A stretch of 64,000 bases of DNA from a virus (lineage: Duplodnaviria > Caudoviricetes). The DNA lies in IMG/VR virus record IMGVR_UViG_3300020049_010034, positions 1 through 64,000 of that record, one strand, 5' to 3'. The translations under genes and the position numbers were made by a program. The first letter of the stretch is position 1. Each line of letters begins with the position of its first letter. Positions 1 through 64,000 of this stretch are shown one piece after another. The notes under the pieces are model-generated. The model was not told the origin of the DNA. It did no database searches and saw nothing but the letters and a program-made list of their open reading frames with translations.

Positions 1-679
1 AGCCTTGTGGGACGGTCTGGAGTGAACACCGACAGTTCGGATGGCATCCGCATAAGCTAGGAGTATTCCCACCTTTTTTATGATAATCGCTAGTTACTTG
101 GGACATCTTAAAAGCTCTTGGTGTGACTCCGTCGTCTAGTAGGTAGAGGCGTTTGCACTCGGGACAGGTCAAATTATCCTTCATTGTTTGAAACACGATG
201 GTTGGGTCGTCCGAAGTAGAAGTTTTTTTAATATTTAAAAAACGCCCAGTGTTTCTAAACTTTGTGGCCTCAGCTTCGGAGATCAGTTTAAAATGAGACT
301 GAGCCTTTCCCATTTTTTCTTTCAAGATCTCTCCAAGATCCGTTACAGAAGCTTCTTTTTGTTTGAGCCTAGCGTCGGTCACGGCGGAGGTAAGGCTATT
401 TAAGACATCGGCCTTTGTTTTGCTTTTCAGCGATTCAACATAGTTCGAGGCCGTAAGCAAAAGATTTTTTAAAACTTCCTCTTCTTGTGGTACGGGTTTC
501 CGACCACCAATAGATTCTACGAATAAGTGGATTAGAGAATCTTCGGGAACGACGCTAATCATCACAGACTTGTCGCCTTGATTTGGTAGGTATCCCAATA
601 ACTGACGCGCCATCTGATTAAAGAAGCGATCGAGAACTTTATCTATTTGCTCTTGGATGGTAGAGCTAATACCTTTCAT
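1..679 (-). CDS. Mu gpF-like head morphogenesis / minor head protein (partial, runs off window start)
   Basis: Not in the ORF track; translated by hand from ATG at 679, which overlaps the upstream TGA (ATGA). MKGISSTIQEQIDK...KDNLTCPECKRL...LCGCHPNCRCSL. The CxxC and HPNCRC motifs are typical of gpF-like proteins, and it lies downstream of the portal. Confidence 0.8.
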   Translation of the reverse strand, partial: MKGISSTIQEQIDKVLDRFFNQMARQLLGYLPNQGDKSVMISVVPEDSLIHLFVESIGGRKPVPQEEEVLKNLLLTASNYVESLKSKTKADVLNSLTSAVTDARLKQKEASVTDLGEILKEKMGKAQSHFKLISEAEATKFRNTGRFLNIKKTSTSDDPTIVFQTMKDNLTCPECKRLYLLDDGVTPRAFKMSQVTSDYHKKGGNTPSLCGCHPNCRCSLQTVPQG

Positions 680-1227
680 TTTACTTCCAAACTCTTTCTA
701 AGCGTTTCAGACGCTTTCTTAAGGATCTCGGTATTCAAAAGTTCGTGAGTTTTTTCAACAGCAGCTCTCTCTTCCTGCTCCCACTTAGAAACAATACTGT
801 CGACAACCGATTCCTGCATATCAATCGCCTTGCGATCTTGGTGAGTCATATTCTTATATCCAGTGCTTGTCTGGTGTTTTCTAGGGGCAAAAGGACTAAC
901 TTCCTGAGCTTTCTTTAGCATCTGAACAGTTTTTACTTGCTCTAAAGCTTTTTTAATATCGCTAACATCAGGCTCAGATTTCTGGATAGCTTCTTCTAAT
1001 TGGGCAATATACTGATCAAGCTCTCCGCTCTTTTCTTGAGTGGCTTGAGGGGGTAGCTGACCACCCTGAGCGCCTTGCTGCATCATTTGCATTTGTTGTA
1101 GCTGAGTCTCAGTCTGTCCTTTATTGTATCCTTCTTCGAATCCAGTTCGATAAGCAACATCGACAGAGTTTATATATCGAGCTTTAAGGTCTAGGTATTT
1201 TGTTTTATAATCGATTCCGTCGTTCAT
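676..1227 (-). CDS. Hypothetical protein in head module (Gln-rich, coiled-coil)
   Basis: 183-aa ORF tightly coupled between the portal and gpF-like genes. Confidence 0.6.
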   Translation of the reverse strand: MNDGIDYKTKYLDLKARYINSVDVAYRTGFEEGYNKGQTETQLQQMQMMQQGAQGGQLPPQATQEKSGELDQYIAQLEEAIQKSEPDVSDIKKALEQVKTVQMLKKAQEVSPFAPRKHQTSTGYKNMTHQDRKAIDMQESVVDSIVSKWEQEERAAVEKTHELLNTEILKKASETLRKSLEVK

Positions 1228-3003
1228 TTACACTTCTCCGTCTTCATCCAAGTAGTCTTGGATATTAGTTTTTAAAATTTCTAGGGCGAAAGGCTTGGTT
1301 GCAAAATAAGCCTTGGCAGCAGCAGGGTTAGCTTGCATCATCAAGGTTACGCACTGGATCCAAAAAGGATCTCTTTTATACTTTAGCATAGGATCGGAAA
1401 GAGCGTTAGGATCTTTCATGAATTCGTACATAAGCTCACCCGCGCTTAAATACTTATCCATAATAATCTGCATTCGCTCAGAAAAAGGAAAATCCCCACC
1501 CATTCGAACAGAGATAGGTTTCTTGTCCACATCCATCAAAACCTGATTGTACGTCATGTGGATAGGCATCTCTTGCTGCAATCTGATGGCTTCTTCTTCG
1601 CGGCTTTGAGCATCCATTCCAGTCAAGCCTACGGTACAGATTTGGGCAAGTTCTGGATCTATGATTGGAAAAAGTTTTTGATTAATGAACTCTTCCATTC
1701 TTACGATCAAGGGTCTCAATCCGCCATCTCGCTCTGCCGTTAGCTTATAGCTGTTATTACTTTCGGATAGGGCTTTATTGTTCGTACCTTTGGCTAAATG
1801 TCCCATACCGGGCATTTCTTCGGGAGAAACCATGAAGGCCGTCAATATCGATCGAGATACGTTGTCGTATAGAAAAGCAAACTCACCGTCACCAGCAGAG
1901 GAAACCATCGGAGTCCAAACGGCGTTATCTTCTTGGCTGATACCTAACACTGGAACTCGAAACGCGTTAGTAGCATTGTTGATCGACGCCGTGAATTCTT
2001 GGCGAAGCATATTAAGCGTTTTCTGATCTACCTGATCGGACTTAATAACCAACATCCCTTTAGCAGCACGACCATTTTGAAAATAAAGACGATTGTACGT
2101 CTCAATATTGAGGTAAGTCGATATGGCACTGATACAAGTGTCGATTGGCGTTACTGGGTATCCGTTGTGGTTAATATCGTTTGACGGATACATATTCCAA
2201 ACTAGCATTTCCTTGTCGGTAAATGCAATTTTTGGAAATCCATCAATCGCTTGAACGTATGAGTAGCTATCGTTTTCAAATTTAGAACGGTCAAACTTTA
2301 CGCCCGTTAAATTTTCGATCTGTCTTAAGCCTGACTGACGGATTGATTCCGCTTGCTCTCCGTTTTTAACGGTTTTAAAAATAGTAGCAGCATCAACGGG
2401 TCTAAAACTATGAAATATTTTATCTTCCTGCTCGGTATTCTCATAAATAACCTCGGTCGCAAAACGACCTAGCGTTATGGCTTCGCCAACTTGCAAATAT
2501 AGAAAATCACCAAAACTTAACTGATCGTCTTCTCTGTATCCGTCGGTACGACCGCAGTTCATTAGTATTGATTCAAATTTTTCGATTCTTTTTCGGATCT
2601 TGACCATCTGGTCGGGCTTGACGTGACCTTCAAAAGCTGCCTTGATCTTTGTTTGGACACCGATATCAAAACGATCTTTTTTAATGTGGCCAAACATCGA
2701 CAATATATTGGAGCGTAATCTCTGGATATTGGCAACTAAACTGTTCTGAACTCGTATTTTTTTAATTAAAAAATCTGGAACAAGATCGTTTTTATTACGA
2801 TAAATACCTGCCCAATTATTCGTGTTCATTGGGTCTTCGGTAAACGCAATACGAGGAGCCTTGTCTTTTGCGCTATCTTCTTGCTTTAATTGATTCAGCA
2901 AAGAATCGAACGCACTACGCTCGGCTTTATTCAAGGTTTGCTCGTCGCCCGAAACTTCAGGCAAAGCCGATAAAAAGACAGTTTGTTTTTTTTGTTCTTC
3001 CAT
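1228..3003 (-). CDS. Phage portal protein
   Basis: 591 aa; FRPVDAATI, GYPVTPID, YFQNGRAAKGML, AFMVSPEEMPG and GLRPLIVRMEEFINQKL match portal-family segments; located next to terminase. Confidence 0.85.
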   Translation of the reverse strand: MEEQKKQTVFLSALPEVSGDEQTLNKAERSAFDSLLNQLKQEDSAKDKAPRIAFTEDPMNTNNWAGIYRNKNDLVPDFLIKKIRVQNSLVANIQRLRSNILSMFGHIKKDRFDIGVQTKIKAAFEGHVKPDQMVKIRKRIEKFESILMNCGRTDGYREDDQLSFGDFLYLQVGEAITLGRFATEVIYENTEQEDKIFHSFRPVDAATIFKTVKNGEQAESIRQSGLRQIENLTGVKFDRSKFENDSYSYVQAIDGFPKIAFTDKEMLVWNMYPSNDINHNGYPVTPIDTCISAISTYLNIETYNRLYFQNGRAAKGMLVIKSDQVDQKTLNMLRQEFTASINNATNAFRVPVLGISQEDNAVWTPMVSSAGDGEFAFLYDNVSRSILTAFMVSPEEMPGMGHLAKGTNNKALSESNNSYKLTAERDGGLRPLIVRMEEFINQKLFPIIDPELAQICTVGLTGMDAQSREEEAIRLQQEMPIHMTYNQVLMDVDKKPISVRMGGDFPFSERMQIIMDKYLSAGELMYEFMKDPNALSDPMLKYKRDPFWIQCVTLMMQANPAAAKAYFATKPFALEILKTNIQDYLDEDGEV

Positions 3004-3941
3004 TATTCCACCGAGGCAAAATATAAGCTTGCGGTACTAGACCCCATATTAATTACTTCTAAAGACCAAATAGTAGATTTCTTGAGAAGCATTCCGTTTG
3101 ATTTGCATCCATCGCTATTAAAAGGCTCGATATCAGATTCGGCTGTGCCGTTCACGATCAAAGACACTCGCTCGCTTGTCTCAAGATAAATAAGGTTTTT
3201 CGCAGCTGAGTATATAACCAAAGAATCCGTAGTTTCTGTTTCCGCTGGAAGGGCACTTCCAGAGTAGAATTCTACCAAATTATCTTGCACAGCAGTAATA
3301 GAATAGTTCCCTTGAATTACGGCAGAGAACCCTCCAAAAATACGAAGAACATCCCCAACTTGAACTCCACCAGCACTATAAATTCGAACTTCGTTTAAAA
3401 AATCAGCACCTAAAGTAACAGTCTCAGCAACGGAAGCTGCGTTTACAAAAGAGATAGAAGTGGCAGTAACCGCGATAAGCTGGTATCGTCCACGGTTAGC
3501 GGCGTTAAAAGCGGTTCCAATCGAAACGTAATCGCCAACAACGACGTTACCGACTAGAAAGTCAAAAGCAGTTCCGCCGATAGACGTCAGCGTCGTGACG
3601 GTAGCGTTTTTGGTAACCTGAACCTGAGTGGTCGCGTCCGCGCCTGTTGAGCGAGGCGTTCTGAAGTCTGGAGCCGTACCGCTTAAGTATTCTAAAACGT
3701 AAGTATTGGTAGTACCTGATTTTAAGTAGACGTCGTACTCGGTCGTATTATCTTGGCCTAAAGTTCTAGTTCCAGAAAATAAAACACGACTTTCTCCAGC
3801 GGCTAAAGAGAACTCTAAACTTTCAGCTTTTTCCGTAGGGATACCCTGAGCTTGACGCTCCCACTTAAACACGTTAAGGGATGGGTTGGTAGTTGCCGAC
3901 TTGTCGCGGTAACTTTGCAAAAAAATTAAATAGTTCAGCAT
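3003..3941 (-). CDS. Putative virion structural protein (beta-rich)
   Basis: 312 aa, rich in T/V/G/S, between terminase and portal. Confidence 0.55.
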   Translation of the reverse strand: MLNYLIFLQSYRDKSATTNPSLNVFKWERQAQGIPTEKAESLEFSLAAGESRVLFSGTRTLGQDNTTEYDVYLKSGTTNTYVLEYLSGTAPDFRTPRSTGADATTQVQVTKNATVTTLTSIGGTAFDFLVGNVVVGDYVSIGTAFNAANRGRYQLIAVTATSISFVNAASVAETVTLGADFLNEVRIYSAGGVQVGDVLRIFGGFSAVIQGNYSITAVQDNLVEFYSGSALPAETETTDSLVIYSAAKNLIYLETSERVSLIVNGTAESDIEPFNSDGCKSNGMLLKKSTIWSLEVINMGSSTASLYFASVE

Positions 3942-3994
3942 TATAAATCCTTGTTTTTATTGAGTTTTTTAAAAACAAACTCCTGTATAGCATT

Positions 3995-4022
3995 AAAGAT
4001 TGTCATTAATGAAATAGTATCA
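3995..4022 (-). promoter_or_regulatory. Putative promoter: TGATACTAT (4022-4014) followed by AATCTTT (4001-3995)
   Basis: The same two motifs occur in the same order at 52102-52073, upstream of the tail fibre gene. Confidence 0.5.
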
Positions 4023-4031
4023 TCAAAATCT

Positions 4032-5891
4032 TTAAAAAGAGAAAAAGATACCTTTCTTTTCCTCTTTATCCTCGTCGTCTGGGATCTCTTCAGGATTTGA
4101 AACCGACTGTCTAAGCTTGGCTTTAAAAGCCTGATTGTTAAGCTCCTGTATTCTTTCCGAAAGATCCCCAGTAAAGGTTTGTCCGACTTTTAATTCGGTA
4201 GCCATGGACGGAACCCCTCCTTTGAAGCCGTAAATATTTTGGGCAAGATATCGGATACTATCGCAAATATCAGACCAAGCTTTACCATCATCTGGGTGCT
4301 GAGTAGGATTACCCAGAGAGTCGAGCTTGAAATGGTGTTTTCTAAAACCCTCTAAAACGATCTCTGTACGATCGTGCTTTATGACTTTTAATTTTCTAGA
4401 TCCCGAAGAATCCAAAATCATCTTTCTAGTGGACTCAATTCCAGCCATGACATCTTTATCAAATTTAGCGCAAGCCATTCCGTTCTTTTTAAACGCTTTG
4501 ATGAAAGCGGGCTGGTTGGTATCCATAAACCATTTGACTGGATTGTACTCGTCCCTAATAGTCATACCAAGCTTTAGCACGTCATCAAACTCAAGATCGG
4601 GAATAGCGTAAGCATCGATAATCCACCACTTTCCAAGCGGAAGGGCTGCGCTAACCACGAAAGCCTGAGAAGCGGTCGACCCCCAGTCTCCACTAACGTA
4701 AATAGGGATCTTAAGCTCTTTTAGTTTTGCGACCAATTCTTTTAGAGAAGCTCCTTTTGTTTCTTCCCCTAAAAGCTCAAAAAAAGCTTGATCTATAGAT
4801 ATCACATTTTCGTTTTCGCTAAAGCGAGGGTAAACTAAACCCGACTGAGATGGGCGTCGGCATAGAAGCTGAGCTGTGGCCATGTCTGGGGACATGGACT
4901 TAAACATATTGATAGTATGATCTATTTTTTTCCACAACATACCTTGGTCTTTAGGTGACCGATGGGCAAGCCTTGTTTTGCATTGACTCAAAAGCTTACA
5001 GGATGAGCATCCGCCATAAGCTTCGATAGCCTCATATTGTTTTCGCTCGGAAGAAGTTAGATCGTCGTATTCTTTCTGGGATAAATTTTTTAAAGGAGGT
5101 TCTGGGTGGATGTACCTAACCTCTTTGGTTTCTGGTTTGTGCCGAGAAGGAGGACAGTATTCTGTAACGTCTAGAATATCCCATTTTAAAAGCTTTAAGC
5201 CCATCTCTTCTCTTTTTTGAATTAAAAGCTCCATCTGCCCGAAAGCAAACTTTCGAGTGCTAAGATATAGTTTTAAAGGAAACTGATTTCCAATTAGAGA
5301 GGCTACGGCTTGAACCTCATCTAATACTCGGGGATCTCTTATCAAATCGACTTCGTCACACAGGGTTAAATTAACGTGTTTTCCGTTAACTGACGCCATG
5401 GTTGCGACTAAGATATTGATCTGAGATCTTTTTCCCTGACTATCTACAAGCTCTAAATTTCGAGCGTTACTTGATTCCAAGATTCTTTTATGGAATTCTA
5501 GGTAAGGCTTTAGTTTCTGAATAAACGATTGAATATTATTCAATGCAATTTTTGATTGGGGCTCAATGGACGCAAGCCAGCAAATCGAGGCGTTAAAAAA
5601 AACCAGCGCAACGACAGCGAAGACGGACGCACCAAGCGTTTTACCAGCGTCTCGCGCCGATAGTAGAATATACCCCGGTGTCACATCCCCCGAATTATCC
5701 AAGTATGTTTTATAAGAAAGCCAAACGGATTCCATAGGACTCGAATTAGAGCCCTCCCCGTCAAGATGCGTATCGGGAAGATCCAGCCCTAAAAAAGCAG
5801 ATATCCAGTTTCTTAGATCTTCCTTTGTTTCAGGACGATTTAAAAAAATTTTAGCTTTTAGGCTTTCGATATCCGTTAGACCTTCCATCAA
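4032..5891 (-). CDS. terL: Terminase large subunit
   Basis: Walker A SARDAGKT, Walker B LTLCDEVD, C-motif LSTR, nuclease motifs VSGDWG and SDICDSIRY. Confidence 0.9.
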   Translation of the reverse strand: MMEGLTDIESLKAKIFLNRPETKEDLRNWISAFLGLDLPDTHLDGEGSNSSPMESVWLSYKTYLDNSGDVTPGYILLSARDAGKTLGASVFAVVALVFFNASICWLASIEPQSKIALNNIQSFIQKLKPYLEFHKRILESSNARNLELVDSQGKRSQINILVATMASVNGKHVNLTLCDEVDLIRDPRVLDEVQAVASLIGNQFPLKLYLSTRKFAFGQMELLIQKREEMGLKLLKWDILDVTEYCPPSRHKPETKEVRYIHPEPPLKNLSQKEYDDLTSSERKQYEAIEAYGGCSSCKLLSQCKTRLAHRSPKDQGMLWKKIDHTINMFKSMSPDMATAQLLCRRPSQSGLVYPRFSENENVISIDQAFFELLGEETKGASLKELVAKLKELKIPIYVSGDWGSTASQAFVVSAALPLGKWWIIDAYAIPDLEFDDVLKLGMTIRDEYNPVKWFMDTNQPAFIKAFKKNGMACAKFDKDVMAGIESTRKMILDSSGSRKLKVIKHDRTEIVLEGFRKHHFKLDSLGNPTQHPDDGKAWSDICDSIRYLAQNIYGFKGGVPSMATELKVGQTFTGDLSERIQELNNQAFKAKLRQSVSNPEEIPDDEDKEEKKGIFFSF

Positions 5892-7654
5892 ATCCTTTCG
5901 TTAGCTTCGTTCTTTTGGAAAGCGACATTTTCAATAGAGTCCTTAATATGTTTCTCCTCTTCGAACTCGTCGTAATCTTTGTTCGGATCTCTAGGGTAGC
6001 AAACAACTCCGCCGCAGGTCCCCATGACGACCGCAACAGAAAGAGCATTTTTCAAAGCTTCTTCTACCGCAGCCGTAGAATCAAACAGACCAAGCTCTAA
6101 AGCGGTTCCGAATTTTCCTTCGGACACGTCGTAAACCTGATTAGGGTTTTCGATTAGCTTACTCACGATATCCCCCGACTCGCCGTCGTTATACCCTGCG
6201 TTCTCTAGAATCTTCTGGATCGGGGTCATCAGAGAAGGAATCAAAACTTGTTTTACATGGATTGGATGGTCGCCCTTTTGAACCATGATCGTAAGATCTA
6301 TCAAGGTGCGGCAACCGCCCTCTAATACCCCTCGGGTGATAGCGGATCTGACCGAGAGGACTGCGTCTTCAACTCGATCTACCATTTCTTTGAGTTCACC
6401 ACTAGAGCCGCCGTACACGGTAATTTTTGCAATCCCTGAAGTAAGCTTCCCAATGCGCTCGTCAAGCCACATACTTTCAGCTACCGATTCTGGATTTTTT
6501 CTTTGCGTCTGAAGCTGTTCTACGCGAACCTCGATATTGGTAACGTCTGGGTCACCAACGATTGTGCTTCTAAACCGACTAGATTCAAAACTGGTCGAGG
6601 TTCCTAGATCTTTTATCTGAGCTTTAGCAACGCTATCCTTTAAACCAAACACTTTCGCGTTGGTAAAGGCTGCTAGATCGTACAAGAAATGGGTTTGCGC
6701 ATTTAAAAAACCAGCTTTGGGAGTCATAATAGGAACTACATTGATAGTTTCAGGATTGGCAAAATTGAAAGCCAAATTGGTAAGAACCGACTCGCTAAAA
6801 GAATGGGCAAAAATTACGATATTCTTGTGATCGACCGATCCGTTTGCGTAGGTCTCTCCAACGGCCTCTAGGATACGGTGTACGCTCATAAGATCGGATA
6901 GCTGTCCGTCAATCAGCAAGTAAAGGGGTTTCTCGACATAGCAACGCTGGTTGGTCACATCGTTAATAAAAGCATTTTGAAGTTTTCCCGTAGACTCTTC
7001 CAACCCAATACTAATAGGGTATCCCTCAACAACTGAAACCTCGTAGCCATAAGGCCCTGACAGTTCTTTGATCGTTACATGGGAGGAATTGGAATATCCA
7101 ATAAGGTCAAAAGCTTTTAAAACCGCTTCGGCAATATCGTCGTCACCATTCGCTGAAATTTTTGCAACTTGGTACAGAAGACTGTCGTTTTCTCCAAACA
7201 CAATTTTCGTAGCTTTTTCTTTGATATAGGGTACTAGATCGTTTCGAACTACTTTTGATACATCTCTAGCTACACGCTGGGGGCTTAGGCGAGGGTTATC
7301 TTCGCAAACCTGATATAAATAAGTTGTCATCGCAGCGGCTAGGACGGTCGCAGAAGTCGTTCCATCACCAGCTTCTGTAGCGGTTCTATTGGCGGCATCT
7401 CTTGAGTGCTCGATAATAAGATGCTCAAAAGGGTCTTTTGACCCCAAAGAACGAAATACCGATACGCCATCTTTTGTTGACTTTGAAGGAATCTCGTTGA
7501 AATCCGACTCGATAAGACAGTTTCTGCCGTGAGGCCCCATGGTTGAACCGACAATAGCTGAAATCTTATTCAGTGTCGTTAGCACTTTGTGTTTGATAAC
7601 TGTTGGGTTCGAAATAAAAATTTTTGATGCTGTTTTAGCTTTTCCGCTCGTCAT
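5888..7654 (-). CDS. groEL: GroEL-like (Cpn60) chaperonin
   Basis: TMGPHGRN, STKDGVSV, AGDGTTSAT, ISANGD, ERIGKL, RVEDAV and GVLEGG are Cpn60 signatures. Confidence 0.93.
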   Translation of the reverse strand: MTSGKAKTASKIFISNPTVIKHKVLTTLNKISAIVGSTMGPHGRNCLIESDFNEIPSKSTKDGVSVFRSLGSKDPFEHLIIEHSRDAANRTATEAGDGTTSATVLAAAMTTYLYQVCEDNPRLSPQRVARDVSKVVRNDLVPYIKEKATKIVFGENDSLLYQVAKISANGDDDIAEAVLKAFDLIGYSNSSHVTIKELSGPYGYEVSVVEGYPISIGLEESTGKLQNAFINDVTNQRCYVEKPLYLLIDGQLSDLMSVHRILEAVGETYANGSVDHKNIVIFAHSFSESVLTNLAFNFANPETINVVPIMTPKAGFLNAQTHFLYDLAAFTNAKVFGLKDSVAKAQIKDLGTSTSFESSRFRSTIVGDPDVTNIEVRVEQLQTQRKNPESVAESMWLDERIGKLTSGIAKITVYGGSSGELKEMVDRVEDAVLSVRSAITRGVLEGGCRTLIDLTIMVQKGDHPIHVKQVLIPSLMTPIQKILENAGYNDGESGDIVSKLIENPNQVYDVSEGKFGTALELGLFDSTAAVEEALKNALSVAVVMGTCGGVVCYPRDPNKDYDEFEEEKHIKDSIENVAFQKNEANERI

Positions 7655-7666
7655 AAGTCTCCATTG

Positions 7667-7703
7667 TGATATAGTTTAAACAGGTACTGCTTATATAGTA
7701 TCA
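7667..7703. promoter_or_regulatory. Divergent extended -10 promoters: TGATATAGT (+, 7667-7675) and TGATACTAT (-, 7703-7695)
   Basis: Both motifs lie in the 61-bp gap between divergent groEL and helicase genes. Confidence 0.5.
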
Positions 7704-7715
7704 CGAAAGGTTTAA

Positions 7716-9272
7716 ATGGAAGCTTGCATAATAACGCCGTCTATGGCAGAAGTCTACGGAACTCAAGAGGAATTTATAAGCCTAGCTAAGAGGCTGTCTT
7801 ATATCAACGAGGCATTAAAATTCCAAAAGAAGAAGATTTCCGAAAACCATTGGTGGAAGAAGACGAACCCAGAAGGCTGGCAGGCTGCAATGGATAAGAT
7901 TGAAGAAGACTCCAAGGGGTGTCTTTTATTTTTTAACCCTGAAATGGAAGAAGCGTGGGGGGTAAACAAATTTGGCTACGGGGATGTCGCCTTCGTTAGA
8001 ACGGGATCACTAGCCTACCTAGATGATGTAAAAATTATACGGAACGATATAAAGTACCCGAAAGCCAAAGGCTACAAAATGGTCAACCCGCTTCCTTTCG
8101 AGCTTTACTCATATCAAAAAGAAGCGGTTCAAAAATTGATCGATGTAAAACATGGTAATGTCAGTATCGCCACGGGACTAGGGAAGACGGCGATCTTGAT
8201 CAAACTAACCGAACATTACGGGCTCAAGACAGTTATCGTAACCCCTTTCGCATCTATTTTTAGGCAGATGCTAAAAGAGTTCCAACACCATTTTGGCAAA
8301 GATATGGTTGGAGGGTACGGGGACGGGCTAAAACAATTTAAAAAACCAATCACTATAACTGTCGCCAAATCTCTCACAACCCTTGAGAAAGACGCGTATG
8401 AGAAAGACTCGTATGAGAAAGAGTTGGAAATCTACAATCACTTTGCCAGCTGTGAGTTCTTGGGTTTTGATGAAAGTCATTTAACTGGAGCCGCGACATT
8501 GGAGAAGATTTGTTTTAATGTTTTAAAAAATATACCCTACCGAGTGTTTGTGTCTGGTACTCAGCTTCGAAACGATGGTAAGGATAAGGTTTTGGAAAGC
8601 ATCATCGGGAAAGAGGTGATCGAGGTCAGCACTAAATTCGGTGTAGATAACGGATACCTATGTAATCATTCGTTTAAAATAGTTCCAACCGCAGCGTCCA
8701 AGAATGCAGGGGTCTCCTCGGATCCTATGACGGTTATGCGCGAGCAATTTTTATACAATGAAAATATAGCTGATTGGATTGGGAATTTTTGCAACGCGGT
8801 GGTAACTCAGCGAAATCAAAAGGTTTTAATCTTAATATCAGAATTATCTCAACTGTACGAACTTGGGAAGAGGATAAAGGTTCCGTTTACTTACGCTACG
8901 GCTGCTAGTAAAAAAGATATGGATCTCATAAAATTTCCCAAAAAAGATATAGCGGAAGCCATTGAGGAGTTTGATACCAATAAGGCTCAGGTACTAATCG
9001 GGTCTTCTTGTATCAATACGGGGGTTAATATCTACTCCGCACATCACACGATCGGCTGGAACGGAACGGGCTCCGAGATTACGACGCGTCAGGGGGTAGT
9101 TGGACGTAGTGTTAGGATCCTTGAAAACTCTAAATACAAAGACTTAAATCCTCCCAAGCCTCACGTTCATATCTGGGACTTTCAAGTATTGGGAATTCCT
9201 CTATTAAAATCACAGCTAATGAAACGGATACGATACTATGAACTTAGTGGTACACCAATTGAATGGTTATAG
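7716..9272 (+). CDS. Superfamily 2 DNA/RNA helicase (UvsW/DEAD-like)
   Basis: YSYQ Q-motif, ATGLGKT, DESH, SGT, NTGVNI, QGVVGRSVR. Confidence 0.9.
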   Translation: MEACIITPSMAEVYGTQEEFISLAKRLSYINEALKFQKKKISENHWWKKTNPEGWQAAMDKIEEDSKGCLLFFNPEMEEAWGVNKFGYGDVAFVRTGSLAYLDDVKIIRNDIKYPKAKGYKMVNPLPFELYSYQKEAVQKLIDVKHGNVSIATGLGKTAILIKLTEHYGLKTVIVTPFASIFRQMLKEFQHHFGKDMVGGYGDGLKQFKKPITITVAKSLTTLEKDAYEKDSYEKELEIYNHFASCEFLGFDESHLTGAATLEKICFNVLKNIPYRVFVSGTQLRNDGKDKVLESIIGKEVIEVSTKFGVDNGYLCNHSFKIVPTAASKNAGVSSDPMTVMREQFLYNENIADWIGNFCNAVVTQRNQKVLILISELSQLYELGKRIKVPFTYATAASKKDMDLIKFPKKDIAEAIEEFDTNKAQVLIGSSCINTGVNIYSAHHTIGWNGTGSEITTRQGVVGRSVRILENSKYKDLNPPKPHVHIWDFQVLGIPLLKSQLMKRIRYYELSGTPIEWL

Positions 9273-9287
9273 CCACGAAGGAGTTTC

Positions 9288-10316
9288 ATGGCAGACCAGC
9301 ATCAGTACGACCCGAACTTAAAGTTACTAGCCCAGCAATTGACAAAAGATCTGGTTACTTCTATTGATTTTTCCCAAAGGGATTCGGTCAAAAAAATGAC
9401 CGACGCCGAGGAAAGTTTTAGAAAAGCCGTCATCAGATCTTCGCAGGCTCATGCAATATACGCACAATTTATCATAGATATCGCGGTACATCGAAAAAAC
9501 CGACTTGCTGCGAAGCCCTACTTTAGAGAGAAAGCTCCCGTGTTTAGTAAAAAAATAACCCCAGCTATTAAAAATGGTGACGTCAAAGCTTTACAGCAAT
9601 TCCATATCAATTACAATCTGGTTTCCTACATCAAGAAAAACTGGAAAGGGTCTTTGCCAAAAATAGCGCAAACCCATTACAACAAGATTGTTTACTACCG
9701 TAATGAAATCATTAAGCATAACATACCTTTAGCTATCAATAGAGCTAAGATTTTCTACAAAAAAGTTCCCAAAAGTTACCTGACGCTAATGGATATGGTT
9801 TCGATTGCCAATATGGGTCTAGTCTCTGGTGTAGATAAGTTTGTCGGAGACTGGAGCAAAGTATTTAATGGGGTTTGTATCGGCAGGATGGTAGGTAATT
9901 TGATCGCAGGGTATAGCGACACTATGCTATACTTATACCCAAGCGATCGCGCTTTGCTGTATCGAGCGAACGCTCTAAGGAATCGATTGAAGCTTGAGAC
10001 AATGGAGGATCTTACCAAGGCCATCAACGAAAGCTACGTTGAGGATAGAAAAAACGGAATAAAAACACCCTTTAAAAAGGTTACCGTCGCTGCCGTTTCC
10101 CACGTTTTACAAGCTGCGTCCCCTGTTAGCACCCACCAGACAAAAACGAACGAGGAAGGTGATACATTGGATGTAAACGTGTCCGCTTACTGTTCTGACG
10201 AGGACGTTGAAAAGAATGCTCTTGACAAGGACTTACGCGAAAAAACAGCGACAGCTTTAAAACAGATCGATATAATTCATCAAAAAGTAATAAAATTACG
10301 AGGAGTTAGCTTATGA
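9288..10316 (+). CDS. Phage sigma70-family sigma factor (regions 2, 3 and 4.1; no region 4.2)
   Basis: RNEIIKHNIPLAINRAKIF (2.1), LTLMDMVSIANMGLVSGVDKF (2.2), ETMEDLTKAIN and AASPVS (3), LREKTATALKQIDIIHQKVIKLRG (4.1), then stop. Confidence 0.8.
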   Translation: MADQHQYDPNLKLLAQQLTKDLVTSIDFSQRDSVKKMTDAEESFRKAVIRSSQAHAIYAQFIIDIAVHRKNRLAAKPYFREKAPVFSKKITPAIKNGDVKALQQFHINYNLVSYIKKNWKGSLPKIAQTHYNKIVYYRNEIIKHNIPLAINRAKIFYKKVPKSYLTLMDMVSIANMGLVSGVDKFVGDWSKVFNGVCIGRMVGNLIAGYSDTMLYLYPSDRALLYRANALRNRLKLETMEDLTKAINESYVEDRKNGIKTPFKKVTVAAVSHVLQAASPVSTHQTKTNEEGDTLDVNVSAYCSDEDVEKNALDKDLREKTATALKQIDIIHQKVIKLRGVSL

Positions 10317-10621
10317 AATATTCTATGAATGACACTTTTATTGTTGAACCCTACCAACAAGGACAAGGGCTTAAATCGAGCGTCAAAAGCGGGTTTGCTT
10401 ATATCGCTCAAAAGCAAAATTTAGAGCCGTTGAAGCTTTTAGTGGATGCAAAGATCGACGGAGAGTTTATTTTAGCGGGTTCTACTATTTATGTTGCTGA
10501 GGATGTCCTTACTACGATGGACTGGGCGAAAAAAATCAAGACTTCGGACTTGACGGACGGCAAAGAATTTATTATCATTGAGAAAAGGTATGTATCTGCC
10601 ATAGGTACGGAAAGGTCTTAA
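10313..10621 (+). CDS. GroES-like (Cpn10) co-chaperonin, divergent
   Basis: 102 aa; N-terminal MNDTFIVEP (cf. LHDRVIVK), mobile-loop-like KSGFAYIA, C-terminal DGKEFIIIEKRYVSAI (cf. DNEEVLIMSESDILAI). Confidence 0.62.
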   Translation: MKYSMNDTFIVEPYQQGQGLKSSVKSGFAYIAQKQNLEPLKLLVDAKIDGEFILAGSTIYVAEDVLTTMDWAKKIKTSDLTDGKEFIIIEKRYVSAIGTERS

Positions 10622-11562
10622 TGCAGTTCCTGATCGTAGGCGACCCTCACGCCCAACCAAAAAATCTAGCTGACATGGAAAAGCTGGTAAACTTTATCGC
10701 AAAAAAGGCCAAAGGTGTCGACTATATCGTACTCATGGGTGACCAGAACCATTTCCACAACGTGGTTTACGCCACCGTTCAGAATTTTTGGTTAAAAAGT
10801 TTGCAGAAGCTAAGCAAGGTTGCCAGAGTCGTTATGATTCGAGGTAATCACGATCAAAGCAGTCATCAAGAAAACGCGGATAGTTCCCTAGAGGTGTTTA
10901 AAAGTTTAGAGAATGTTGTCGTTGTCGATGAGCCGATTTTTATTGCGGATCACCTGTTCGTTCCATACTACCACGACGAAAGTTCTTTTAAAAAGGTTTT
11001 AGCTCCTGCCTCCTATCTATGGATGCACCAGACTGTGGACGGATCTCAGTACGAAGGCGGCTTTTACGCTCCTGACGGGTTTAGCCTAGATCTTTTTGAG
11101 CCCTACAAAAAAGTAATTTCGGGTCATATCCATAAAACTCAGACGATCAGAAATATCCACTATGTAGGAACCCCAAAATGGGATACCAAGTCTGACGCCA
11201 ATGAGAATAAAGGTATTTGGCTTTGGGATGATGAGTCCGACAAAATGGAGCACATCCCTACTGAGTCGATTCTTACCCCTATATATGAGCGAGCTTGGGT
11301 TGAGGGAGAGGAAGAACCTTCTGACCTAAAAGACTTAAAAGGAATCGTTTACTTAAACTTGATAGGCACTGGAACGTGGATTGCGTCGGTGTCAAAGAAA
11401 AATAAAAACAAATACCGTATTGTTCCTAAGCCAACGGACTCGATTTTAAAGACTGTAGAAAAAAAACAGATAGTGAAATCTTTTTCGGATTTTTTAAAGG
11501 CCAACTTACAAGAAACTCAGGCGATCGAGATAGAAAATTTTGTAGGATCTTTGGAGGCTTAA
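10621..11562 (+). CDS. Mre11/SbcD-like metallophosphoesterase nuclease
   Basis: GDPH, MGD, RGNHD, MHQ, SGHIH and YVGTP motifs. Confidence 0.88.
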   Translation: MQFLIVGDPHAQPKNLADMEKLVNFIAKKAKGVDYIVLMGDQNHFHNVVYATVQNFWLKSLQKLSKVARVVMIRGNHDQSSHQENADSSLEVFKSLENVVVVDEPIFIADHLFVPYYHDESSFKKVLAPASYLWMHQTVDGSQYEGGFYAPDGFSLDLFEPYKKVISGHIHKTQTIRNIHYVGTPKWDTKSDANENKGIWLWDDESDKMEHIPTESILTPIYERAWVEGEEEPSDLKDLKGIVYLNLIGTGTWIASVSKKNKNKYRIVPKPTDSILKTVEKKQIVKSFSDFLKANLQETQAIEIENFVGSLEA

Positions 11563-11930
11563 TGACTAAAACTCTGGATCCTCAGAAGTATTTGGAAGAA
11601 CTAAAACAAGGTGCAATCCTATCCTCAGCTTTTGCCTCTATCCAAATCGATAATCTAAAACTATATCCTGCGGCGATGTTTCCAGACCTAGAGTGTGAAC
11701 TTCACTGGGATCTAAAGGTCGAAGGGGATGACAAAGGCTGTAGCGTCACATATAATTTTTTGCTCCCAGACGCGAGTAGCGAGATATCATTTTACAATGT
11801 GGAAAATTTTGAAAAAAGACTAGAATTCATAATCAAAGCGGTCAGGACATTGCTATGGTCTGATACAAAGGTGGAGTTTAAAGCAAATGGAAAACCAGTT
11901 AGTAGACTTGAAAGCCGATCAGATAGTTAA
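11562..11930 (+). CDS. Hypothetical protein
   Basis: 122-aa ORF coupled to neighbours. Confidence 0.6.
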   Translation: MTKTLDPQKYLEELKQGAILSSAFASIQIDNLKLYPAAMFPDLECELHWDLKVEGDDKGCSVTYNFLLPDASSEISFYNVENFEKRLEFIIKAVRTLLWSDTKVEFKANGKPVSRLESRSDS

Positions 11931-12582
11931 CTCTCTTACCCCCGAGCCGATTAAAACCAGTAACTCAGTTGCTATAGCGGATCCTATCCTGTCTTTTTTT
12001 ACGGAAAAAGAACAAGAGAAGATTTTAAAGTACATGGACGACGGCCTACCTAACATCATCAAGCTAAATGACGTAAATTTGGCTAGAATGCAAGATATGT
12101 TTATGGAAGGCTTTTCCTATGCCGAAATATCAAACCGTATTCGCGTTAAGATCGAGGGGGTTTTGTATTGTGCTTATAAATATAAATGGCCTGAAATAAA
12201 AAACAAGAAATTGGATGAAATTGGCGGCCAGTTAGAAGAAAAATACCGAACTGCCAAGCTAGAAAGTGCCAGCTTTATCTCAGAAATGATTCAGGCTTGG
12301 CATGAGTATTACCGAGGCATTATCGAAACCTATAGATCAACTAAAGACAGAAGCGTCATGGACTCCATGGACTTGAAGCATATCGACAAATACTTTAAGG
12401 CTGTCGAACTATTAGACAAAATGATGAGTAAGCAGCAGTCCTCAGAAAAACCAGTAATTAGCCTGCCAGAGGGTGGAACGGTTACGTCGAGCGGAAACAC
12501 GCTAACCATCACCCCCGAAGTCAAAGAGACGAGCGAAATTTTAAGATTATTAGCGGAACTTAATAAATCTAATAATAAATAG
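11887..12582 (+). CDS. HTH protein, possible terminase small subunit
   Basis: MFMEGFSYAEISNRIRVK...YKYKW is HTH-like and is followed by a helical region; function inferred. Confidence 0.4.
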   Translation: MENQLVDLKADQIVNSLTPEPIKTSNSVAIADPILSFFTEKEQEKILKYMDDGLPNIIKLNDVNLARMQDMFMEGFSYAEISNRIRVKIEGVLYCAYKYKWPEIKNKKLDEIGGQLEEKYRTAKLESASFISEMIQAWHEYYRGIIETYRSTKDRSVMDSMDLKHIDKYFKAVELLDKMMSKQQSSEKPVISLPEGGTVTSSGNTLTITPEVKETSEILRLLAELNKSNNK

Positions 12583-12673
12583 TGATCGTTTTGGTCGGAC
12601 AATGATAATCTATATAGTAGCGATGTGAAGTTTTTATTTCTTTCACATCCCCTTCACATCTTGAGGAGAAAGT

Positions 12674-13435
12674 ATGCTTTCAAGATATGTGAGATATATA
12701 GCGATCCTTTTACTGCCAATTTTTTTGGCTGGAAGCGTAGGCATTGCAAAACCCATCAAACCTAGAACTGACAAAGACCTATTCAAGGTTACGGTCAGAA
12801 TCTTGAATAAGGATGAGTCTGGCGGAGGGACTGGATCGATTCTTGAATCCAGCAAAAGGGGTAGCGTAATCCTAACGAACGACCATGTCTGTGAGGTTGT
12901 CGAAAAGGGAGGGGTAGTAGACCCGCCAAGCCATCAAAAAACACCTATCAGAGCTATCAAGAGAGACTCCGAGCATGATCTTTGCTTGATCTTGGTGAGC
13001 GCCGATTTAGGCGTAGATCTCTCGATCGCCAGCGCATCCCCAGAAGGAGGAGACTCCGCCGTCATAGCAGGACATCCGTCTCTGATGCCTACCATAATAA
13101 CTAGGGGGCACTTCTCCGAATCAATAATGATAAAAGTTCAGTACGGCTCAAGAGAGTGTACCGAAGAAGACAGGCAGGATCCCAAAAACGCCTTCTACTG
13201 CATGATCTACGGGCGATTGCCTTTAGTCAAAGAAAGGGAAGCTTTGGTGATCTCGGCGACTATAATGCCCGGTAGTTCTGGCAGTCCTGTTTTTAACGAC
13301 CGTGGAGAGATAGCCGCTGTCGTGTTCGCAGGGCGTGGAGAGCTTGGGTACGCGTTAGCTGTTCCTTTAAGCTATATTTGGGACTTCATGGATAGATCTT
13401 CTGTCATGAAGTGGAGTCGGGTTTCTCTTAATTGA
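12674..13435 (+). CDS. Secreted trypsin-like (S1) serine protease
   Basis: Hydrophobic N-terminal signal; LTNDHVC (His), HDLCLI (Asp), PGSSGSP (Ser). Confidence 0.9.
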   Translation: MLSRYVRYIAILLLPIFLAGSVGIAKPIKPRTDKDLFKVTVRILNKDESGGGTGSILESSKRGSVILTNDHVCEVVEKGGVVDPPSHQKTPIRAIKRDSEHDLCLILVSADLGVDLSIASASPEGGDSAVIAGHPSLMPTIITRGHFSESIMIKVQYGSRECTEEDRQDPKNAFYCMIYGRLPLVKEREALVISATIMPGSSGSPVFNDRGEIAAVVFAGRGELGYALAVPLSYIWDFMDRSSVMKWSRVSLN

Positions 13436-14069
13436 GAGGAATTGTCTCGTCGTATAGGTGTCGGTAGTAATAAAGCGTCCCAGACGTGCCGACACCTACA
13501 CCGATGTTGTATCCAAATCCTAAATATACGGTTCCATACTCAAGCAGCTTCTTTAGGCTTGGAGGATCTTGCGTTAACCCAAACCAGTCGCTAAGATCTG
13601 TACCAACCTCTACAAACGTGCTGGCTCCTACGCCGATAGACGCGCCAGTCTCCCAACTAGCAAAAGCTCCAGAGGCAGAGTAAGACAGGCAATCACCAAA
13701 ACAGGCGGCAACAAAAAACTCAATTTTATACTGTTCCGCCATCCCTGCGGTGATCCCGTACATATCGTAAACAGAATATTTTATAGCGTTGTTCTCTATA
13801 CCGATATTAGTTTGCATCCCTCCACAGACTCCGACTCCTTTTTGGCAACGCGCAAGAACGCCAACTGACAGGGCTGTAGGGTAGATACTCATTTCCGCAA
13901 TTCTAACTTTTAGATTTTTTGATATGTCTTTAGCATATTCTTGGGCTGGCTCTGGCAATGACTCGATAGCCTTGTTTAAGACTATTTTATACTCTTGCTT
14001 TGTTAGCGGTTTAGCTTCTGCTTGATTCAGAAAAATAGATAACAAGATCCCAAGAAATGCTCCCATCAA
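13428..14069 (-). CDS. Secreted Gly/Cys-rich hypothetical protein
   Basis: Signal peptide ending AEA; Gly-rich alternating beta-strand patterns. Confidence 0.6.
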   Translation of the reverse strand: MMGAFLGILLSIFLNQAEAKPLTKQEYKIVLNKAIESLPEPAQEYAKDISKNLKVRIAEMSIYPTALSVGVLARCQKGVGVCGGMQTNIGIENNAIKYSVYDMYGITAGMAEQYKIEFFVAACFGDCLSYSASGAFASWETGASIGVGASTFVEVGTDLSDWFGLTQDPPSLKKLLEYGTVYLGFGYNIGVGVGTSGTLYYYRHLYDETIPLN

Positions 14070-14123
14070 AAACTCCTTTACCTTATATAGAAGGTGAGTG
14101 ACAGATTGCTATTATCTTAAATA

Positions 14124-14771
14124 CTACCCCTGAGAATCAATCCACCCTAACGCTTCCGATACTGTTGGCCACTCATTTACAAAAACTTTCTTAATCATTT
14201 CCGCTATATCTCTATGCTCCTTCTGTGTACCCGATGTCGTCCTCAATTGAATATAGTGAATCCAATTGCGGCAATTGTTAGTCATATACAAAGTGCTTTC
14301 TGTAGACTGCGGCAATAAAAATCTAGCACATTCTTTAGCTATTCCTTTTGTAATGGCTTCCTCGTATAGGGAGAATGATAAAGAAGAAATCTTATTTTGA
14401 GCGTTTTTAAACCACTCATTAGTTTCATCAGAAAGATCGTTAATACTGTTTTGGCGATTTTTTGTATCCTGACGTCTCGCCTCATAGATAACAGTCTTAG
14501 TAGGGCTGGCGTATCTTTGACTGAATTCTTGGAAAGTAGCCGAACGGTGTCTTAATATTTGAGCAGCGATAGCTCTAGAGGTTTTTATCTCTACTGTAAG
14601 GGAGGCTCCTTCAAACACAGACCAATGTTGGTGTTTTATACAATATGCTAGTAATTTTGCATAGTTGGGGTTTTCTTGATTCTCAGGGTTAGAAACTCTG
14701 GCAATATAAGCCATTTGTTTTTCCCCGTCTTTTGTTGATGTCACATACCTTACAGCTTCTTCGTGGTTCAT
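14124..14771 (-). CDS. thyX: FAD-dependent thymidylate synthase
   Basis: HWSVFE, RHRSATFQEFSQRY ThyX motif, KECARFLLP, TQKEHR. Confidence 0.96.
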   Translation of the reverse strand: MNHEEAVRYVTSTKDGEKQMAYIARVSNPENQENPNYAKLLAYCIKHQHWSVFEGASLTVEIKTSRAIAAQILRHRSATFQEFSQRYASPTKTVIYEARRQDTKNRQNSINDLSDETNEWFKNAQNKISSLSFSLYEEAITKGIAKECARFLLPQSTESTLYMTNNCRNWIHYIQLRTTSGTQKEHRDIAEMIKKVFVNEWPTVSEALGWIDSQG

Positions 14772-14803
14772 AATCTACCCCTTTTCTTTTCTATAGTTTT
14801 AAT

Positions 14804-15031
14804 TTATCCCTCGCAAGCCGCGCATTCATCTTTGTTTCTTGAAGCAAGATCCCCTTTTAAAACCCCGTCAGATCTTAGATAATACAAGCCCTTTAGACCC
14901 GACTTCCAAGCTTCGATATGAGCCTCGTTTATATACTTAGGAGAGCTATTGCTTGCAAAAAACAAGTTAACCGACTGAGACTGACAGATATGCTGCTGGC
15001 GTTGAGCCGCCTGTCCTATTTGATCGGACAT
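14804..15031 (-). pseudogene. C-terminal fragment of class I ribonucleotide reductase alpha (NrdA), still an open 75-aa ORF
   Basis: QAAQRQQHICQSQSVNLFF, HIEAWKSGLKGLYYLRS and terminal ECAACEG match the NrdA C-terminus; overlaps the end of nrdJ. Confidence 0.8.
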
Positions 15032-16884
15032 ACGCCCCCGTCGCACTCTAAAGACGACTGAAGGTTTCCGTCAAAAGACTCTCCGCTGTCAAACTCGATC
15101 GGTTTTATCTTGCTCGCCTTTTTTTCGTATTCTTCTTTTGAGATCGCCTCTTTTGGAGCCTGCTTGAATCCGTGATCGTTATGACACAAAAAGCTTATTG
15201 ACTTCAAATACTTTAGATTGTTCCCTAGCCACTCTTTGATTTGTGGAAGCTCTTCTTTTCGATAGTATACAGTAACGGAGACGGCCTGATCAGCCCAGTG
15301 TCTTTGAGCCATAAGAAGAACATCCAGCTGCTTCCAAGTGTTAAAATCTTCGTCCGCGCAAGGTGTTCCTTCGGGTGCCTCTAAGTAGAAATCAACCACC
15401 AGAGTGTTGTGATCGAGGGTTCCATCGAACCTTACCACGGGCTCCATCGAGTGTCCAGCCGCTTTCAAAACTGGAATCAAAGGATCGTTGGCCGCAAACC
15501 TTACTCTTTGGATCATATGTCTAGAATAAGCGGGATGGATTCCTTCGCATCGCTGATCAAGCAACTTAGAAACTGTTCCAGATGGCTTGACGACTGTGGT
15601 TCGAATGCTTTCAGGAATGCCTAGCTCTTTTGAGTAACTTACGTTCTCCTTTTGAATCTCGCTATAAGCAAGATCCAAGGTCTTGGGATTAAATAAAGGG
15701 CTTTCTAGGCATCCCGTGATGCCAGTGCCAATACGTCGGTTTTTACCAACCACATCATTGATAATGTCGTGGTGATACAGCTCGGTAGTAACTCGCTTCC
15801 CATACCTGTGCATCAAACGAGCGGCTTCCAGAAATTCCGCTTCCGAATCCAAATTCCCTAGAGCGATCTCTTGCAAATTACAGGGCTCTCCGTTTTCAAG
15901 TGTGGCCTCAGCACAAGGATTCATTCCAATAGCTGTGTCTTTCTTTTTCTCACCCATTCGAGCAAACGCTTGGATGTTTTTTCGGTTAATGATGCCGAAA
16001 GGCTCTCCGTTTTCATAAGTTTTCCAAAAAAGAGGGTGAGCGTCTTCCGTGTCATCCAAAACCACCGAAAGGTTGGCGAAGGCTCGATATGTCGGAACCT
16101 GACCTAGATCCCATCTTTTTGACTTCAAGTATTCTTTATCGAAAGCGTCGCCTAGTATGATGATAGCACTGCGGCGGACGTTCCCAGCCACCACCATTTC
16201 GCCAGTGGAGCAGACGATATCCATGGCGTCTATCGGGCGAATATGCTTGCCAGCTCTGACGTCTAGAATTCCTTTGATGGTTTCGATAAATTTTACCAGT
16301 GGCTGAGGCCCTGATGCCGTTCCTCCGAACCCTTGAATTCGCTCTCCGTACCCTCGAATACAAACGGTAGAGTACGAAAACCCTTTACCTGTCTTGAAAT
16401 AAGATTCGATAGTGCGGCGTAATAGCTCGCACCATCCCTCTCGACTGTCTGGAACGATGAAGTCGGCGTCTTTTGTGTCTTTGTGCTCTATAAAAACATC
16501 TTTTTTTACTTTCGGGAGCTGAGATACAAAACGGTGCTCGATTGACATTCCTACTCCGCCTCCCAGCATTAGAAGATCCATTGCGAGAGGAAAGGAATCA
16601 ACAGTATCTGCGGCCACAAACCAGCAGTTATTGAGCGCCACTCCGCCAAGTCGCTTGTGAGACGGTGATCCCGAATACCACAAGCCCCTGCCAGCAGGGA
16701 TAGCCTTTCTATTGAGCATAAAATAACGAAGTCTCTCTATCTCTTGGGGGGAGACGTTGTGCCCCCTAACATTACCCCCTATCACCCGTTCAATCGTGTC
16801 AGGCCAGTTTTCCACAACCCCCGTATCTTTTCTGGCATAGGTTCTTTTGTATACTACTTTTGCTAAATTCGACCAAGACTTCAT
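15016..16884 (-). CDS. nrdJ: Class II (B12-dependent) monomeric ribonucleotide reductase
   Basis: KRTYAR, PAGRGLW, LNNCWF, VPDSREGW, GGTASGP, AGNVRRSA, NPCAE, KPSGT, C-terminal CDGGVCPIK. Confidence 0.93.
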   Translation of the reverse strand: MKSWSNLAKVVYKRTYARKDTGVVENWPDTIERVIGGNVRGHNVSPQEIERLRYFMLNRKAIPAGRGLWYSGSPSHKRLGGVALNNCWFVAADTVDSFPLAMDLLMLGGGVGMSIEHRFVSQLPKVKKDVFIEHKDTKDADFIVPDSREGWCELLRRTIESYFKTGKGFSYSTVCIRGYGERIQGFGGTASGPQPLVKFIETIKGILDVRAGKHIRPIDAMDIVCSTGEMVVAGNVRRSAIIILGDAFDKEYLKSKRWDLGQVPTYRAFANLSVVLDDTEDAHPLFWKTYENGEPFGIINRKNIQAFARMGEKKKDTAIGMNPCAEATLENGEPCNLQEIALGNLDSEAEFLEAARLMHRYGKRVTTELYHHDIINDVVGKNRRIGTGITGCLESPLFNPKTLDLAYSEIQKENVSYSKELGIPESIRTTVVKPSGTVSKLLDQRCEGIHPAYSRHMIQRVRFAANDPLIPVLKAAGHSMEPVVRFDGTLDHNTLVVDFYLEAPEGTPCADEDFNTWKQLDVLLMAQRHWADQAVSVTVYYRKEELPQIKEWLGNNLKYLKSISFLCHNDHGFKQAPKEAISKEEYEKKASKIKPIEFDSGESFDGNLQSSLECDGGVCPIK

Positions 16885-17538
16885 CTATCGCTCCTCGTTG
16901 TTTAAAATTCTGTCCAAATCAAATTCCATATCTGTTTTGGCTGAATCGTTTTGTGTGTTCTTAAGTAAAGTATCGTAAGCAATCCCCAAACAGATAGCGT
17001 CAGCCTCATTATTGTGTTTCATGAGTAGCTTTAAGCCAAACTTCTCATTAGCAATCCTGACGTTAACGTGCTTCTTTGTAACCTTGCCGATCCTCTTCCC
17101 GTTTTCTTTAACGACCCTAACCCCTTTTTGGTTAGCTGTCTTGATCTTTTTATTCTGATCTTTCTCAGCCTTCGTCATCTTCGCACCAACCAGAACTCGC
17201 CACTCCCCTGTCATAAAGTATTTACAGCCAACGCCTTCCTCGACGATCAAGGTTGCGAGTTGATAGTGGATCCACTCTAGCATTTTTTGTGATAGATGGT
17301 TTTTACTACCCTTTGACGTCTCCTCGATAACAAGGACGTCGGGCTTAAAGGTTTCGATCAGATCTTCGACCTCGTCAAAAATCTGATGAGTCCACTCAAG
17401 CATCCACTCGGGATACGGAAGATCCTTTGGACGCTCAACAGATATTGTGCCGTAGTCTTGTAGGTTGAGTAGGCTTTCCTTCCGACGAAAGAAAGCCCAC
17501 CCTATGTGAGATGATACGTCAAGAGTTAGTATTTTCAT
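16885..17538 (-). CDS. RuvC-like Holliday junction resolvase
   Basis: ILTLDVSSHIGWA, VLVIEE, NNEADAICLG. Confidence 0.85.
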   Translation of the reverse strand: MKILTLDVSSHIGWAFFRRKESLLNLQDYGTISVERPKDLPYPEWMLEWTHQIFDEVEDLIETFKPDVLVIEETSKGSKNHLSQKMLEWIHYQLATLIVEEGVGCKYFMTGEWRVLVGAKMTKAEKDQNKKIKTANQKGVRVVKENGKRIGKVTKKHVNVRIANEKFGLKLLMKHNNEADAICLGIAYDTLLKNTQNDSAKTDMEFDLDRILNNEER

Positions 17539-17567
17539 GTTGGGAGTTGAACCTAGTAGATTGTGAT

Positions 17568-17846
17568 CTATTGAAGAGACCCGCCTTTTTCACCAATCAA
17601 AGAATGTAAGTATTTGATTTTTAAGTCAATTGCTTTTAGAGTATCGCGGTAAGGACCTTCAATTTCTTTTTTAAGCTCAATAACTTCTTGTAGTTTTTGA
17701 TTACTTGACTTGCTTTCTAGAACATTTTCACGTTCACCTACATAATTCAAAATGCGGTTTTTCATTTGATCAACACTCATCCCCACGACCGCGTCGACGA
17801 ATTCTGGCATTTCTTTTTCTAATTTGGCTTTTTGCTTCGGGTTCAT
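17568..17846 (-). CDS. Hypothetical coiled-coil protein
   Basis: 92-aa ORF in operon. Confidence 0.6.
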   Translation of the reverse strand: MNPKQKAKLEKEMPEFVDAVVGMSVDQMKNRILNYVGERENVLESKSSNQKLQEVIELKKEIEGPYRDTLKAIDLKIKYLHSLIGEKGGSLQ

Positions 17847-18172
17847 TTTTTCTCCACTTCTATTTGTTTTTTGAGAGCGTCTCTCAGTGTTAAATACTCT
17901 ACCGTAGCCATCACCATTGAATAGTGCGGTACGTCAGAGTGGTCAGTTTCTTTTCCTGAAATCACCAAAGGTAATTTCGTATCCAAGAAAATTCGGTGAG
18001 CGGTCGCCTTGATTAAATTAAGATCAGTCCGCGTAAAATTTATGGTAGCTCTGTCTAGTATAGTGATTTTTTCCAAAAGGTTTACTAAAAGCAAAACTTT
18101 TTCTTCTTGCCCGAGCGTTTCGGCTGTAGCAAGATATTCACGCACCTGTTGTTTTAAAAAATCTCTATCCAT
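17843..18172 (-). CDS. Hypothetical protein
   Basis: 109-aa ORF with overlapping start/stop. Confidence 0.6.
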   Translation of the reverse strand: MDRDFLKQQVREYLATAETLGQEEKVLLLVNLLEKITILDRATINFTRTDLNLIKATAHRIFLDTKLPLVISGKETDHSDVPHYSMVMATVEYLTLRDALKKQIEVEKK

Positions 18173-20273
18173 GTGACACCTCGCTGTATTGGCCTTTCCT
18201 TGTTACTGTTATCTTATCATTTACCAAAGCTTTTGTCTCCTCAGAATGATCGACGATGATTAATTTTTTGCCATCGCAGTGTTGAGACAGAATTGTTAAG
18301 ATTTCTTCTTTATTCACAGAGTCCAAACCCGTGAAAGGTTCGTCCAAAATAAAGATATCTAAGCCGCTACCCATCATAAGCTCTAGAACATCCACGACTG
18401 CAAGGTCTACCGCTAGGTCTACCGACGCTCTTTCACCGCCAGAAAGGGATTTGATCGGGATCCCGATTTCGTTGTCTACGGACAGAACGGCATTGATCTC
18501 AGCTTTGACCGTGCCAGACTTAGTCTCTTTAAAGGACTCAAACTGTATTGAGGCCGTAGACATATTTGGAATGCGTCGTAAAATTGCGGTGGCGCGATGG
18601 GCGATATCAGCTAGGGCGTCTTGAAAAAGCTGGGAAACAAAACTTTTCAACATTTTTAAAGAAAGTTCCGCAATCGCTAGTTGTGATTCCGCCTCTTCCA
18701 GCTGATTTTTTTGATCCAGAACTCTGCCGTAAGCAAAAGCCTTGTTTTCGTTTAGCTGCTTGATATTTTTTTGATACTGCGATAAAGCGGCTTCATAAGC
18801 AGCCTTAGAGGTTTTAATGTCGTTGACACGGACGGACAAGCCTGCGATATCGTTTGAAAGAGCTGACTCCTTTTGATCGAATTGGCTTTGAGTGTTTTTA
18901 ATAAGCTCTTGATATTTTGCGTTAATTTCATATTTGCTTTGCTTTTCCTTTTCAGCTAAGATTGCAAATTCGCTATTGACGGCCTTGGACTTCCGATCAA
19001 ACTCAGACAATGCTTGAGCAAGATCAGCCTGTGCTGAAACAAGGTCTGAGGAATCAAAGGTCTCGATTAGTTTTTTGGCGATAGACAGCTTTTCCTTAAG
19101 AACATCAAGCTCTTTGGCTAAGCTATCCGAACTAGGTAGGCGCTCCAAGCGTTCTATTTCCTTCTTAAGAGCCTTTGCTCGGTTCAGATAACTATCAAAA
19201 GTCTGGTCAGCCTGTCCGCCCTCCCACGCCTGAGTGCAGGTAGGGCACTTTTTATCCTTGATGCGGAGAATATGCTCTCTAATCTCCGTAAAATTACGTT
19301 GAATAGACTGAAGGGTTGCTCGATCTTTCTCTATGTTCTTGATTTCATTCTCTTTTTGAGAAACGGTGAGTTCTAAAGCTGAAACTTTAGAGGCTAAATC
19401 CTTTTGCTCGGACTGAATCTTATATTGCAATGCCTTTACCTTAGACTCTAAGCTCACTACTTGGGAGCGATCTACGGGTTTGGGATACTCTGGAGAGGGG
19501 ACTTGGTTTAAAGCTTTCTGTAGCTCGCTCTGGTAGTCATCCCTTGTTTTTTGATAGTTGGCCTTAAGTTCCAGTAGCTTTTCTTTAAGCTGCTTTAAAT
19601 CGGCCTCTAGAGCGTCTAGGGGTTCTGATGTCACGGGGGCTTCTGGAGCCTTAGAGGCTAGAAGATCCTCTTCCGACCTCTTAAGGGCGTGTGACTGCAT
19701 CTCCAACCCTTGCTTTGCCATGTCGCGCTTTAAAGCTAGAACTTTAGCTCTCTCACCGACCAGATCAGATTTTCGAGTCCAAACCCCAGCCCCAAGAACG
19801 TCGGACAGAAATTCATAAGACTCGGTTGGACGCATGGATAAAAAGAAGCCGCCCTCGCCTTGGCGTTTATGAAACATTTTTCTCAAGTATTCTGGTTTAA
19901 TTCCAATCAGCTCTTGTAGCTTTTCTTCGGCCATTTTTATACTGCCGTCGATGATAGCCCCGTCTACCTGAATAGAAAGTCCTTTTCCCGATCGGGAAAC
20001 AGAAAACTCTTTACCGTCCTTCTCAAGCAACGCAGATACGGCTATCTTGTCTTTAGTCAGCCGACTTTGGAGTATCGAGGCAGGCGTATCATTGCACCCA
20101 AATAAGAATTCAATGGCTTGGAATACCGTTGACTTTCCAGATCCAGAAGACCCGTTACTTAACTCGTTAATTGCGTCAACCTGAACTAGATGGGATAGGG
20201 ATTCAAAATCGATCGACTGGGGGCTCACAAACCGTCCGATGTTTTGAAAAGTAAGCTGCTTTATCTTAATCAT
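18165..20273 (-). CDS. Rad50/SbcC-like SMC ATPase
   Basis: GSSGSGKST, long coiled coil with CPTC zinc hook, LSGGE signature, LDEPF, IVDH. Confidence 0.92.
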   Translation of the reverse strand: MIKIKQLTFQNIGRFVSPQSIDFESLSHLVQVDAINELSNGSSGSGKSTVFQAIEFLFGCNDTPASILQSRLTKDKIAVSALLEKDGKEFSVSRSGKGLSIQVDGAIIDGSIKMAEEKLQELIGIKPEYLRKMFHKRQGEGGFFLSMRPTESYEFLSDVLGAGVWTRKSDLVGERAKVLALKRDMAKQGLEMQSHALKRSEEDLLASKAPEAPVTSEPLDALEADLKQLKEKLLELKANYQKTRDDYQSELQKALNQVPSPEYPKPVDRSQVVSLESKVKALQYKIQSEQKDLASKVSALELTVSQKENEIKNIEKDRATLQSIQRNFTEIREHILRIKDKKCPTCTQAWEGGQADQTFDSYLNRAKALKKEIERLERLPSSDSLAKELDVLKEKLSIAKKLIETFDSSDLVSAQADLAQALSEFDRKSKAVNSEFAILAEKEKQSKYEINAKYQELIKNTQSQFDQKESALSNDIAGLSVRVNDIKTSKAAYEAALSQYQKNIKQLNENKAFAYGRVLDQKNQLEEAESQLAIAELSLKMLKSFVSQLFQDALADIAHRATAILRRIPNMSTASIQFESFKETKSGTVKAEINAVLSVDNEIGIPIKSLSGGERASVDLAVDLAVVDVLELMMGSGLDIFILDEPFTGLDSVNKEEILTILSQHCDGKKLIIVDHSEETKALVNDKITVTRKGQYSEVSHG

Positions 20274-20502
20274 TACGAGGCTTTGACCATTCCTTCCTTA
20301 TATCAACAATGTCAGGGTGAACTTCTACTGCCCGAGACTGACCGTTGTCCACGGTCATCTTTCGGGTTGAGGCTGGAGCGCCCATCTCAATTACCATAGT
20401 ACCAGCACAAATAACGCAAGTCCAGATCTTTTGATCGGTTGGCTTGATTAATTTTTTTTCAACTCTTCCGCAACTTTTACATTTTACAGTTATTAAGGCC
20501 AT
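20266..20502 (-). CDS. Small zinc-ribbon protein
   Basis: CKSC and CVIC pairs. Confidence 0.65.
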   Translation of the reverse strand: MALITVKCKSCGRVEKKLIKPTDQKIWTCVICAGTMVIEMGAPASTRKMTVDNGQSRAVEVHPDIVDIRKEWSKPRND

Positions 20503-20506
20503 AATG

Positions 20507-20517
20507 TGATACTATCA
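20507..20517. promoter_or_regulatory. Palindromic TGATACTATCA: putative bidirectional extended -10 element
   Basis: Reads TGATACTAT on + and TGATAGTAT on -, within a 29-bp gap between divergent operons. Confidence 0.5.
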
Positions 20518-20531
20518 TCTAGAGGTGACTT

Positions 20532-21419
20532 ATGTCAAAGAATTTTTGGGAAGATGAGGAAATAGATTCCGAAGTTCCATCTGAAGAAGAATCGGAACAG
20601 ATCCTAACGCAAAGCAATGATGAGGAACAGGAAGAGGCTTACGAAGGCGCTCTTGACGATCTCCAAGAAGCTTTGGATGAGGAAGAGGAGCAAGACCTTT
20701 CCGATGAGGAAGTGATGTCCAACGCCCGCCTGCGTTTGGAGCAGGGTCGCCTGTACGAGATGCTAATGGATCATAATTTATTTGATGGCGTTTCCGCCGA
20801 CAGTCGCGCTGTAAAAAATGTTGAACGCGAATTCAAAACTTTTATTAAAGAACGGCTAGAGATTCTACTAGGAATCAAGACGGAACAAAAGAAGACGGCT
20901 TTACAGGAGGTCTTCACTGAAACGGAGATTTCTCTACTAAAGGGATTAGTTGGACGCGTAATCAATAAAGAGTCCTATGCTCCCCAACCATCCCCAGCGA
21001 TCAAAAAAGAAGTGGCTCCAGCTCCTAAGCTGAAGTCCTTGATTTTAAACGAACCTATTAAAAAAAAAGTAGCTGAGCCTATCGTTCAAAGATCAGCTGC
21101 CCCGATGCGCCCCTCAACGAAGGTAACTGTAAAAAAAGAAAAACAAAAAAACATACAGAAAAAACCGCCAGCGCATGATAAGTTAATCTCAGACATGAAC
21201 GCCCAAGAACTTTTAGAGTTTTCAAAAGCAAGAAAGAATAGGTATTATAAAGCCATGCCGCCCAAAAGACTAGCAATGCCTAGCGCGGATCAGGCCATGA
21301 TGCACTACGCTCAAACGCCTGATTACTCTCATTCGGGACTGCCACTTGGTGGGATTCTATCAAACATTCAGGCTCAAGTAGGAGTGCAGGATGTTGGATA
21401 CCCGGGCGATGATATTTAA
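20532..21419 (+). CDS. Hypothetical protein with acidic N-terminus
   Basis: 295 aa; GAGGTG Shine-Dalgarno upstream. Confidence 0.65.
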   Translation: MSKNFWEDEEIDSEVPSEEESEQILTQSNDEEQEEAYEGALDDLQEALDEEEEQDLSDEEVMSNARLRLEQGRLYEMLMDHNLFDGVSADSRAVKNVEREFKTFIKERLEILLGIKTEQKKTALQEVFTETEISLLKGLVGRVINKESYAPQPSPAIKKEVAPAPKLKSLILNEPIKKKVAEPIVQRSAAPMRPSTKVTVKKEKQKNIQKKPPAHDKLISDMNAQELLEFSKARKNRYYKAMPPKRLAMPSADQAMMHYAQTPDYSHSGLPLGGILSNIQAQVGVQDVGYPGDDI

Positions 21420-21445
21420 TAACGTAACAATGACAAGGAGATAAA

Positions 21446-21991
21446 ATGGAAAATCAACAGCAAACACAACTAACGGCAGCTCAACGGCTGACACGCCTAG
21501 AAAACGCTTTAAACATGGTTGACGAAACTATGGGGCAAATTGGAAACCAATTTGGACAAATGGTAGAGTTAATTAGCGAGCTTCGATCACGATCGGAAGC
21601 TTTGGAAAGGGTTTTAGAGGGAGAAGACAAAGGATTGAAAGCACGGGTAAACTTAGAGGTTGTCTCCATGCGTGTGAAAAAGCTAGACGAGCGAGTGCAG
21701 GAATTAGTAGCAAGCGGATTAGTAATCCCAGCTGACACCGTTTCTGAAAAGTCTTTTTTGGTAGGCCGAGAAGTGTCAGTAACTGACGGATCCTTAGTTT
21801 CCCCGCGATCTCAGTTTTGGGTATCAGAATTCCCTAAAGTGACAAGCTTAGTGGTTGGTAAAAAGATTGGCGATCAATTGCTATTTACGGAAGATGCTAA
21901 GGCCGCTTTTGAAATCGAGTCTATTTATGATTTCAAAGCTCCAGAAGCTGCGCCAGTAGAAGCTGAGAAAGCTGCAAGCGATGTCGGCTGA
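21446..21991 (+). CDS. Hypothetical coiled-coil protein
   Basis: 181 aa; AAGGAG Shine-Dalgarno. Confidence 0.65.
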   Translation: MENQQQTQLTAAQRLTRLENALNMVDETMGQIGNQFGQMVELISELRSRSEALERVLEGEDKGLKARVNLEVVSMRVKKLDERVQELVASGLVIPADTVSEKSFLVGREVSVTDGSLVSPRSQFWVSEFPKVTSLVVGKKIGDQLLFTEDAKAAFEIESIYDFKAPEAAPVEAEKAASDVG

Positions 21992-22355
21992 TAAACAGCT
22001 AGAAGCATTAAAGCTCCGCCTGTCAGAGCAAGAAAAGAAACTTGCCTCGGCGGAGCTAATGCTCCAAAAGACTCATAATCAAAGAGCCGAGATAGAGGCC
22101 AAGATCGAAGGCTTTAATGACAATCTGGGGGAACTATCTAAAGCCAAGATAGCTACTCTCAAAGGTTTTTTGGAAGCGAAAGGCCATCAAAAAGCAAGCC
22201 AGCTTTTACTATCCCAAATCCTCAATCAAGTCAAGGATTTAGATACTTTAGTTTCATGCCAAAAAGAACTTATAAGACAGATGAGATCGGAAATAGAAAA
22301 CAAGGAAAAGGAAATGGGCTCTAATGTAGTGCCGTTTAGAAGGAAGCATGGATAA
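21981..22355 (+). CDS. Hypothetical coiled-coil protein
   Basis: 124 aa with heptad pattern. Confidence 0.6.
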   Translation: MSADKQLEALKLRLSEQEKKLASAELMLQKTHNQRAEIEAKIEGFNDNLGELSKAKIATLKGFLEAKGHQKASQLLLSQILNQVKDLDTLVSCQKELIRQMRSEIENKEKEMGSNVVPFRRKHG

Positions 22356-22578
22356 GAAAAAACAACAAATGGTAGACAAAATAAACGCAGACCCAGATTT
22401 TATCAACGCACCTCGTTTTGACAATTCAATGAAAAAAGCTTTGGCTGAAAGGGACGGATTTGGGGATCGCGTCATAGCTCAAATGCTACAAATTAAAGAA
22501 AAAGAAGTTGAAGAAATATATCAAAGTGCTATACTGAAGTTAAGAGCCATATTAGGGCTTGGAAAAGAGGGTGCGTGA
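22348..22578 (+). CDS. Stand-alone sigma70 region 4.2-like HTH protein
   Basis: DGFGDRVIAQMLQIKEKEVEEIYQSAILKLRAIL matches the pattern EGxTLEEIAxxLGVSRERVRQIExxALxKLR. Confidence 0.65.
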   Translation: MDKKKQQMVDKINADPDFINAPRFDNSMKKALAERDGFGDRVIAQMLQIKEKEVEEIYQSAILKLRAILGLGKEGA

Positions 22579-23198
22579 AAAGATATATAGCGTTTGATTT
22601 TGAAACTGGAGGGATGAATCCTAAAGAACATCCCATACTTACAGGATATTTTACTATTCTAGATGAAAATCTAGTTCCTATCGACAACTTAGAAATAAAA
22701 ATTGCCCCAGAGTTTCCTTACTTGGATGTTCAAGAAGGGGCTTTGAAGGTCAACGGTATAGATATGGAGACGCACCTTCTATCCGCACAACCTTTAAAAT
22801 CAGTAAAAGACAGCCTTGTCCAATTCCTTGAGAAGCACTACTCAAAGAAAAAAGGCGATCGTTTACGCCCTCTAGGGCAAAACATCTTATTTGATTTGGG
22901 TTTTCTATTTGAGCAACTAATCCCGAAGGACACTTGGGAGCGTTATTGCCACTATGTAATTTACGACACGAAGATATATTCGGATCTTTTAAAAGAAGCT
23001 GGGATTCTTCCTCCAGAAATTTCAGATCTAAGCTCGCTTGCGAAGTTTTACCATGTACCAGAGTTTTCAGCCCACGATGCGAAAGCTGACGTCCTAGCTA
23101 CCGTTGAAGTTTATCGCAATATGCTTGACTCTTTGCGAAAACTAGCGCAAGGTAAAAGTATGCCAGAGCCAGATTTGATAAGGTTATTAGAGCAATGA
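22575..23198 (+). CDS. DEDDh 3'-5' exonuclease (DnaQ/epsilon-like)
   Basis: FDFETGG, GQNILFDL, YDT, AHDAKADV; directly upstream of dnaE. Confidence 0.9.
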   Translation: MKRYIAFDFETGGMNPKEHPILTGYFTILDENLVPIDNLEIKIAPEFPYLDVQEGALKVNGIDMETHLLSAQPLKSVKDSLVQFLEKHYSKKKGDRLRPLGQNILFDLGFLFEQLIPKDTWERYCHYVIYDTKIYSDLLKEAGILPPEISDLSSLAKFYHVPEFSAHDAKADVLATVEVYRNMLDSLRKLAQGKSMPEPDLIRLLEQ

Positions 23199-26100
23199 GA
23201 TTACCAACATCGATACATACCAGAACCGAGTCGTACCTTACGGCTTCGATGCACCAGAAGTTTATCAAAAAAGCTAAAGAGCTTGGTCGAACCCATTTTG
23301 CGTATGCTGATATTGGATACACCTCTGCTTTTTTAAGAACATTTGAAGCTGCTAAAAAAGATGGTCTTGGTTTTATCGGTGGGGTTACCCTGTTCTTTAG
23401 AGATCTGGATTGCGAATTTTACAAAAAGTCAGGCCAAAGAAATAAGTTTTTTATGTTCAACCTGTACTTTCACACCCAAGAACAGCTTTCAAAGTTTTCA
23501 GAACTCCAATCCGCTTACCGTGAAAAAATTACATACTTTGGCGAAGAGTACCCCGTATTTAATTGGGGTGACCTGCAAAAAGCTGCGGACATCGGCCTTA
23601 CTTTTGTACATCACAACGTACAAGATATGGCACTTATGTACATTTTAATGCACAAGCCCGAATTTGTACGACCCATAGTTGAAAAAATTAGCAAGATGTT
23701 TGGCTCACGTCACTATCTATCGATATACGGAGTTCCAGTCTCCCACTTCCCAGCAACCGTGGTTAAAATTCAGACGGTAGATCGCGAGATCCAGATGTCT
23801 GGGGATGCTTATATCAAAACCGAAAAGGTTCGCGGTATTAGAGCGGTTGATTTTGTCGACGAGTATCAAAAGCATCAGAAAATTATAAGCTACCAAGTGG
23901 CTGGAGTTACCAGATACTTGGACACTCCCGTCATAAAAGCGGAACGCTTCGACGGAAAGGTTCGATTTAGCTTTCCTGATCCTCAGCTAGAGTGTAACGA
24001 GCTGGTTGTTCAGATCGGGAAAGAGATGAGTATACCTGTTTTATACTCGGATGACGCTTTTTATGTCGAAAAAAACGACAAGACATCTCAAGACGTAAAG
24101 CTCGCCCAAGATAAACGACGTGAAGCTCGCGATCGCTATATGCAGACTACTGAAGAGGCGGTGTTTCACATCAACGAAGCTGGTGGGAATCCTGTAGAAG
24201 TATTTGCAAATATCGAACAGTTTGCAAATCAGTTTAAGGATTTCGACCTAAAATTCGAAGTAAAGCTACCGTCCTACCCATACGCTTTGCAGTCTATTGT
24301 GAAAAGAATTAAAGATCTAGGTAGACTTCCAGACGATCAAAGGTATCGAGATCGTTTAAAATACGAGATCGATGTTTTGCACAGTAACGGCAAGGTCGAT
24401 CTCTTACCTTATTTTATGCCCATCATCGAGGTAACGGATCACTACCATAAAAGTGGATACCTAACCTCTGCTGGCCGTGGATCTGTCGGAGGATGTCTTC
24501 TAGCTTACCTGATCGGTATTACTGAGGTGGATCCAATTAAATACGATCTGTCTTTTGAACGGTTCCTATCTTTGGATCGTATTTTAGCTGGCAACCTACC
24601 AGATATCGATCACGACTCTCCGAGCAGGATCCCATTAGTAGGCGAGGATGGCAAGTCGGGCTTTCTATTTGAACGATGGGGTGACGGGTGCGCCCAGATC
24701 TCGACTAGAACGAACATCAGACTAAAACTTGCTATCAAGGACGTACATCGTGCCTTACACGGATCCGTTCCGCAAGAAATCGAAAAACTAACCAAAGGCT
24801 TACCATCTGCTCCTCAAGGGGTTAGCGATTCCGACTATGTGTTTGGATACACCGATCAAGACGGCACTGAACATAAAGGACTGTTTGAAATTGACGAATC
24901 TTTGAGACGATATGCCGAGGCGTACCCAAAGGAATGGGAAGAAGTCAAGAAGATTATGGGTGTTAGCCGAGGGCTTGGAATCCATGCGGCTGCCTTTGTT
25001 TTATCGGACGAGCCTATTGCAAAAACCACTCCTGTTTTTGGCCGTGTGACTCAGTATGAAGCCAAGTATGTTGAGAAATCAGGACTTGTAAAATACGACT
25101 TTTTAGTTGTCAATCAGATCAACGACGTTCAAACCTGTCTCCGATTTATCACAGAAAAAAATAGAGGCTCTTTTGATACTGGGTATTTTGAACATAAAGG
25201 TAAACAAACTTATATCTGGGATCTCCCAGACGATCAAGATGTCTACAAGTCAGTTTGGGATGGAAATACTACGTCTTTGTTTCAAATCAACACTACCTCT
25301 ATGGCTCCATTCGTTCAAAAGATAATGCCTAGAAGTATCGAAGATTTGGCGGTTATCTTAGCCTTAGTTCGACCCGGGCCGCTTGACTACATTGATCCCG
25401 AAACAGGACGATCGATGGCGGAAGAGTATATCGAAAGAAGGAACGGAGGAGGATCACAACCGATCAAAGAAATGCTTTCTCTCTTACCAGAAACTTACGG
25501 TATTCAGATCTACCAAGAGCAAAACTCTAAAGTAGCCAAAGCTATCGGAAAGATGGACTCCATCGATGCGGAAAACCTGAGACGAGCTTTTGCCAAGAAG
25601 GACAAAAGAAAGGTTGAAGAATTTAAGCCTAAGTTCATGGCTGGAGCTATTGAAACGGTTGGGGAAGAGACCGCCAAGCAAATTTGGGCTCAGATGGAAA
25701 CTTCCAGTCGTTATAATTTTAATAAATCCCATGCAGTCGGGTATAGTTTACTAACTTACTCAACTATGTTTCTGCGCCATCACTACCCTTTGGAATGGTG
25801 GGCGGCAGTATTCACGAACGCCGAAGAGAAAGAGCTTAGCGAAGTTTTTTACAACCAAGTTAGGAAGTTTGTGCTTCCCCCAGATATTAACCTATCCGAA
25901 GAAGTGATGAAGATTGACTACAGCCGTGGAAAAATCGTTAGCAAGATCACGGCCTTAAAGGGTATCGGCAAGTCGGTTTCGGAAAAAATCGTAGCGGGTA
26001 GACCCTACACAAGCATCAAAGACTTGGTTAAAAGATGTCCTATCGGTTCTTCTGTCTTGAAAAAGATGGCGGTTGCTGGTGTTCTGGACAGTCTCTTCAC

Positions 26101-26791
26101 AAAAGAGAAGACCGTTTTAGATAAAATGATCTGTCTTGAGACAGCTTTGGCCGAGATCGTCTACGAAAACAAATTAGCCGCAGGAATCAAAGCAAAAGAA
26201 GTCCAAGTAAAAGTGGATGAAGAGTACGCCCATGCCCATCCCTTAAAAGTGTTTCAAAAAAGAAAGCAGATTCTTGCTACCATGCCGCTGTCTTTAAGTC
26301 AGGCAGTCGTTGAGACGGCTCCGACCAGAGCAGAGGTTACAGCTAGGCTAGTTTTAGAGAATATCGCAGAACGGGAAGCTAAAAAGCCTACTGGTAAAGA
26401 GCAAATGCCGTTTAATGAGGGAACCCCTTTTAAGCCAGTGTTTTCAGATAGCCACGGCAATGCCTATCCGCTAATAAACGGAGAGGGCTTAAAGAGATTG
26501 GAAGAATCAGCCCCAATACCAACGGCCAACAAATACCGAAACCTGTGTGTTGCCGCGTATGTTATTGAAGCTAAAGAGTTTTCTTATCAAAAAAATACCA
26601 GAAAGGCTTTTAAAATGATTGTTGATATCGACGGTTTCATGGAAGAGCGAGTTCTTTGGCCTGATTACAATACTGGAAAAATAACCTATCCAGACGGTAT
26701 CAAGAAGGGGTCTTTGATCCTGCTATACATGACAAGGGACGTGGAAAAACTAAGAACATATATCAAAGAAATACGCTTGATTTTGTCGTAA
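23195..26791 (+). CDS. dnaE: DNA polymerase III alpha subunit (family C)
   Basis: N-terminal PHP domain, GRGSVGG, FERFL, PDIDHD, GIHAA, KYDFL, RPGPL, YQEQ, FNKSHA. Confidence 0.96.
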   Translation: MRLPTSIHTRTESYLTASMHQKFIKKAKELGRTHFAYADIGYTSAFLRTFEAAKKDGLGFIGGVTLFFRDLDCEFYKKSGQRNKFFMFNLYFHTQEQLSKFSELQSAYREKITYFGEEYPVFNWGDLQKAADIGLTFVHHNVQDMALMYILMHKPEFVRPIVEKISKMFGSRHYLSIYGVPVSHFPATVVKIQTVDREIQMSGDAYIKTEKVRGIRAVDFVDEYQKHQKIISYQVAGVTRYLDTPVIKAERFDGKVRFSFPDPQLECNELVVQIGKEMSIPVLYSDDAFYVEKNDKTSQDVKLAQDKRREARDRYMQTTEEAVFHINEAGGNPVEVFANIEQFANQFKDFDLKFEVKLPSYPYALQSIVKRIKDLGRLPDDQRYRDRLKYEIDVLHSNGKVDLLPYFMPIIEVTDHYHKSGYLTSAGRGSVGGCLLAYLIGITEVDPIKYDLSFERFLSLDRILAGNLPDIDHDSPSRIPLVGEDGKSGFLFERWGDGCAQISTRTNIRLKLAIKDVHRALHGSVPQEIEKLTKGLPSAPQGVSDSDYVFGYTDQDGTEHKGLFEIDESLRRYAEAYPKEWEEVKKIMGVSRGLGIHAAAFVLSDEPIAKTTPVFGRVTQYEAKYVEKSGLVKYDFLVVNQINDVQTCLRFITEKNRGSFDTGYFEHKGKQTYIWDLPDDQDVYKSVWDGNTTSLFQINTTSMAPFVQKIMPRSIEDLAVILALVRPGPLDYIDPETGRSMAEEYIERRNGGGSQPIKEMLSLLPETYGIQIYQEQNSKVAKAIGKMDSIDAENLRRAFAKKDKRKVEEFKPKFMAGAIETVGEETAKQIWAQMETSSRYNFNKSHAVGYSLLTYSTMFLRHHYPLEWWAAVFTNAEEKELSEVFYNQVRKFVLPPDINLSEEVMKIDYSRGKIVSKITALKGIGKSVSEKIVAGRPYTSIKDLVKRCPIGSSVLKKMAVAGVLDSLFTKEKTVLDKMICLETALAEIVYENKLAAGIKAKEVQVKVDEEYAHAHPLKVFQKRKQILATMPLSLSQAVVETAPTRAEVTARLVLENIAEREAKKPTGKEQMPFNEGTPFKPVFSDSHGNAYPLINGEGLKRLEESAPIPTANKYRNLCVAAYVIEAKEFSYQKNTRKAFKMIVDIDGFMEERVLWPDYNTGKITYPDGIKKGSLILLYMTRDVEKLRTYIKEIRLILS

Positions 26792-26805
26792 TGATATGAT
26801 AGAAT
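26792..26805 (+). promoter_or_regulatory. Putative extended -10 promoter (TGATATGAT / TGATAGAAT)
   Basis: Intergenic, followed by AAGGAG and the start at 26823. Confidence 0.4.
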
Positions 26806-26822
26806 GAAAGTAAGGAGACCTG

Positions 26823-27608
26823 ATGAAAGTTATTGAGCAAATTCTGGCAGAAGTAAAAAAACTAGAGATTCCTATCAGTGAGAAATCTCACCCAAAAATG
26901 ATTGCGGATTATGGACAGCGCATTAGAAATGCTGAAAATCGCATCAAAGAATTGAAACTTGCTTATGGCGTTGAGATTGCGAGCAAAGGGCTATTCATTC
27001 TGGTGGCTGGCGAAAACGCAGACTCGGCTTCCTCACAAATCTCTCAGACCATGAAGTTACCGACTTTCCATGCGGATACTTTTTTTGATAAGTTCAAAAA
27101 CCATATCAATAAACAAAACTATATTGGCAAGAACTTTAACTCAACTCTGGTTGCGATGCTTAATCAGAAGCTAATGGACGAAGCTTTAGCAATGGATGTA
27201 GTAAGCGCATTTAACGCCATGGTTCTAAAAAATAATTACGTCCGAGCGATCAAAACAAAAGAAGAGTTTGACGATCTTATTACGACAATTTTAACCTCCG
27301 AGCAAGGCTCATCTGAGATTCTTGCGATACAGGCGGCGTTAGCCCTTGTAGACTACGGCATCCGCGAAAAGTTCGACGGTGATATGATGCCAGTAGTGAT
27401 CTGGAGTAAGGATTCTAGACTTCTGGAAATGCAAAAACATTTACAGGATTTAGGAAAAGGGTGTTTTACAATTTTTGTAGGAGACTCTGAAACTAACCCA
27501 AAGCAAGTGGAATTGGCTACTACCGTAATCAAGACTGCAAGCGCAACATCAATAACAAATGCTTTTAAAGCAATTAAAAACAAACTAAAAGGAAATAAAA
27601 AATCATGA
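26823..27608 (+). CDS. Hypothetical protein in replication cluster
   Basis: 261 aa with strong Shine-Dalgarno. Confidence 0.6.
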   Translation: MKVIEQILAEVKKLEIPISEKSHPKMIADYGQRIRNAENRIKELKLAYGVEIASKGLFILVAGENADSASSQISQTMKLPTFHADTFFDKFKNHINKQNYIGKNFNSTLVAMLNQKLMDEALAMDVVSAFNAMVLKNNYVRAIKTKEEFDDLITTILTSEQGSSEILAIQAALALVDYGIREKFDGDMMPVVIWSKDSRLLEMQKHLQDLGKGCFTIFVGDSETNPKQVELATTVIKTASATSITNAFKAIKNKLKGNKKS

Positions 27609-28597
27609 CATTTGCAAGCGGAAGTAAACTATCGAGCGAACGTACTAAAACGAATTACTGGAAAATCAAAGAAGGCACTCAAACATACCGTATTCTTCCA
27701 GCTTACGGTACTTTAGCCCACAATCCAGCTAAATGGAATCAATATTACGCTGTTCATTACGGCTACCGTGGAACAGACGGGAAAATGTTCGTATTCGCAT
27801 CTCCCGAAAAAGTTAAGTACGTTGACGGAAAAACTCGCATGATCGAAGTTGCGGATCCAGCTAAAGAGCGAATCGAACGCGCTCAAGCTCAGTTAAAAAA
27901 GGCTGAAGAAGATAAAAACGAAGAGTTAGTCAAAACCCTTAAGAACTTCTTATTCCAACACAACTTAGAGAAAAAATACCATATGAACGTGGTTGATCTT
28001 AACGGCAACGTCGGCGTTCTAGCTGTTGGCCGTCGTACCAAAGATCTTCTTGAGGCGTTGATCGACAAAGAGAAAAAAGAGTCTGGTATCGATATCTTAG
28101 CTCCAAATACAGGACGCTTCATTACTTTTACCCGCAGCGGTACTGGTATGAGTACGGTTCACAGCGTTGCTTTGTATCAGAAAACTGAAATGCAGAACGG
28201 AAAGAAAGTTTCTTTCGACGTAGAACACATCCTAGATGCAAACTTTGCTTCTAAGGTGCAAGCTAACGGTCGGGACTTAGGTGCCCTGTACGTTACTCCA
28301 ACGCCAGAAGAAGTCGGAATGATGGTTACTCAGGGCGCTCCAGCAGTAGATGCAGTACGCGCTAAGTACCGCCCAGCTAGAACTCAAGGTGGTGAGGCGA
28401 CTCACGCCCCTGTAGCTGAAACGGCTCCAGTAGCAGCCGCTCTTACCGCTATGGGATCTGACGATGGCGACGAGGATGAAGTAACTCCAGCTGGAGCGAT
28501 GTTCACTCCTCAAGAGTTAAAGGAATCTGCCGCTACCGTGACTAGCCGTCCTTTAAAGGTTGATCAAGAAGCCCTACTTAAAGAATTGGGGCTTTAA
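27605..28597 (+). CDS. Single-stranded DNA-binding protein (T4 gp32-like)
   Basis: YRILPA motif, aromatic-rich core, acidic low-complexity tail, location between dnaE and recA. Confidence 0.7.
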   Translation: MTFASGSKLSSERTKTNYWKIKEGTQTYRILPAYGTLAHNPAKWNQYYAVHYGYRGTDGKMFVFASPEKVKYVDGKTRMIEVADPAKERIERAQAQLKKAEEDKNEELVKTLKNFLFQHNLEKKYHMNVVDLNGNVGVLAVGRRTKDLLEALIDKEKKESGIDILAPNTGRFITFTRSGTGMSTVHSVALYQKTEMQNGKKVSFDVEHILDANFASKVQANGRDLGALYVTPTPEEVGMMVTQGAPAVDAVRAKYRPARTQGGEATHAPVAETAPVAAALTAMGSDDGDEDEVTPAGAMFTPQELKESAATVTSRPLKVDQEALLKELGL

Positions 28598-29121
28598 TGG
28601 AAAATCAAGACCTGCCTAATGAACAGGTAGGGTCTAGCAATGAAGGGGTTCAGGACGAAGTCGTTCTGATCCCCACATTGGATCTTACCTACACCAAAGA
28701 AGCTGAAGAACGATACCCAGAAACTAAGACCGTAAACCCTGTTACTTACACCGATCTTTACTATACCTATAACCATAGTTATCGTGAGCTTAAACGCGCT
28801 CATGCTGAGCTTGGCCACCGTGTAGGAAAAGCTGAAAAAATGATCGATGAAAGAAAAGGCGAGTTACTGATCGACCATTATCCAGAGTTTCTGACAAAGT
28901 TTCCGAAACAAAAAGATAACGGAGAGCTTCGTAGTGCTTTTATGTCCAAGGATCTTAAATTATCAAAACTGCTCGACGATCGCAATACGTTGAAAGCGAT
29001 GGAAGAGCTTGTCGGAGCTAAAATTAAATTTGTGGAGCGTACCTGTAGTTTTATGGATAAGCAGATCCAAATCCATCTTAAATCAGGTATCGATCCAAAA
29101 CTGTATGTAACTTTAAAATAG
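28597..29121 (+). CDS. Helical protein, possible UvsY-like recombination mediator
   Basis: 174-aa helical protein between SSB and RecA; function inferred from context. Confidence 0.35.
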   Translation: MENQDLPNEQVGSSNEGVQDEVVLIPTLDLTYTKEAEERYPETKTVNPVTYTDLYYTYNHSYRELKRAHAELGHRVGKAEKMIDERKGELLIDHYPEFLTKFPKQKDNGELRSAFMSKDLKLSKLLDDRNTLKAMEELVGAKIKFVERTCSFMDKQIQIHLKSGIDPKLYVTLK

Positions 29122-29133
29122 GAGAAAATTAAA

Positions 29134-30192
29134 ATGGGTAACAAATGGATGAAAGCTTTAAAAAGCTATGATGATGCGGTAGATTACGAATACGACTCTT
29201 TTGCACCAGAGAACTGTCTATACACGCCAAGCCCCTACTTTAATTGGATTTTCGCAAACAAGGCTCACGGAATTCCAAAGAACGCTTCTGTGTTATTTTT
29301 CTCGGAAGCAAAGTCTGGGAAATCGCTATCGATCTACGCAATGATTGCTGAAATGCAAAAAAACGATCCAGAAGGAATCGCAATTCTATACAACTCAGAA
29401 CTCAGAGGGGCTCTTCAAAACGACGCGATTCCCAACATAGACAAAGATCGCTTAGTAATTTACGACACAAACGATCCAGTCGAAATTTTTGATCGTGTCG
29501 AAAACGACATCAAAGCAATGGTGTCTGAAGGTATGCCACTACGCATTATTGCGATCGATTCTTTAACCAAGATCCAAGGTATTAAACGTGCAGCCGCCGA
29601 TTCGGTAGCGAACCACTTGATGGGGGATCGCGCCCTTACTATTCAAACGGGTTTAGGTAAACTTATCCCATTCTGTAAAAGAAATAAGATCCTACTTTTA
29701 GCGACCGAGCAGGTACGGGCGAATTTTGACGCTGGCCATTACGGACCTAAAGACAAGGCCGCAGCCAGTCGAGACACCCTTCACTCATTCGAGTATTTTG
29801 TCTCTTTAAAAAGGGCGGGAGCGGCTGACGATAAGCAAGATATCGAGGGGAAATCTTTCGAAGAAGACGATATGAAAGATGCTCGCGGAAACAAACTTCT
29901 AACAGGACACAAGGTTTATTGTAAGATGGAGGCTTCCTCAATCGGCCCTCAAGGGCGATCAGGCGTATTTACACTTGATTACAACAAGGGTATCGTAAAC
30001 CAGCACGAAGAAGTGTTTTTTCTAGGAAAAAATACAGGTGTAATTACCCTAGAAGGCACAAAAACCTACCGTTACAAAGAACATAAATGGAACGGCAAAA
30101 AAGAATGCGCTTTAGCTATTAGAGATAATCCAGATCTTTACAAACAGATCGTTCAGGATGTCAAAAAACTAGATTCCAAAGACGTTCTCTAG
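29134..30192 (+). CDS. recA: RecA/UvsX-like recombinase
   Basis: SEAKSGKS Walker A, NSE, IAIDSL, EQVR, LDYNKGI. Confidence 0.85.
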   Translation: MGNKWMKALKSYDDAVDYEYDSFAPENCLYTPSPYFNWIFANKAHGIPKNASVLFFSEAKSGKSLSIYAMIAEMQKNDPEGIAILYNSELRGALQNDAIPNIDKDRLVIYDTNDPVEIFDRVENDIKAMVSEGMPLRIIAIDSLTKIQGIKRAAADSVANHLMGDRALTIQTGLGKLIPFCKRNKILLLATEQVRANFDAGHYGPKDKAAASRDTLHSFEYFVSLKRAGAADDKQDIEGKSFEEDDMKDARGNKLLTGHKVYCKMEASSIGPQGRSGVFTLDYNKGIVNQHEEVFFLGKNTGVITLEGTKTYRYKEHKWNGKKECALAIRDNPDLYKQIVQDVKKLDSKDVL

Positions 30193-30221
30193 TTGACAGC
30201 CTGTTTAAAAAATAGTAAGTT
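30193..30221 (+). promoter_or_regulatory. Sigma70-type promoter TTGACA-N17-TAAGTT
   Basis: Perfect -35 with 17-bp spacer upstream of 30252. Confidence 0.5.
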
Positions 30222-30251
30222 AAAATCAAGGGACTTATCCCAAGGAGATCT

Positions 30252-31196
30252 ATGCGCGAATTTTTTCCGTTATGTGGGCATTTTTTTTGTAACGAAACCT
30301 GTACCTTTTCAACAGAGGCTCCCGCAATTACCCGAGTAAGTAGCAAGGACACTTTTGAACTTCGCTACTTGCGATGGGATTATATGGTTGGGGCTGAAAA
30401 CCCTCCCGATAGCTATCTACATTCGGTTGAAAGGATTATCGAGTATATGGCTAGGCAGCATTTTGGACGTATTTCTAGAATGCTTCGCTCTCAATCGATG
30501 GATATTGATGATCTTAAGAATATCCTACGATCTCTCTGTATCGGTTTTTGGGGTAAGTATTCCATTCAAGGGAACGAAGTCGCAAGACAAAGGATGCTTA
30601 AGTCCATGGAGGGTAAAAATTACACAGAAGCAGATCTGATCAAAAAGGACAACTATAAATTGATGGCTTTTTTGAAACAGAGAATCCAAGAGTTCAGATC
30701 TATCTTTAGTTCTAAAAATAAAAGTGACCCAGCACAAGAAGGTCTGACGATGTACAGAATTTCAAAACGTCAGTTTGAAAAAAAGCTGTGCCAAATCCCG
30801 ATCGATCCAGTCATTGAAGGATGGGAAAAAGTTCCAGTAGAGCTTTACAAGGAAATAATTCCAAAGTTTAAAGACGGAGAGGTCTTGGATTTCGGAGGCT
30901 ATATCTATTACAGCCATTTAGTGGACTGCCTAGTTTACGGTTTGGAGGAATTCGACAAGCTTGAATCTACCTATCTCAACCCAGAAGATCAGTTCCAAGA
31001 AGATGAGACTTTTGTCGTTATGGGGGATGGATCGGACGAAGCATTGGACGGGCTTTGTAAACGTCTCAGATACACCCGAAACAAAAGAAAGCTTCTGAAG
31101 GCGGTTGCTGAAAAACCAGAACAGTACGGTATCAATAAGGCGATAGTTGATCGAGTTCTGGCTGAAATGAAAGGTCGATCGGCTTGGCAAAATTAA
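30252..31196 (+). CDS. Hypothetical protein, weak sigma region 2-like segment
   Basis: IIEYMARQHF...MDIDDLKNILRSLCIGFW loosely resembles sigma region 2.1-2.2. Confidence 0.4.
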   Translation: MREFFPLCGHFFCNETCTFSTEAPAITRVSSKDTFELRYLRWDYMVGAENPPDSYLHSVERIIEYMARQHFGRISRMLRSQSMDIDDLKNILRSLCIGFWGKYSIQGNEVARQRMLKSMEGKNYTEADLIKKDNYKLMAFLKQRIQEFRSIFSSKNKSDPAQEGLTMYRISKRQFEKKLCQIPIDPVIEGWEKVPVELYKEIIPKFKDGEVLDFGGYIYYSHLVDCLVYGLEEFDKLESTYLNPEDQFQEDETFVVMGDGSDEALDGLCKRLRYTRNKRKLLKAVAEKPEQYGINKAIVDRVLAEMKGRSAWQN

Positions 31197-31783
31197 GCGA
31201 ACTTTTTAAAAACTATAGCGTACAGAAGTCGATTGATGTCTGGAAGACATTTAACGAAGATCTCATTACGCGCAAGAAGACTAATAAGAAAGATCGCTTC
31301 ATTCTAATCCAAAACCGCGAAAGCGCACTTTACGCACTTTTCATCAATTTAAAAGAGGCTGGCTTTACTGCCGAAGCGGTTAAGCCCTACCTGTTAAGAA
31401 TAGGTGGGGCTTGCAGCCCAAACCATTCCGTCCCGATGAAAGAAAAAAGAGGATGGCAAAAACACGTCTCCATCGATGTCGCGGCAGCTTTTAACGAAGC
31501 TTATGAAGAGGAAGTCGCTTTTACCGATGTGTTCACCCAGCTTAAAGAGCGTGGATCTCGCGGCCTGTTCAGTGATCCAATGAGGTCAAAAGAACAAGCT
31601 GAAGACAAATCGATTGTAGAACCATTTCAAGACGTGGTCGATCCTCCAGATCCAGAAAGGCTATCTGATTCTACTGGCAAGAAAGAATCCTCGATCTATA
31701 TCCCAAAGGGTGATACAGTGAACTTTGTAGCCAGAGAAGAAGTCTCTCTCGAAGATCTTTTAAGGGAAGCCAATGACAGCTGA
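31184..31783 (+). CDS. Hypothetical protein
   Basis: 199-aa ORF in operon. Confidence 0.6.
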   Translation: MAKLSELFKNYSVQKSIDVWKTFNEDLITRKKTNKKDRFILIQNRESALYALFINLKEAGFTAEAVKPYLLRIGGACSPNHSVPMKEKRGWQKHVSIDVAAAFNEAYEEEVAFTDVFTQLKERGSRGLFSDPMRSKEQAEDKSIVEPFQDVVDPPDPERLSDSTGKKESSIYIPKGDTVNFVAREEVSLEDLLREANDS

Positions 31784-32933
31784 AGAAAAAGCACAATTAA
31801 TTGCAGAGCAGCAGCGAAAATTCGCAATCGAGCATAAAGAGCTAGAGGAAACTGCGCGTAAAAAAAGAGCTTTGGAGAAAGCCAAGATCGAGAACGCCTA
31901 TCAGGAGATGGAGCGTAACGAAAAGGCTATCAAGACCTATAAAGCCCATGATTTTCTATCCGATACCGAAAACGAGATGGAGGATATCGAAGAGGAACAC
32001 AGATCCTTTTTGATGGGGCTTCAGAAAAGAATGGTATTTATTGATGACAAGATACCAGAATTCAACGAAGTGATACCTTTTTGTGCCAAACAGCTCATTT
32101 TAATTGGAGCTATATCGGGTCAAGGTAAATCGACGGCCTTGGCAAACATAGTTTACGGAATGATTAGCAGACGGCTAAAACCTCTAATCATATCAAACGA
32201 AGAATCGGCACAGGATATCTTTCCAAAGGTCTATGGCCTTTTTAAAGGTATGCACTATCGGCCAGATAAACTTTCCTTCAAAGAAGCTGAAGAGTTTTTG
32301 AAGTCCACTAGAGCCATGTACCCGTTATTCAAAGTAATCGATAATAACTACAAGGGCTTAGATGACCCAGCTTCATCTTTGGAAGGGCTTGTAAGCGTTT
32401 TAGAGGGCTTCCATAATAGCGAGTACAAAGCGGATGCAATCCTAATTGACTATTATCAGTGTTTCCACAAAAGCTTAAAAGCCCCTCAGAAAAATATGTA
32501 CCAAGTCCTACCAGAGATTACGGAAGTTCTGGAGAAATATCGAAAAAAGCTAGACGTACCAATCGTCGTTTTCGCCCAAATCAAAGCGGATAGCGAAGCA
32601 CTATTCAAAGAACGTATTGAGGGTTCTAAATCCATCTATAACCGCGCTACCTGTGCGATTGAGATTATCTCGCACAATAGCGAATTGAAGACGGAATGGG
32701 TAGTCCAAAAAAACCGTTTTAATGGCGAGTCAGTTAATAAAAAATTCTTTACAGGCTGGTGGAAAGGACGATACATTCCTTACGACCAGCAGCATATCGA
32801 CAAGGTCACCCAGAAAAAAATAGATAATCTTAACTATAAGGAGCGGCAAAATGACGGTACAGGAAAAACAGGAACTAGCGATGTTAAGCAAGGAAATCTT
32901 GGGGACGCCGACAGCGTACCGCAAGGCGGTTAA
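31773..32933 (+). CDS. DnaB-like (SF4) replicative helicase
   Basis: GAISGQGKST, ISNEE, ILIDYYQ, VVFAQ, KNRF. Confidence 0.88.
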   Translation: MTAEEKAQLIAEQQRKFAIEHKELEETARKKRALEKAKIENAYQEMERNEKAIKTYKAHDFLSDTENEMEDIEEEHRSFLMGLQKRMVFIDDKIPEFNEVIPFCAKQLILIGAISGQGKSTALANIVYGMISRRLKPLIISNEESAQDIFPKVYGLFKGMHYRPDKLSFKEAEEFLKSTRAMYPLFKVIDNNYKGLDDPASSLEGLVSVLEGFHNSEYKADAILIDYYQCFHKSLKAPQKNMYQVLPEITEVLEKYRKKLDVPIVVFAQIKADSEALFKERIEGSKSIYNRATCAIEIISHNSELKTEWVVQKNRFNGESVNKKFFTGWWKGRYIPYDQQHIDKVTQKKIDNLNYKERQNDGTGKTGTSDVKQGNLGDADSVPQGG

Positions 32934-33105
32934 AGGAGTTCTGGTTCCTATTACCGATCTTACAGGGAAGATTATCCCCCATGTAAACGGAGCCTCTCAC
33001 AAACAGCTTGTCCGAAAGACTGAATCCCAAATTCTAACCGAACTTCGAGCAATCAAAAAACAACGGTTTGAAAAAGAACTAAAGAAAGCGACTGGTCGCG
33101 TATGA
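32851..33105 (+). CDS. Hypothetical protein
   Basis: 84-aa ORF between helicase and primase. Confidence 0.5.
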   Translation: MTVQEKQELAMLSKEILGTPTAYRKAVKGVLVPITDLTGKIIPHVNGASHKQLVRKTESQILTELRAIKKQRFEKELKKATGRV

Positions 33106-33983
33106 CGGAAAACGCACAAAAGCTTTTCAAGCTTCTTTTCAAAGAGGGTGAAAGCGTTTGCGTTAGCCCTAGCCAGTACGGCTTCCATTCCGTACCGCAA
33201 GAAGCGTTATTATCCCCATGCGTTGAGCTTGTCTCGAACAAAAAAGGCTTTCACGTCCAAGTACCTATTGAGAACTTGGAGATGGTTTCCATCAACCCGA
33301 TTAGCGGAGCCAGAAACGACGAGAACTGTACGTCGTTTAGGAATTTTCTAGTCGAGATGGACGATATGCCATTAAAAGAGCAGGCAGCTTATATTGCCGA
33401 TAGCGGACTTCCTTTTTCAGGATTGGTTTTCAGCGGCGGCAAGAGCTACCACTTTTTAATTTGTTTAGATGAATCTCTACCAGATCTAGATATATATCGT
33501 TTCTATAGCAGCTGGATATTGGAAGCCTTAGACAAGGCAGATCCGTCAACTAAAAATCCTTCTAGATCCACAAGGATTCCAGACCACTTGAGGGAAGGCG
33601 GGTCGAAACAAGAGCTACTTTACTGCGGAGAGTCCGTAACCATCGGACGTTTGCAAGCGTGGCTGAACGGCTTTGAGCGAAAAAGACCTGTTCCGAAAGT
33701 AAACGATTGGGTTCCAAACCCTGATTTTGATTTCAAATACCTTCACCCTAAAACGAGAGATCAGCTTTTTAATGGGGTTGACGCCTCAAATGGCCGAAAT
33801 AACGCATGGTTTATGATTGGACGTGATTTTGGATTAAAAGGTTGTGATCTTGAAGCGGCCATGGTATTCTTAAGAGAGAAGTTCCATCCCGAGCACGATT
33901 TCACGTCTCAGGAGTGGCAGAACACGATAGAAAGCGGTTATAAATACGGGGCTCGTAAACGGATGGAAAGCTACGGAGTGTAA
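33102..33983 (+). CDS. Primase (AEP/RepB-primase-like with PriCT-like C-terminus)
   Basis: FLVEMDD, VFSGGKSYH, DPSTKNPSRSTRIP, GRNNAWF, EWQNTIESGY. Confidence 0.78.
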   Translation: MTENAQKLFKLLFKEGESVCVSPSQYGFHSVPQEALLSPCVELVSNKKGFHVQVPIENLEMVSINPISGARNDENCTSFRNFLVEMDDMPLKEQAAYIADSGLPFSGLVFSGGKSYHFLICLDESLPDLDIYRFYSSWILEALDKADPSTKNPSRSTRIPDHLREGGSKQELLYCGESVTIGRLQAWLNGFERKRPVPKVNDWVPNPDFDFKYLHPKTRDQLFNGVDASNGRNNAWFMIGRDFGLKGCDLEAAMVFLREKFHPEHDFTSQEWQNTIESGYKYGARKRMESYGV

Positions 33984-34592
33984 ATGAAGATCCTTAAAAG
34001 AGAAGATATAGAGCTTTACCATGACTATAAAATATGGCCATCCAAACGAACGATTAGCCTGTTTTCCGAAGCTATTATTGAAAGCGATGGTTCGCACGAA
34101 GAAACGGGAACCGATACTTTCATGGTTCAGAGGTTTTTAAAGAACATAGAGCTTTTAGAGTCGGTTAGCAAAAAGCCGATAACCATTATAATGGACAACT
34201 GCGGCGGAGATATTCACTCAGGTATGGCTATCTATGATCGAATCAAGCTATCCCCATGCTATATAACCATTAAGGTTTTCGGGGAAGCGTCCTCTATGGG
34301 GTCTATCATCCTACAGGCTGCCGACAAACGCCTTATGAGCCAAAACTCTATTCAGATCATTCATTACGGAGCTTTTAGTGTTGGCGGCGAAGCAAAATCA
34401 GCCTACAAGTTCGTGGACGAATTCAAGAGGATTGATAAGTTTATGGAAAAGCTTTACATGGAAAAGATTAAGAAAAAAGATCCTCTGTTTCGTCTCGGGC
34501 GTTTGCAGCGACTACTTTCCCATGACACATACCTAACAGCTGAAAAATCAGTTGACTTAGGCTTGGCAGATGGTATTATTAAAGAGTTATGA
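33984..34592 (+). CDS. clpP: ClpP protease subunit
   Basis: NCGGDIHSGMAIYD, ASSMGS (Ser), IIH (His), HDTYLTAEKSVDLGLAD (Asp). Confidence 0.9.
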   Translation: MKILKREDIELYHDYKIWPSKRTISLFSEAIIESDGSHEETGTDTFMVQRFLKNIELLESVSKKPITIIMDNCGGDIHSGMAIYDRIKLSPCYITIKVFGEASSMGSIILQAADKRLMSQNSIQIIHYGAFSVGGEAKSAYKFVDEFKRIDKFMEKLYMEKIKKKDPLFRLGRLQRLLSHDTYLTAEKSVDLGLADGIIKEL

Positions 34593-34855
34593 ACAAAAGA
34601 AAAATCAAAGATTTAGAGGATGAGGTGTATTTTGCTACCCGTGAGGCAGAGGAAGTACGATACTTTCTAGGTCATAAGATAAAGATTCTTGAAGAGCAGA
34701 ACGCAATAATGCGTAGATATCTTAATTTGATCTTGATAGACCCAATTAATAAGCCTGAGAATGCGTATGGATGGGAAGCTATTCGAGAGCGAGATGTAAG
34801 GGATGCGAGACAGGCTTTGACAGAAGTAAAAGAATTGGAGTTGAAAAATGAGTAA
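34589..34855 (+). CDS. Small hypothetical protein
   Basis: ATGA-coupled 88-aa ORF. Confidence 0.55.
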   Translation: MNKRKIKDLEDEVYFATREAEEVRYFLGHKIKILEEQNAIMRRYLNLILIDPINKPENAYGWEAIRERDVRDARQALTEVKELELKNE

Positions 34856-35246
34856 AGAACTATCAGTACAAGGTTTAGGCGACGCGGTTAGAGATAAGGT
34901 AAGGGGGGCTATTTTTAGTAGTATTCCTGACGAGGCTATCCAGTCGCTGATTGAAAAAGAGTTTAGCGATCTAAACACCGCCAAATACCATAGCGATAAA
35001 TCGCCGCTAAAACAAATTATATACGATGAAATCAGAAAACAAGCGGGCGAAAGAATAAGGTTAAAAGTTACTGATTATTTGGAAAAAACCTTTCAAGCCA
35101 ACGAGAAAGAATTGGTCGACGCAGCGATTTCCGAGATTGCCAAGGTCTTTATGCAGTCCATGGCGAATGATTTTGCTAGGGCGGCTGTTCGCGATCTTAC
35201 CCAAAATCTTAGACAGTCTGGCTATAATTTTAATGGGAGCTACTAA
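34848..35246 (+). CDS. Small hypothetical protein
   Basis: 132-aa ORF. Confidence 0.6.
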   Translation: MSKELSVQGLGDAVRDKVRGAIFSSIPDEAIQSLIEKEFSDLNTAKYHSDKSPLKQIIYDEIRKQAGERIRLKVTDYLEKTFQANEKELVDAAISEIAKVFMQSMANDFARAAVRDLTQNLRQSGYNFNGSY

Positions 35247-35247
35247 C

Positions 35248-35511
35248 ATGGAGACGCCACAAGAAGAACTTTCTCTTAGAAAACGAAAGAGTTGGGAAAA
35301 CGAAGAACTGATTAGTAAATTTACTAAGAAGTTATGGGAAGATTTATTTGAAGCCACGAAAGATTTTGAGGATCCTAGACGATACATTATCTTTAGCCGA
35401 GTAACTGGTTTTTTGGTTGCAAACGTATATCTACCAATCGTGTCAAAGGCCGTCGAGGACGCGTTGGGGTCAGCGCCCGATTCAGCTGGGGATTCGGAGG
35501 GTAAGAAATGA
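35248..35511 (+). CDS. Small hypothetical protein (likely start METPQ at 35248)
   Basis: Start directly after the previous stop; the longer track start overlaps the upstream gene. Confidence 0.5.
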   Translation: METPQEELSLRKRKSWENEELISKFTKKLWEDLFEATKDFEDPRRYIIFSRVTGFLVANVYLPIVSKAVEDALGSAPDSAGDSEGKK

Positions 35512-35723
35512 AAACTTTTGTATTCGAGTTTGATATTAACGGTCGGGCGACTGCCACAGTGAAGGCCGAAACTTTCGAAGAGGCTTGTAAGCTTTTTGAC
35601 GACGGGAGCTTTGATTCCAAGGTTCAAGAATGGGATTTTGACTTTCCATACGGTATGCGGTTTGACGAAGAACATTTGAAAGACTATCTGGTTTCGGAGG
35701 ATGAAAACAATGACAATACCTAA
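35508..35723 (+). CDS. Small acidic hypothetical protein
   Basis: GGAGG Shine-Dalgarno, ATGA overlap. Confidence 0.6.
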   Translation: MKTFVFEFDINGRATATVKAETFEEACKLFDDGSFDSKVQEWDFDFPYGMRFDEEHLKDYLVSEDENNDNT

Positions 35724-36126
35724 TGAAGAATCATTAGCAGCACCTATAAAGAAGCCGAAAAAATACGCATGGAGCACTGACGGGGAGCGTTTCCAAGGAG
35801 ATTCCGATTCAAAAGAAGACTGCGTGGAGGAAGCTCGGGCAATGTGCGATACGGATGAAGATTTTTTCTATGTTGGAGAATGCGCTCCATTCATTCCTGA
35901 AATCAGCTCTATCGATATCCTTGATCAGCTTGGCTGTGACGCGGTTGATTTTGCAGGTGAGGCAGGCGAGGAGTGGCTATCCTACATCTCCAAACAGGAA
36001 AGAGAGCTTCTGGATTCAAAACTAGAAACCGCGTTAAGTGAGTGGCTGTCTGAAACGGGAAATAAGCCGACTTTTTTTGGTATTAAGAACATGGAAAAAT
36101 ATGCGGTCGAAAGGGGTTTGGAATGA
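35701..36126 (+). CDS. Acidic phage hypothetical protein
   Basis: 141 aa with GGAGG Shine-Dalgarno. Confidence 0.6.
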   Translation: MKTMTIPNEESLAAPIKKPKKYAWSTDGERFQGDSDSKEDCVEEARAMCDTDEDFFYVGECAPFIPEISSIDILDQLGCDAVDFAGEAGEEWLSYISKQERELLDSKLETALSEWLSETGNKPTFFGIKNMEKYAVERGLE

Positions 36127-36551
36127 CTGCTGAAAAATTCCTCAGCGATTGTGAGGCCAGATTGAGAAAAGCTACGCCTGCGCCTTGGTATGTGGATGGC
36201 ACAGAAGTAAGACATGATTTCGACCCGTATTCTGAAGAAACAGACTGTTCGGTTCAAATTTGTGAAGTCCATAGAATAAGCGATGAGCTAGATCGTAAAA
36301 AAGACGACAGAGAGTTCATCGCCCATTCTCGTTCAGACATCGAACGCTTAATCCAAATTGTGCGCGAAAAGAATAAAGATACTGAACGGCTTGAATGGAT
36401 AATAAAAAATAGAAAAACCGTGGAAAAAACAGTCGAAGGATTCTGCGTTTACCCGTGTGCATGGGATAAATTTAAGCCAACACCACGCGAAGCCATCGAC
36501 GCAGCAATGCAAGAATCCCGCGCAGACGAAATATCAGGAGGACGGAAATGA
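36123..36551 (+). CDS. Ead/Ea22-like phage protein with DTERLEW...REAIDAAM C-terminal module
   Basis: KATPAPW...DREFIAHSRSDIERL pattern; C-terminal module shared with 37826-38122. Confidence 0.6.
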   Translation: MTAEKFLSDCEARLRKATPAPWYVDGTEVRHDFDPYSEETDCSVQICEVHRISDELDRKKDDREFIAHSRSDIERLIQIVREKNKDTERLEWIIKNRKTVEKTVEGFCVYPCAWDKFKPTPREAIDAAMQESRADEISGGRK

Positions 36552-36787
36552 GAAGAACTCTAATTGGAGTAGTGGCTCGAAATTTTACAGAGTTTAAAAG
36601 ACTTTTCAATAGACACGCAAAAGCTGACCCAGAAGTGAGATTTATATATTTGTGCGATGTAACACGAATGCGCGGTTTTCGAGGCGAAATTCAATTATGG
36701 GGTGATTGGATGAAGAGAAAGGATTTTGATGAAATTCACAAAGAAATACAGATACGGACATCCAGTCTGATCGAGGATTCAAAATGA
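36548..36787 (+). CDS. Small hypothetical protein
   Basis: ATGA-coupled, AGGAGG Shine-Dalgarno. Confidence 0.55.
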   Translation: MRRTLIGVVARNFTEFKRLFNRHAKADPEVRFIYLCDVTRMRGFRGEIQLWGDWMKRKDFDEIHKEIQIRTSSLIEDSK

Positions 36788-37092
36788 ACCCCATCAACCA
36801 AATCATTGCGGAAGGGAAAAGGCTTTGTGAGGGGGCTATTGGTGTCACAAACGATTTAGTGAATCGACAGGTTCCAATTGAAGAAGCGGGTGAACCGGAA
36901 GAATATGAAAAATTTCTTGTTTATCACAATCCCTACAAAATGAAACACCTGTACGAAACTCTTGAGAAGGCGGTGAAGTTAGCTGAGCACTTTAAAGATC
37001 ATGGGCACTTTGAGTATAACGAAGAGGGTCAAGAAGTTGATGTTTATCCAGCTCGTGAATTTTTAGCATTAATAGAAAAGCGGGGTGGATAA
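36784..37092 (+). CDS. Small hypothetical protein
   Basis: ATGA-coupled 102-aa ORF. Confidence 0.55.
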   Translation: MNPINQIIAEGKRLCEGAIGVTNDLVNRQVPIEEAGEPEEYEKFLVYHNPYKMKHLYETLEKAVKLAEHFKDHGHFEYNEEGQEVDVYPAREFLALIEKRGG

Positions 37093-37301
37093 TGAGCAGT
37101 ATAGAAATCAAACCAGCAAATAAATTTAATGTTGAAACGCTACTTGTAACGGATAACAGGAATGGCGCAGGGTTCGAGGTTTGGGCTTACCCAGATTGTG
37201 TTTTAATTCAAGACACGCAATCAATGAACGTAACCTCAATAACCCAAAATCAATTCGACAAGATTTATAAATTTGTTAAAAAGCACGGGAAATTAAAATG
37301 A
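37092..37301 (+). CDS. Small hypothetical protein
   Basis: TAATG-coupled 69-aa ORF. Confidence 0.55.
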   Translation: MSSIEIKPANKFNVETLLVTDNRNGAGFEVWAYPDCVLIQDTQSMNVTSITQNQFDKIYKFVKKHGKLK

Positions 37302-37335
37302 AACCCACCCGACTTATTTGCGAGGAAGGAAGTTT

Positions 37336-37623
37336 ATGAGTGGCGGCAGTTACGACTATATTTGCTTTAAACTTGAGGAGCTATCGGAAAGCATTCGAAA
37401 TCAAGATACCGACCCTCGTCGCGCTTCGTTCTCAAAGCTTTTAAAGCTTATTTCCGTGGCCATGCACGATATTGAATGGGTGGATTCTTGTGATTATAGT
37501 CAGGGCGCTGACCATAAGGCGATCGACGCCGTCTTTTCGTTTCTTGGAAGTGATCCAGAAACAATTAAAAAGGCTCGTTCATTTGACGAGCTTAAAATAA
37601 GACTACAGGAATATTTAAAATGA
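37336..37623 (+). CDS. Phage hypothetical protein (MSGGSYDY N-terminus)
   Basis: Likely start at ATG 37336 behind GAGGAAGG. Confidence 0.6.
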   Translation: MSGGSYDYICFKLEELSESIRNQDTDPRRASFSKLLKLISVAMHDIEWVDSCDYSQGADHKAIDAVFSFLGSDPETIKKARSFDELKIRLQEYLK

Positions 37624-37647
37624 CCGAACGCAAAATAAAAGGTACTT

Positions 37648-37794
37648 ATGAGCTTTAGAAGATCTCGATGGTATAGATTTTTTGCTTGGGTGGTTGGCAA
37701 GACAAGCGAGTGCCGAGTGTGTTATAGAATGCTATGGCCAAGCGATACAATTTGTAGCCATGAATGCGCCACGGAATTTTTAGAACGACTTTGA
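37648..37794 (+). CDS. 48-aa C4 zinc-finger-like protein
   Basis: Below track cutoff; MSFRRSRWYRFFAWVVGKTSECRVCYRMLWPSDTICSHECATEFLERL contains CxxC and CxxxC. Confidence 0.5.
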   Translation: MSFRRSRWYRFFAWVVGKTSECRVCYRMLWPSDTICSHECATEFLERL

Positions 37795-37825
37795 TCAGGT
37801 AAAGCTATCAAAACCAGAGGAACAA

Positions 37826-38122
37826 ATGAAAACAGAAAATATTTCAGTTGCGGATTTTATCAGGTCGAACCTTGACACTCCCCTTATAGTTTTCGGTGGA
37901 TTGACAGGTATTAAATTTGCGGAAAAGCATGGGTGGGATGAGGTATGGTGCTGCCTAGCTCGTATGTATGGAATGATGCCGTCTTTTAAAGATACTGAGC
38001 GACTGGAGTGGCTTCTAGATAAAAGATACAAAATTAAAGATGGTGAATACTATGTTGCTGGAGTTGGATATTCCAAAACACCGCGAGAAGCCATCGACGC
38101 AGCAATGAAAGATGAAAATTAA
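37826..38122 (+). CDS. Small protein with DTERLEW...REAIDAAM module
   Basis: GAGG Shine-Dalgarno; shares C-terminal module with 36123-36551. Confidence 0.6.
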   Translation: MKTENISVADFIRSNLDTPLIVFGGLTGIKFAEKHGWDEVWCCLARMYGMMPSFKDTERLEWLLDKRYKIKDGEYYVAGVGYSKTPREAIDAAMKDEN

Positions 38123-38432
38123 AATGAAAATTTATAGAGATTTTGATGACTATTGGCAAAATGGAGATCATGGCTGGTCAAGTGCTAGTATCGATATTGC
38201 AAAAGAGGAATGGGAGCGATTCGCCCCGACTATTAACGCATCGCGGGATGATTATAAAAACTTGTATTTAAGTTTGTGTAAAGAAATTGCAGATAGAAAA
38301 TGTATGCACGTTGACGCACTGTATAAATACATTAGTCTGTTTACAAAAGAAGATGCACCAACATTTCCTAGATGGTGGAGTAAAGACATTATGAAGGAAC
38401 TTGATAGCGAAACGCCAAAGGATAAGGAATGA
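38112..38432 (+). CDS. Small hypothetical protein
   Basis: 106-aa ORF. Confidence 0.55.
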   Translation: MKIKMKIYRDFDDYWQNGDHGWSSASIDIAKEEWERFAPTINASRDDYKNLYLSLCKEIADRKCMHVDALYKYISLFTKEDAPTFPRWWSKDIMKELDSETPKDKE

Positions 38433-39385
38433 CATCTAAATATAACTTTGCATGGGGAGATCCCGTCGGAATCAGGCAGGTACTGGTTTCCGTATATCCA
38501 GAGTTAAAGCTTCCTTGGTTTAATCCAGAAGATATGGGATACGGTCAGCATCAAGGGGACGACTCTCTGATTGCCGCCATACGCCAAGGCTTAAAGCAGG
38601 ACTACGCTCACATACTTATCACGACAGGGTGCAGTCAGGCTATCCAAGCCGCCCTGTACGCGTTAAAAACAGACCTTCACAGCAAAGTTAGAACAAGATC
38701 TCTTTATTTCCCTTTTTACCCCAAGATGATTGAAGTGAGCGGCCTCAGTAGAAACACCAGAACGGAAGACCCTACAGATATCCTGCTATGGGACGTACCA
38801 TCAAACCCCTTGGGTATGGTAAACTTTCCCTTGGTTCAAAACCCGACTATTTTAGATCTGTCTTATATGTCAGATACCTACCTAGCAAAACCCATAACCA
38901 CGCCAAAAGCTACCGTAGCGGTCGGGAGCCTTGGTAAGCTTACGGGCATGACTGGCTTGCGATTAGGCTTTCTTGCTACCGATAGCGACTCCTTATATTT
39001 AAAAGCTTACGATCGGGTGTGCTTTGACAGTATCGGAGCGCCAGCGGTTGGTCAAAAAACAATCGCGAAAATCCTATCCGATCAGGATCGCTGGATGTTT
39101 TTCACAGCTAGATCTAAAGCGATGGTTGACTCGAATCGCTATGAAATCAGTAGGTTAAGTTACCTATTTGACGGGCAAGAGATACCTGAGAACGGGATGT
39201 TTGCTTTTTTTAGCTCAAACCCAAGGGTTGGACGTATCTTCGAAAAAGCATCGGTTGCTTGGACTTCGGGCTTGGATTGCGGTGCGGATTACTACTCTAT
39301 GCGCTTTAACCTGTCCAGAACTAATATAGAGACCCGCAACATGGTTAATCAGGTTTTAAAAATAGATAAGAATAGCGTTAAATAA
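38429..39385 (+). CDS. PLP-dependent fold-type I aminotransferase, alliinase/TAA1-like
   Basis: ITTGCSQAIQAALYAL, PSNPLG, ILDLSY, GSLGKLTGMTGLRLGF (PLP lysine), MRFNL. Confidence 0.8.
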   Translation: MTSKYNFAWGDPVGIRQVLVSVYPELKLPWFNPEDMGYGQHQGDDSLIAAIRQGLKQDYAHILITTGCSQAIQAALYALKTDLHSKVRTRSLYFPFYPKMIEVSGLSRNTRTEDPTDILLWDVPSNPLGMVNFPLVQNPTILDLSYMSDTYLAKPITTPKATVAVGSLGKLTGMTGLRLGFLATDSDSLYLKAYDRVCFDSIGAPAVGQKTIAKILSDQDRWMFFTARSKAMVDSNRYEISRLSYLFDGQEIPENGMFAFFSSNPRVGRIFEKASVAWTSGLDCGADYYSMRFNLSRTNIETRNMVNQVLKIDKNSVK

Positions 39386-39388
39386 GTG

Positions 39389-39417
39389 TTGACGACTCCC
39401 TCGCGTTGCATTAGTCT
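39389..39417 (+). promoter_or_regulatory. Sigma70-type (early) promoter TTGACG-N17-TAGTCT
   Basis: Intergenic with 17-bp spacer; followed by a small hairpin with an AATTAA loop. Confidence 0.55.
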
Positions 39418-39461
39418 CTATTCATGGGCAGCAATTAAGCAGCTCTAAAGAAAATAACGAT

Positions 39462-39665
39462 ATGAACAACCATAAATTTGTTTTAGTGTTTAGAACCCAT
39501 AATTATTTTGATGGTATAAAAAACAACAATCAGGATTCTTATGGCTGGGAGTTAGTAGATAATGTTGAGTATACTGACTACACTACAGCTAAAGCTATGA
39601 TGGCTGAGTATCAACAAGCTTTCACCAACTACTGCGTTCGTATTAGAGCAATTCGATTAACATAA
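39462..39665 (+). CDS. Small hypothetical protein
   Basis: 67-aa ORF behind promoter. Confidence 0.55.
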
Positions 39666-39672
39666 AAAGGAA

Positions 39673-39912
39673 ATGATTATGAAAAAAACACACGGTATCG
39701 TAAAATGGTTTAACTCAACAAAAGGTTACGGATTCATCCAAGCCGAAAACAATGACGAAATATTCGTTCACTACAGCGCGATCGTATCGGACGGTTTCCA
39801 AGATCTAAAAGAGAGTCAGAATGTTAGTTTTGAACTGGTAAGCGGCCCCAAAGGCCCTCAAGCTTTCAACGTAGTCGTAACCGATATCCAGCCAAACTAT
39901 ATCGAAAGTTGA
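39673..39912 (+). CDS. Cold-shock domain protein
   Basis: [15 protein letters not shown] (RNP1), IFVHYSAI (RNP2), [10 protein letters not shown]. Confidence 0.95.
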
Positions 39913-39971
39913 TGGGAAATGAGATTTCTAAGATTTTTAATTCGGATCGGTGATATCATTTGGAGTAGGCG

Positions 39972-40251
39972 TATGAACAAGCTCATGAAGAAAATCGAAT
40001 ACAAGGAAATGATCTTAAACGAACTTGCGAGGCAAAAGGAAGAGCTTTACGGAAAACTTGCCAAGCATTGGAAGACTCTGGAGCAAAAAGATCAAGAACT
40101 TCAAGCACTTAAAGACGAAAACGAATCTCTAAAGCGGACGGTGGTCGAATACAAAAACAAACTCAAAAAAGAGAAGGGTCGTATTGATTGGATTAAAAAA
40201 TCTTTCAACACCTACTTCAAAGATCTTGCAAAAGATAAGAAATCAAAATAA
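39972..40251 (+). CDS. Coiled-coil hypothetical protein (likely start MNKLMKK)
   Basis: TGATATCAT (39951-39959) and GGAG lie upstream of ATG 39972. Confidence 0.55.
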
Positions 40252-40271
40252 ACTACAAATAAGGAGACTCT

Positions 40272-40748
40272 ATGTTTGGAAACAGTAAAGAATTAAAGAA
40301 CCTACAGAATCAAATGGACGCTTTGAAAGCAATGGTCACGACCACTAACACTAACCTAAGAGTGTGGACTGAGCATCACAGTAGCCGCATCCATGCCTTG
40401 GAGCAAGGCGAGCCTGCCAAAGAGCTAGAAGCTACGAGAAAAGAACTGGAAGCTACGAAAAAAGAGCTTTCTTATTTTAAAGAAGCGACAAAACAACTTG
40501 CCGCACAAGAAAAAAAGTCATTCGTATTAAAAGACAAGAAAATGGTACAGACCCTAAAAGCAAAGCAGTTAGGAGAACTGGAAGAGGCTTTAATGAACGT
40601 CCCGTCGCAGGCTCAGGGGTTTCAAGGTGTTGCAATCGTGTATGAAAAGAAAAGCAAAAAAATAACGGTTCAAAACTTCAATTCTAGAGAAGAGGGCTTA
40701 ACATTGGTTGGGAAGGCTAAAAAAGGGGATATCAGCCTTGTTTTCTAA
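40272..40748 (+). CDS. Coiled-coil hypothetical protein with KELEAT tandem repeat
   Basis: AAGGAG Shine-Dalgarno; KELEATRKELEATKKEL. Confidence 0.6.
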   Translation: MFGNSKELKNLQNQMDALKAMVTTTNTNLRVWTEHHSSRIHALEQGEPAKELEATRKELEATKKELSYFKEATKQLAAQEKKSFVLKDKKMVQTLKAKQLGELEEALMNVPSQAQGFQGVAIVYEKKSKKITVQNFNSREEGLTLVGKAKKGDISLVF

Positions 40749-42687
40749 ATCCATTGGTTCGGACGGTATAATGGAGGCTACTTTTTCTAGACAAGACGAC
40801 CGCGTGTGCGTCTTGTTCAGAAGGTATTTGAAGAGTCCTCCATCCCAACCCAAGCCAGTGGAATACAACCCAATATCTGGTCTAGCCTCTTCAATCTTAC
40901 AAAACCACGCTCTGGGCGGCACTACTCAGAATAGCTCCTCAGTAACGCAAACATTTCTAGAAAGGCTTCCCCTTTTGCTAACATCCCCAATAGTGGGAGA
41001 TCTCTCCTCAAATCAGGTGATTACGGCGACATCTACTGGAGAAATTAAATGGGAAAATCAACCTACTCTGGAGGTCTACCTTTCAGACGGTCAGCTCTCA
41101 AGTTCTTGTGGTGAAGATGTTTTCGTGGAAAGGCTTGATTTTTCATTCAGCGAAAATGGCACCTTGGAGATTTGTTATTTTAAAAAGAATCAAGAAGAGT
41201 CCTACGATTCTTTTTATACGCCGTCGATAAAAGCTTTGTGGAGCGAAATAGACCACATCATAGCGTATTTGTTTTTAAATTTTAAAACCTCAATGCCTTT
41301 CTTTCTCCGAAATCTATACAGTCTTGCGAAAGAAAAGGGTTCGTACTTTCGAGAATTTGAAGGCAAAGAAGATCTAGCGGTTTTAAACGAATTTAAAATA
41401 TATTCCGATACCATACGTTTTAAGTCGCCTTTTATCAAAGAAATTCTAAGTACGATTGACGAAGAGCAAGTTTCAAGAATTGCAAATAATCTACCTAACA
41501 GGTCTATACTGCCCCAAACCTTTTCAGAAATAATCACGGAAAGGTTCGGCAAAGTGTCAAGCACTCTGGCGAATGCCATTAGACAAACCGTTCTATTGAA
41601 AAATGAAATTACGATGAATGTATCTTGCCTAGATACGTTACCGATCGTTTATAAAATGCTTGGGTACGATTATTTCTATCAATTTCTTGGTCGGTATAAC
41701 TGGGATGTAAAACAGGAAGATCGCGAAGGTATAAGTTTCATAAATTGGGAGTCGATAGCTTTCCAAGCACACGGTGACAAAATCGTCAAGCTGATAACTC
41801 CAAAAAAACTTGTCAACTGCCTTTTAAAAGGCTCACTCACCTCAAACTTAGAGTATCTAAGGGACGGCTTGAATATGTATTTGGCATATGATTCGGTAGA
41901 GAAGATACCTAACACGCTAAAAGATAGTTTTCCAAGCGGTATCTCTTTGGATTTTAACTTCGGGACGATAAAAGAGTGGCATGATAAGATTAGCGACCAG
42001 CATATCCTGATCAAAGCCGAGGAGAAATCTAGGCCGATTCCAATCCACCCAAGCTTACACGGTCTTACCGCCTATCAAGACAAAGGATACAGAGCTGAGT
42101 TTGCAAGCCACACCAAAGACTTGATAGTTTGGGGTAAAAAACTCGATATCTGTATTGGTTCTTATGATGACAAGGCTATAAAAGGGGAAAGCGTTTTAGG
42201 CGCAATATACCATAAAAATGAATTGGTTGCTTGCTTTGAAATGCGTGGCCAAAGAATGGCCTATGTAGACACAAGCGGTTTGCCTTGGGATCCTGCAATT
42301 CTAGAAGCTAAAAGTGACGGCGATATCTTTGACGTCCAAAGCAATAAGATGAAAGAAACTTTGTCTATTCTTCCTGTTGTAAGTGACTGGACTAAAGATG
42401 GCGTTGACCACGGCCTTTTAATTCGAAGCATCGTTCAAATCAAGGGGAAGAGAAATAAAGCCCCAGAATTGAAAGAGCAAGAATTTTTGATGGAGGCTTT
42501 ATCCCACTGGATTGAGAACGGCGGGCAGGTTGCCAGAACGTCTTTGCGCTCTGATAATCGGGACAGAACGATAGACGGAATGGTTCTTGACGCTATTAAT
42601 TACAATTACCAGATAGGCGATTTAGTGACTCAGAACCCGCACGGGCTTTATACGACAACGTATTACCAAAACGCTGCTAATGAGTAG
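40708..42687 (+). CDS. PcfJ-like domain protein
   Basis: KEWHDKIS...DLIVWGKKLDICIGSY...IVQIKGKRN fits the PcfJ-like pattern; start position uncertain. Confidence 0.65.
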   Translation: MGRLKKGISALFSKSIGSDGIMEATFSRQDDRVCVLFRRYLKSPPSQPKPVEYNPISGLASSILQNHALGGTTQNSSSVTQTFLERLPLLLTSPIVGDLSSNQVITATSTGEIKWENQPTLEVYLSDGQLSSSCGEDVFVERLDFSFSENGTLEICYFKKNQEESYDSFYTPSIKALWSEIDHIIAYLFLNFKTSMPFFLRNLYSLAKEKGSYFREFEGKEDLAVLNEFKIYSDTIRFKSPFIKEILSTIDEEQVSRIANNLPNRSILPQTFSEIITERFGKVSSTLANAIRQTVLLKNEITMNVSCLDTLPIVYKMLGYDYFYQFLGRYNWDVKQEDREGISFINWESIAFQAHGDKIVKLITPKKLVNCLLKGSLTSNLEYLRDGLNMYLAYDSVEKIPNTLKDSFPSGISLDFNFGTIKEWHDKISDQHILIKAEEKSRPIPIHPSLHGLTAYQDKGYRAEFASHTKDLIVWGKKLDICIGSYDDKAIKGESVLGAIYHKNELVACFEMRGQRMAYVDTSGLPWDPAILEAKSDGDIFDVQSNKMKETLSILPVVSDWTKDGVDHGLLIRSIVQIKGKRNKAPELKEQEFLMEALSHWIENGGQVARTSLRSDNRDRTIDGMVLDAINYNYQIGDLVTQNPHGLYTTTYYQNAANE

Positions 42688-42697
42688 TACGGGATGG

Positions 42698-42937
42698 TTA
42701 CCAGTGGCCTTTAGGACAGACCATTCCAGCAAGCTTAGTCTTGACGGGCATCGCGCAGCCGCAGACTTCACACATCTTTAAAGCGCCGATCTTTTTTAGC
42801 AAAGGGCACGACTCACATATAGCCATTCTATTTTGAGCAACTTCGTCCGAAACGGACAGATCGCTTCCTTCCACCACGTTTGTCGCAATAGTTTTAGCGG
42901 ATTCGGCTGCAAGCTTGATCTTTTCAAGTAAGCTCAT
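42698..42937 (-). CDS. Small Cys-rich metal-binding phage protein
   Basis: RMAICESCP...CEVCGC...K...CP..W. Confidence 0.65.
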   Translation of the reverse strand: MSLLEKIKLAAESAKTIATNVVEGSDLSVSDEVAQNRMAICESCPLLKKIGALKMCEVCGCAMPVKTKLAGMVCPKGHW

Positions 42938-43248
42938 TTTGCACCCAAGGCGTTAATCAGGTTTAATAAAGAGTTCTTATCGAAAGAATCGCCGCCAACA
43001 AAATTACCGTTATCGAAAACAAAAGTGTAGGGAATGGTCTCATTTTGATACGCCTCGAAGAAAGCTTTGTTTTCTTCATTTACTTCAATGTGGTACATCG
43101 ATATTCCCAAACTGTTGGCGTGAGCCTCAAGCTCTGGGAGGTGCTTTTTAAGCTCTTGGCAGTGCTGGCATAGATCGGCCAAGGCATTGACAAGAGTGAT
43201 TTTGGGGGAGTACGCTATATCGCTTGCTTTAATGAATTTAATATCCAT
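42934..43248 (-). CDS. Thioredoxin-like protein
   Basis: CQHC active-site motif, cis-Pro segment TIPYT, 104 aa. Confidence 0.8.
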   Translation of the reverse strand: MDIKFIKASDIAYSPKITLVNALADLCQHCQELKKHLPELEAHANSLGISMYHIEVNEENKAFFEAYQNETIPYTFVFDNGNFVGGDSFDKNSLLNLINALGAK

Positions 43249-43254
43249 GCGATA

Positions 43255-43287
43255 ATAGTATCAGCCTTTCCTATAGCTTTTCAACCA
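43255..43287 (-). promoter_or_regulatory. Promoter TTGAAA-N18-TACTAT with TG extension; likely leaderless transcript
   Basis: TGATACTAT ends 6 nt before the thioredoxin ATG, leaving no room for a Shine-Dalgarno. Confidence 0.5.
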
Positions 43288-43398
43288 AAATGCAGTTTTG
43301 CAGGTTCGTACCCTTAAGTTCTTGACAGTCTTTTACTAAAACGCGTGATGAAGCGCACCCCGATAAAAACAATATAGCAACTACTATTAGATATTTCA

Positions 43399-45222
43399 TT
43401 ATCGTTGACCCATGCAAAGGACGTTAATTTTCTCTCCGTCAGCTGGAACGGCTACCGAGTTCTGAGTGAAAAATTTATAAACGGTCGTAGTTGGAACGTC
43501 GTTAGAAATACACCCTGCCTGAGCACTTATACAGGTGCAGGTCGGAGGGGTGCTGAATATTCCTGCGGCTATATTTAGCTGATACTCGCCAGCGGCTGCT
43601 CTGGTGACCGAAGTTAGCCAAGATCCAGATTGCCTGTTAATAGTACAGGGTGAGGAAGAGCAAACACCGCCCTCCGCAATGGTAGCCCGCTCAATCCTCT
43701 CAAGCCCAGCACTGTTTGAAGTGACGGAGCCGACTAAAAGAGGAGCAGGAAACTGTTGGTTAATGCCTACTATTGAAAACGATGTAGCTTTTACAGTGGT
43801 AGTGCCTCCATTAGAGGATGACTGAACCTTGAATGTCGATACTGAAGATAGCGAAGTAATGTTAGTTGTGCCGCACCCACCTGAAGTTACTTGAGTAGCG
43901 CCGCCACCGCCATCTCCTGACTGTGCCCCAACAATTACATTTCCTGATCCATCTACTAATCTTGAAGTAGGGGAATTTAATGTGGCAACCATAGTACCTG
44001 TATAACAAACTAAGTACGAACCTATTTTTGGCACAGTGCAATCAATACCAAGAAGAGATGACCCGTTTATAACACAGCTAACGCCCGTAGAGTTTGTCGT
44101 GGTAACAGCACCAGTAATGCCTGTTGGATCGGCAAAAGATGCGGATGAGGTAGATCCAGATAAAGTAGCTGTTCCGCTCCAAGAAGCAGCGGTGTTATCA
44201 ACACTTACCGCTTGCTGAGAAGAAGTTGGAAATCTATAAAGCTTTAAAACACCCGGCCCACCAGTCGATCCATATATTCCGCAACCTAAAGCTCCGTTAG
44301 TAGTTCTAGCTCTAATCTGTAAAGTGATATTGCTTTGAGCGGTGTCGTACTTGAAAGAAGATGTGAAGGTGGATCCTCGAAACGCGTCAGGGCCTGTTAG
44401 TGCGGACTCCACCGTAACTCGTTCGCGCCACTCGTTAGTGCCGTCGTAAACTTCATATAGACAAGCGTAGGAGCCAGCATTGCTTTGACCGAAATTGCCG
44501 TCATAAGTTAAAAAATACTCTCCAGCAGGAAGGCTTGCAAAAGTCATTGCTGGAACATTGGTAGCAGGGGCTTGAGCGTTACCTTCTACCGCGTAGCTAC
44601 AACCAGCTTCAGGGCCGAAAGTAGCAAAAGATGTTGAAGTGGTGTTCCAAAAAGAAGCACATCCACTGATTTTTACCAGACCAAACATTTGAGCCTGACT
44701 GACGTTCGTTAGGTTGGTAGCATTTCCGTAAGTAACATTTGCAACCCGTAGAGCCGAAGTCCCTGTGTTGCCCGTGGTATTTGCGATACGCACTGTAGTA
44801 GATGACGACAGATCACCGCAAGGAGCGTTTAATTGAACCTGCACTGGAGTAGTAGAAGCCCCTAAAACTTGAGAGGTAGCGACAACGGATGCGCCTTGTA
44901 AAACCTGAGCAACGACATTTGACCCCATCGAAGATGCGGTATAGACAAAGCTAAATAAACAATTTCCACCAGACAGGCCGCGATCTAAAGTAGCTAAAGT
45001 CCAAGTGACGGATCCGTTTGTGTTGTTTGGCAAAGCGATTGCGAAATCGGATTCTTTTGTAAGAGGCGTTGTGGTGTTTCTTGAAACGGTTGCGGAGTTC
45101 GCAACTGAAACATCGTTTACGTTATCGAAAGCCGAAGAGTTTAGAACGAAGGATGATCCTAAGTTTCCAGCTTGATTTCCTAGTAAGTATTGTGATAAAA
45201 GTTTACGATTTGTACTGTTCAT
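43399..45222 (-). CDS. Tail fibre / receptor-binding protein (Cys-containing beta domains)
   Basis: S/T/G-rich multi-domain protein in tail cluster; likely start MNSTNRK at 45222 (ATGA overlap with the HNH stop). Confidence 0.7.
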   Translation of the reverse strand: MNSTNRKLLSQYLLGNQAGNLGSSFVLNSSAFDNVNDVSVANSATVSRNTTTPLTKESDFAIALPNNTNGSVTWTLATLDRGLSGGNCLFSFVYTASSMGSNVVAQVLQGASVVATSQVLGASTTPVQVQLNAPCGDLSSSTTVRIANTTGNTGTSALRVANVTYGNATNLTNVSQAQMFGLVKISGCASFWNTTSTSFATFGPEAGCSYAVEGNAQAPATNVPAMTFASLPAGEYFLTYDGNFGQSNAGSYACLYEVYDGTNEWRERVTVESALTGPDAFRGSTFTSSFKYDTAQSNITLQIRARTTNGALGCGIYGSTGGPGVLKLYRFPTSSQQAVSVDNTAASWSGTATLSGSTSSASFADPTGITGAVTTTNSTGVSCVINGSSLLGIDCTVPKIGSYLVCYTGTMVATLNSPTSRLVDGSGNVIVGAQSGDGGGGATQVTSGGCGTTNITSLSSVSTFKVQSSSNGGTTTVKATSFSIVGINQQFPAPLLVGSVTSNSAGLERIERATIAEGGVCSSSPCTINRQSGSWLTSVTRAAAGEYQLNIAAGIFSTPPTCTCISAQAGCISNDVPTTTVYKFFTQNSVAVPADGEKINVLCMGQR

Positions 45223-45911
45223 ATCTTGTTTCCTTTCCTCATATTCTCTATGTGCCAAAGGGGTCTTAAGTTTGTGTAATGGCTAACCTTTAAAAATTCC
45301 TCTCGCTTGCCGAGATCCACCTTTGAGAGCGGGACAATATGGTCTATAGACCATTCGCTCGGCTTGATTCCATAGTTATTCCAACTCATCCCTTCTTGAA
45401 AACCCGATTCCAAATGGGCTCTTAACTCATCTATAGAGCAGCCCAGAGCTTCTATAGCCGAACCTGTTTTTTGATTGTTTTTGATAGCCTTCAAGAATCG
45501 ACACCTCATATTGTGGGATAGCCTGTATCCAATGTCTTCCTTAAACCTTTCTCTGTGTCTTTTATTCCTAAGAGATCGGGCGTAGTCCGTCTCTCTTCTT
45601 TTTTTAGCCTGAATATTGAGCTGCTCTTTGTTTTTTTGATAATACTCTCGTTTTTTTGCTGACAATTTTTCTTTGTTTTTTCTCTGGTATTCTTTGTCCG
45701 AGTCCGACTTTGATTTCTTATTCTCAGTTCTCCATTTTTTTAAATAAGCCAATCTATCGTCTCGTTTAATCAAATAGTTTTTTTTCGCCTTTTTGGCACA
45801 GCAAAGTTTGCAAAAATTCAGATACCCATCTTTCATCCCTCCATGTCTTTGGAAGCAACCGATATCTTTTTCTACCGAGCAGGTTTTACATCTTTTTACC
45901 GTGTTAAGCAT
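45219..45911 (-). CDS. Free-standing HNH homing endonuclease with N-terminal Zn finger
   Basis: CKTC...DG...CKLC, basic helix, WSIDHIVPLS...HYTNLRPLWHIENMRKGNK. Confidence 0.88.
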   Translation of the reverse strand: MLNTVKRCKTCSVEKDIGCFQRHGGMKDGYLNFCKLCCAKKAKKNYLIKRDDRLAYLKKWRTENKKSKSDSDKEYQRKNKEKLSAKKREYYQKNKEQLNIQAKKRRETDYARSLRNKRHRERFKEDIGYRLSHNMRCRFLKAIKNNQKTGSAIEALGCSIDELRAHLESGFQEGMSWNNYGIKPSEWSIDHIVPLSKVDLGKREEFLKVSHYTNLRPLWHIENMRKGNKI

Positions 45912-46281
45912 TACGAAAAGTCTCGATATAGCGGTCTAGGGTTTGAAAATACTGTAATTCGATCACATCGTACAGAGCCAAAGTAATGTTACCGTTTAAG
46001 ATTAATCCGCCTGCGGTATCGGAGTTGGTCAGGGTAACGGTATTAACTAGACTGCCGCCAACCAAGCGAATGACAGCTCCGTCAATAGCCGTTACTGAAA
46101 AAGGTGATAGAACTGACGCCACGACAGGGCCGCCAGAACCAGTGATCGTAATAGCTTGACTACGATCCGCCGTGGACAAAGTGATAGAACCAGCATTACT
46201 AACTGTTTGGGTGTACAGATTCCAAGCTCCGCCGCTTGAACCACCACCAAGTGAATCTTGGTTGGTTCTCTGTTTTATCAT
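45904..46281 (-). CDS. Small tail-associated structural protein
   Basis: G/S/T-rich beta protein in tail cluster; frame is open upstream to 46317. Confidence 0.55.
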   Translation of the reverse strand: MIKQRTNQDSLGGGSSGGAWNLYTQTVSNAGSITLSTADRSQAITITGSGGPVVASVLSPFSVTAIDGAVIRLVGGSLVNTVTLTNSDTAGGLILNGNITLALYDVIELQYFQTLDRYIETFRNA

Positions 46282-46317
46282 GGCCTTAGAGGATATTTTT
46301 CTTGAAATTGCGATAAC

Positions 46318-47181
46318 TCACCCCATCCTTTTAAAGGAATAATTGTTTCTTGTTTTTTTTGTTAATCCCGCCATATTATTTACAATAGCGTTTTTATGAA
46401 CGCATAACTCTTTTGCAGCCTCTGCTGCGTGAGAGTAAACCTTGCCAGTCTCAATGCACATTATCGGAACTCTTCTTTTGGAAATAATCCCCTTTTTTGA
46501 TCGACCAATAGCATCACAATGATACTGCGGAAGTTTTTTGCCCAACATTCTATCCCTTTTGGCCTGACGTTGTTCGGGAGTTAAGTTTTGTTTTTTGCCC
46601 TTTTTCTGTAAAGACATTTTTTCTCTTGTTTCAGGTGAGTGTTTTTTACCCAGCATCGCTATTCGACATTTAGCCTTATGGCTTTCGGACAGTTTCCTAC
46701 CCTTTAAATAGCTCCAATCCCTAGTTTTTGCAGCGATTCTCATATTCAGCACAGCTGATTCTGGCATTTTTTTACCCTTAATCCATGACGGACGGCCTTT
46801 GTTTGCATCTGAAACTTTCTTTCGCATTTGATCTGACACTACGTTTGTTCTATCTTTAGACCCTAAACAGGTGTAGCCTTTTGGAGCCAAAGCATCGTAT
46901 TTTTCAATAAAAAAATCCTCTAGCTGGTTTAAAGATTGCTGCTCGGAGCAGTAAACCAGAACTTCAAAATCAAAGTTGTCGACCCCATATTTTCTTATAG
47001 CTTTTTGGATTAAACTAGGATTTTTAGGGTAATATTTTATATGGTATCTCCATCTTAAAGATGGGTTTTTTTGTATTGTCTGCCCAATATACTTTTTACC
47101 GTTTATTTTATTGCGGATAAGATAAACACAGCCATGCGAGTATTTTCCAGTAGGGCGGATAAGTTCTGTCAAGATCGCCAT
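46318..47181 (-). CDS. GIY-YIG homing endonuclease with NUMOD3-type repeats
   Basis: GCVYLIRNKINGKKYIGQT, repeats such as GKKHSPETREKMS, C-terminal CIETGKVYSHAAEAAKEL. Confidence 0.92.
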   Translation of the reverse strand: MAILTELIRPTGKYSHGCVYLIRNKINGKKYIGQTIQKNPSLRWRYHIKYYPKNPSLIQKAIRKYGVDNFDFEVLVYCSEQQSLNQLEDFFIEKYDALAPKGYTCLGSKDRTNVVSDQMRKKVSDANKGRPSWIKGKKMPESAVLNMRIAAKTRDWSYLKGRKLSESHKAKCRIAMLGKKHSPETREKMSLQKKGKKQNLTPEQRQAKRDRMLGKKLPQYHCDAIGRSKKGIISKRRVPIMCIETGKVYSHAAEAAKELCVHKNAIVNNMAGLTKKTRNNYSFKRMG

Positions 47182-47976
47182 TTAAATCTCCTTGCCCGAA
47201 TATTTTATAATTGGGTGACTCTTATCTAGATAGTATCGCCAATAGACATCTTTCATTCCGTTTGGATACTTTCGGTACAAAAGCTTAAGCCATAACTTAT
47301 AAGCCAGACTCCAAAACTTCGACCTTTGTTTTAAAAAATGCCAAGTAATGAAGGGAAGAGTTCTTGCGTCCGTATCTTCGACCTTATTAAAAGCTCCCAC
47401 GAACTGCCCCACCAAAACGCCAAGCCACAAGAAAGGGTTTACGCATTCTGAAGCCGCCATCTTGGATAACCCAAGTAAAGACGGGGATCTACCCCACCAA
47501 GCGTCGATATGGAAAAGGTTGGGTTTGCGACAGTTCCAAAAGTTCTTTGGCTGAAAGCCGAAATTTAGAATCCGAGCAAGCCAGTAAGTTTTCTTGGAAA
47601 GATCAACCTTGTCGTAAGGATCAATTCCTTCGCATTTAACTTCCTTGCCGTGGTCAATCATGTTTCTAGCGTATCTTCCTTTATCGTAAAGGGCTGAAAA
47701 GGTAAGAAGGGCGGCTTGATTATCCATGGAATCAATCTCGGTTGAGTCTGGGAACCTACGGGAAAGACCGAACTCTTCTTCTAGGGATTTGAAAACCCAT
47801 CTTAAACGCTCAATCTCGTTTTGTAAATTTTCATCATTGTTTTCCTCAAGGCAGATTAGGTACTGCATTGTGAAAAGTGCGCCGTTTTGCGTAGCTTGAC
47901 CTTCACCGCCAACTGAGTTCAGTTGGTTTAATCCGTAAGAATCGCGGTATTTTAGAAAGTCATTAAAAAGCGACAT
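47182..47976 (-). CDS. Hypothetical protein (helical, Trp-rich)
   Basis: 264 aa with GAGG Shine-Dalgarno. Confidence 0.6.
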   Translation of the reverse strand: MSLFNDFLKYRDSYGLNQLNSVGGEGQATQNGALFTMQYLICLEENNDENLQNEIERLRWVFKSLEEEFGLSRRFPDSTEIDSMDNQAALLTFSALYDKGRYARNMIDHGKEVKCEGIDPYDKVDLSKKTYWLARILNFGFQPKNFWNCRKPNLFHIDAWWGRSPSLLGLSKMAASECVNPFLWLGVLVGQFVGAFNKVEDTDARTLPFITWHFLKQRSKFWSLAYKLWLKLLYRKYPNGMKDVYWRYYLDKSHPIIKYSGKEI

Positions 47977-47988
47977 TTTATTCCTCTA

Positions 47989-48441
47989 TTAATTGCTAAT
48001 CTTAGTGATGTCCATGAAATTTAGTGTCGGGTCGCCAGACAAGGCCCCAGCGGTTCCGTTTGACTGAGCCCGAATAACTATCGTATCTCCTGCCACCAAG
48101 CGTAACTTCGTTCTTACCGTTGCTATATACGGAGTTACTGGAGCGTTTGTTCCGATTGTGCGGCTCGCGGCGACGGAAGCGCCGTTTTTATATATAAATA
48201 TATTGAACCCCTGATTTGTCGCTAGGGTATTAAAAATACCGTCTAATTGCGCACCGATATCGTAAATTCCATCAGAGGGAACCGTATATGTTGGTGACGA
48301 ATATGAGCTTGTTGTGTCAAAATCCTGTGTTGCAAACGGGATGGGATCGATAGTAGCGGCAATCGCTGTAGTCACACTGGTTGTATAGCGGCATGATGGG
48401 ATTTCTTCTGTTAGTTTTTGGTCTACTTTTGTTAATGCCAT
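47989..48441 (-). CDS. C1q/TNF-like jelly-roll tail-associated protein
   Basis: IPFATQDFD...YTVPSDGIY...IYKNG...LRLVAGDTI C1q-like pattern. Confidence 0.75.
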   Translation of the reverse strand: MALTKVDQKLTEEIPSCRYTTSVTTAIAATIDPIPFATQDFDTTSSYSSPTYTVPSDGIYDIGAQLDGIFNTLATNQGFNIFIYKNGASVAASRTIGTNAPVTPYIATVRTKLRLVAGDTIVIRAQSNGTAGALSGDPTLNFMDITKISN

Positions 48442-48450
48442 AAATTATCC

Positions 48451-51400
48451 TTACGTTTTAATGATGTAGTTGACATAAGCGTTCAGTGGTCTGGTTTCAC
48501 TGCCGCCAGCGGAAGTGCTGGTTTCAGAGCCTCTCAGAACAGCCCCGTCAGTACCCCCATTAAACAGTTGGGTTGCTAATCCTCCATTGAAAAAATCTAC
48601 ATCGTGGGTGTGAGCGGAAAATTCGTCTGATTGCACTGAGCCTACATTATTCCCAGCGTTACCGCCCGTATTCATCGCCGTTCTTGAAGCAGAATCGGGG
48701 TCTCGACCCGCAGCTCCGTCTACGCCGCGCATGAAACGACCTCTATAATCAGGTATATTGAAGGTGGTGGTTCCGTTTCCTTGCCCGTGAGTTATCCCGA
48801 TTACACCAAAGAGGGTAGAGTAAGTAGCTCTGCTTACGGCACTTCCGTCACAAAGTAAGAAACCTGATGGGGAAGATGATCCAGCATAAGGTATTATTGA
48901 GGCGGTCGGAATCAAAAACTCTAAAACATCACTTGCCAATTTTGCAACCGTTACGCTTCCATCGCTTGGAATTCCAAACGGCAACGTGAACCCACTAACC
49001 ACTTGGATATTATCCGAACCCAAAGGAGGAGCCGCACTAAACGTAAGCACCGTTCCAACTACCGTATAAGAAGGCTTTTGCTGATAAACACCCGTAATGT
49101 AAACGAAGGTGTTGTTAATCGAGCCCGGTGCTTGTGTTAAGTTAAACACAGTTGTAACGCCGTCACCTGAGAAAGTGTCTACCACGAAATTGCCAGCGGT
49201 TGTAACCGAGGTATCGCGCAAAGTATAAAAACGATAGTTCAATAAATTTACAGAGCCTGCGCCAGATGTTTCAGTAGAGAAGAACCGAATATTAGTTTGT
49301 GTAGACGCGCTTGGGAATACCGAGCTTTGTGCTGTTGAGAATTGGAACGTCGGACGCTCTCCAACTTCAGACCAAGTCGATCCGTCGCCAGAAGCAGACC
49401 AGCCGACAACTGGAGCTGAAGCAATATCAAAAATATTATCGCCAACGGCAGACGAGTCTTCGTAATCGATCAAGTAGTCTTCATAAGCAGACCCTAAGAA
49501 AGTGGTAGATAGCGATTCTCCGTCACCAGAGTAAGCGTACAGCTCTTTAGTCTCGACGACTTCAGATACCGTACAGGCGTCTGCGGCTGGGTCTACCGTA
49601 AAAGCGGCTTCGATCACGAAAGTGGTGTTCGATGCAGCTGACACGATCTTGCGAGCTTCAGAGCCGAAAATCAACATCTGTCCAACTAAATCTGAGCCGT
49701 CAACTGCTGGGAATACCGCCGATGAAGACGATAGAACCATATTTACGCCAGTACCAGTGACGGTTTTTGACGCGTCATAGTTCAATTGATAAATCTGAGT
49801 TCCACCCTGATAGGTAGCCGTAGTTTGTGTTGGGTCGATAGTGCTTAAAGCGTTTAAAGGAGATTCCGAAAGATCGTCGGTAATCTTACCTTGGAATAGT
49901 AAAGAAACTAGGTCGTCATTGTAGCTTGCGCCACTTGAACCGCCAGCGCCGCCACCAGAGTTGAAACGGTAGATGCCAGAGTTCTCGATGATCGGAGTAG
50001 CTGACCCAGAAGTTCTCCAGCCATCAGCTGTGAAGTATTGAAGTAAAGCGTATCCGATCGGTAGGTTTGAAGATGGGAATAATGCGCCAATCACCGAAGG
50101 GGTGTTTTGGGAAACTAGAGATCCGCCCGCCGAAAAAGAAACCGCAATCAATCCATCTGGCTGCAAGCTAAAACCTGCAACATAGAAATTTGTATCCACT
50201 GGAACGATCGTGTCGATTGCAAAATCAGGAGCAGGAGTTCCAACTGGCTGTGGTACTGAGAAGTCGATTGACAATCCAGACAATCCAGTCCATACCGAGC
50301 TTGCCACAGGGGAAACCGTTTTGTTTGCACCGTCGCCTGCGGAAGTCGTGGAGTCTTCGAAATACAAGTTCTGATCAAACGAGCCCGTGTTTGCGCCGCG
50401 AGGCTTCAAAGGAATGTTTGACTCAGTATCTAGAGCCTTGATGGCCGTGGTTAAATTGTCATCGTCGGCAACGGTCGCGTTTCCAGCGGTCGTTGCAGCT
50501 GGAGTTTTGGTAGAGTAAATCGGTGTTGAATCAGAGTCGTCAATCGCACCAATGAAAGCCAAGGTGTCATTTGATACGCCTTGAGAGATACGGGTTGATT
50601 CACCTTCGTGAAGCTGAGTTGCGTTCAAGCGAACATAAACTAACGCGTCCGCGCCGCCGTCATCAGCCCGAGCAAATAGCCACCACACATCCCCAGTAAA
50701 AGGAACATCTTCGCGAGCGTCAGTTAGGATATATCGATTCGCGGTCGGTGATACAGGAGGGTTAGTAAATACAGTGTTCGCTGTACCGTACACGCCGTAG
50801 CTTGCATAAGACTCATAGGTATTGCTCACACCAGTAAAAGCCTGAGTTAAAACTACGTTTGAATCATCTACAACTGTTGCGATTTGGTAAAAAGCTGTGT
50901 CGTCTTCTTCTGCTAGGCGAATGAAATCGCCTTCCATCAGCTCGTCAGTCCAAGGAGCGGCAGCGGAAACAGCGGTTGATCCGTTCGTCCAAACTAAAGG
51001 TTGCGCAAGCTCGATGTTGCGTTGCATATTAAGGTACGCAACTTCGTTATCAGCCAAGGTAATATCCGCAGCTCCTGCCGATAAGGTATTATTTTCTAAA
51101 ATTTGATAATTAAGAGGAGTTCCAACTACTTTGATAAAGATGTCGGAGTTCCAGTTCATTCTTCCAGCAATAGTCTGGCTATGGGTTATGATCCCGTCAC
51201 CCGTCACGATCGCTTTGGTGGTATCTTCGGCTAAAGAGGTGATAGAGCCAGAAGCTGAAATAGGAGAGTACCAATATGTAGTCCCCTTGATTTCTTTGAT
51301 AAGAGACATCGTAGCATCCATCCAGTCTTTCAAAGATAGAAGCTGTTTATCGCCGCCTAAGAATGGATCCGCCCCGCTGCCGTCCGTCTTCGTAGATGGG

Positions 51401-52050
51401 TTTTCATCCCTGCCTTGGCTCCATGGGTACACATAGGCTGGGTTGGGCGGATTATTCCCACCACGACCTAAACGCAAGAATAGGGGTCGTCGGTCTTCAA
51501 GCTGGGAAACGCCATTTTGAGCGTTAGTTCTGATCCTTGCGATCGGAAGTCCATTTGAAGATGGTGGGGAATTTGATATCACGATTCGGTAATCGAGAAC
51601 CAAAGCTAGGGGGATTGACTTGCTAATTTCAGCTTGTGTAGATGGATCCCAAAGGTATACGGTATCTGTGGTAGAAGGATCTACGGCACGGATATACTCA
51701 ATACTGACATAGTTATCAGCGTTTGCCGTGAAGCTGCCCACGACTTTTGAGTTGGTAACGGTGTTTAAAGCTTGAGGAGCCTCGGTGGACGGGATAACTA
51801 AGATAGTTCCAGACGTTTGAGACTGAGAGTGCAAAAGAGCAGAGTCAGCTACTAAAAGCTGAGCTGAAGAGGCTTGGTTCCCAAAGGTTGCTGAAATGGT
51901 AAAACCTTTCACAACATAGCTTATTCCGCCAGTCATGGATCCTGAAAAAAGATCGTCAAAATCAGATCTTACGGCTGATTCTACTGAACGAAGTTGGCTT
52001 AAATCAACGCGCTGGTTTGAGATCCAGTTTTGGGTTCTGCGAATACTCAT
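48451..52050 (-). CDS. Long tail fibre protein with C-terminal collar domain
   Basis: PTASIIPYAG...GFLLCDGSAVSRATYSTLFGVIG...FNIPDYRGRF and ETRPLNAYVNYIIK. Confidence 0.88.
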   Translation of the reverse strand: MSIRRTQNWISNQRVDLSQLRSVESAVRSDFDDLFSGSMTGGISYVVKGFTISATFGNQASSAQLLVADSALLHSQSQTSGTILVIPSTEAPQALNTVTNSKVVGSFTANADNYVSIEYIRAVDPSTTDTVYLWDPSTQAEISKSIPLALVLDYRIVISNSPPSSNGLPIARIRTNAQNGVSQLEDRRPLFLRLGRGGNNPPNPAYVYPWSQGRDENPSTKTDGSGADPFLGGDKQLLSLKDWMDATMSLIKEIKGTTYWYSPISASGSITSLAEDTTKAIVTGDGIITHSQTIAGRMNWNSDIFIKVVGTPLNYQILENNTLSAGAADITLADNEVAYLNMQRNIELAQPLVWTNGSTAVSAAAPWTDELMEGDFIRLAEEDDTAFYQIATVVDDSNVVLTQAFTGVSNTYESYASYGVYGTANTVFTNPPVSPTANRYILTDAREDVPFTGDVWWLFARADDGGADALVYVRLNATQLHEGESTRISQGVSNDTLAFIGAIDDSDSTPIYSTKTPAATTAGNATVADDDNLTTAIKALDTESNIPLKPRGANTGSFDQNLYFEDSTTSAGDGANKTVSPVASSVWTGLSGLSIDFSVPQPVGTPAPDFAIDTIVPVDTNFYVAGFSLQPDGLIAVSFSAGGSLVSQNTPSVIGALFPSSNLPIGYALLQYFTADGWRTSGSATPIIENSGIYRFNSGGGAGGSSGASYNDDLVSLLFQGKITDDLSESPLNALSTIDPTQTTATYQGGTQIYQLNYDASKTVTGTGVNMVLSSSSAVFPAVDGSDLVGQMLIFGSEARKIVSAASNTTFVIEAAFTVDPAADACTVSEVVETKELYAYSGDGESLSTTFLGSAYEDYLIDYEDSSAVGDNIFDIASAPVVGWSASGDGSTWSEVGERPTFQFSTAQSSVFPSASTQTNIRFFSTETSGAGSVNLLNYRFYTLRDTSVTTAGNFVVDTFSGDGVTTVFNLTQAPGSINNTFVYITGVYQQKPSYTVVGTVLTFSAAPPLGSDNIQVVSGFTLPFGIPSDGSVTVAKLASDVLEFLIPTASIIPYAGSSSPSGFLLCDGSAVSRATYSTLFGVIGITHGQGNGTTTFNIPDYRGRFMRGVDGAAGRDPDSASRTAMNTGGNAGNNVGSVQSDEFSAHTHDVDFFNGGLATQLFNGGTDGAVLRGSETSTSAGGSETRPLNAYVNYIIKT

Positions 52051-52072
52051 GTTTTACTATTCCTCTAGATGT

Positions 52073-52102
52073 AAAGATTCCTTTCCTATCGAAATAGTAT
52101 CA
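52073..52102 (-). promoter_or_regulatory. Putative promoter: TGATACTAT (52102-52094) followed by AATCTTT (52079-52073)
   Basis: Same arrangement as 4022-3995. Confidence 0.5.
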
Positions 52103-52127
52103 CATATAGAGTAAACGCAATCTGTTT

Positions 52128-52478
52128 ATGCAGGAGGGCTTCATGCAACACGCCAAAAAGCCGCCTCAGAAAGAGCAAGATAAGACCAAATTAAGGCAAT
52201 TAGCTAATGAAAACAAAGAGTTACGAAAAGAAATCAAACATTTAAGACGCGAGATCTTAAAATTCCACAACAAGAAAGAATTGGAACCAAAAGAGTCTGA
52301 TATACCTTTGCCTGAAACCAAAAGTAGAGATGGTAAGGATTGGACTTGCCATAAATGCAATACGGGCGTACTAACCAAAGTTGAGTACACCCGTATCGGA
52401 GAAAACTGGTACTTTAGAAAATGCAACGGTAGTAATTGCACTTATCGTACCAGAGGCAAAAAATCTACTGACGAATAG
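52128..52478 (+). CDS. Coiled-coil plus zinc-ribbon protein
   Basis: CHKC and CNGSNC. Confidence 0.6.
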   Translation: MQEGFMQHAKKPPQKEQDKTKLRQLANENKELRKEIKHLRREILKFHNKKELEPKESDIPLPETKSRDGKDWTCHKCNTGVLTKVEYTRIGENWYFRKCNGSNCTYRTRGKKSTDE

Positions 52479-52881
52479 GTTTGTTCTGGGTAAATACGGC
52501 CTGAACTGGCTCAGCTCTTGATGATAAACCGTGCGCTTCCTTTTGTTTTGAATCTTGATCGATCAAGATCCCAAGAGTCAAAATAAAGACCCCAGCGATA
52601 TATCCTGTAAACACAGCCGCGATAATCGCTAAAATAAACACGATAGGGCTAATTCGCTTACCTTCTGTAAGAATGAAGCCCAAAAAAGCAAAATAGAAAA
52701 ACGATACGAATCCGCTAAGAACAGTAAAAGCAGTCATATTGTAGTTATCTTCGCTTTTCAAAAAGGTGCTGATCAGCATCATGTTGATGCGTAGCAGGAT
52801 TAGGTAATGGGTCGCCACAAAAATGGCGATGCCGCCAAAATCACGATCTTCGGTTGTATTGAATGGATTTAAAGTTTTCAT
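52465..52881 (-). CDS. Integral membrane protein (likely start MKTLNPF)
   Basis: Several hydrophobic segments. Confidence 0.6.
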   Translation of the reverse strand: MKTLNPFNTTEDRDFGGIAIFVATHYLILLRINMMLISTFLKSEDNYNMTAFTVLSGFVSFFYFAFLGFILTEGKRISPIVFILAIIAAVFTGYIAGVFILTLGILIDQDSKQKEAHGLSSRAEPVQAVFTQNKPIRQ

Positions 52882-52891
52882 ATATTTCTTT

Positions 52892-53047
52892 CTATTGTAA
52901 AGGGTAACCAGTTTCTGCAATGGCTTTTTGTTCTTGCTCAAGCCACATTTCCATCAATTCCTCTTCGATAGCTTGGGCGAACCAGTTATCTCCGAAGTCG
53001 ATTGCTTGCTCCATCACTTGTTTCATTTCTTTTTCAGTTTTATACAT
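52892..53047 (-). CDS. 51-aa acidic protein
   Basis: Below track cutoff; MYKTEKEMKQVMEQAIDFGDNWFAQAIEEELMEMWLEQEQKAIAETGYPLQ, with GAAAGG Shine-Dalgarno and its own promoter. Confidence 0.55.
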   Translation of the reverse strand: MYKTEKEMKQVMEQAIDFGDNWFAQAIEEELMEMWLEQEQKAIAETGYPLQ

Positions 53048-53054
53048 TTGTTTT

Positions 53055-53100
53055 TTGCCTTTCTTTCCTAAAGAATAAACCCAAAAGAAAAGAAAGGCAA
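53055..53100 (-). promoter_or_regulatory. Promoter TTGCCT-N17-TATTCT within a 12-bp inverted repeat
   Basis: Arms TTGCCTTTCTTT (53055-53066) and AAAGAAAGGCAA (53089-53100). Confidence 0.55.
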
Positions 53101-53119
53101 GAACTTTTTTAAATAAAAC

Positions 53120-53356
53120 TTAAGAAATATCAATCCCCTGTGATTGCAATGCCTTAGTTAGCTGCTGTACGCGAGCTTCTTTGCCGATCACTAGATAATC
53201 AAGCTCTAATTCGTTAGATGGCATGGCGATATGCCAGCCAAGATCCGAAATGGCTTTAGCCAAAGCGTCTACAGCCTGTAGTTCTTTGGTGATATCTTCC
53301 ATTTTAACCGTGATTTCATTGATTAATGACTCGTTTGTAGGGTTATCGTTATTCAT
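53120..53356 (-). CDS. Small hypothetical protein
   Basis: 78-aa ORF. Confidence 0.55.
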   Translation of the reverse strand: MNNDNPTNESLINEITVKMEDITKELQAVDALAKAISDLGWHIAMPSNELELDYLVIGKEARVQQLTKALQSQGIDIS

Positions 53357-53366
53357 GGGAGCCTTT

Positions 53367-53555
53367 CTACATTGACCTTGCGGTCAGGATTATGGTGGTT
53401 ACACCGTTATTTTGTTTTTGGGTGATTCTAGGGTATCGGTAGCCAGTCTTAAGCAAAACCGCGATCTGGTTTGTAGCCTGAAGCTCTGCTTTTTCTCGGT
53501 TCCGATCTTTAATCGTAACCGTGATTTGATCTGGATGTGACTCAACGGACATCAT
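53367..53555 (-). CDS. Small hypothetical protein
   Basis: 62-aa coupled ORF. Confidence 0.5.
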   Translation of the reverse strand: MMSVESHPDQITVTIKDRNREKAELQATNQIAVLLKTGYRYPRITQKQNNGVTTIILTARSM

Positions 53556-53737
53556 TTCTTGGCCTTTCGTTTGGGTTTAAGCTTAATGACGTTGCCTTTG
53601 GGCTCAATCTCTGGTTCTTTCTTCTCGGGACGGTCAGATCCATCGCCCGTATAGAACCCAGCATTCATAGCTAAAAACATCCCGATAATTAACGGGATAA
53701 TAATAATCATGCTTAGTGGTAAAACTAAATCTTCCAT
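53552..53737 (-). CDS. Small single-pass membrane protein
   Basis: N-terminal hydrophobic helix and basic tail. Confidence 0.55.
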   Translation of the reverse strand: MEDLVLPLSMIIIIPLIIGMFLAMNAGFYTGDGSDRPEKKEPEIEPKGNVIKLKPKRKAKK

Positions 53738-53738
53738 A

Positions 53739-54155
53739 TTACTTTCCTTTCGGTTTTTTAGCTACAGCTAACGAGCGGATATACTTCGCAATTGCGGTTT
53801 CGCAACGGTATAAGTTATAATAGCTTTTCTTTTTGAAAAAGTAACGAGTCTCGGTGTGTTCTGGGATAGTTGTCCAGATATCACCGCCAGCACTGCGCAA
53901 GATCTCTTTCTCAGGCACGGTGGTATTTTTCGCTTCGCATTTAAGCTGCTTTGCGTAGAAATCACAGAACCGAAGGATTTTACGAGCTTTCTCGAAGTCT
54001 TCCCCATAGCTCATAGAGCTTTTCGAATCCCCGTCGACCAAAATATCAACATAGTGGTTCTGACTAATCAAAGGTAGGTTCTGCTGGCCTAATTTACAAG
54101 TTACTTCCGCATTGGCGGTCGTTAAAGTTAGCAATAACAAAAATAAAGCTTTCAT
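53739..54155 (-). CDS. Secreted hypothetical protein
   Basis: Signal peptide MKALFLLLLTLTTANA; four Cys. Confidence 0.6.
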   Translation of the reverse strand: MKALFLLLLTLTTANAEVTCKLGQQNLPLISQNHYVDILVDGDSKSSMSYGEDFEKARKILRFCDFYAKQLKCEAKNTTVPEKEILRSAGGDIWTTIPEHTETRYFFKKKSYYNLYRCETAIAKYIRSLAVAKKPKGK

Positions 54156-54156
54156 C

Positions 54157-55086
54157 TTACTCCTCCTGCTTTTTCAAATAAAGTTTTCCGCGTTTTGCCC
54201 AAGTATTTGACTCGGACAGCTTAGATGCAGAATACTGAAAGTTATCGTAATTATGGTTCTTGCTTTGAACGTAAGGGTGCATTCCCTTTAACATCTTTTT
54301 CCAAAACTTGAAAGACGCTTTGGACATATCTTCGTAATCATCCGCTTGAAGGTAGATGCCGTAAGGGTACTGGGTTCCAGTTTTTTTAGTAGCCTTCTTG
54401 TGAATAGCTAAGCCAAACTGAGTCCAAGGGGAAAGTTCTTCGCGAACGCTTCCCTTAAACTGGCTGATATCCACGTTGATTGTTCTAAAATCAGCTTTAT
54501 CGCCTTCGATACCATCATCCGAACGCTCGTATTTAAACTCGTTCTTTTCAACCGCATGAAGCGATCTCAAATCTACTCCGTAATATTCTTTAAGAGCTTC
54601 GCTCAAAGATGCACCCTTTGGGGTAAAGGTCATGACATCTTCTTTGCCGCTTTCGTAGCGAACCGATAAAGTTGTGTTTAACTGGTTCGCAATGGCTGAA
54701 AGGATATCGGAACTTTCAGTCAAATTAAGATCCCCTGACCATACCAAAATACCGCGTGAAAAAATCCGAGCGTTAAATACGACTAAATCATTAGGGTGTT
54801 CCCAACGATACAAGCCTTTTGATCCGAAGATAGGGCGAGATCCTAGCATCGAAGAGATAGCCGCGTTTTTAGCCTGCTTCCAAGTAATCATGCCGTATGT
54901 CGATAAAGCCAGTCGCTTTAGAAAACGGTAAGCTTTCTCTAGCTCGTATGCGATAGCGTTTAAGACTGGAGAGGCTGCCTGCCAGCCTTTTCCAATCAAT
55001 TCGGCAGCTTTTTTAAAACCGCTTTTAATTCGGCGTACAACTTCGTACACCTTCTGTTCAATTTGCTCTAACTTATTCATTTTCAC
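54157..55086 (-). CDS. Hypothetical protein
   Basis: 309-aa ORF. Confidence 0.6.
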   Translation of the reverse strand: MKMNKLEQIEQKVYEVVRRIKSGFKKAAELIGKGWQAASPVLNAIAYELEKAYRFLKRLALSTYGMITWKQAKNAAISSMLGSRPIFGSKGLYRWEHPNDLVVFNARIFSRGILVWSGDLNLTESSDILSAIANQLNTTLSVRYESGKEDVMTFTPKGASLSEALKEYYGVDLRSLHAVEKNEFKYERSDDGIEGDKADFRTINVDISQFKGSVREELSPWTQFGLAIHKKATKKTGTQYPYGIYLQADDYEDMSKASFKFWKKMLKGMHPYVQSKNHNYDNFQYSASKLSESNTWAKRGKLYLKKQEE

Positions 55087-55378
55087 TTTCTCCTTTTGTT
55101 TCTGTCGTTTCCGCAGATTCGACTGTAATACCTTCTTTTGTCATTTGAAATTTACGGCCAAGGTAAATAAAGGCCGAAACTCCATAAAACCATAAAACAT
55201 CGCTATAGTCAACTTCTAAATGCTTGGTAGCTTTCCCAGCTAAGCATACAATAGCCACATTAAACGATACCCAATACATTGTCAAGGTATAAGATCCTTG
55301 GCCGTTTGCTCTAAGTAGGGGTAAGGGGATACCTCTGTCATTGAGATCTAAAGCCCACTGTTTTAATTTTTCAATCAT
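55073..55378 (-). CDS. Two-TM membrane protein, holin-like
   Basis: Two hydrophobic helices and a charged C-terminus; holin role is inferred. Confidence 0.4.
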   Translation of the reverse strand: MIEKLKQWALDLNDRGIPLPLLRANGQGSYTLTMYWVSFNVAIVCLAGKATKHLEVDYSDVLWFYGVSAFIYLGRKFQMTKEGITVESAETTETKGESENE

Positions 55379-55818
55379 TTTCCTGTACTCCCAAACCCGC
55401 CAGCTCCGCGATCGGTTTTCTTTAGCTCTTGCACTTCCATAATTTCAGGCGTAACTACTGGTACGAACACCATCTGGGCTACTCGGTCACCTGCTGTATA
55501 GATATTAGGTTTTAACTGCTCGTTGCCAACAATCTTAAAACGAACCATAATTTCCCCCGTGTAACCCTGATCGATTAAACCAATCGAGTTGCATAGAATC
55601 AGATGCTTTTTCGAAATGCTAGAGCGAGGAAAAACCATTCCTGCGACGTTCGGCGGAAGCTGCACGGCCAACCCAGTTCGATATTCGATAAATTGAACTC
55701 CGTCCTCGGTGTAGGTTAAACCTTCGTCAACCGTAGTAAGATCCGCGCCGAAATCACCAATGTTTGCAAATTTTGGCATTACCGCTTTTTCATGTAGCTT
55801 CTTAAACCCAATAATCAT
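55375..55818 (-). CDS. dut: Trimeric dUTPase
   Basis: GADL, PRSS, GLIDQGYTGEI, GDRVAQ, RGAGGFGSTG. Confidence 0.96.
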   Translation of the reverse strand: MIIGFKKLHEKAVMPKFANIGDFGADLTTVDEGLTYTEDGVQFIEYRTGLAVQLPPNVAGMVFPRSSISKKHLILCNSIGLIDQGYTGEIMVRFKIVGNEQLKPNIYTAGDRVAQMVFVPVVTPEIMEVQELKKTDRGAGGFGSTGK

Positions 55819-56102
55819 AATTCATCCTTTGCCTGTTCAAGCTTTTTAACAGCCGATTCTATCAAAACTTTTTGACTAAGTAATCGTATCATTGTTTTTT
55901 CAATATCTTCCTTTTTTGCTAATTTTAATTCCCTTGGGTGCAAATAAAGCTCCACTGGATTGGCGGAATCATCCCAAACAACCACATGAACCTTTGAATG
56001 GCCGAATAAAGTTTCCGAAAAACCCTTAACCAAAGCGACACCGTACTCTTTGTAGATGGGGTTTTGTATAACAACGGGCGTTCCTAAATCAACTAAATTC
56101 AT
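55815..56102 (-). CDS. Hypothetical protein
   Basis: 95-aa ORF coupled to dut. Confidence 0.55.
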   Translation of the reverse strand: MNLVDLGTPVVIQNPIYKEYGVALVKGFSETLFGHSKVHVVVWDDSANPVELYLHPRELKLAKKEDIEKTMIRLLSQKVLIESAVKKLEQAKDEL

Positions 56103-56200
56103 ATAAGTCCTTGAAACTATTTGGTTTTAACCAATTCGCACCTTTTAAAAGTGTTTCGGTCTTACTTTAAGGGTATCACGATTAGTTTTAAAAACAAGGC

Positions 56201-56224
56201 AATCTTTGAGAAAGACGATACTAT
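56201..56224 (+). promoter_or_regulatory. Putative late promoter region: AATCTTT (56201-56207) and CGATACTAT (56216-56224)
   Basis: Upstream of the tail module. Confidence 0.45.
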
Positions 56225-56240
56225 ATAGTAAGGAAGATCA

Positions 56241-58229
56241 ATGGATAATAGCGATATAAATATTAAGATTGGGATAGAGGATTCGAACGTCGATCAGGTG
56301 ATTCAGAAAATCCGACAAAAACTATCCAATACTTCCTTTTCAATCAAGGTGGATCCAAGCGTTGGTAACGCTGCTCAGGCAGGCGGTAAGGGTGGTGCTG
56401 CGGGCGGTAACGCTTCAAATTTTGTAACGCAAGTTCGGGAAATGAACGTAAAAGCTACTACCGTTAATATCTGGGCGCAAAATGTAAACCAGAATACAGG
56501 CGGTGGTGGTAGCCCTCCAGTGCCAACAGGTTTGGGTGGCGCTCCTTCTGGCGGTCAAGGCGGTGGTGGCGCGGCTCCAGCAGGTGGAGGCGGATTCCGT
56601 GGATTACCTCTGACTTCAATGCTTGCTACGGGCTTAGGTCTAGCGGCAGGGGCGACAACTCTATTCGGTCAGGCTGAACAACGAGAACTTGCCAAGCGCG
56701 TAACTGCGGAAACCAGCAAAGAATTTTTTAGATTACAAAACCTTCGTGGTGATTTTACAAACCTTGCTTTTGAAAGAGAAAAAGAGGAAGGAAAAGAAAA
56801 AGCACAGGGTAAAGGTACGATGGCTACATCGGATATCTTGTCCGCGCTTTCGATTCCTTTGGCTTTACTTGGCGGCCCTGTGGGTGCTGGCTTAGGTTTA
56901 GGCGTTAGAGCCCTCGGGGTTGGGGCTGGAATTATGGGTGGGGTAAATGCTGCTCCAGCAATCCGTGATTTCGTCACAGGCCAATACAGCGAAGGCTTGG
57001 ACGCAAGATATCAGTCAAATCTTCTAACGACACAGCAAAATGCCATGATGCAGGATCCTGTCAAGAGAGCTGTTATCGAGAGCTTAATGCGTAGTCGTGC
57101 CTCTACCACGGGCGTTTACGAATCTGCTCGTTTCGGATCCTTGCTTGGTAAAAGCGATTTTGAAAAATCTGGTGGGGTTCAAGCCACAGGAATGCTGCTT
57201 GGACAGATGGGGGCTGGAGACGCTCAAAGAACGGCTATCAAAAATCTGGCAGAAGGCGTTAAGCAGGGTATGGATCAAACCCAGAACGCCAAAGAGTTTC
57301 GGCAATTCGTACAGTTGCTAACTCAAGCGCAAGTTACATCGAAGCTTACTGGAGAGGCTCAAGGTGGAGCTACTCAATTTAACGAATTATTTTCGAGAAC
57401 TTTTTCCGACACGAAAACCACTCGCGGCCTAGAGTCTGGAATGGAGGCTCGTGGTATATTTAATCAAATGGCTGGAGAGACAGCGTATCAAGCGGCAACT
57501 TTCGCAGCTTTTAATTCATCCAGCCTTGGTCGAAATTTTAATAAGCAAATCAAAGATCCTACCAAACGACTTAAACTTTTAAACAACATGATGCTTTCCC
57601 GTGAAGAAGGCGAACTTACAGCAACCAACCCTGCCGTTATGGAAGCCGCTCGCATGATGGGGGTTGACCCTACTTCAATCGTCCGCGATTTCGAGGAGTC
57701 TTTTATAAAGGGGTCTTCAGCTTTTAGTGTTGGCGGTTCTAATGTCCAAGATCTTGGTAAGTTTCGAGAGTCCATGGCTGGCGACAAAAAATTTCGCGAG
57801 TTTCTTGGGTCGTCTTCAATAGAGGGTATCGAATCAGGTATAAAAACTGACATAGCCATGGACGTATCTATGAAACGAGGAATAGGAGTTAAAGATTCCG
57901 CGCTCGTCAACTCACTTACTGCCATGACCGATCCTTATACTAGGTCATCATCCAAAGCTTCTAGAGATGAGCAGCAGATAATTGAAATGATGAAAGGTCG
58001 CCAATTTACGGACAAGATGGATACCGCTAAGAACTCGGTTCCAGAAAAACAGCGAGAGGACGAGCAAGGTACTGGCAAACAAGGGTTCGAAGCGACCGAA
58101 GAGGCGGCTTCTAGGTTCGCAAAAGCTCTAGACCTTCTTTCATCAAAAATAGAAGCGATGACTGGAGAGACCTATAATCGAATTCAATCTGAAGACCGCC
58201 AGTCCGCTAGGTTGGGAGCACCTAAATAA
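56241..58229 (+). CDS. Tape-measure-like tail protein
   Basis: Gly/Ala-rich with hydrophobic segments and long helical region; first gene of the baseplate module. Confidence 0.55.
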   Translation: MDNSDINIKIGIEDSNVDQVIQKIRQKLSNTSFSIKVDPSVGNAAQAGGKGGAAGGNASNFVTQVREMNVKATTVNIWAQNVNQNTGGGGSPPVPTGLGGAPSGGQGGGGAAPAGGGGFRGLPLTSMLATGLGLAAGATTLFGQAEQRELAKRVTAETSKEFFRLQNLRGDFTNLAFEREKEEGKEKAQGKGTMATSDILSALSIPLALLGGPVGAGLGLGVRALGVGAGIMGGVNAAPAIRDFVTGQYSEGLDARYQSNLLTTQQNAMMQDPVKRAVIESLMRSRASTTGVYESARFGSLLGKSDFEKSGGVQATGMLLGQMGAGDAQRTAIKNLAEGVKQGMDQTQNAKEFRQFVQLLTQAQVTSKLTGEAQGGATQFNELFSRTFSDTKTTRGLESGMEARGIFNQMAGETAYQAATFAAFNSSSLGRNFNKQIKDPTKRLKLLNNMMLSREEGELTATNPAVMEAARMMGVDPTSIVRDFEESFIKGSSAFSVGGSNVQDLGKFRESMAGDKKFREFLGSSSIEGIESGIKTDIAMDVSMKRGIGVKDSALVNSLTAMTDPYTRSSSKASRDEQQIIEMMKGRQFTDKMDTAKNSVPEKQREDEQGTGKQGFEATEEAASRFAKALDLLSSKIEAMTGETYNRIQSEDRQSARLGAPK

Positions 58230-60154
58230 TGGCTCTAACAAACAACAAACTCGGCAACGCAATCGAAATCAAACCCAACAGTGGAGATAGTCACCAAACC
58301 TCTCCTGCTTGGATGCTGACAGTCTTATCTTTTCAAAACCCAGCCACAAACGAGCCTTTAGCGAGAGAAGTTGAGACCGCTCCCGTGGGGATCAAAAACG
58401 AAAAGCCAAGTTGGCCTAGTCAAAGTCTCACTAACGCTACTGAAACGAAAGATCCTTTAATCATTACCTCGGACTGTATATCTCTTTCGGTCGAGGGAGA
58501 TAAAGGAAACCCTTTAGGCAGCTTTTCAGCCACTCTGGTTGGCGGTCGCTACAATTATATGGCTCGTATCAATAATGGCGATTACGTTATCGTAAATATC
58601 AAAGATTACGAAGACGGTATTTTCAATCAAACCGATAATGACAGCCTGTACAACAGAGCTTCGAACGGACAGGCTATCAATCGAGCTGGGGATGGTTTTA
58701 AAGGAGTTTATAAAATCACAAGTGTTCGGGAGCAAGTGTCAAGCCTTCCAAATGGCGGCCAAAGAGTTATCTATCAGGTTCGGGGGCAAAGCTTCACGGA
58801 ATTCAATAACGTGATATATTTTAATCCCTATATCGCAAACAGTTTAAAAGTGGCCAGCACTCTTTTTTATATGTTTAACATATCCGAAACTTGGCAAAAC
58901 AAAGTCGGAATCGCCCTAGATCTACAATCAATAGTATCCCAACTACTTGAGGTTATTTTAGGCAAAGGGCCTAGACTAAAAAACGCTCTCGAAGAACTAA
59001 AAAAAGCCAACAAAGGGGTCGCTAAAGAGGCTATACCAAGTCTGGCCGCCTCTCCAAACGGACAGTTTAAGATTCCGAAAGGGCTAGGCGCATTGCTTAA
59101 CTTTCCAAGTGTTACTAATTTTAACGAGCTGTATCGAATGATGCTTGGAATTCAAACGTACAGAACGCGAAATCTAAAGGCTGATGGTAAAATTGATCAG
59201 GGTAGTTATCAGCCAGAAAATTTGCAGCCTTCTGAAAACAACTACTACCAAACCGATAATCCAATTACTGGACGGACTACAATCAGGCCAGAGTATTGGA
59301 ATCAATCTACTGGCTGGTCGATCTTAACTTCCTACGCAAACCCCCCTGTAAATGAAATGTTTACGACCTTTAGGCTCTCTCCAGAAGGTCACGTCATGCC
59401 GTTCTTCGTGTTTAGGCAGATACCGTTCAGTTCAAATGGTTTCGTTAAACGTAACGGTCGCGGAACCAGATTTCTATCGTTACCACGCTGGAAAGTTGAC
59501 CCTTCGATGGTGTATGACGCAAGCTTTGGGCGCGAAGACAACGCTCGTTTTAATTTTGTTCAAGTGTTTGGACTGCCCTTCGGCTGGGTTCCAAAATCAC
59601 AACAATTAAACGTAGCCTATCAGACTGCTAATAACTCCAACTTAGCTTCCGATCCAGCAGATATTGCTCGTTCTGGACTTAGACCTTATGTATTGCATAA
59701 CTCTCTAGATTTCCCAAACGAGAACGCTCAAGGCGGCTCTATCTTTAAAACGCCATACTGGGCTAAACTTTTAGGAGACGCTTTGATCGGCGGCCACATG
59801 AAGTTAAATGGAATGATTGCCTGTGCTGGTTTGGAAGAGGATATTGCGGTTGGCGACAATTTAGAGTACAACGGTATTGTATTCCATATCGAAGGAATCC
59901 GTCACGAATGTAAAGTGGAGGCTAATGGTGGTAAAAGTTTTACAACCGTGCTAAAGCTTACTCATGGAGTGGACGCTACCGAAAACAACAATTTCACCGT
60001 TTACGGCCAGACTATAAATAATCTGTATTCGGAAGAATCGAACGTAGACCCTTCTCTTCCAAAAATAACCTCTGAGGGAGATGTGTCCGAACTTCAACGA
60101 AGCTTAGATTCAAAGTCAGTTGAAGCGTTTAATATCAGTCGGGGTAGCGCATAA
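58229..60154 (+). CDS. Baseplate hub-like protein
   Basis: GSFSATL, VRGQSF, C-terminal DIAVGDNL...FHIEGIRH...FTTVLKLTHG typical of hub proteins. Confidence 0.65.
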   Translation: MALTNNKLGNAIEIKPNSGDSHQTSPAWMLTVLSFQNPATNEPLAREVETAPVGIKNEKPSWPSQSLTNATETKDPLIITSDCISLSVEGDKGNPLGSFSATLVGGRYNYMARINNGDYVIVNIKDYEDGIFNQTDNDSLYNRASNGQAINRAGDGFKGVYKITSVREQVSSLPNGGQRVIYQVRGQSFTEFNNVIYFNPYIANSLKVASTLFYMFNISETWQNKVGIALDLQSIVSQLLEVILGKGPRLKNALEELKKANKGVAKEAIPSLAASPNGQFKIPKGLGALLNFPSVTNFNELYRMMLGIQTYRTRNLKADGKIDQGSYQPENLQPSENNYYQTDNPITGRTTIRPEYWNQSTGWSILTSYANPPVNEMFTTFRLSPEGHVMPFFVFRQIPFSSNGFVKRNGRGTRFLSLPRWKVDPSMVYDASFGREDNARFNFVQVFGLPFGWVPKSQQLNVAYQTANNSNLASDPADIARSGLRPYVLHNSLDFPNENAQGGSIFKTPYWAKLLGDALIGGHMKLNGMIACAGLEEDIAVGDNLEYNGIVFHIEGIRHECKVEANGGKSFTTVLKLTHGVDATENNNFTVYGQTINNLYSEESNVDPSLPKITSEGDVSELQRSLDSKSVEAFNISRGSA

Positions 60155-61179
60155 TGATTATCAATAGCTCCCTTTATAAAATCGATACTCAGTCTTCTCA
60201 AACCGCTTTCAATAAAACGTATGAGAACTATGCCTTGCGTGTCGGGATTATCACCAAATCTATCCCTCCCACAAGCGAGAGATCTATTTCAAAACTATAT
60301 CAAGAATACGATGTTCTCGTATACGAACAAAATGGAAATACTGGCGGTGCGCCATCCGTTTACCGTAACTGCACTGGGGCTCAGAGCTTTGGATCAATCG
60401 CCGACTATCTTGAGTATACATACCGACCTCAGACCAAAGCTTTTGATGGCGGAAACAAGATCGACGCTTTGAATCAAGATGGAGCTTTGGTTCTAATGCT
60501 GTGTGTGAATGGACAAGGCGATCGCGGTATCATTATCGCAGCTTTAAATCATCCAAACCGAGATCCCAAAGTAACCGACGAGATTGGTTTAGCTTTCGAA
60601 TACAACGGGCTTGCTGCCGCAATTGACGCCGCTGGCGCATTTAAAATTACGTTCAAAGGCGCTACGGATTCGATGGGCTTGCCGATTGACAAAGAGCTTG
60701 GAGAGACCACCTTATCAGTTGAAAAAGATGGCTCCGTTCAGTTTCAGCATAAAGGAATTACCTTTAGGCTCGATAAAACTGGGAAAGTTGTACTGGCCGC
60801 TGAGGGGCAAGTGGAGATCACTGGCTCAAAAGGGGCTACGATTAATTTTAAAGAAAGCGTTTCGCTTAAAACCGAGGGAAATCTTTCTTTGGATATCAAA
60901 GACTTGCTTGCAAAAGCCAGCGGATCTGCTACTCTTGAATTTCAGTCCCTGTCTATGAAAGGTCAGCAGGTTGAGTTAAAAGCTAATACGATAGACGTAA
61001 GAGGACAGCTTGTTAATATCAAGGGGTCTCAGATCACAACTGATGGACTTAATTTTTTAGGTGGTGTGGGTGGTTTTCCAGTATTGGTCGCGACAACAGT
61101 TATGATTGGAACTTGTGCGGTAGGGCCTGTGGTATCGTTTGCGGTCGGCCCTTACGCGACAAAAGTCTTTGCGAGGTGA
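60154..61179 (+). CDS. Baseplate central spike (gpV/gp5-like)
   Basis: OB-fold-like N-terminus (GALVLMLCVNGQGDRGIII) followed by beta-helix-like repeats. Confidence 0.65.
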   Translation: MIINSSLYKIDTQSSQTAFNKTYENYALRVGIITKSIPPTSERSISKLYQEYDVLVYEQNGNTGGAPSVYRNCTGAQSFGSIADYLEYTYRPQTKAFDGGNKIDALNQDGALVLMLCVNGQGDRGIIIAALNHPNRDPKVTDEIGLAFEYNGLAAAIDAAGAFKITFKGATDSMGLPIDKELGETTLSVEKDGSVQFQHKGITFRLDKTGKVVLAAEGQVEITGSKGATINFKESVSLKTEGNLSLDIKDLLAKASGSATLEFQSLSMKGQQVELKANTIDVRGQLVNIKGSQITTDGLNFLGGVGGFPVLVATTVMIGTCAVGPVVSFAVGPYATKVFAR

Positions 61180-61181
61180 TT

Positions 61182-61400
61182 ATGCAAAAAGAAAAGAAAG
61201 CTTTTTACGTCTGCTCTGGTGGCATCATGTCGATTGTTAATGGTACTTACATTGTTGACGAAACAACAGCTAAGAGCCTGTATCAGCAAGCTATGCAGGC
61301 TGGCGCTGAAGTTTATCGAACGCCAAAGAATCTGCTTGAAATGTCAGACGCCATGGATTTCATGCACCATACACAAATCCTTCCCTATCAGGTACATTAA
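61182..61400 (+). CDS. Small hypothetical protein (likely start MQKEKK)
   Basis: GAGGTG Shine-Dalgarno upstream of ATG 61182. Confidence 0.5.
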   Translation: MQKEKKAFYVCSGGIMSIVNGTYIVDETTAKSLYQQAMQAGAEVYRTPKNLLEMSDAMDFMHHTQILPYQVH

Positions 61401-62828
61401 ATGCCATTAAACCCAACCGATCGCCGTATTATTTCAAAAACAATCGTTGAAGCCGAGCTTCGCAAAGCCGAGATTGATTTGGCGATTACGTCTCTTCAAG
61501 CGGCGCTAGTGGATGCTCAGGCAAAAGACGACGCCAACAAAAACATTATTGACAACAATAACTTGCAAGGGTTGCTCGCCGAGTACGGATTGCTGTCGGG
61601 CAACTTGAAAGTTTCGCTTACACCTTCAGAGTTAGAGGATGCCATACAAGCTTCTGCCAGCCTATCCCAATCAACTGGATCGAATACCTCTGGAAATTTA
61701 TTTTACCCAAACAATCCACTGGTTAGTCCTCCGTCCGTGTGGACTAAGTTAGTCCCTTACGCTGCCGTTTTAAGTGGGAATCAATTCTCTGGATCCGCTG
61801 TCACTCCCGTGACTGGCGAGATATCTCAATTAAATACATTGATATCAACTATTACGAGTTTGATCACCGACTATTTTCCAGTGGAGCGAGGAACTGGCGA
61901 GCGAGCAAGCGAGGGCGGAACCTGTTCTTTGATATCAAACCCTCCGATCTTGGGGTCTGGGATTCCTGTCGTTGGGGCTATCACAAACGCTACCTGTACT
62001 GCTGGCGGTGGTGTTTGGAGTGCTGGCTCTGACAGCGTATTCGCAGCTCCTGATATCGTTGCCCGTGAGACGATCATAACTAACGCCATTACGGCTTTAG
62101 ATACCTACCTGAATAACTATGCTGCACTAGATTACACGAACGCGCCTGAGCCTCCTACGGCTGCTAGTAACGTCGCTGCCGCCGCATCAGTCACCACTTT
62201 GAAAAACGCCATTGCGACTTGGCTTGCAGCACCTGTGCCAACACCAAGTTTGGCCGTGACAGCTGCGGCCTTTTATGCTTTGAACCCAAACAACCGTTTT
62301 ACTGGTGACCTATTCACTGGAACTCTTGGGACTTTGCTGGTAGCTTTACAGACAAGACTTGCGCTCATATCCCCAAGAGCGACCCAGCTTCTAAACGCTT
62401 TAGGAACCTTGACGCAAAACTTAAGCACTGGGGCTGTCTCAGGGTCTGGCTATCTGCTCAGTCGATATCTTTACGTCAACCTTCGGGTCGGCTTAATGGG
62501 CGGATCGGTAATTGCTTTAAACGGAATTAATCGAGCTATCCAAGGTCAGAACGACTTAAAAGCTGCAATCGATTCTGAGAAATTAGTCTACCAAACCCTA
62601 ATGGACTGCTCGGCATTGGTAGCTCCAGCAAACGGAACTCAATACCTAAGTGTCAGAGATGCCACGGGTTTTACCGCTGGCCAGACTGTAACCCTGATAG
62701 CCGATCAAATGCCAGAGGCTTTACTTACGATCGACCAGATCGTTGGTAATCGTATTCGGTTTACGACCGAAACTCCCAAATTCTACTTCACAGATCAGTT
62801 CGCAAGAATTTTTTTCGATAAAACATAG
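61401..62828 (+). CDS. Putative virion structural protein
   Basis: 475 aa, A/T/G/S-rich, in baseplate module. Confidence 0.55.
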   Translation: MPLNPTDRRIISKTIVEAELRKAEIDLAITSLQAALVDAQAKDDANKNIIDNNNLQGLLAEYGLLSGNLKVSLTPSELEDAIQASASLSQSTGSNTSGNLFYPNNPLVSPPSVWTKLVPYAAVLSGNQFSGSAVTPVTGEISQLNTLISTITSLITDYFPVERGTGERASEGGTCSLISNPPILGSGIPVVGAITNATCTAGGGVWSAGSDSVFAAPDIVARETIITNAITALDTYLNNYAALDYTNAPEPPTAASNVAAAASVTTLKNAIATWLAAPVPTPSLAVTAAAFYALNPNNRFTGDLFTGTLGTLLVALQTRLALISPRATQLLNALGTLTQNLSTGAVSGSGYLLSRYLYVNLRVGLMGGSVIALNGINRAIQGQNDLKAAIDSEKLVYQTLMDCSALVAPANGTQYLSVRDATGFTAGQTVTLIADQMPEALLTIDQIVGNRIRFTTETPKFYFTDQFARIFFDKT

Positions 62829-62868
62829 ACTTCTCACATTTAATACGATAATCTAATCTTTAGAAGAG

Positions 62869-63129
62869 GTGCGTATGCCTGAACTCGAAAGACTGATCAA
62901 CATCCGTGTAATGGCTCATTTCGATTATATGTATCCAAGAATTTCATCTGTCAAAAAACAGAAAGACTTTCTTCGTGCAGCACAAGATTACTGGGGTGGT
63001 AAAGAAACTCACGGTAGGCTTGGCGAAGGATATCTACTGTTTGAAGATATGGTGGATGAAGTTTATATGAAAACGATTCGTCGGTTTGGTGGCTTTGGCG
63101 GTGACATTCACTCGCTTTACGACACCTGA
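62869..63129 (+). CDS. Small hypothetical protein
   Basis: Preceded by TAGACT-N17-TAATCT and AATCTTT; GAGGT Shine-Dalgarno favours the MPELER start. Confidence 0.55.
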   Translation: MRMPELERLINIRVMAHFDYMYPRISSVKKQKDFLRAAQDYWGGKETHGRLGEGYLLFEDMVDEVYMKTIRRFGGFGGDIHSLYDT

Positions 63130-63136
63130 TCAAAGT

Positions 63137-63215
63137 GGCCTCGTAGCTCAGAGGTAGAGCGTTGCAAGCTAAGCTCTTGCAAAGGTCACTTGTTCGAATC
63201 AAGTCGAGGCTGCCA
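63137..63215 (+). tRNA. Atypical tRNA with 7-bp anticodon stem, nominal anticodon AAG, encoded CCA
   Basis: Acceptor GGCCTCG/CGAGGCT, D arm GCTC-AGAGGTA-GAGC, anticodon arm TTGCAAG-CTAAGCT-CTTGCAA, variable loop AGGTC, T arm ACTTG-TTCGAAT-CAAGT, 3' G-CCA. Confidence 0.85.
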
Positions 63216-63229
63216 ATTGAAAGGAAAAG

Positions 63230-64000
63230 ATGGTAAAACAGAGAATCGGACTAGCATATGCAAAATTTTGTTTCAAATACAAACGCTTCCCTAGCCGAGC
63301 AGATTTAAAAACTATTGGCTTTAGCCGAGACCAAGTTCGGGGTCAGTTTGGTAACTACGAAAACCTACGCCTGTTTGCCAAAGAAAATTGGCCTGATATG
63401 CTTGACGGTCTGCTTGATCCATCTCTGTTTGAAGATAAAGCCCATCTGGACTTAGTTAGCCGCACTAAAAAGTTCAAGCGATTTGTAGTAACCTCCGCCG
63501 TAGCTGGGGCTCCAGCTCACAAAGGTTTCTTAAACTCTCTTAAAAATTACTGTCGGGTCAATAAAGCGATGCTTTTAGTTATCCCTGCTAACTACGCTCT
63601 TTACGATCTTGACCACGACTTAGTAAACGACCCAGAGGTTAGTGTGCTTTTTAAGCCCCTGTCTTTAAACCAAAACATCGTGATCGATCCAATTAAGATT
63701 GACCCTAAGCAAGTGGATCCCGTGGTTGGTTTAGATATTATCGGCAAAAAAAGAGAAGGCACTATTATTGTAGGATCTCCAAAGCAAAGACGCGTTGCCA
63801 TCGCAAACTCGAACGAAAAGATGGCTCGTATGATTCAGTCCACGGGAGCTGTAACAAAGCCTCGCTATGTGCCGTCAGACGGCATCATGAAGCGTCGAGA
63901 TCGTTTAGCTGACGAGCAGCACGTTATGGGTGCGGTCGTGATCGAAATCGCCGACAAGAAACTATTCCACTTCCGCAATATCGAAATGGGTACTGGCGGA
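63230..64000 (+). CDS. T5 A1-like protein (partial, runs off window end)
   Basis: Not in the track; hand translation from ATG 63230 gives RFVVTSAVAGAPAHKGFLNSLKNYC, IIVGSPKQ, STGAVTKPRY and HVMGAVVIEI, which resemble the T5 A1 family N-terminal half. Confidence 0.7.
   Translation, partial: MVKQRIGLAYAKFCFKYKRFPSRADLKTIGFSRDQVRGQFGNYENLRLFAKENWPDMLDGLLDPSLFEDKAHLDLVSRTKKFKRFVVTSAVAGAPAHKGFLNSLKNYCRVNKAMLLVIPANYALYDLDHDLVNDPEVSVLFKPLSLNQNIVIDPIKIDPKQVDPVVGLDIIGKKREGTIIVGSPKQRRVAIANSNEKMARMIQSTGAVTKPRYVPSDGIMKRRDRLADEQHVMGAVVIEIADKKLFHFRNIEMGTGG

Follow-up and report, generated by a model that had tools for sequence, protein, structure and literature searches.

A truncated phage sigma-70-family factor and a small acidic helix-turn-helix protein that may stand in for its missing domain 4

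The window analysed here, a 64,000-nucleotide stretch of a Caudoviricetes virus record, encodes a very divergent sigma-70-family protein that ends before region 4.2, and this truncation is a fixed trait of a deep phage clade. Relatives with the truncated sigma also carry a 76-amino-acid acidic protein, hereafter the mini-protein, whose helix-turn-helix weakly resembles either region 4.2 or LuxR. We consider it plausible, at a probability of roughly 0.4, that the two are a putative pair making up a two-part sigma. The sigma gene and its downstream neighbour are:

9288..10316, forward strand: sigma-70-family protein of 342 aa; in order, an N-terminal domain resembling region 1.2, then regions 2 and 3, a linker and the helices of region 4.1, the region 4.2 helix-turn-helix being absent
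10313..10621, forward strand: downstream gene, 102 aa, coupled to sigma by an ATGA overlap; GroES-like by eye, not a helix-turn-helix

An earlier note on this DNA had described the first of these frames as following sigma70 into region 4.1 and then stopping, and profile, hhalign, NCBIfam and Foldseek comparisons all bear this out. The ORF is preceded by a GAAGGAG ribosome-binding site and matches the PHROGs sigma factor family phrog_351 at 2.9e-5; its best 49 Foldseek matches are sigma factors without exception (49/49), in alignments of about 350 columns. The fold of sigma domain 2, with the core-binding helices of regions 2.1–2.2, is present, with VIA-align Z scores of 8.8–10.7 to domain 2 of many sigmas and an rmsd of 2.3–2.5 over 74–75 residues to that of FliA. 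Among 30 family members, 29 match NCBIfam sigma models, at E-values as low as 1e-7 yet all well short of the cut-off, one matches Pfam Sigma70_r2 (E 0.14), and none scores above the curated cut-offs of the Pfam or NCBIfam sigma models. The hhalign alignment to canonical sigmas is continuous from region 1.2 to 4.1. In the profile comparison, positions 137–190 align with region 2 of RpoD, RpoS and SigA, and positions 240–342, which hold region 3 and the 3.2 linker, with SigA 235–340. The region 4.1 helix follows, its consensus LPLLHRKVLxLKGVKI set against LPEREKLVIQL of FliA and the SigA 4.1 helix (canonical pattern LPxRExxVLxLRFG). The most conserved segment of the family (0.87) is the region 2.3/2.4 equivalent, with consensus VFRSVCIGRMVGN. 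In the hhalign alignment this segment lacks the YxxWW aromatics, VFRSV---CIGRMVGN standing against FISYAVWWIRQ with a three-residue gap and no tryptophan, and AF2 confidence there is below 50.

The truncation itself is sharply placed. In alignment with canonical sigmas the C-terminus LREKTATALKQIDIIHQKVIKLRGVSL falls on region 4.1, where the protein ends, three residues past the 4.1 helix. The region 4.2 helix-turn-helix is absent from the ORF, as model coverage breaks off early in each case: residues 138–338 align to positions 3–129 of the 165 in TIGR02937, and residues 137–337 to positions 4–189 of the 227 in SigBFG. Six relatives, among them Myxococcus phage Mx1, cover TIGR02937 from positions 1–3 to 128–130, family profile positions 300–341 align to FliA 157–198, and the hhalign match ends at position 243 of a 288-aa SigA. 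The stop is not an error, because the 54 complete relatives (viral contigs at 30–49% identity, including Mx1) all end 0–5 residues after LKG[VIL]x[ILV] and all lack region 4.2, so that no full region 4 turned up in relatives; the 30 aligned homologues likewise share a common end column. The last helix of the protein is also well kept, with a mean column conservation of 0.71 against 0.46–0.50 in the preceding linker and with K333 and G339 invariant, which implies a retained interface. The ORF ends ...GGAGTTAGCTTATGA, and the ATG of the next gene overlaps its TGA stop, as the earlier note had said of their translational coupling; most of the 54 complete relatives show the same ATGA overlap. Read-through or frameshifting from sigma into a region 4.2 was considered and is ruled out, because the downstream product is not a helix-turn-helix.

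The second protein lies at the head of a pair of replication genes:

22348..22578, forward strand: 76-aa acidic four-helix protein (the mini-protein); its third and fourth helices make up a helix-turn-helix like that of sigma region 4.2 or LuxR, with a conserved DPDFI...NSL motif before them
22575..23198, forward strand: DnaQ-like proofreading exonuclease (phrog_192, 6.4e-20), with a GTGA overlap with the mini-protein stop
23195..26791, forward strand: DnaE-type DNA polymerase III alpha subunit (phrog_405, 8.4e-158)

The small ORF is a genuine gene and is conserved: it has homologues in 159 clusters at E<=1e-3, its own ribosome-binding site, an 8-nt overlap with the gene upstream and coupled stops. 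These observations refute its reading as a chance ORF, just as the shared sigma end (54/54 relatives, down to 30% identity, and 30/30 aligned homologues) refutes recent pseudogenisation and mistakes of sequencing or assembly; an account of the two genes along those lines now has a negligible chance of being right. The AF2 model of the mini-protein (pLDDT 92) has four helices, of which the one at residues 28–34 occupies the place where a 4.1 helix would pack. Such a confident, autonomous fold with its own helix at the 4.1 place is unlike an incomplete fragment, and as modelled the mini-protein looks self-sufficient rather than dependent on a 4.1 helix from elsewhere. A literal split of one sigma between 4.1 and 4.2, as had been suggested, is not upheld by a protein that folds alone, and no fused sigma/mini-protein form or fused ancestor was found.

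The likeness to region 4.2 resides in the helix-turn-helix. Family profile positions 38–70 align to FliA 204–236, the sigma profile stopping at FliA 198, and residues 41–67 match positions 137–163 of TIGR02937, such that sigma (3–129) and mini-protein (137–163) tile this 165-position model without overlap. TIGR02937 is matched by 12 of 50 family members (best E 6.8e-5) and Pfam Sigma70_r4 by 8 of 50 (best E 8.8e-4), in both cases below cut-off, and the ORF of the window itself has no Pfam match at E<=1. Against 28 canonical sigma region 4 segments, hhalign places the helix-turn-helix on region 4.2 with P=1e-5 and a probability of 62%, and NarL and GerE score similarly to sigma region 4. VIA-align of residues 35–71 returns largely sigma-4 domains (rmsd 1.7–2.2 over 35–37 residues) at low Z scores of at most 3.2; Foldseek of the model against the PDB returns nothing at E<=0.001, the best BFVD match, at E 0.055 and TM 0.59, is a phage protein of 115 aa labelled 'sigma-70 region 4', and in neighbouring ESM Atlas clusters 63–83% of members carry PF04545. 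Judged by sequence, this likeness, below curated cut-offs, is indistinguishable from that to LuxR/GerE helix-turn-helix domains. The mini-protein is akin to PF04545, LuxR and GerE in that its helix-turn-helix aligns with the C-terminal domain of NarL as well as with region 4.2; it differs from a canonical region 4 in its N-terminal helix and DPDFI...NSL motif, which have no counterpart there, and in its acidic DNA-contact positions. The earlier note had taken the 76-aa ORF to be largely the missing 4.2 piece; it is more than that, having N-terminal helices and a motif of its own.

The DNA-reading residues, seen to be replaced in the single ORF, give way to acidic ones across the whole family. 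Across 149 homologues, positions 51–53 and 55 of the recognition helix are 52–83% Asp/Glu and at most 11% Lys/Arg, and the basic DNA-contact residues (RERxRQ) are not present at the corresponding positions. Since the recognition helix is acidic family-wide, the mini-protein probably does not read DNA, and the acidity would fit a co-factor or decoy that does not bind DNA.

The two genes travel together. Exactly one mini-protein copy occurs in each of the 18 sigma-bearing relatives that are at least 71% complete, plus Mx1, and so it does in the most divergent relative, at 35% identity, which answers positively the question of co-occurrence raised at the outset; searches of the complete relatives turned up neither a second sigma nor a further conserved sigma-4-like protein. 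This co-occurrence may only mean that both genes belong to the core of a phage clade with shared synteny. In no case do they adjoin, and they lie about 10–32 kb apart where this distance was computed.

As the likeliest of the explanations considered, we envision a phage of the Mx1-like group, with genomes of about 150–177 kb, that would use a sigma-70-family factor of its own to redirect host RNA polymerase. This factor keeps sigma 1.2, 2 and 3, the domains for core binding and for the -10 region, along with the two region 4.1 helices. It has lost the helix-turn-helix of region 4.2, which serves to read the -35 element and to help in clamping the beta-flap tip. The mini-protein would then act in trans as a sigma-4 surrogate, docking on the beta-flap and/or the phage sigma's conserved 4.1 helix; it would read no -35 element and would both stabilise the phage holoenzyme and exclude region 4 of the host sigma. 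Promoters of this holoenzyme would be of the -10 or extended -10 type only. The truncation and its conservation, the identity of the sigma, the fold and acidity of the mini-protein and the joint occurrence of the two are observed; binding between sigma and mini-protein, flap binding and promoter class are the parts of this scheme that we infer. In its fullest form the proposal is that domain 4 of a natural sigma-70-family factor is supplied in trans, from the replication operon, by an acidic mini-protein at the beta-flap that does not read DNA, throughout a clade of ~150–177 kb phages that includes the cultivable Mx1; this we put forward tentatively. If it is true, expression of the mini-protein from the replication operon would tie late transcription to replication gene expression.

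Promoter-like sequences bear on how far the truncated sigma could work by itself. One motif stands at the head of the operon that holds the mini-protein:

20507..20515, forward strand: extended -10-like motif TGATACTAT; the mini-protein/dnaQ/dnaE operon follows, its first gene lying 25 nt downstream

The motif occurs in exact form five times in the window, where 0.29 copies are expected; each of these is intergenic and faces a gene, and no conserved -35 element was found upstream of the copies at operon heads in the window. These copies accord with the promoters proposed above and also with a rival account, in which the truncated sigma would serve extended -10 promoters alone and the mini-protein would be an independent modulator of RNA polymerase, such as a beta-flap decoy or a means of sequestering host factors, that shuts off -35-dependent host transcription without touching the phage sigma. 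Region 4.2 is dispensable for sigma70 at promoters of the extended -10 type, where Kumar et al. (1993) reportedly found that sigma70 without region 4.2 can initiate. The autonomous, acidic character of the mini-protein agrees with such a division of labour, and flap-binding phage proteins exist, P23-45 gp39 being an example (PMC3950348). We nevertheless regard this rival as rather unlikely, since it leaves unexplained both the strongly conserved 4.1 helix of the sigma and the exact tiling of one sigma model by the two proteins, and since flap binding by the mini-protein is itself putative. The motif stands before operons of several kinds, among them replication and chaperonin operons, and therefore does not separate a phage-sigma from a host-sigma promoter class; the operon of the sigma itself has only the variant TGATATAGT. 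The conserved amphipathic C-terminal helix of the sigma would also suit a mini-protein acting as an anti-sigma or timing factor, one that holds the exposed 4.1 helix inactive until replication proteins are made. Strict co-occurrence and co-expression with the replication operon are in line with this idea, which we judge improbable: Pfam, PHROGs, profile and structure searches gave no likeness to known anti-sigma families, and it relies on the same putative interaction as the two-part sigma.

The genomic setting invites a further explanation, unrelated to sigma, in which the mini-protein belongs to the replication module as a theta-like accessory subunit of DnaE-DnaQ or as a small helix-turn-helix regulator of the operon. 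The earlier note had placed it directly upstream of dnaQ-dnaE; this is true here, where it is translationally coupled to them, and usual in relatives, the linkage being conserved without being strict. In 13 of 18 relatives a same-strand dnaQ or dnaE lies within 1.5 kb downstream, in Mx1 the homologue, an unannotated ORF, stands directly upstream of dnaE, and a distant homologue adjoins a DnaE-sized gene on its contig. This linkage fits a replication-module role equally well, as does the lack of any adjacency to sigma. Against it, the other 5 of the 18 relatives have neither gene within 1.5 kb, several have insertions of 0.5–1.2 kb between mini-protein and dnaQ, the sole recognisable likeness of the mini-protein is to sigma-4/LuxR helix-turn-helix domains, and an acidic recognition helix speaks against its being a DNA-binding regulator of the classical kind. 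On balance we think a replication-module role unlikely.

Returning to the two-part sigma, its parallels with known systems are partial. SigO-RsoA of Bacillus subtilis is a two-subunit sigma split within region 2, both parts of which contribute to promoter recognition. Compared by description only, the present pair resembles it in that sigma function is putatively divided between two polypeptides, and differs in that the sigma here breaks off after region 4.1 and its small counterpart probably has no part in reading DNA. In function the proposed scheme would resemble T4 late transcription, which relies on the sigma gp55, the co-activator gp33 and the sliding clamp gp45; there, too, a phage sigma without a -35-reading domain is accompanied by a separate small acidic protein, and the small gene likewise lies among replication genes. 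T4 gp33 clamps the helix of the beta-flap tip, standing in there for sigma region 4; it does not bind DNA by itself, and it directs acidic residues at the zinc-binding domain of beta' (PMC7892883). The same role is only putative for the mini-protein. Differences are also clear: in structure gp33 bears no relation to sigma region 4 (PMC7892883) while the mini-protein has a sigma-4/LuxR-type helix-turn-helix, and gp55 is a much smaller protein without regions 3 and 4.1, whereas the present sigma keeps 1.2, 2, 3 and 4.1. PHROGs assigned the mini-protein to no family and the sigma only to the general phrog_351, and neither gp33 nor gp55 is among the PDB matches listed, although such lists may miss distant kinship; Pfam recognised no sliding-clamp gene among the neighbours scanned. 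T4 AsiA and Thermus phage P23-45 gp39, which appropriate RNA polymerase by way of sigma region 4 or the beta-flap, are small phage proteins that rewire the contact between flap and sigma-4 and switch promoter class (PMC3950348). Those proteins target the host sigma, not a truncated phage sigma, and profile, Foldseek and VIA-align searches gave no sequence or fold match of the mini-protein to either.

A further point of reference is the cultivable Mx1 (OR576727.2), and the phage belongs to the Mx1-like group. The genome announcement of Mx1 does not discuss its sigma. WNM70309, annotated there as 'putative RNA polymerase sigma factor', is the orthologue of the sigma described here (35% identity, E 7e-51), and Mx1 shares both the truncated sigma end and the gene order helicase, sigma, small gene, phosphoesterase.

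The 342-aa ORF at 9288-10316 (+) is, by several lines of evidence, a very divergent sigma-70-family protein. A Pfam scan of the ORF, as proposed in the earlier note, returned no match, but the ORF matched the PHROGs sigma-factor family phrog_351 (2.9e-5), and NCBIfam sigma models were matched by 29 of 30 aligned homologues, with a best E of around 1e-7 and all matches below cut-off. The family profile aligns with region 2 and regions 3-4.1 of solved sigmas. An AF2 model reached a mean pLDDT of 70, exceeding 85 in the N-terminal domain (residues about 30-150) and falling at around 64-72 for residues 160-190; the best 49 listed Foldseek matches of this model were all sigma factors, and VIA-align against sigma domain 2 gave Z of 8.8-10.7. 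In the hhalign alignment, the region 2.3/2.4 equivalent appears to lack the usual aromatics, as had been claimed, yet it is the most conserved part of the family.

The sigma gene and the 76-aa ORF (the mini-protein) lie in a replication and nucleotide-metabolism block within the initial 64 kb of a 96.9-kb record, itself estimated to be 60% complete. Relatives from metagenomes are up to 150-177 kb long, some of them with terminal repeats, and in the phage collection the sole cultured relative is the 169.6-kb Myxococcus phage Mx1.

Features of the surroundings (window coordinates, strand)
5888-7654, -, GroEL-like chaperonin (Pfam Cpn60_TCP1, 2.3e-31)
upstream of the sigma gene in one operon, +, helicase
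9288-10316, +, sigma-70-family protein
10313-10621, +, GroES-like gene, 102 aa, translationally coupled to the sigma gene (likeness by eye, without profile confirmation)
10621-11562, +, SbcD/Mre11-like nuclease, after the GroES-like gene
12674-13435, +, trypsin-like peptidase
14124-14771, -, ThyX
15016-16884, -, B12-type (class II) ribonucleotide reductase
18165-20273, -, SbcC/Rad50-like nuclease
22348-22578, +, mini-protein, in an operon of three genes of no known function, this ORF, dnaQ, dnaE and others

The sigma is truncated before region 4.2, as had been proposed, and its lack of this region across the whole clade is firmly established. It spans positions 3-129 of 165 in TIGR02937 and 4-189 of 227 in SigBFG, and in hhalign comparisons with four MAG SigA proteins it ends at 243 of 288, directly past the region 4.1 motif LFFGIG, so that what is absent is the region 4.2 helix-turn-helix of about 36-45 residues. 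The concern that the stop is an error and that relatives carry a full region 4 was not borne out: each of the 30 homologues in the alignment has LPxxxRKVLxLKGVK[IL] at its C-terminus, and in 54 of 54 complete relatives (viral contigs, down to 30% identity) the stop falls 0-5 residues past this motif. The end is a family trait. A good ribosome-binding site precedes the gene, whose TGA stop shares bases with the start codon (ATG) of the gene that follows, and this ATGA overlap is retained in most of the 54 relatives; read-through or frameshifting into that gene was ruled out because its product is GroES-like by eye. Since the last sigma helix is better conserved than the preceding linker (0.71 versus 0.46-0.50), with K333 and G339 invariant, the alignment suggests that this helix still contacts something.

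The mini-protein is firmly established as a clade-wide, autonomous, acidic protein, with a weak sigma-4/LuxR likeness. Its gene is preceded by a ribosome-binding site; an 8-nt overlap joins it to the upstream gene and a GTGA overlap to the dnaQ-like gene. A word-index search for homologues found one protein, and an exhaustive search was required to recover 159 clusters at E<=1e-3, almost all 64-122 aa long, with the consensus I..DPDFI..P...NSLKK.L...P.G..D..IA..L.I.E.EVE..Y..A..KLR; three distant homologues are encoded on contigs just 0.7-4.4 kb long. AF2 predicts helices at 3-14, 28-34, 40-46 and 51-68 with a pLDDT of 92.

Its likeness to sigma region 4.2 agrees between methods but is weak. 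Pfam Sigma70_r4 was matched by 8 of 50 members and TIGR02937 by 12 of 50 (best E 6.8e-5); against the PDB, the profile found the NarL C-terminal domain, WhiG, FliA and SigF region 4.2 at E of 0.02-2.7; and hhalign against 28 canonical region 4 segments placed the helix-turn-helix opposite region 4.2 (P=1e-5, probability 62%). At the level of structure, VIA-align superposed residues 35-71 on many sigma-4 domains with an rmsd of 1.7-2.2 (Z at most 3.2), the best BFVD match was a phage protein named "RNA polymerase sigma-70 region 4" (E 0.055, TM 0.59), and in the ESM Atlas 63-83% of the members of neighbouring small viral protein clusters carry PF04545; Foldseek against the PDB gave nothing but homeodomain-type rows at E>1. 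The view of the ORF as the missing piece of the sigma thus holds as regards this weak likeness, and fails in that the protein has extra helices of its own and is predicted to fold alone. The replacement of its DNA-reading residues noted earlier extends to the whole family: among 149 homologues, acidic residues make up 52-83%, and basic ones no more than 11%, at the positions matching the canonical RERxRQ, which makes reading of a -35 element by the mini-protein unlikely.

Together, the two proteins tile a single sigma model, the sigma covering TIGR02937 positions 3-129 and mini-protein residues 41-67 covering 137-163; their FliA alignments adjoin likewise, with the sigma profile running up to residue 198 and the mini-protein profile covering 204-236. 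The co-occurrence that the earlier note had asked about was found, with a single mini-protein gene (E 1e-23 to 1e-31) in all 18 relatives that are at least 71% complete, plus Mx1. It is also present in 11 of 18 further records, including the most divergent sigma relative (35% identity); at three loci checked (L024, L027 and L029), the sigma gene lies within about 3-10 kb of the contig end. In Mx1 the homologue is unannotated:

OR576727.2, about 157455-157697 (8965-9207 of locus L002), -, mini-protein homologue, 80 aa, in the gap directly upstream of the DNA polymerase III alpha gene (dnaE)

A position directly upstream of dnaQ-dnaE describes this phage and, for dnaE, Mx1; among 18 relatives, 13 have dnaQ or dnaE on the same strand no more than 1.5 kb downstream, sometimes with 0.5-1.2 kb of inserted DNA in between. 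The sigma and mini-protein genes are never neighbours, being about 10-32 kb apart where the distance was computed.

No other candidate for the missing sigma part was found, a point we regard as firmly established. The complete relatives hold no second sigma, their TIGR02937 matches being the truncated sigma itself (positions 1-3 to 128-130). Other weak PF04545 or TIGR02937 matches in them were set aside as unrelated helix-turn-helix proteins, sporadic and absent from this genome. No fused sigma-mini form was found, nor any longer or fused mini-protein at E<=1e-3, itself weak evidence; of two proteins considered, P0141 (730 aa) matched spuriously through a repeat, and the N-terminus of P0229 (218 aa) is low-complexity sequence, not a sigma. 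The sporadic proteins (loci L121-L127, in relatives G001, G002, G003, G005 and G008 and in Mx1), several with a helix-turn-helix and some by eye of homing-endonuclease, serine-recombinase, XRE or LuxR type, suggest mobile-element insertions differing between genomes.

We tentatively interpret the pair as a two-part sigma or a sigma with a flap co-factor, a putative pairing to which we give a probability of about 0.4. The mini-protein would act as a sigma-4 surrogate in trans, at the beta-flap and/or the sigma 4.1 helix, and this would explain why the tiling is exact, why the orphan 4.1 helix is conserved, why the mini-protein is acidic and why the two are strictly co-inherited. The split between 4.1 and 4.2 that was first proposed, if read literally as a fission in which the parts complement each other's fold, is less likely than such a surrogate, because in the model the mini-protein's own helix (residues 28-34) stands where the 4.1 helix would pack. 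Against any pairing, co-occurrence is expected for any two core genes, and the mini-protein is linked tightly to dnaQ-dnaE rather than to the sigma gene. That linkage favours a role in the replication module, which we nevertheless consider doubtful; an independent modulator of RNA polymerase is unlikely too, if slightly less so, and an anti-sigma-like regulator is improbable. An artefact is excluded by the shared sigma end in the 54 complete relatives and by the 159 mini-protein clusters.

Region 4 normally cannot be separated from the rest of a sigma factor, and among well-studied phage systems, to our knowledge, only T4 gp55/gp33 replaces it in trans. This system is a functional precedent for the two-part reading: gp33 clamps the helix at the flap tip, has no DNA binding of its own and engages the zinc-binding domain of beta' through acidic residues (PMC7892883). 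The fold of gp33 is unrelated to sigma region 4, whereas the mini-protein is sigma-4-like. If the pairing is real, this would be a divided phage sigma of the gp55/gp33 type and a second, independent solution with a different split point, in which the sigma keeps 1.2 to 4.1 and the small subunit is an acidic, sigma-4-like protein; beta-flap holoenzyme contacts would then be separable from -35 reading. Two results do not depend on the pairing: a large, unannotated family of sigma factors naturally without region 4.2, and a conserved small gene overlooked in the Mx1 annotation. In JGI and in the Mx1 record the family carries only a generic sigma name, and the Mx1 genome announcement does not discuss the sigma, its truncation or the mini-protein. 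Mx1 and Myxococcus xanthus offer an experimental system at hand.

The window has five copies of the extended -10-like word TGATACTAT, where 0.29 would be expected, all of them intergenic and facing the downstream gene.

Copies and near-copies of TGATACTAT
4014-4022, -, copy
7695-7703, -, copy
20507-20515, +, copy
43255-43263, -, copy
52094-52102, -, copy
20517, -, near-copy
56216, +, near-copy
93327, -, near-copy outside the window
95494, +, near-copy outside the window

Genome-wide, the nine sites (at most one mismatch) lie 9-81 nt upstream of predicted starts, share no conserved -35 region and stand in front of operons for replication, chaperonin and other functions, that of the mini-protein among them; the helicase-sigma operon has only the variant TGATATAGT, about 45 nt upstream. 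This pattern is consistent with a sigma that does not read a -35 element, and is not assignable to the phage over a host sigma. As a clade-conserved promoter the word was rejected, its exact form not being conserved in relatives. For several sites the predicted start codon is only 9-25 nt away, a hint that leaders are very short. Intergenic DNA is also enriched in another word, GCAATCT/AGATTGC, which occurs in six upstream regions (about 14100, 52110-52125, 56195-56205 and other intergenic sites), often adjoining TGATACTAT sites, and may be an operator.

The gene set is partly common to Mx1, where a phosphoesterase follows the sigma gene and a recombination endonuclease is present; the annotated Mx1 ribonucleotide reductase is of class Ia, versus class II in the window, and neither ThyX nor the peptidase was seen in the Mx1 stretches examined. 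MAG contigs with relatives were binned as Flavobacteriaceae, Saprospiraceae, Deltaproteobacteria and a candidate-phyla-radiation bacterium, and such binning-based host assignments look unreliable. Flavobacteriaceae and Saprospiraceae mostly lack Shine-Dalgarno sites; those of this phage are strong (GAAGGAG, AGAAGGAA and AGGAG, at window positions 9270-9290, 22335-22350 and 10296-10316).
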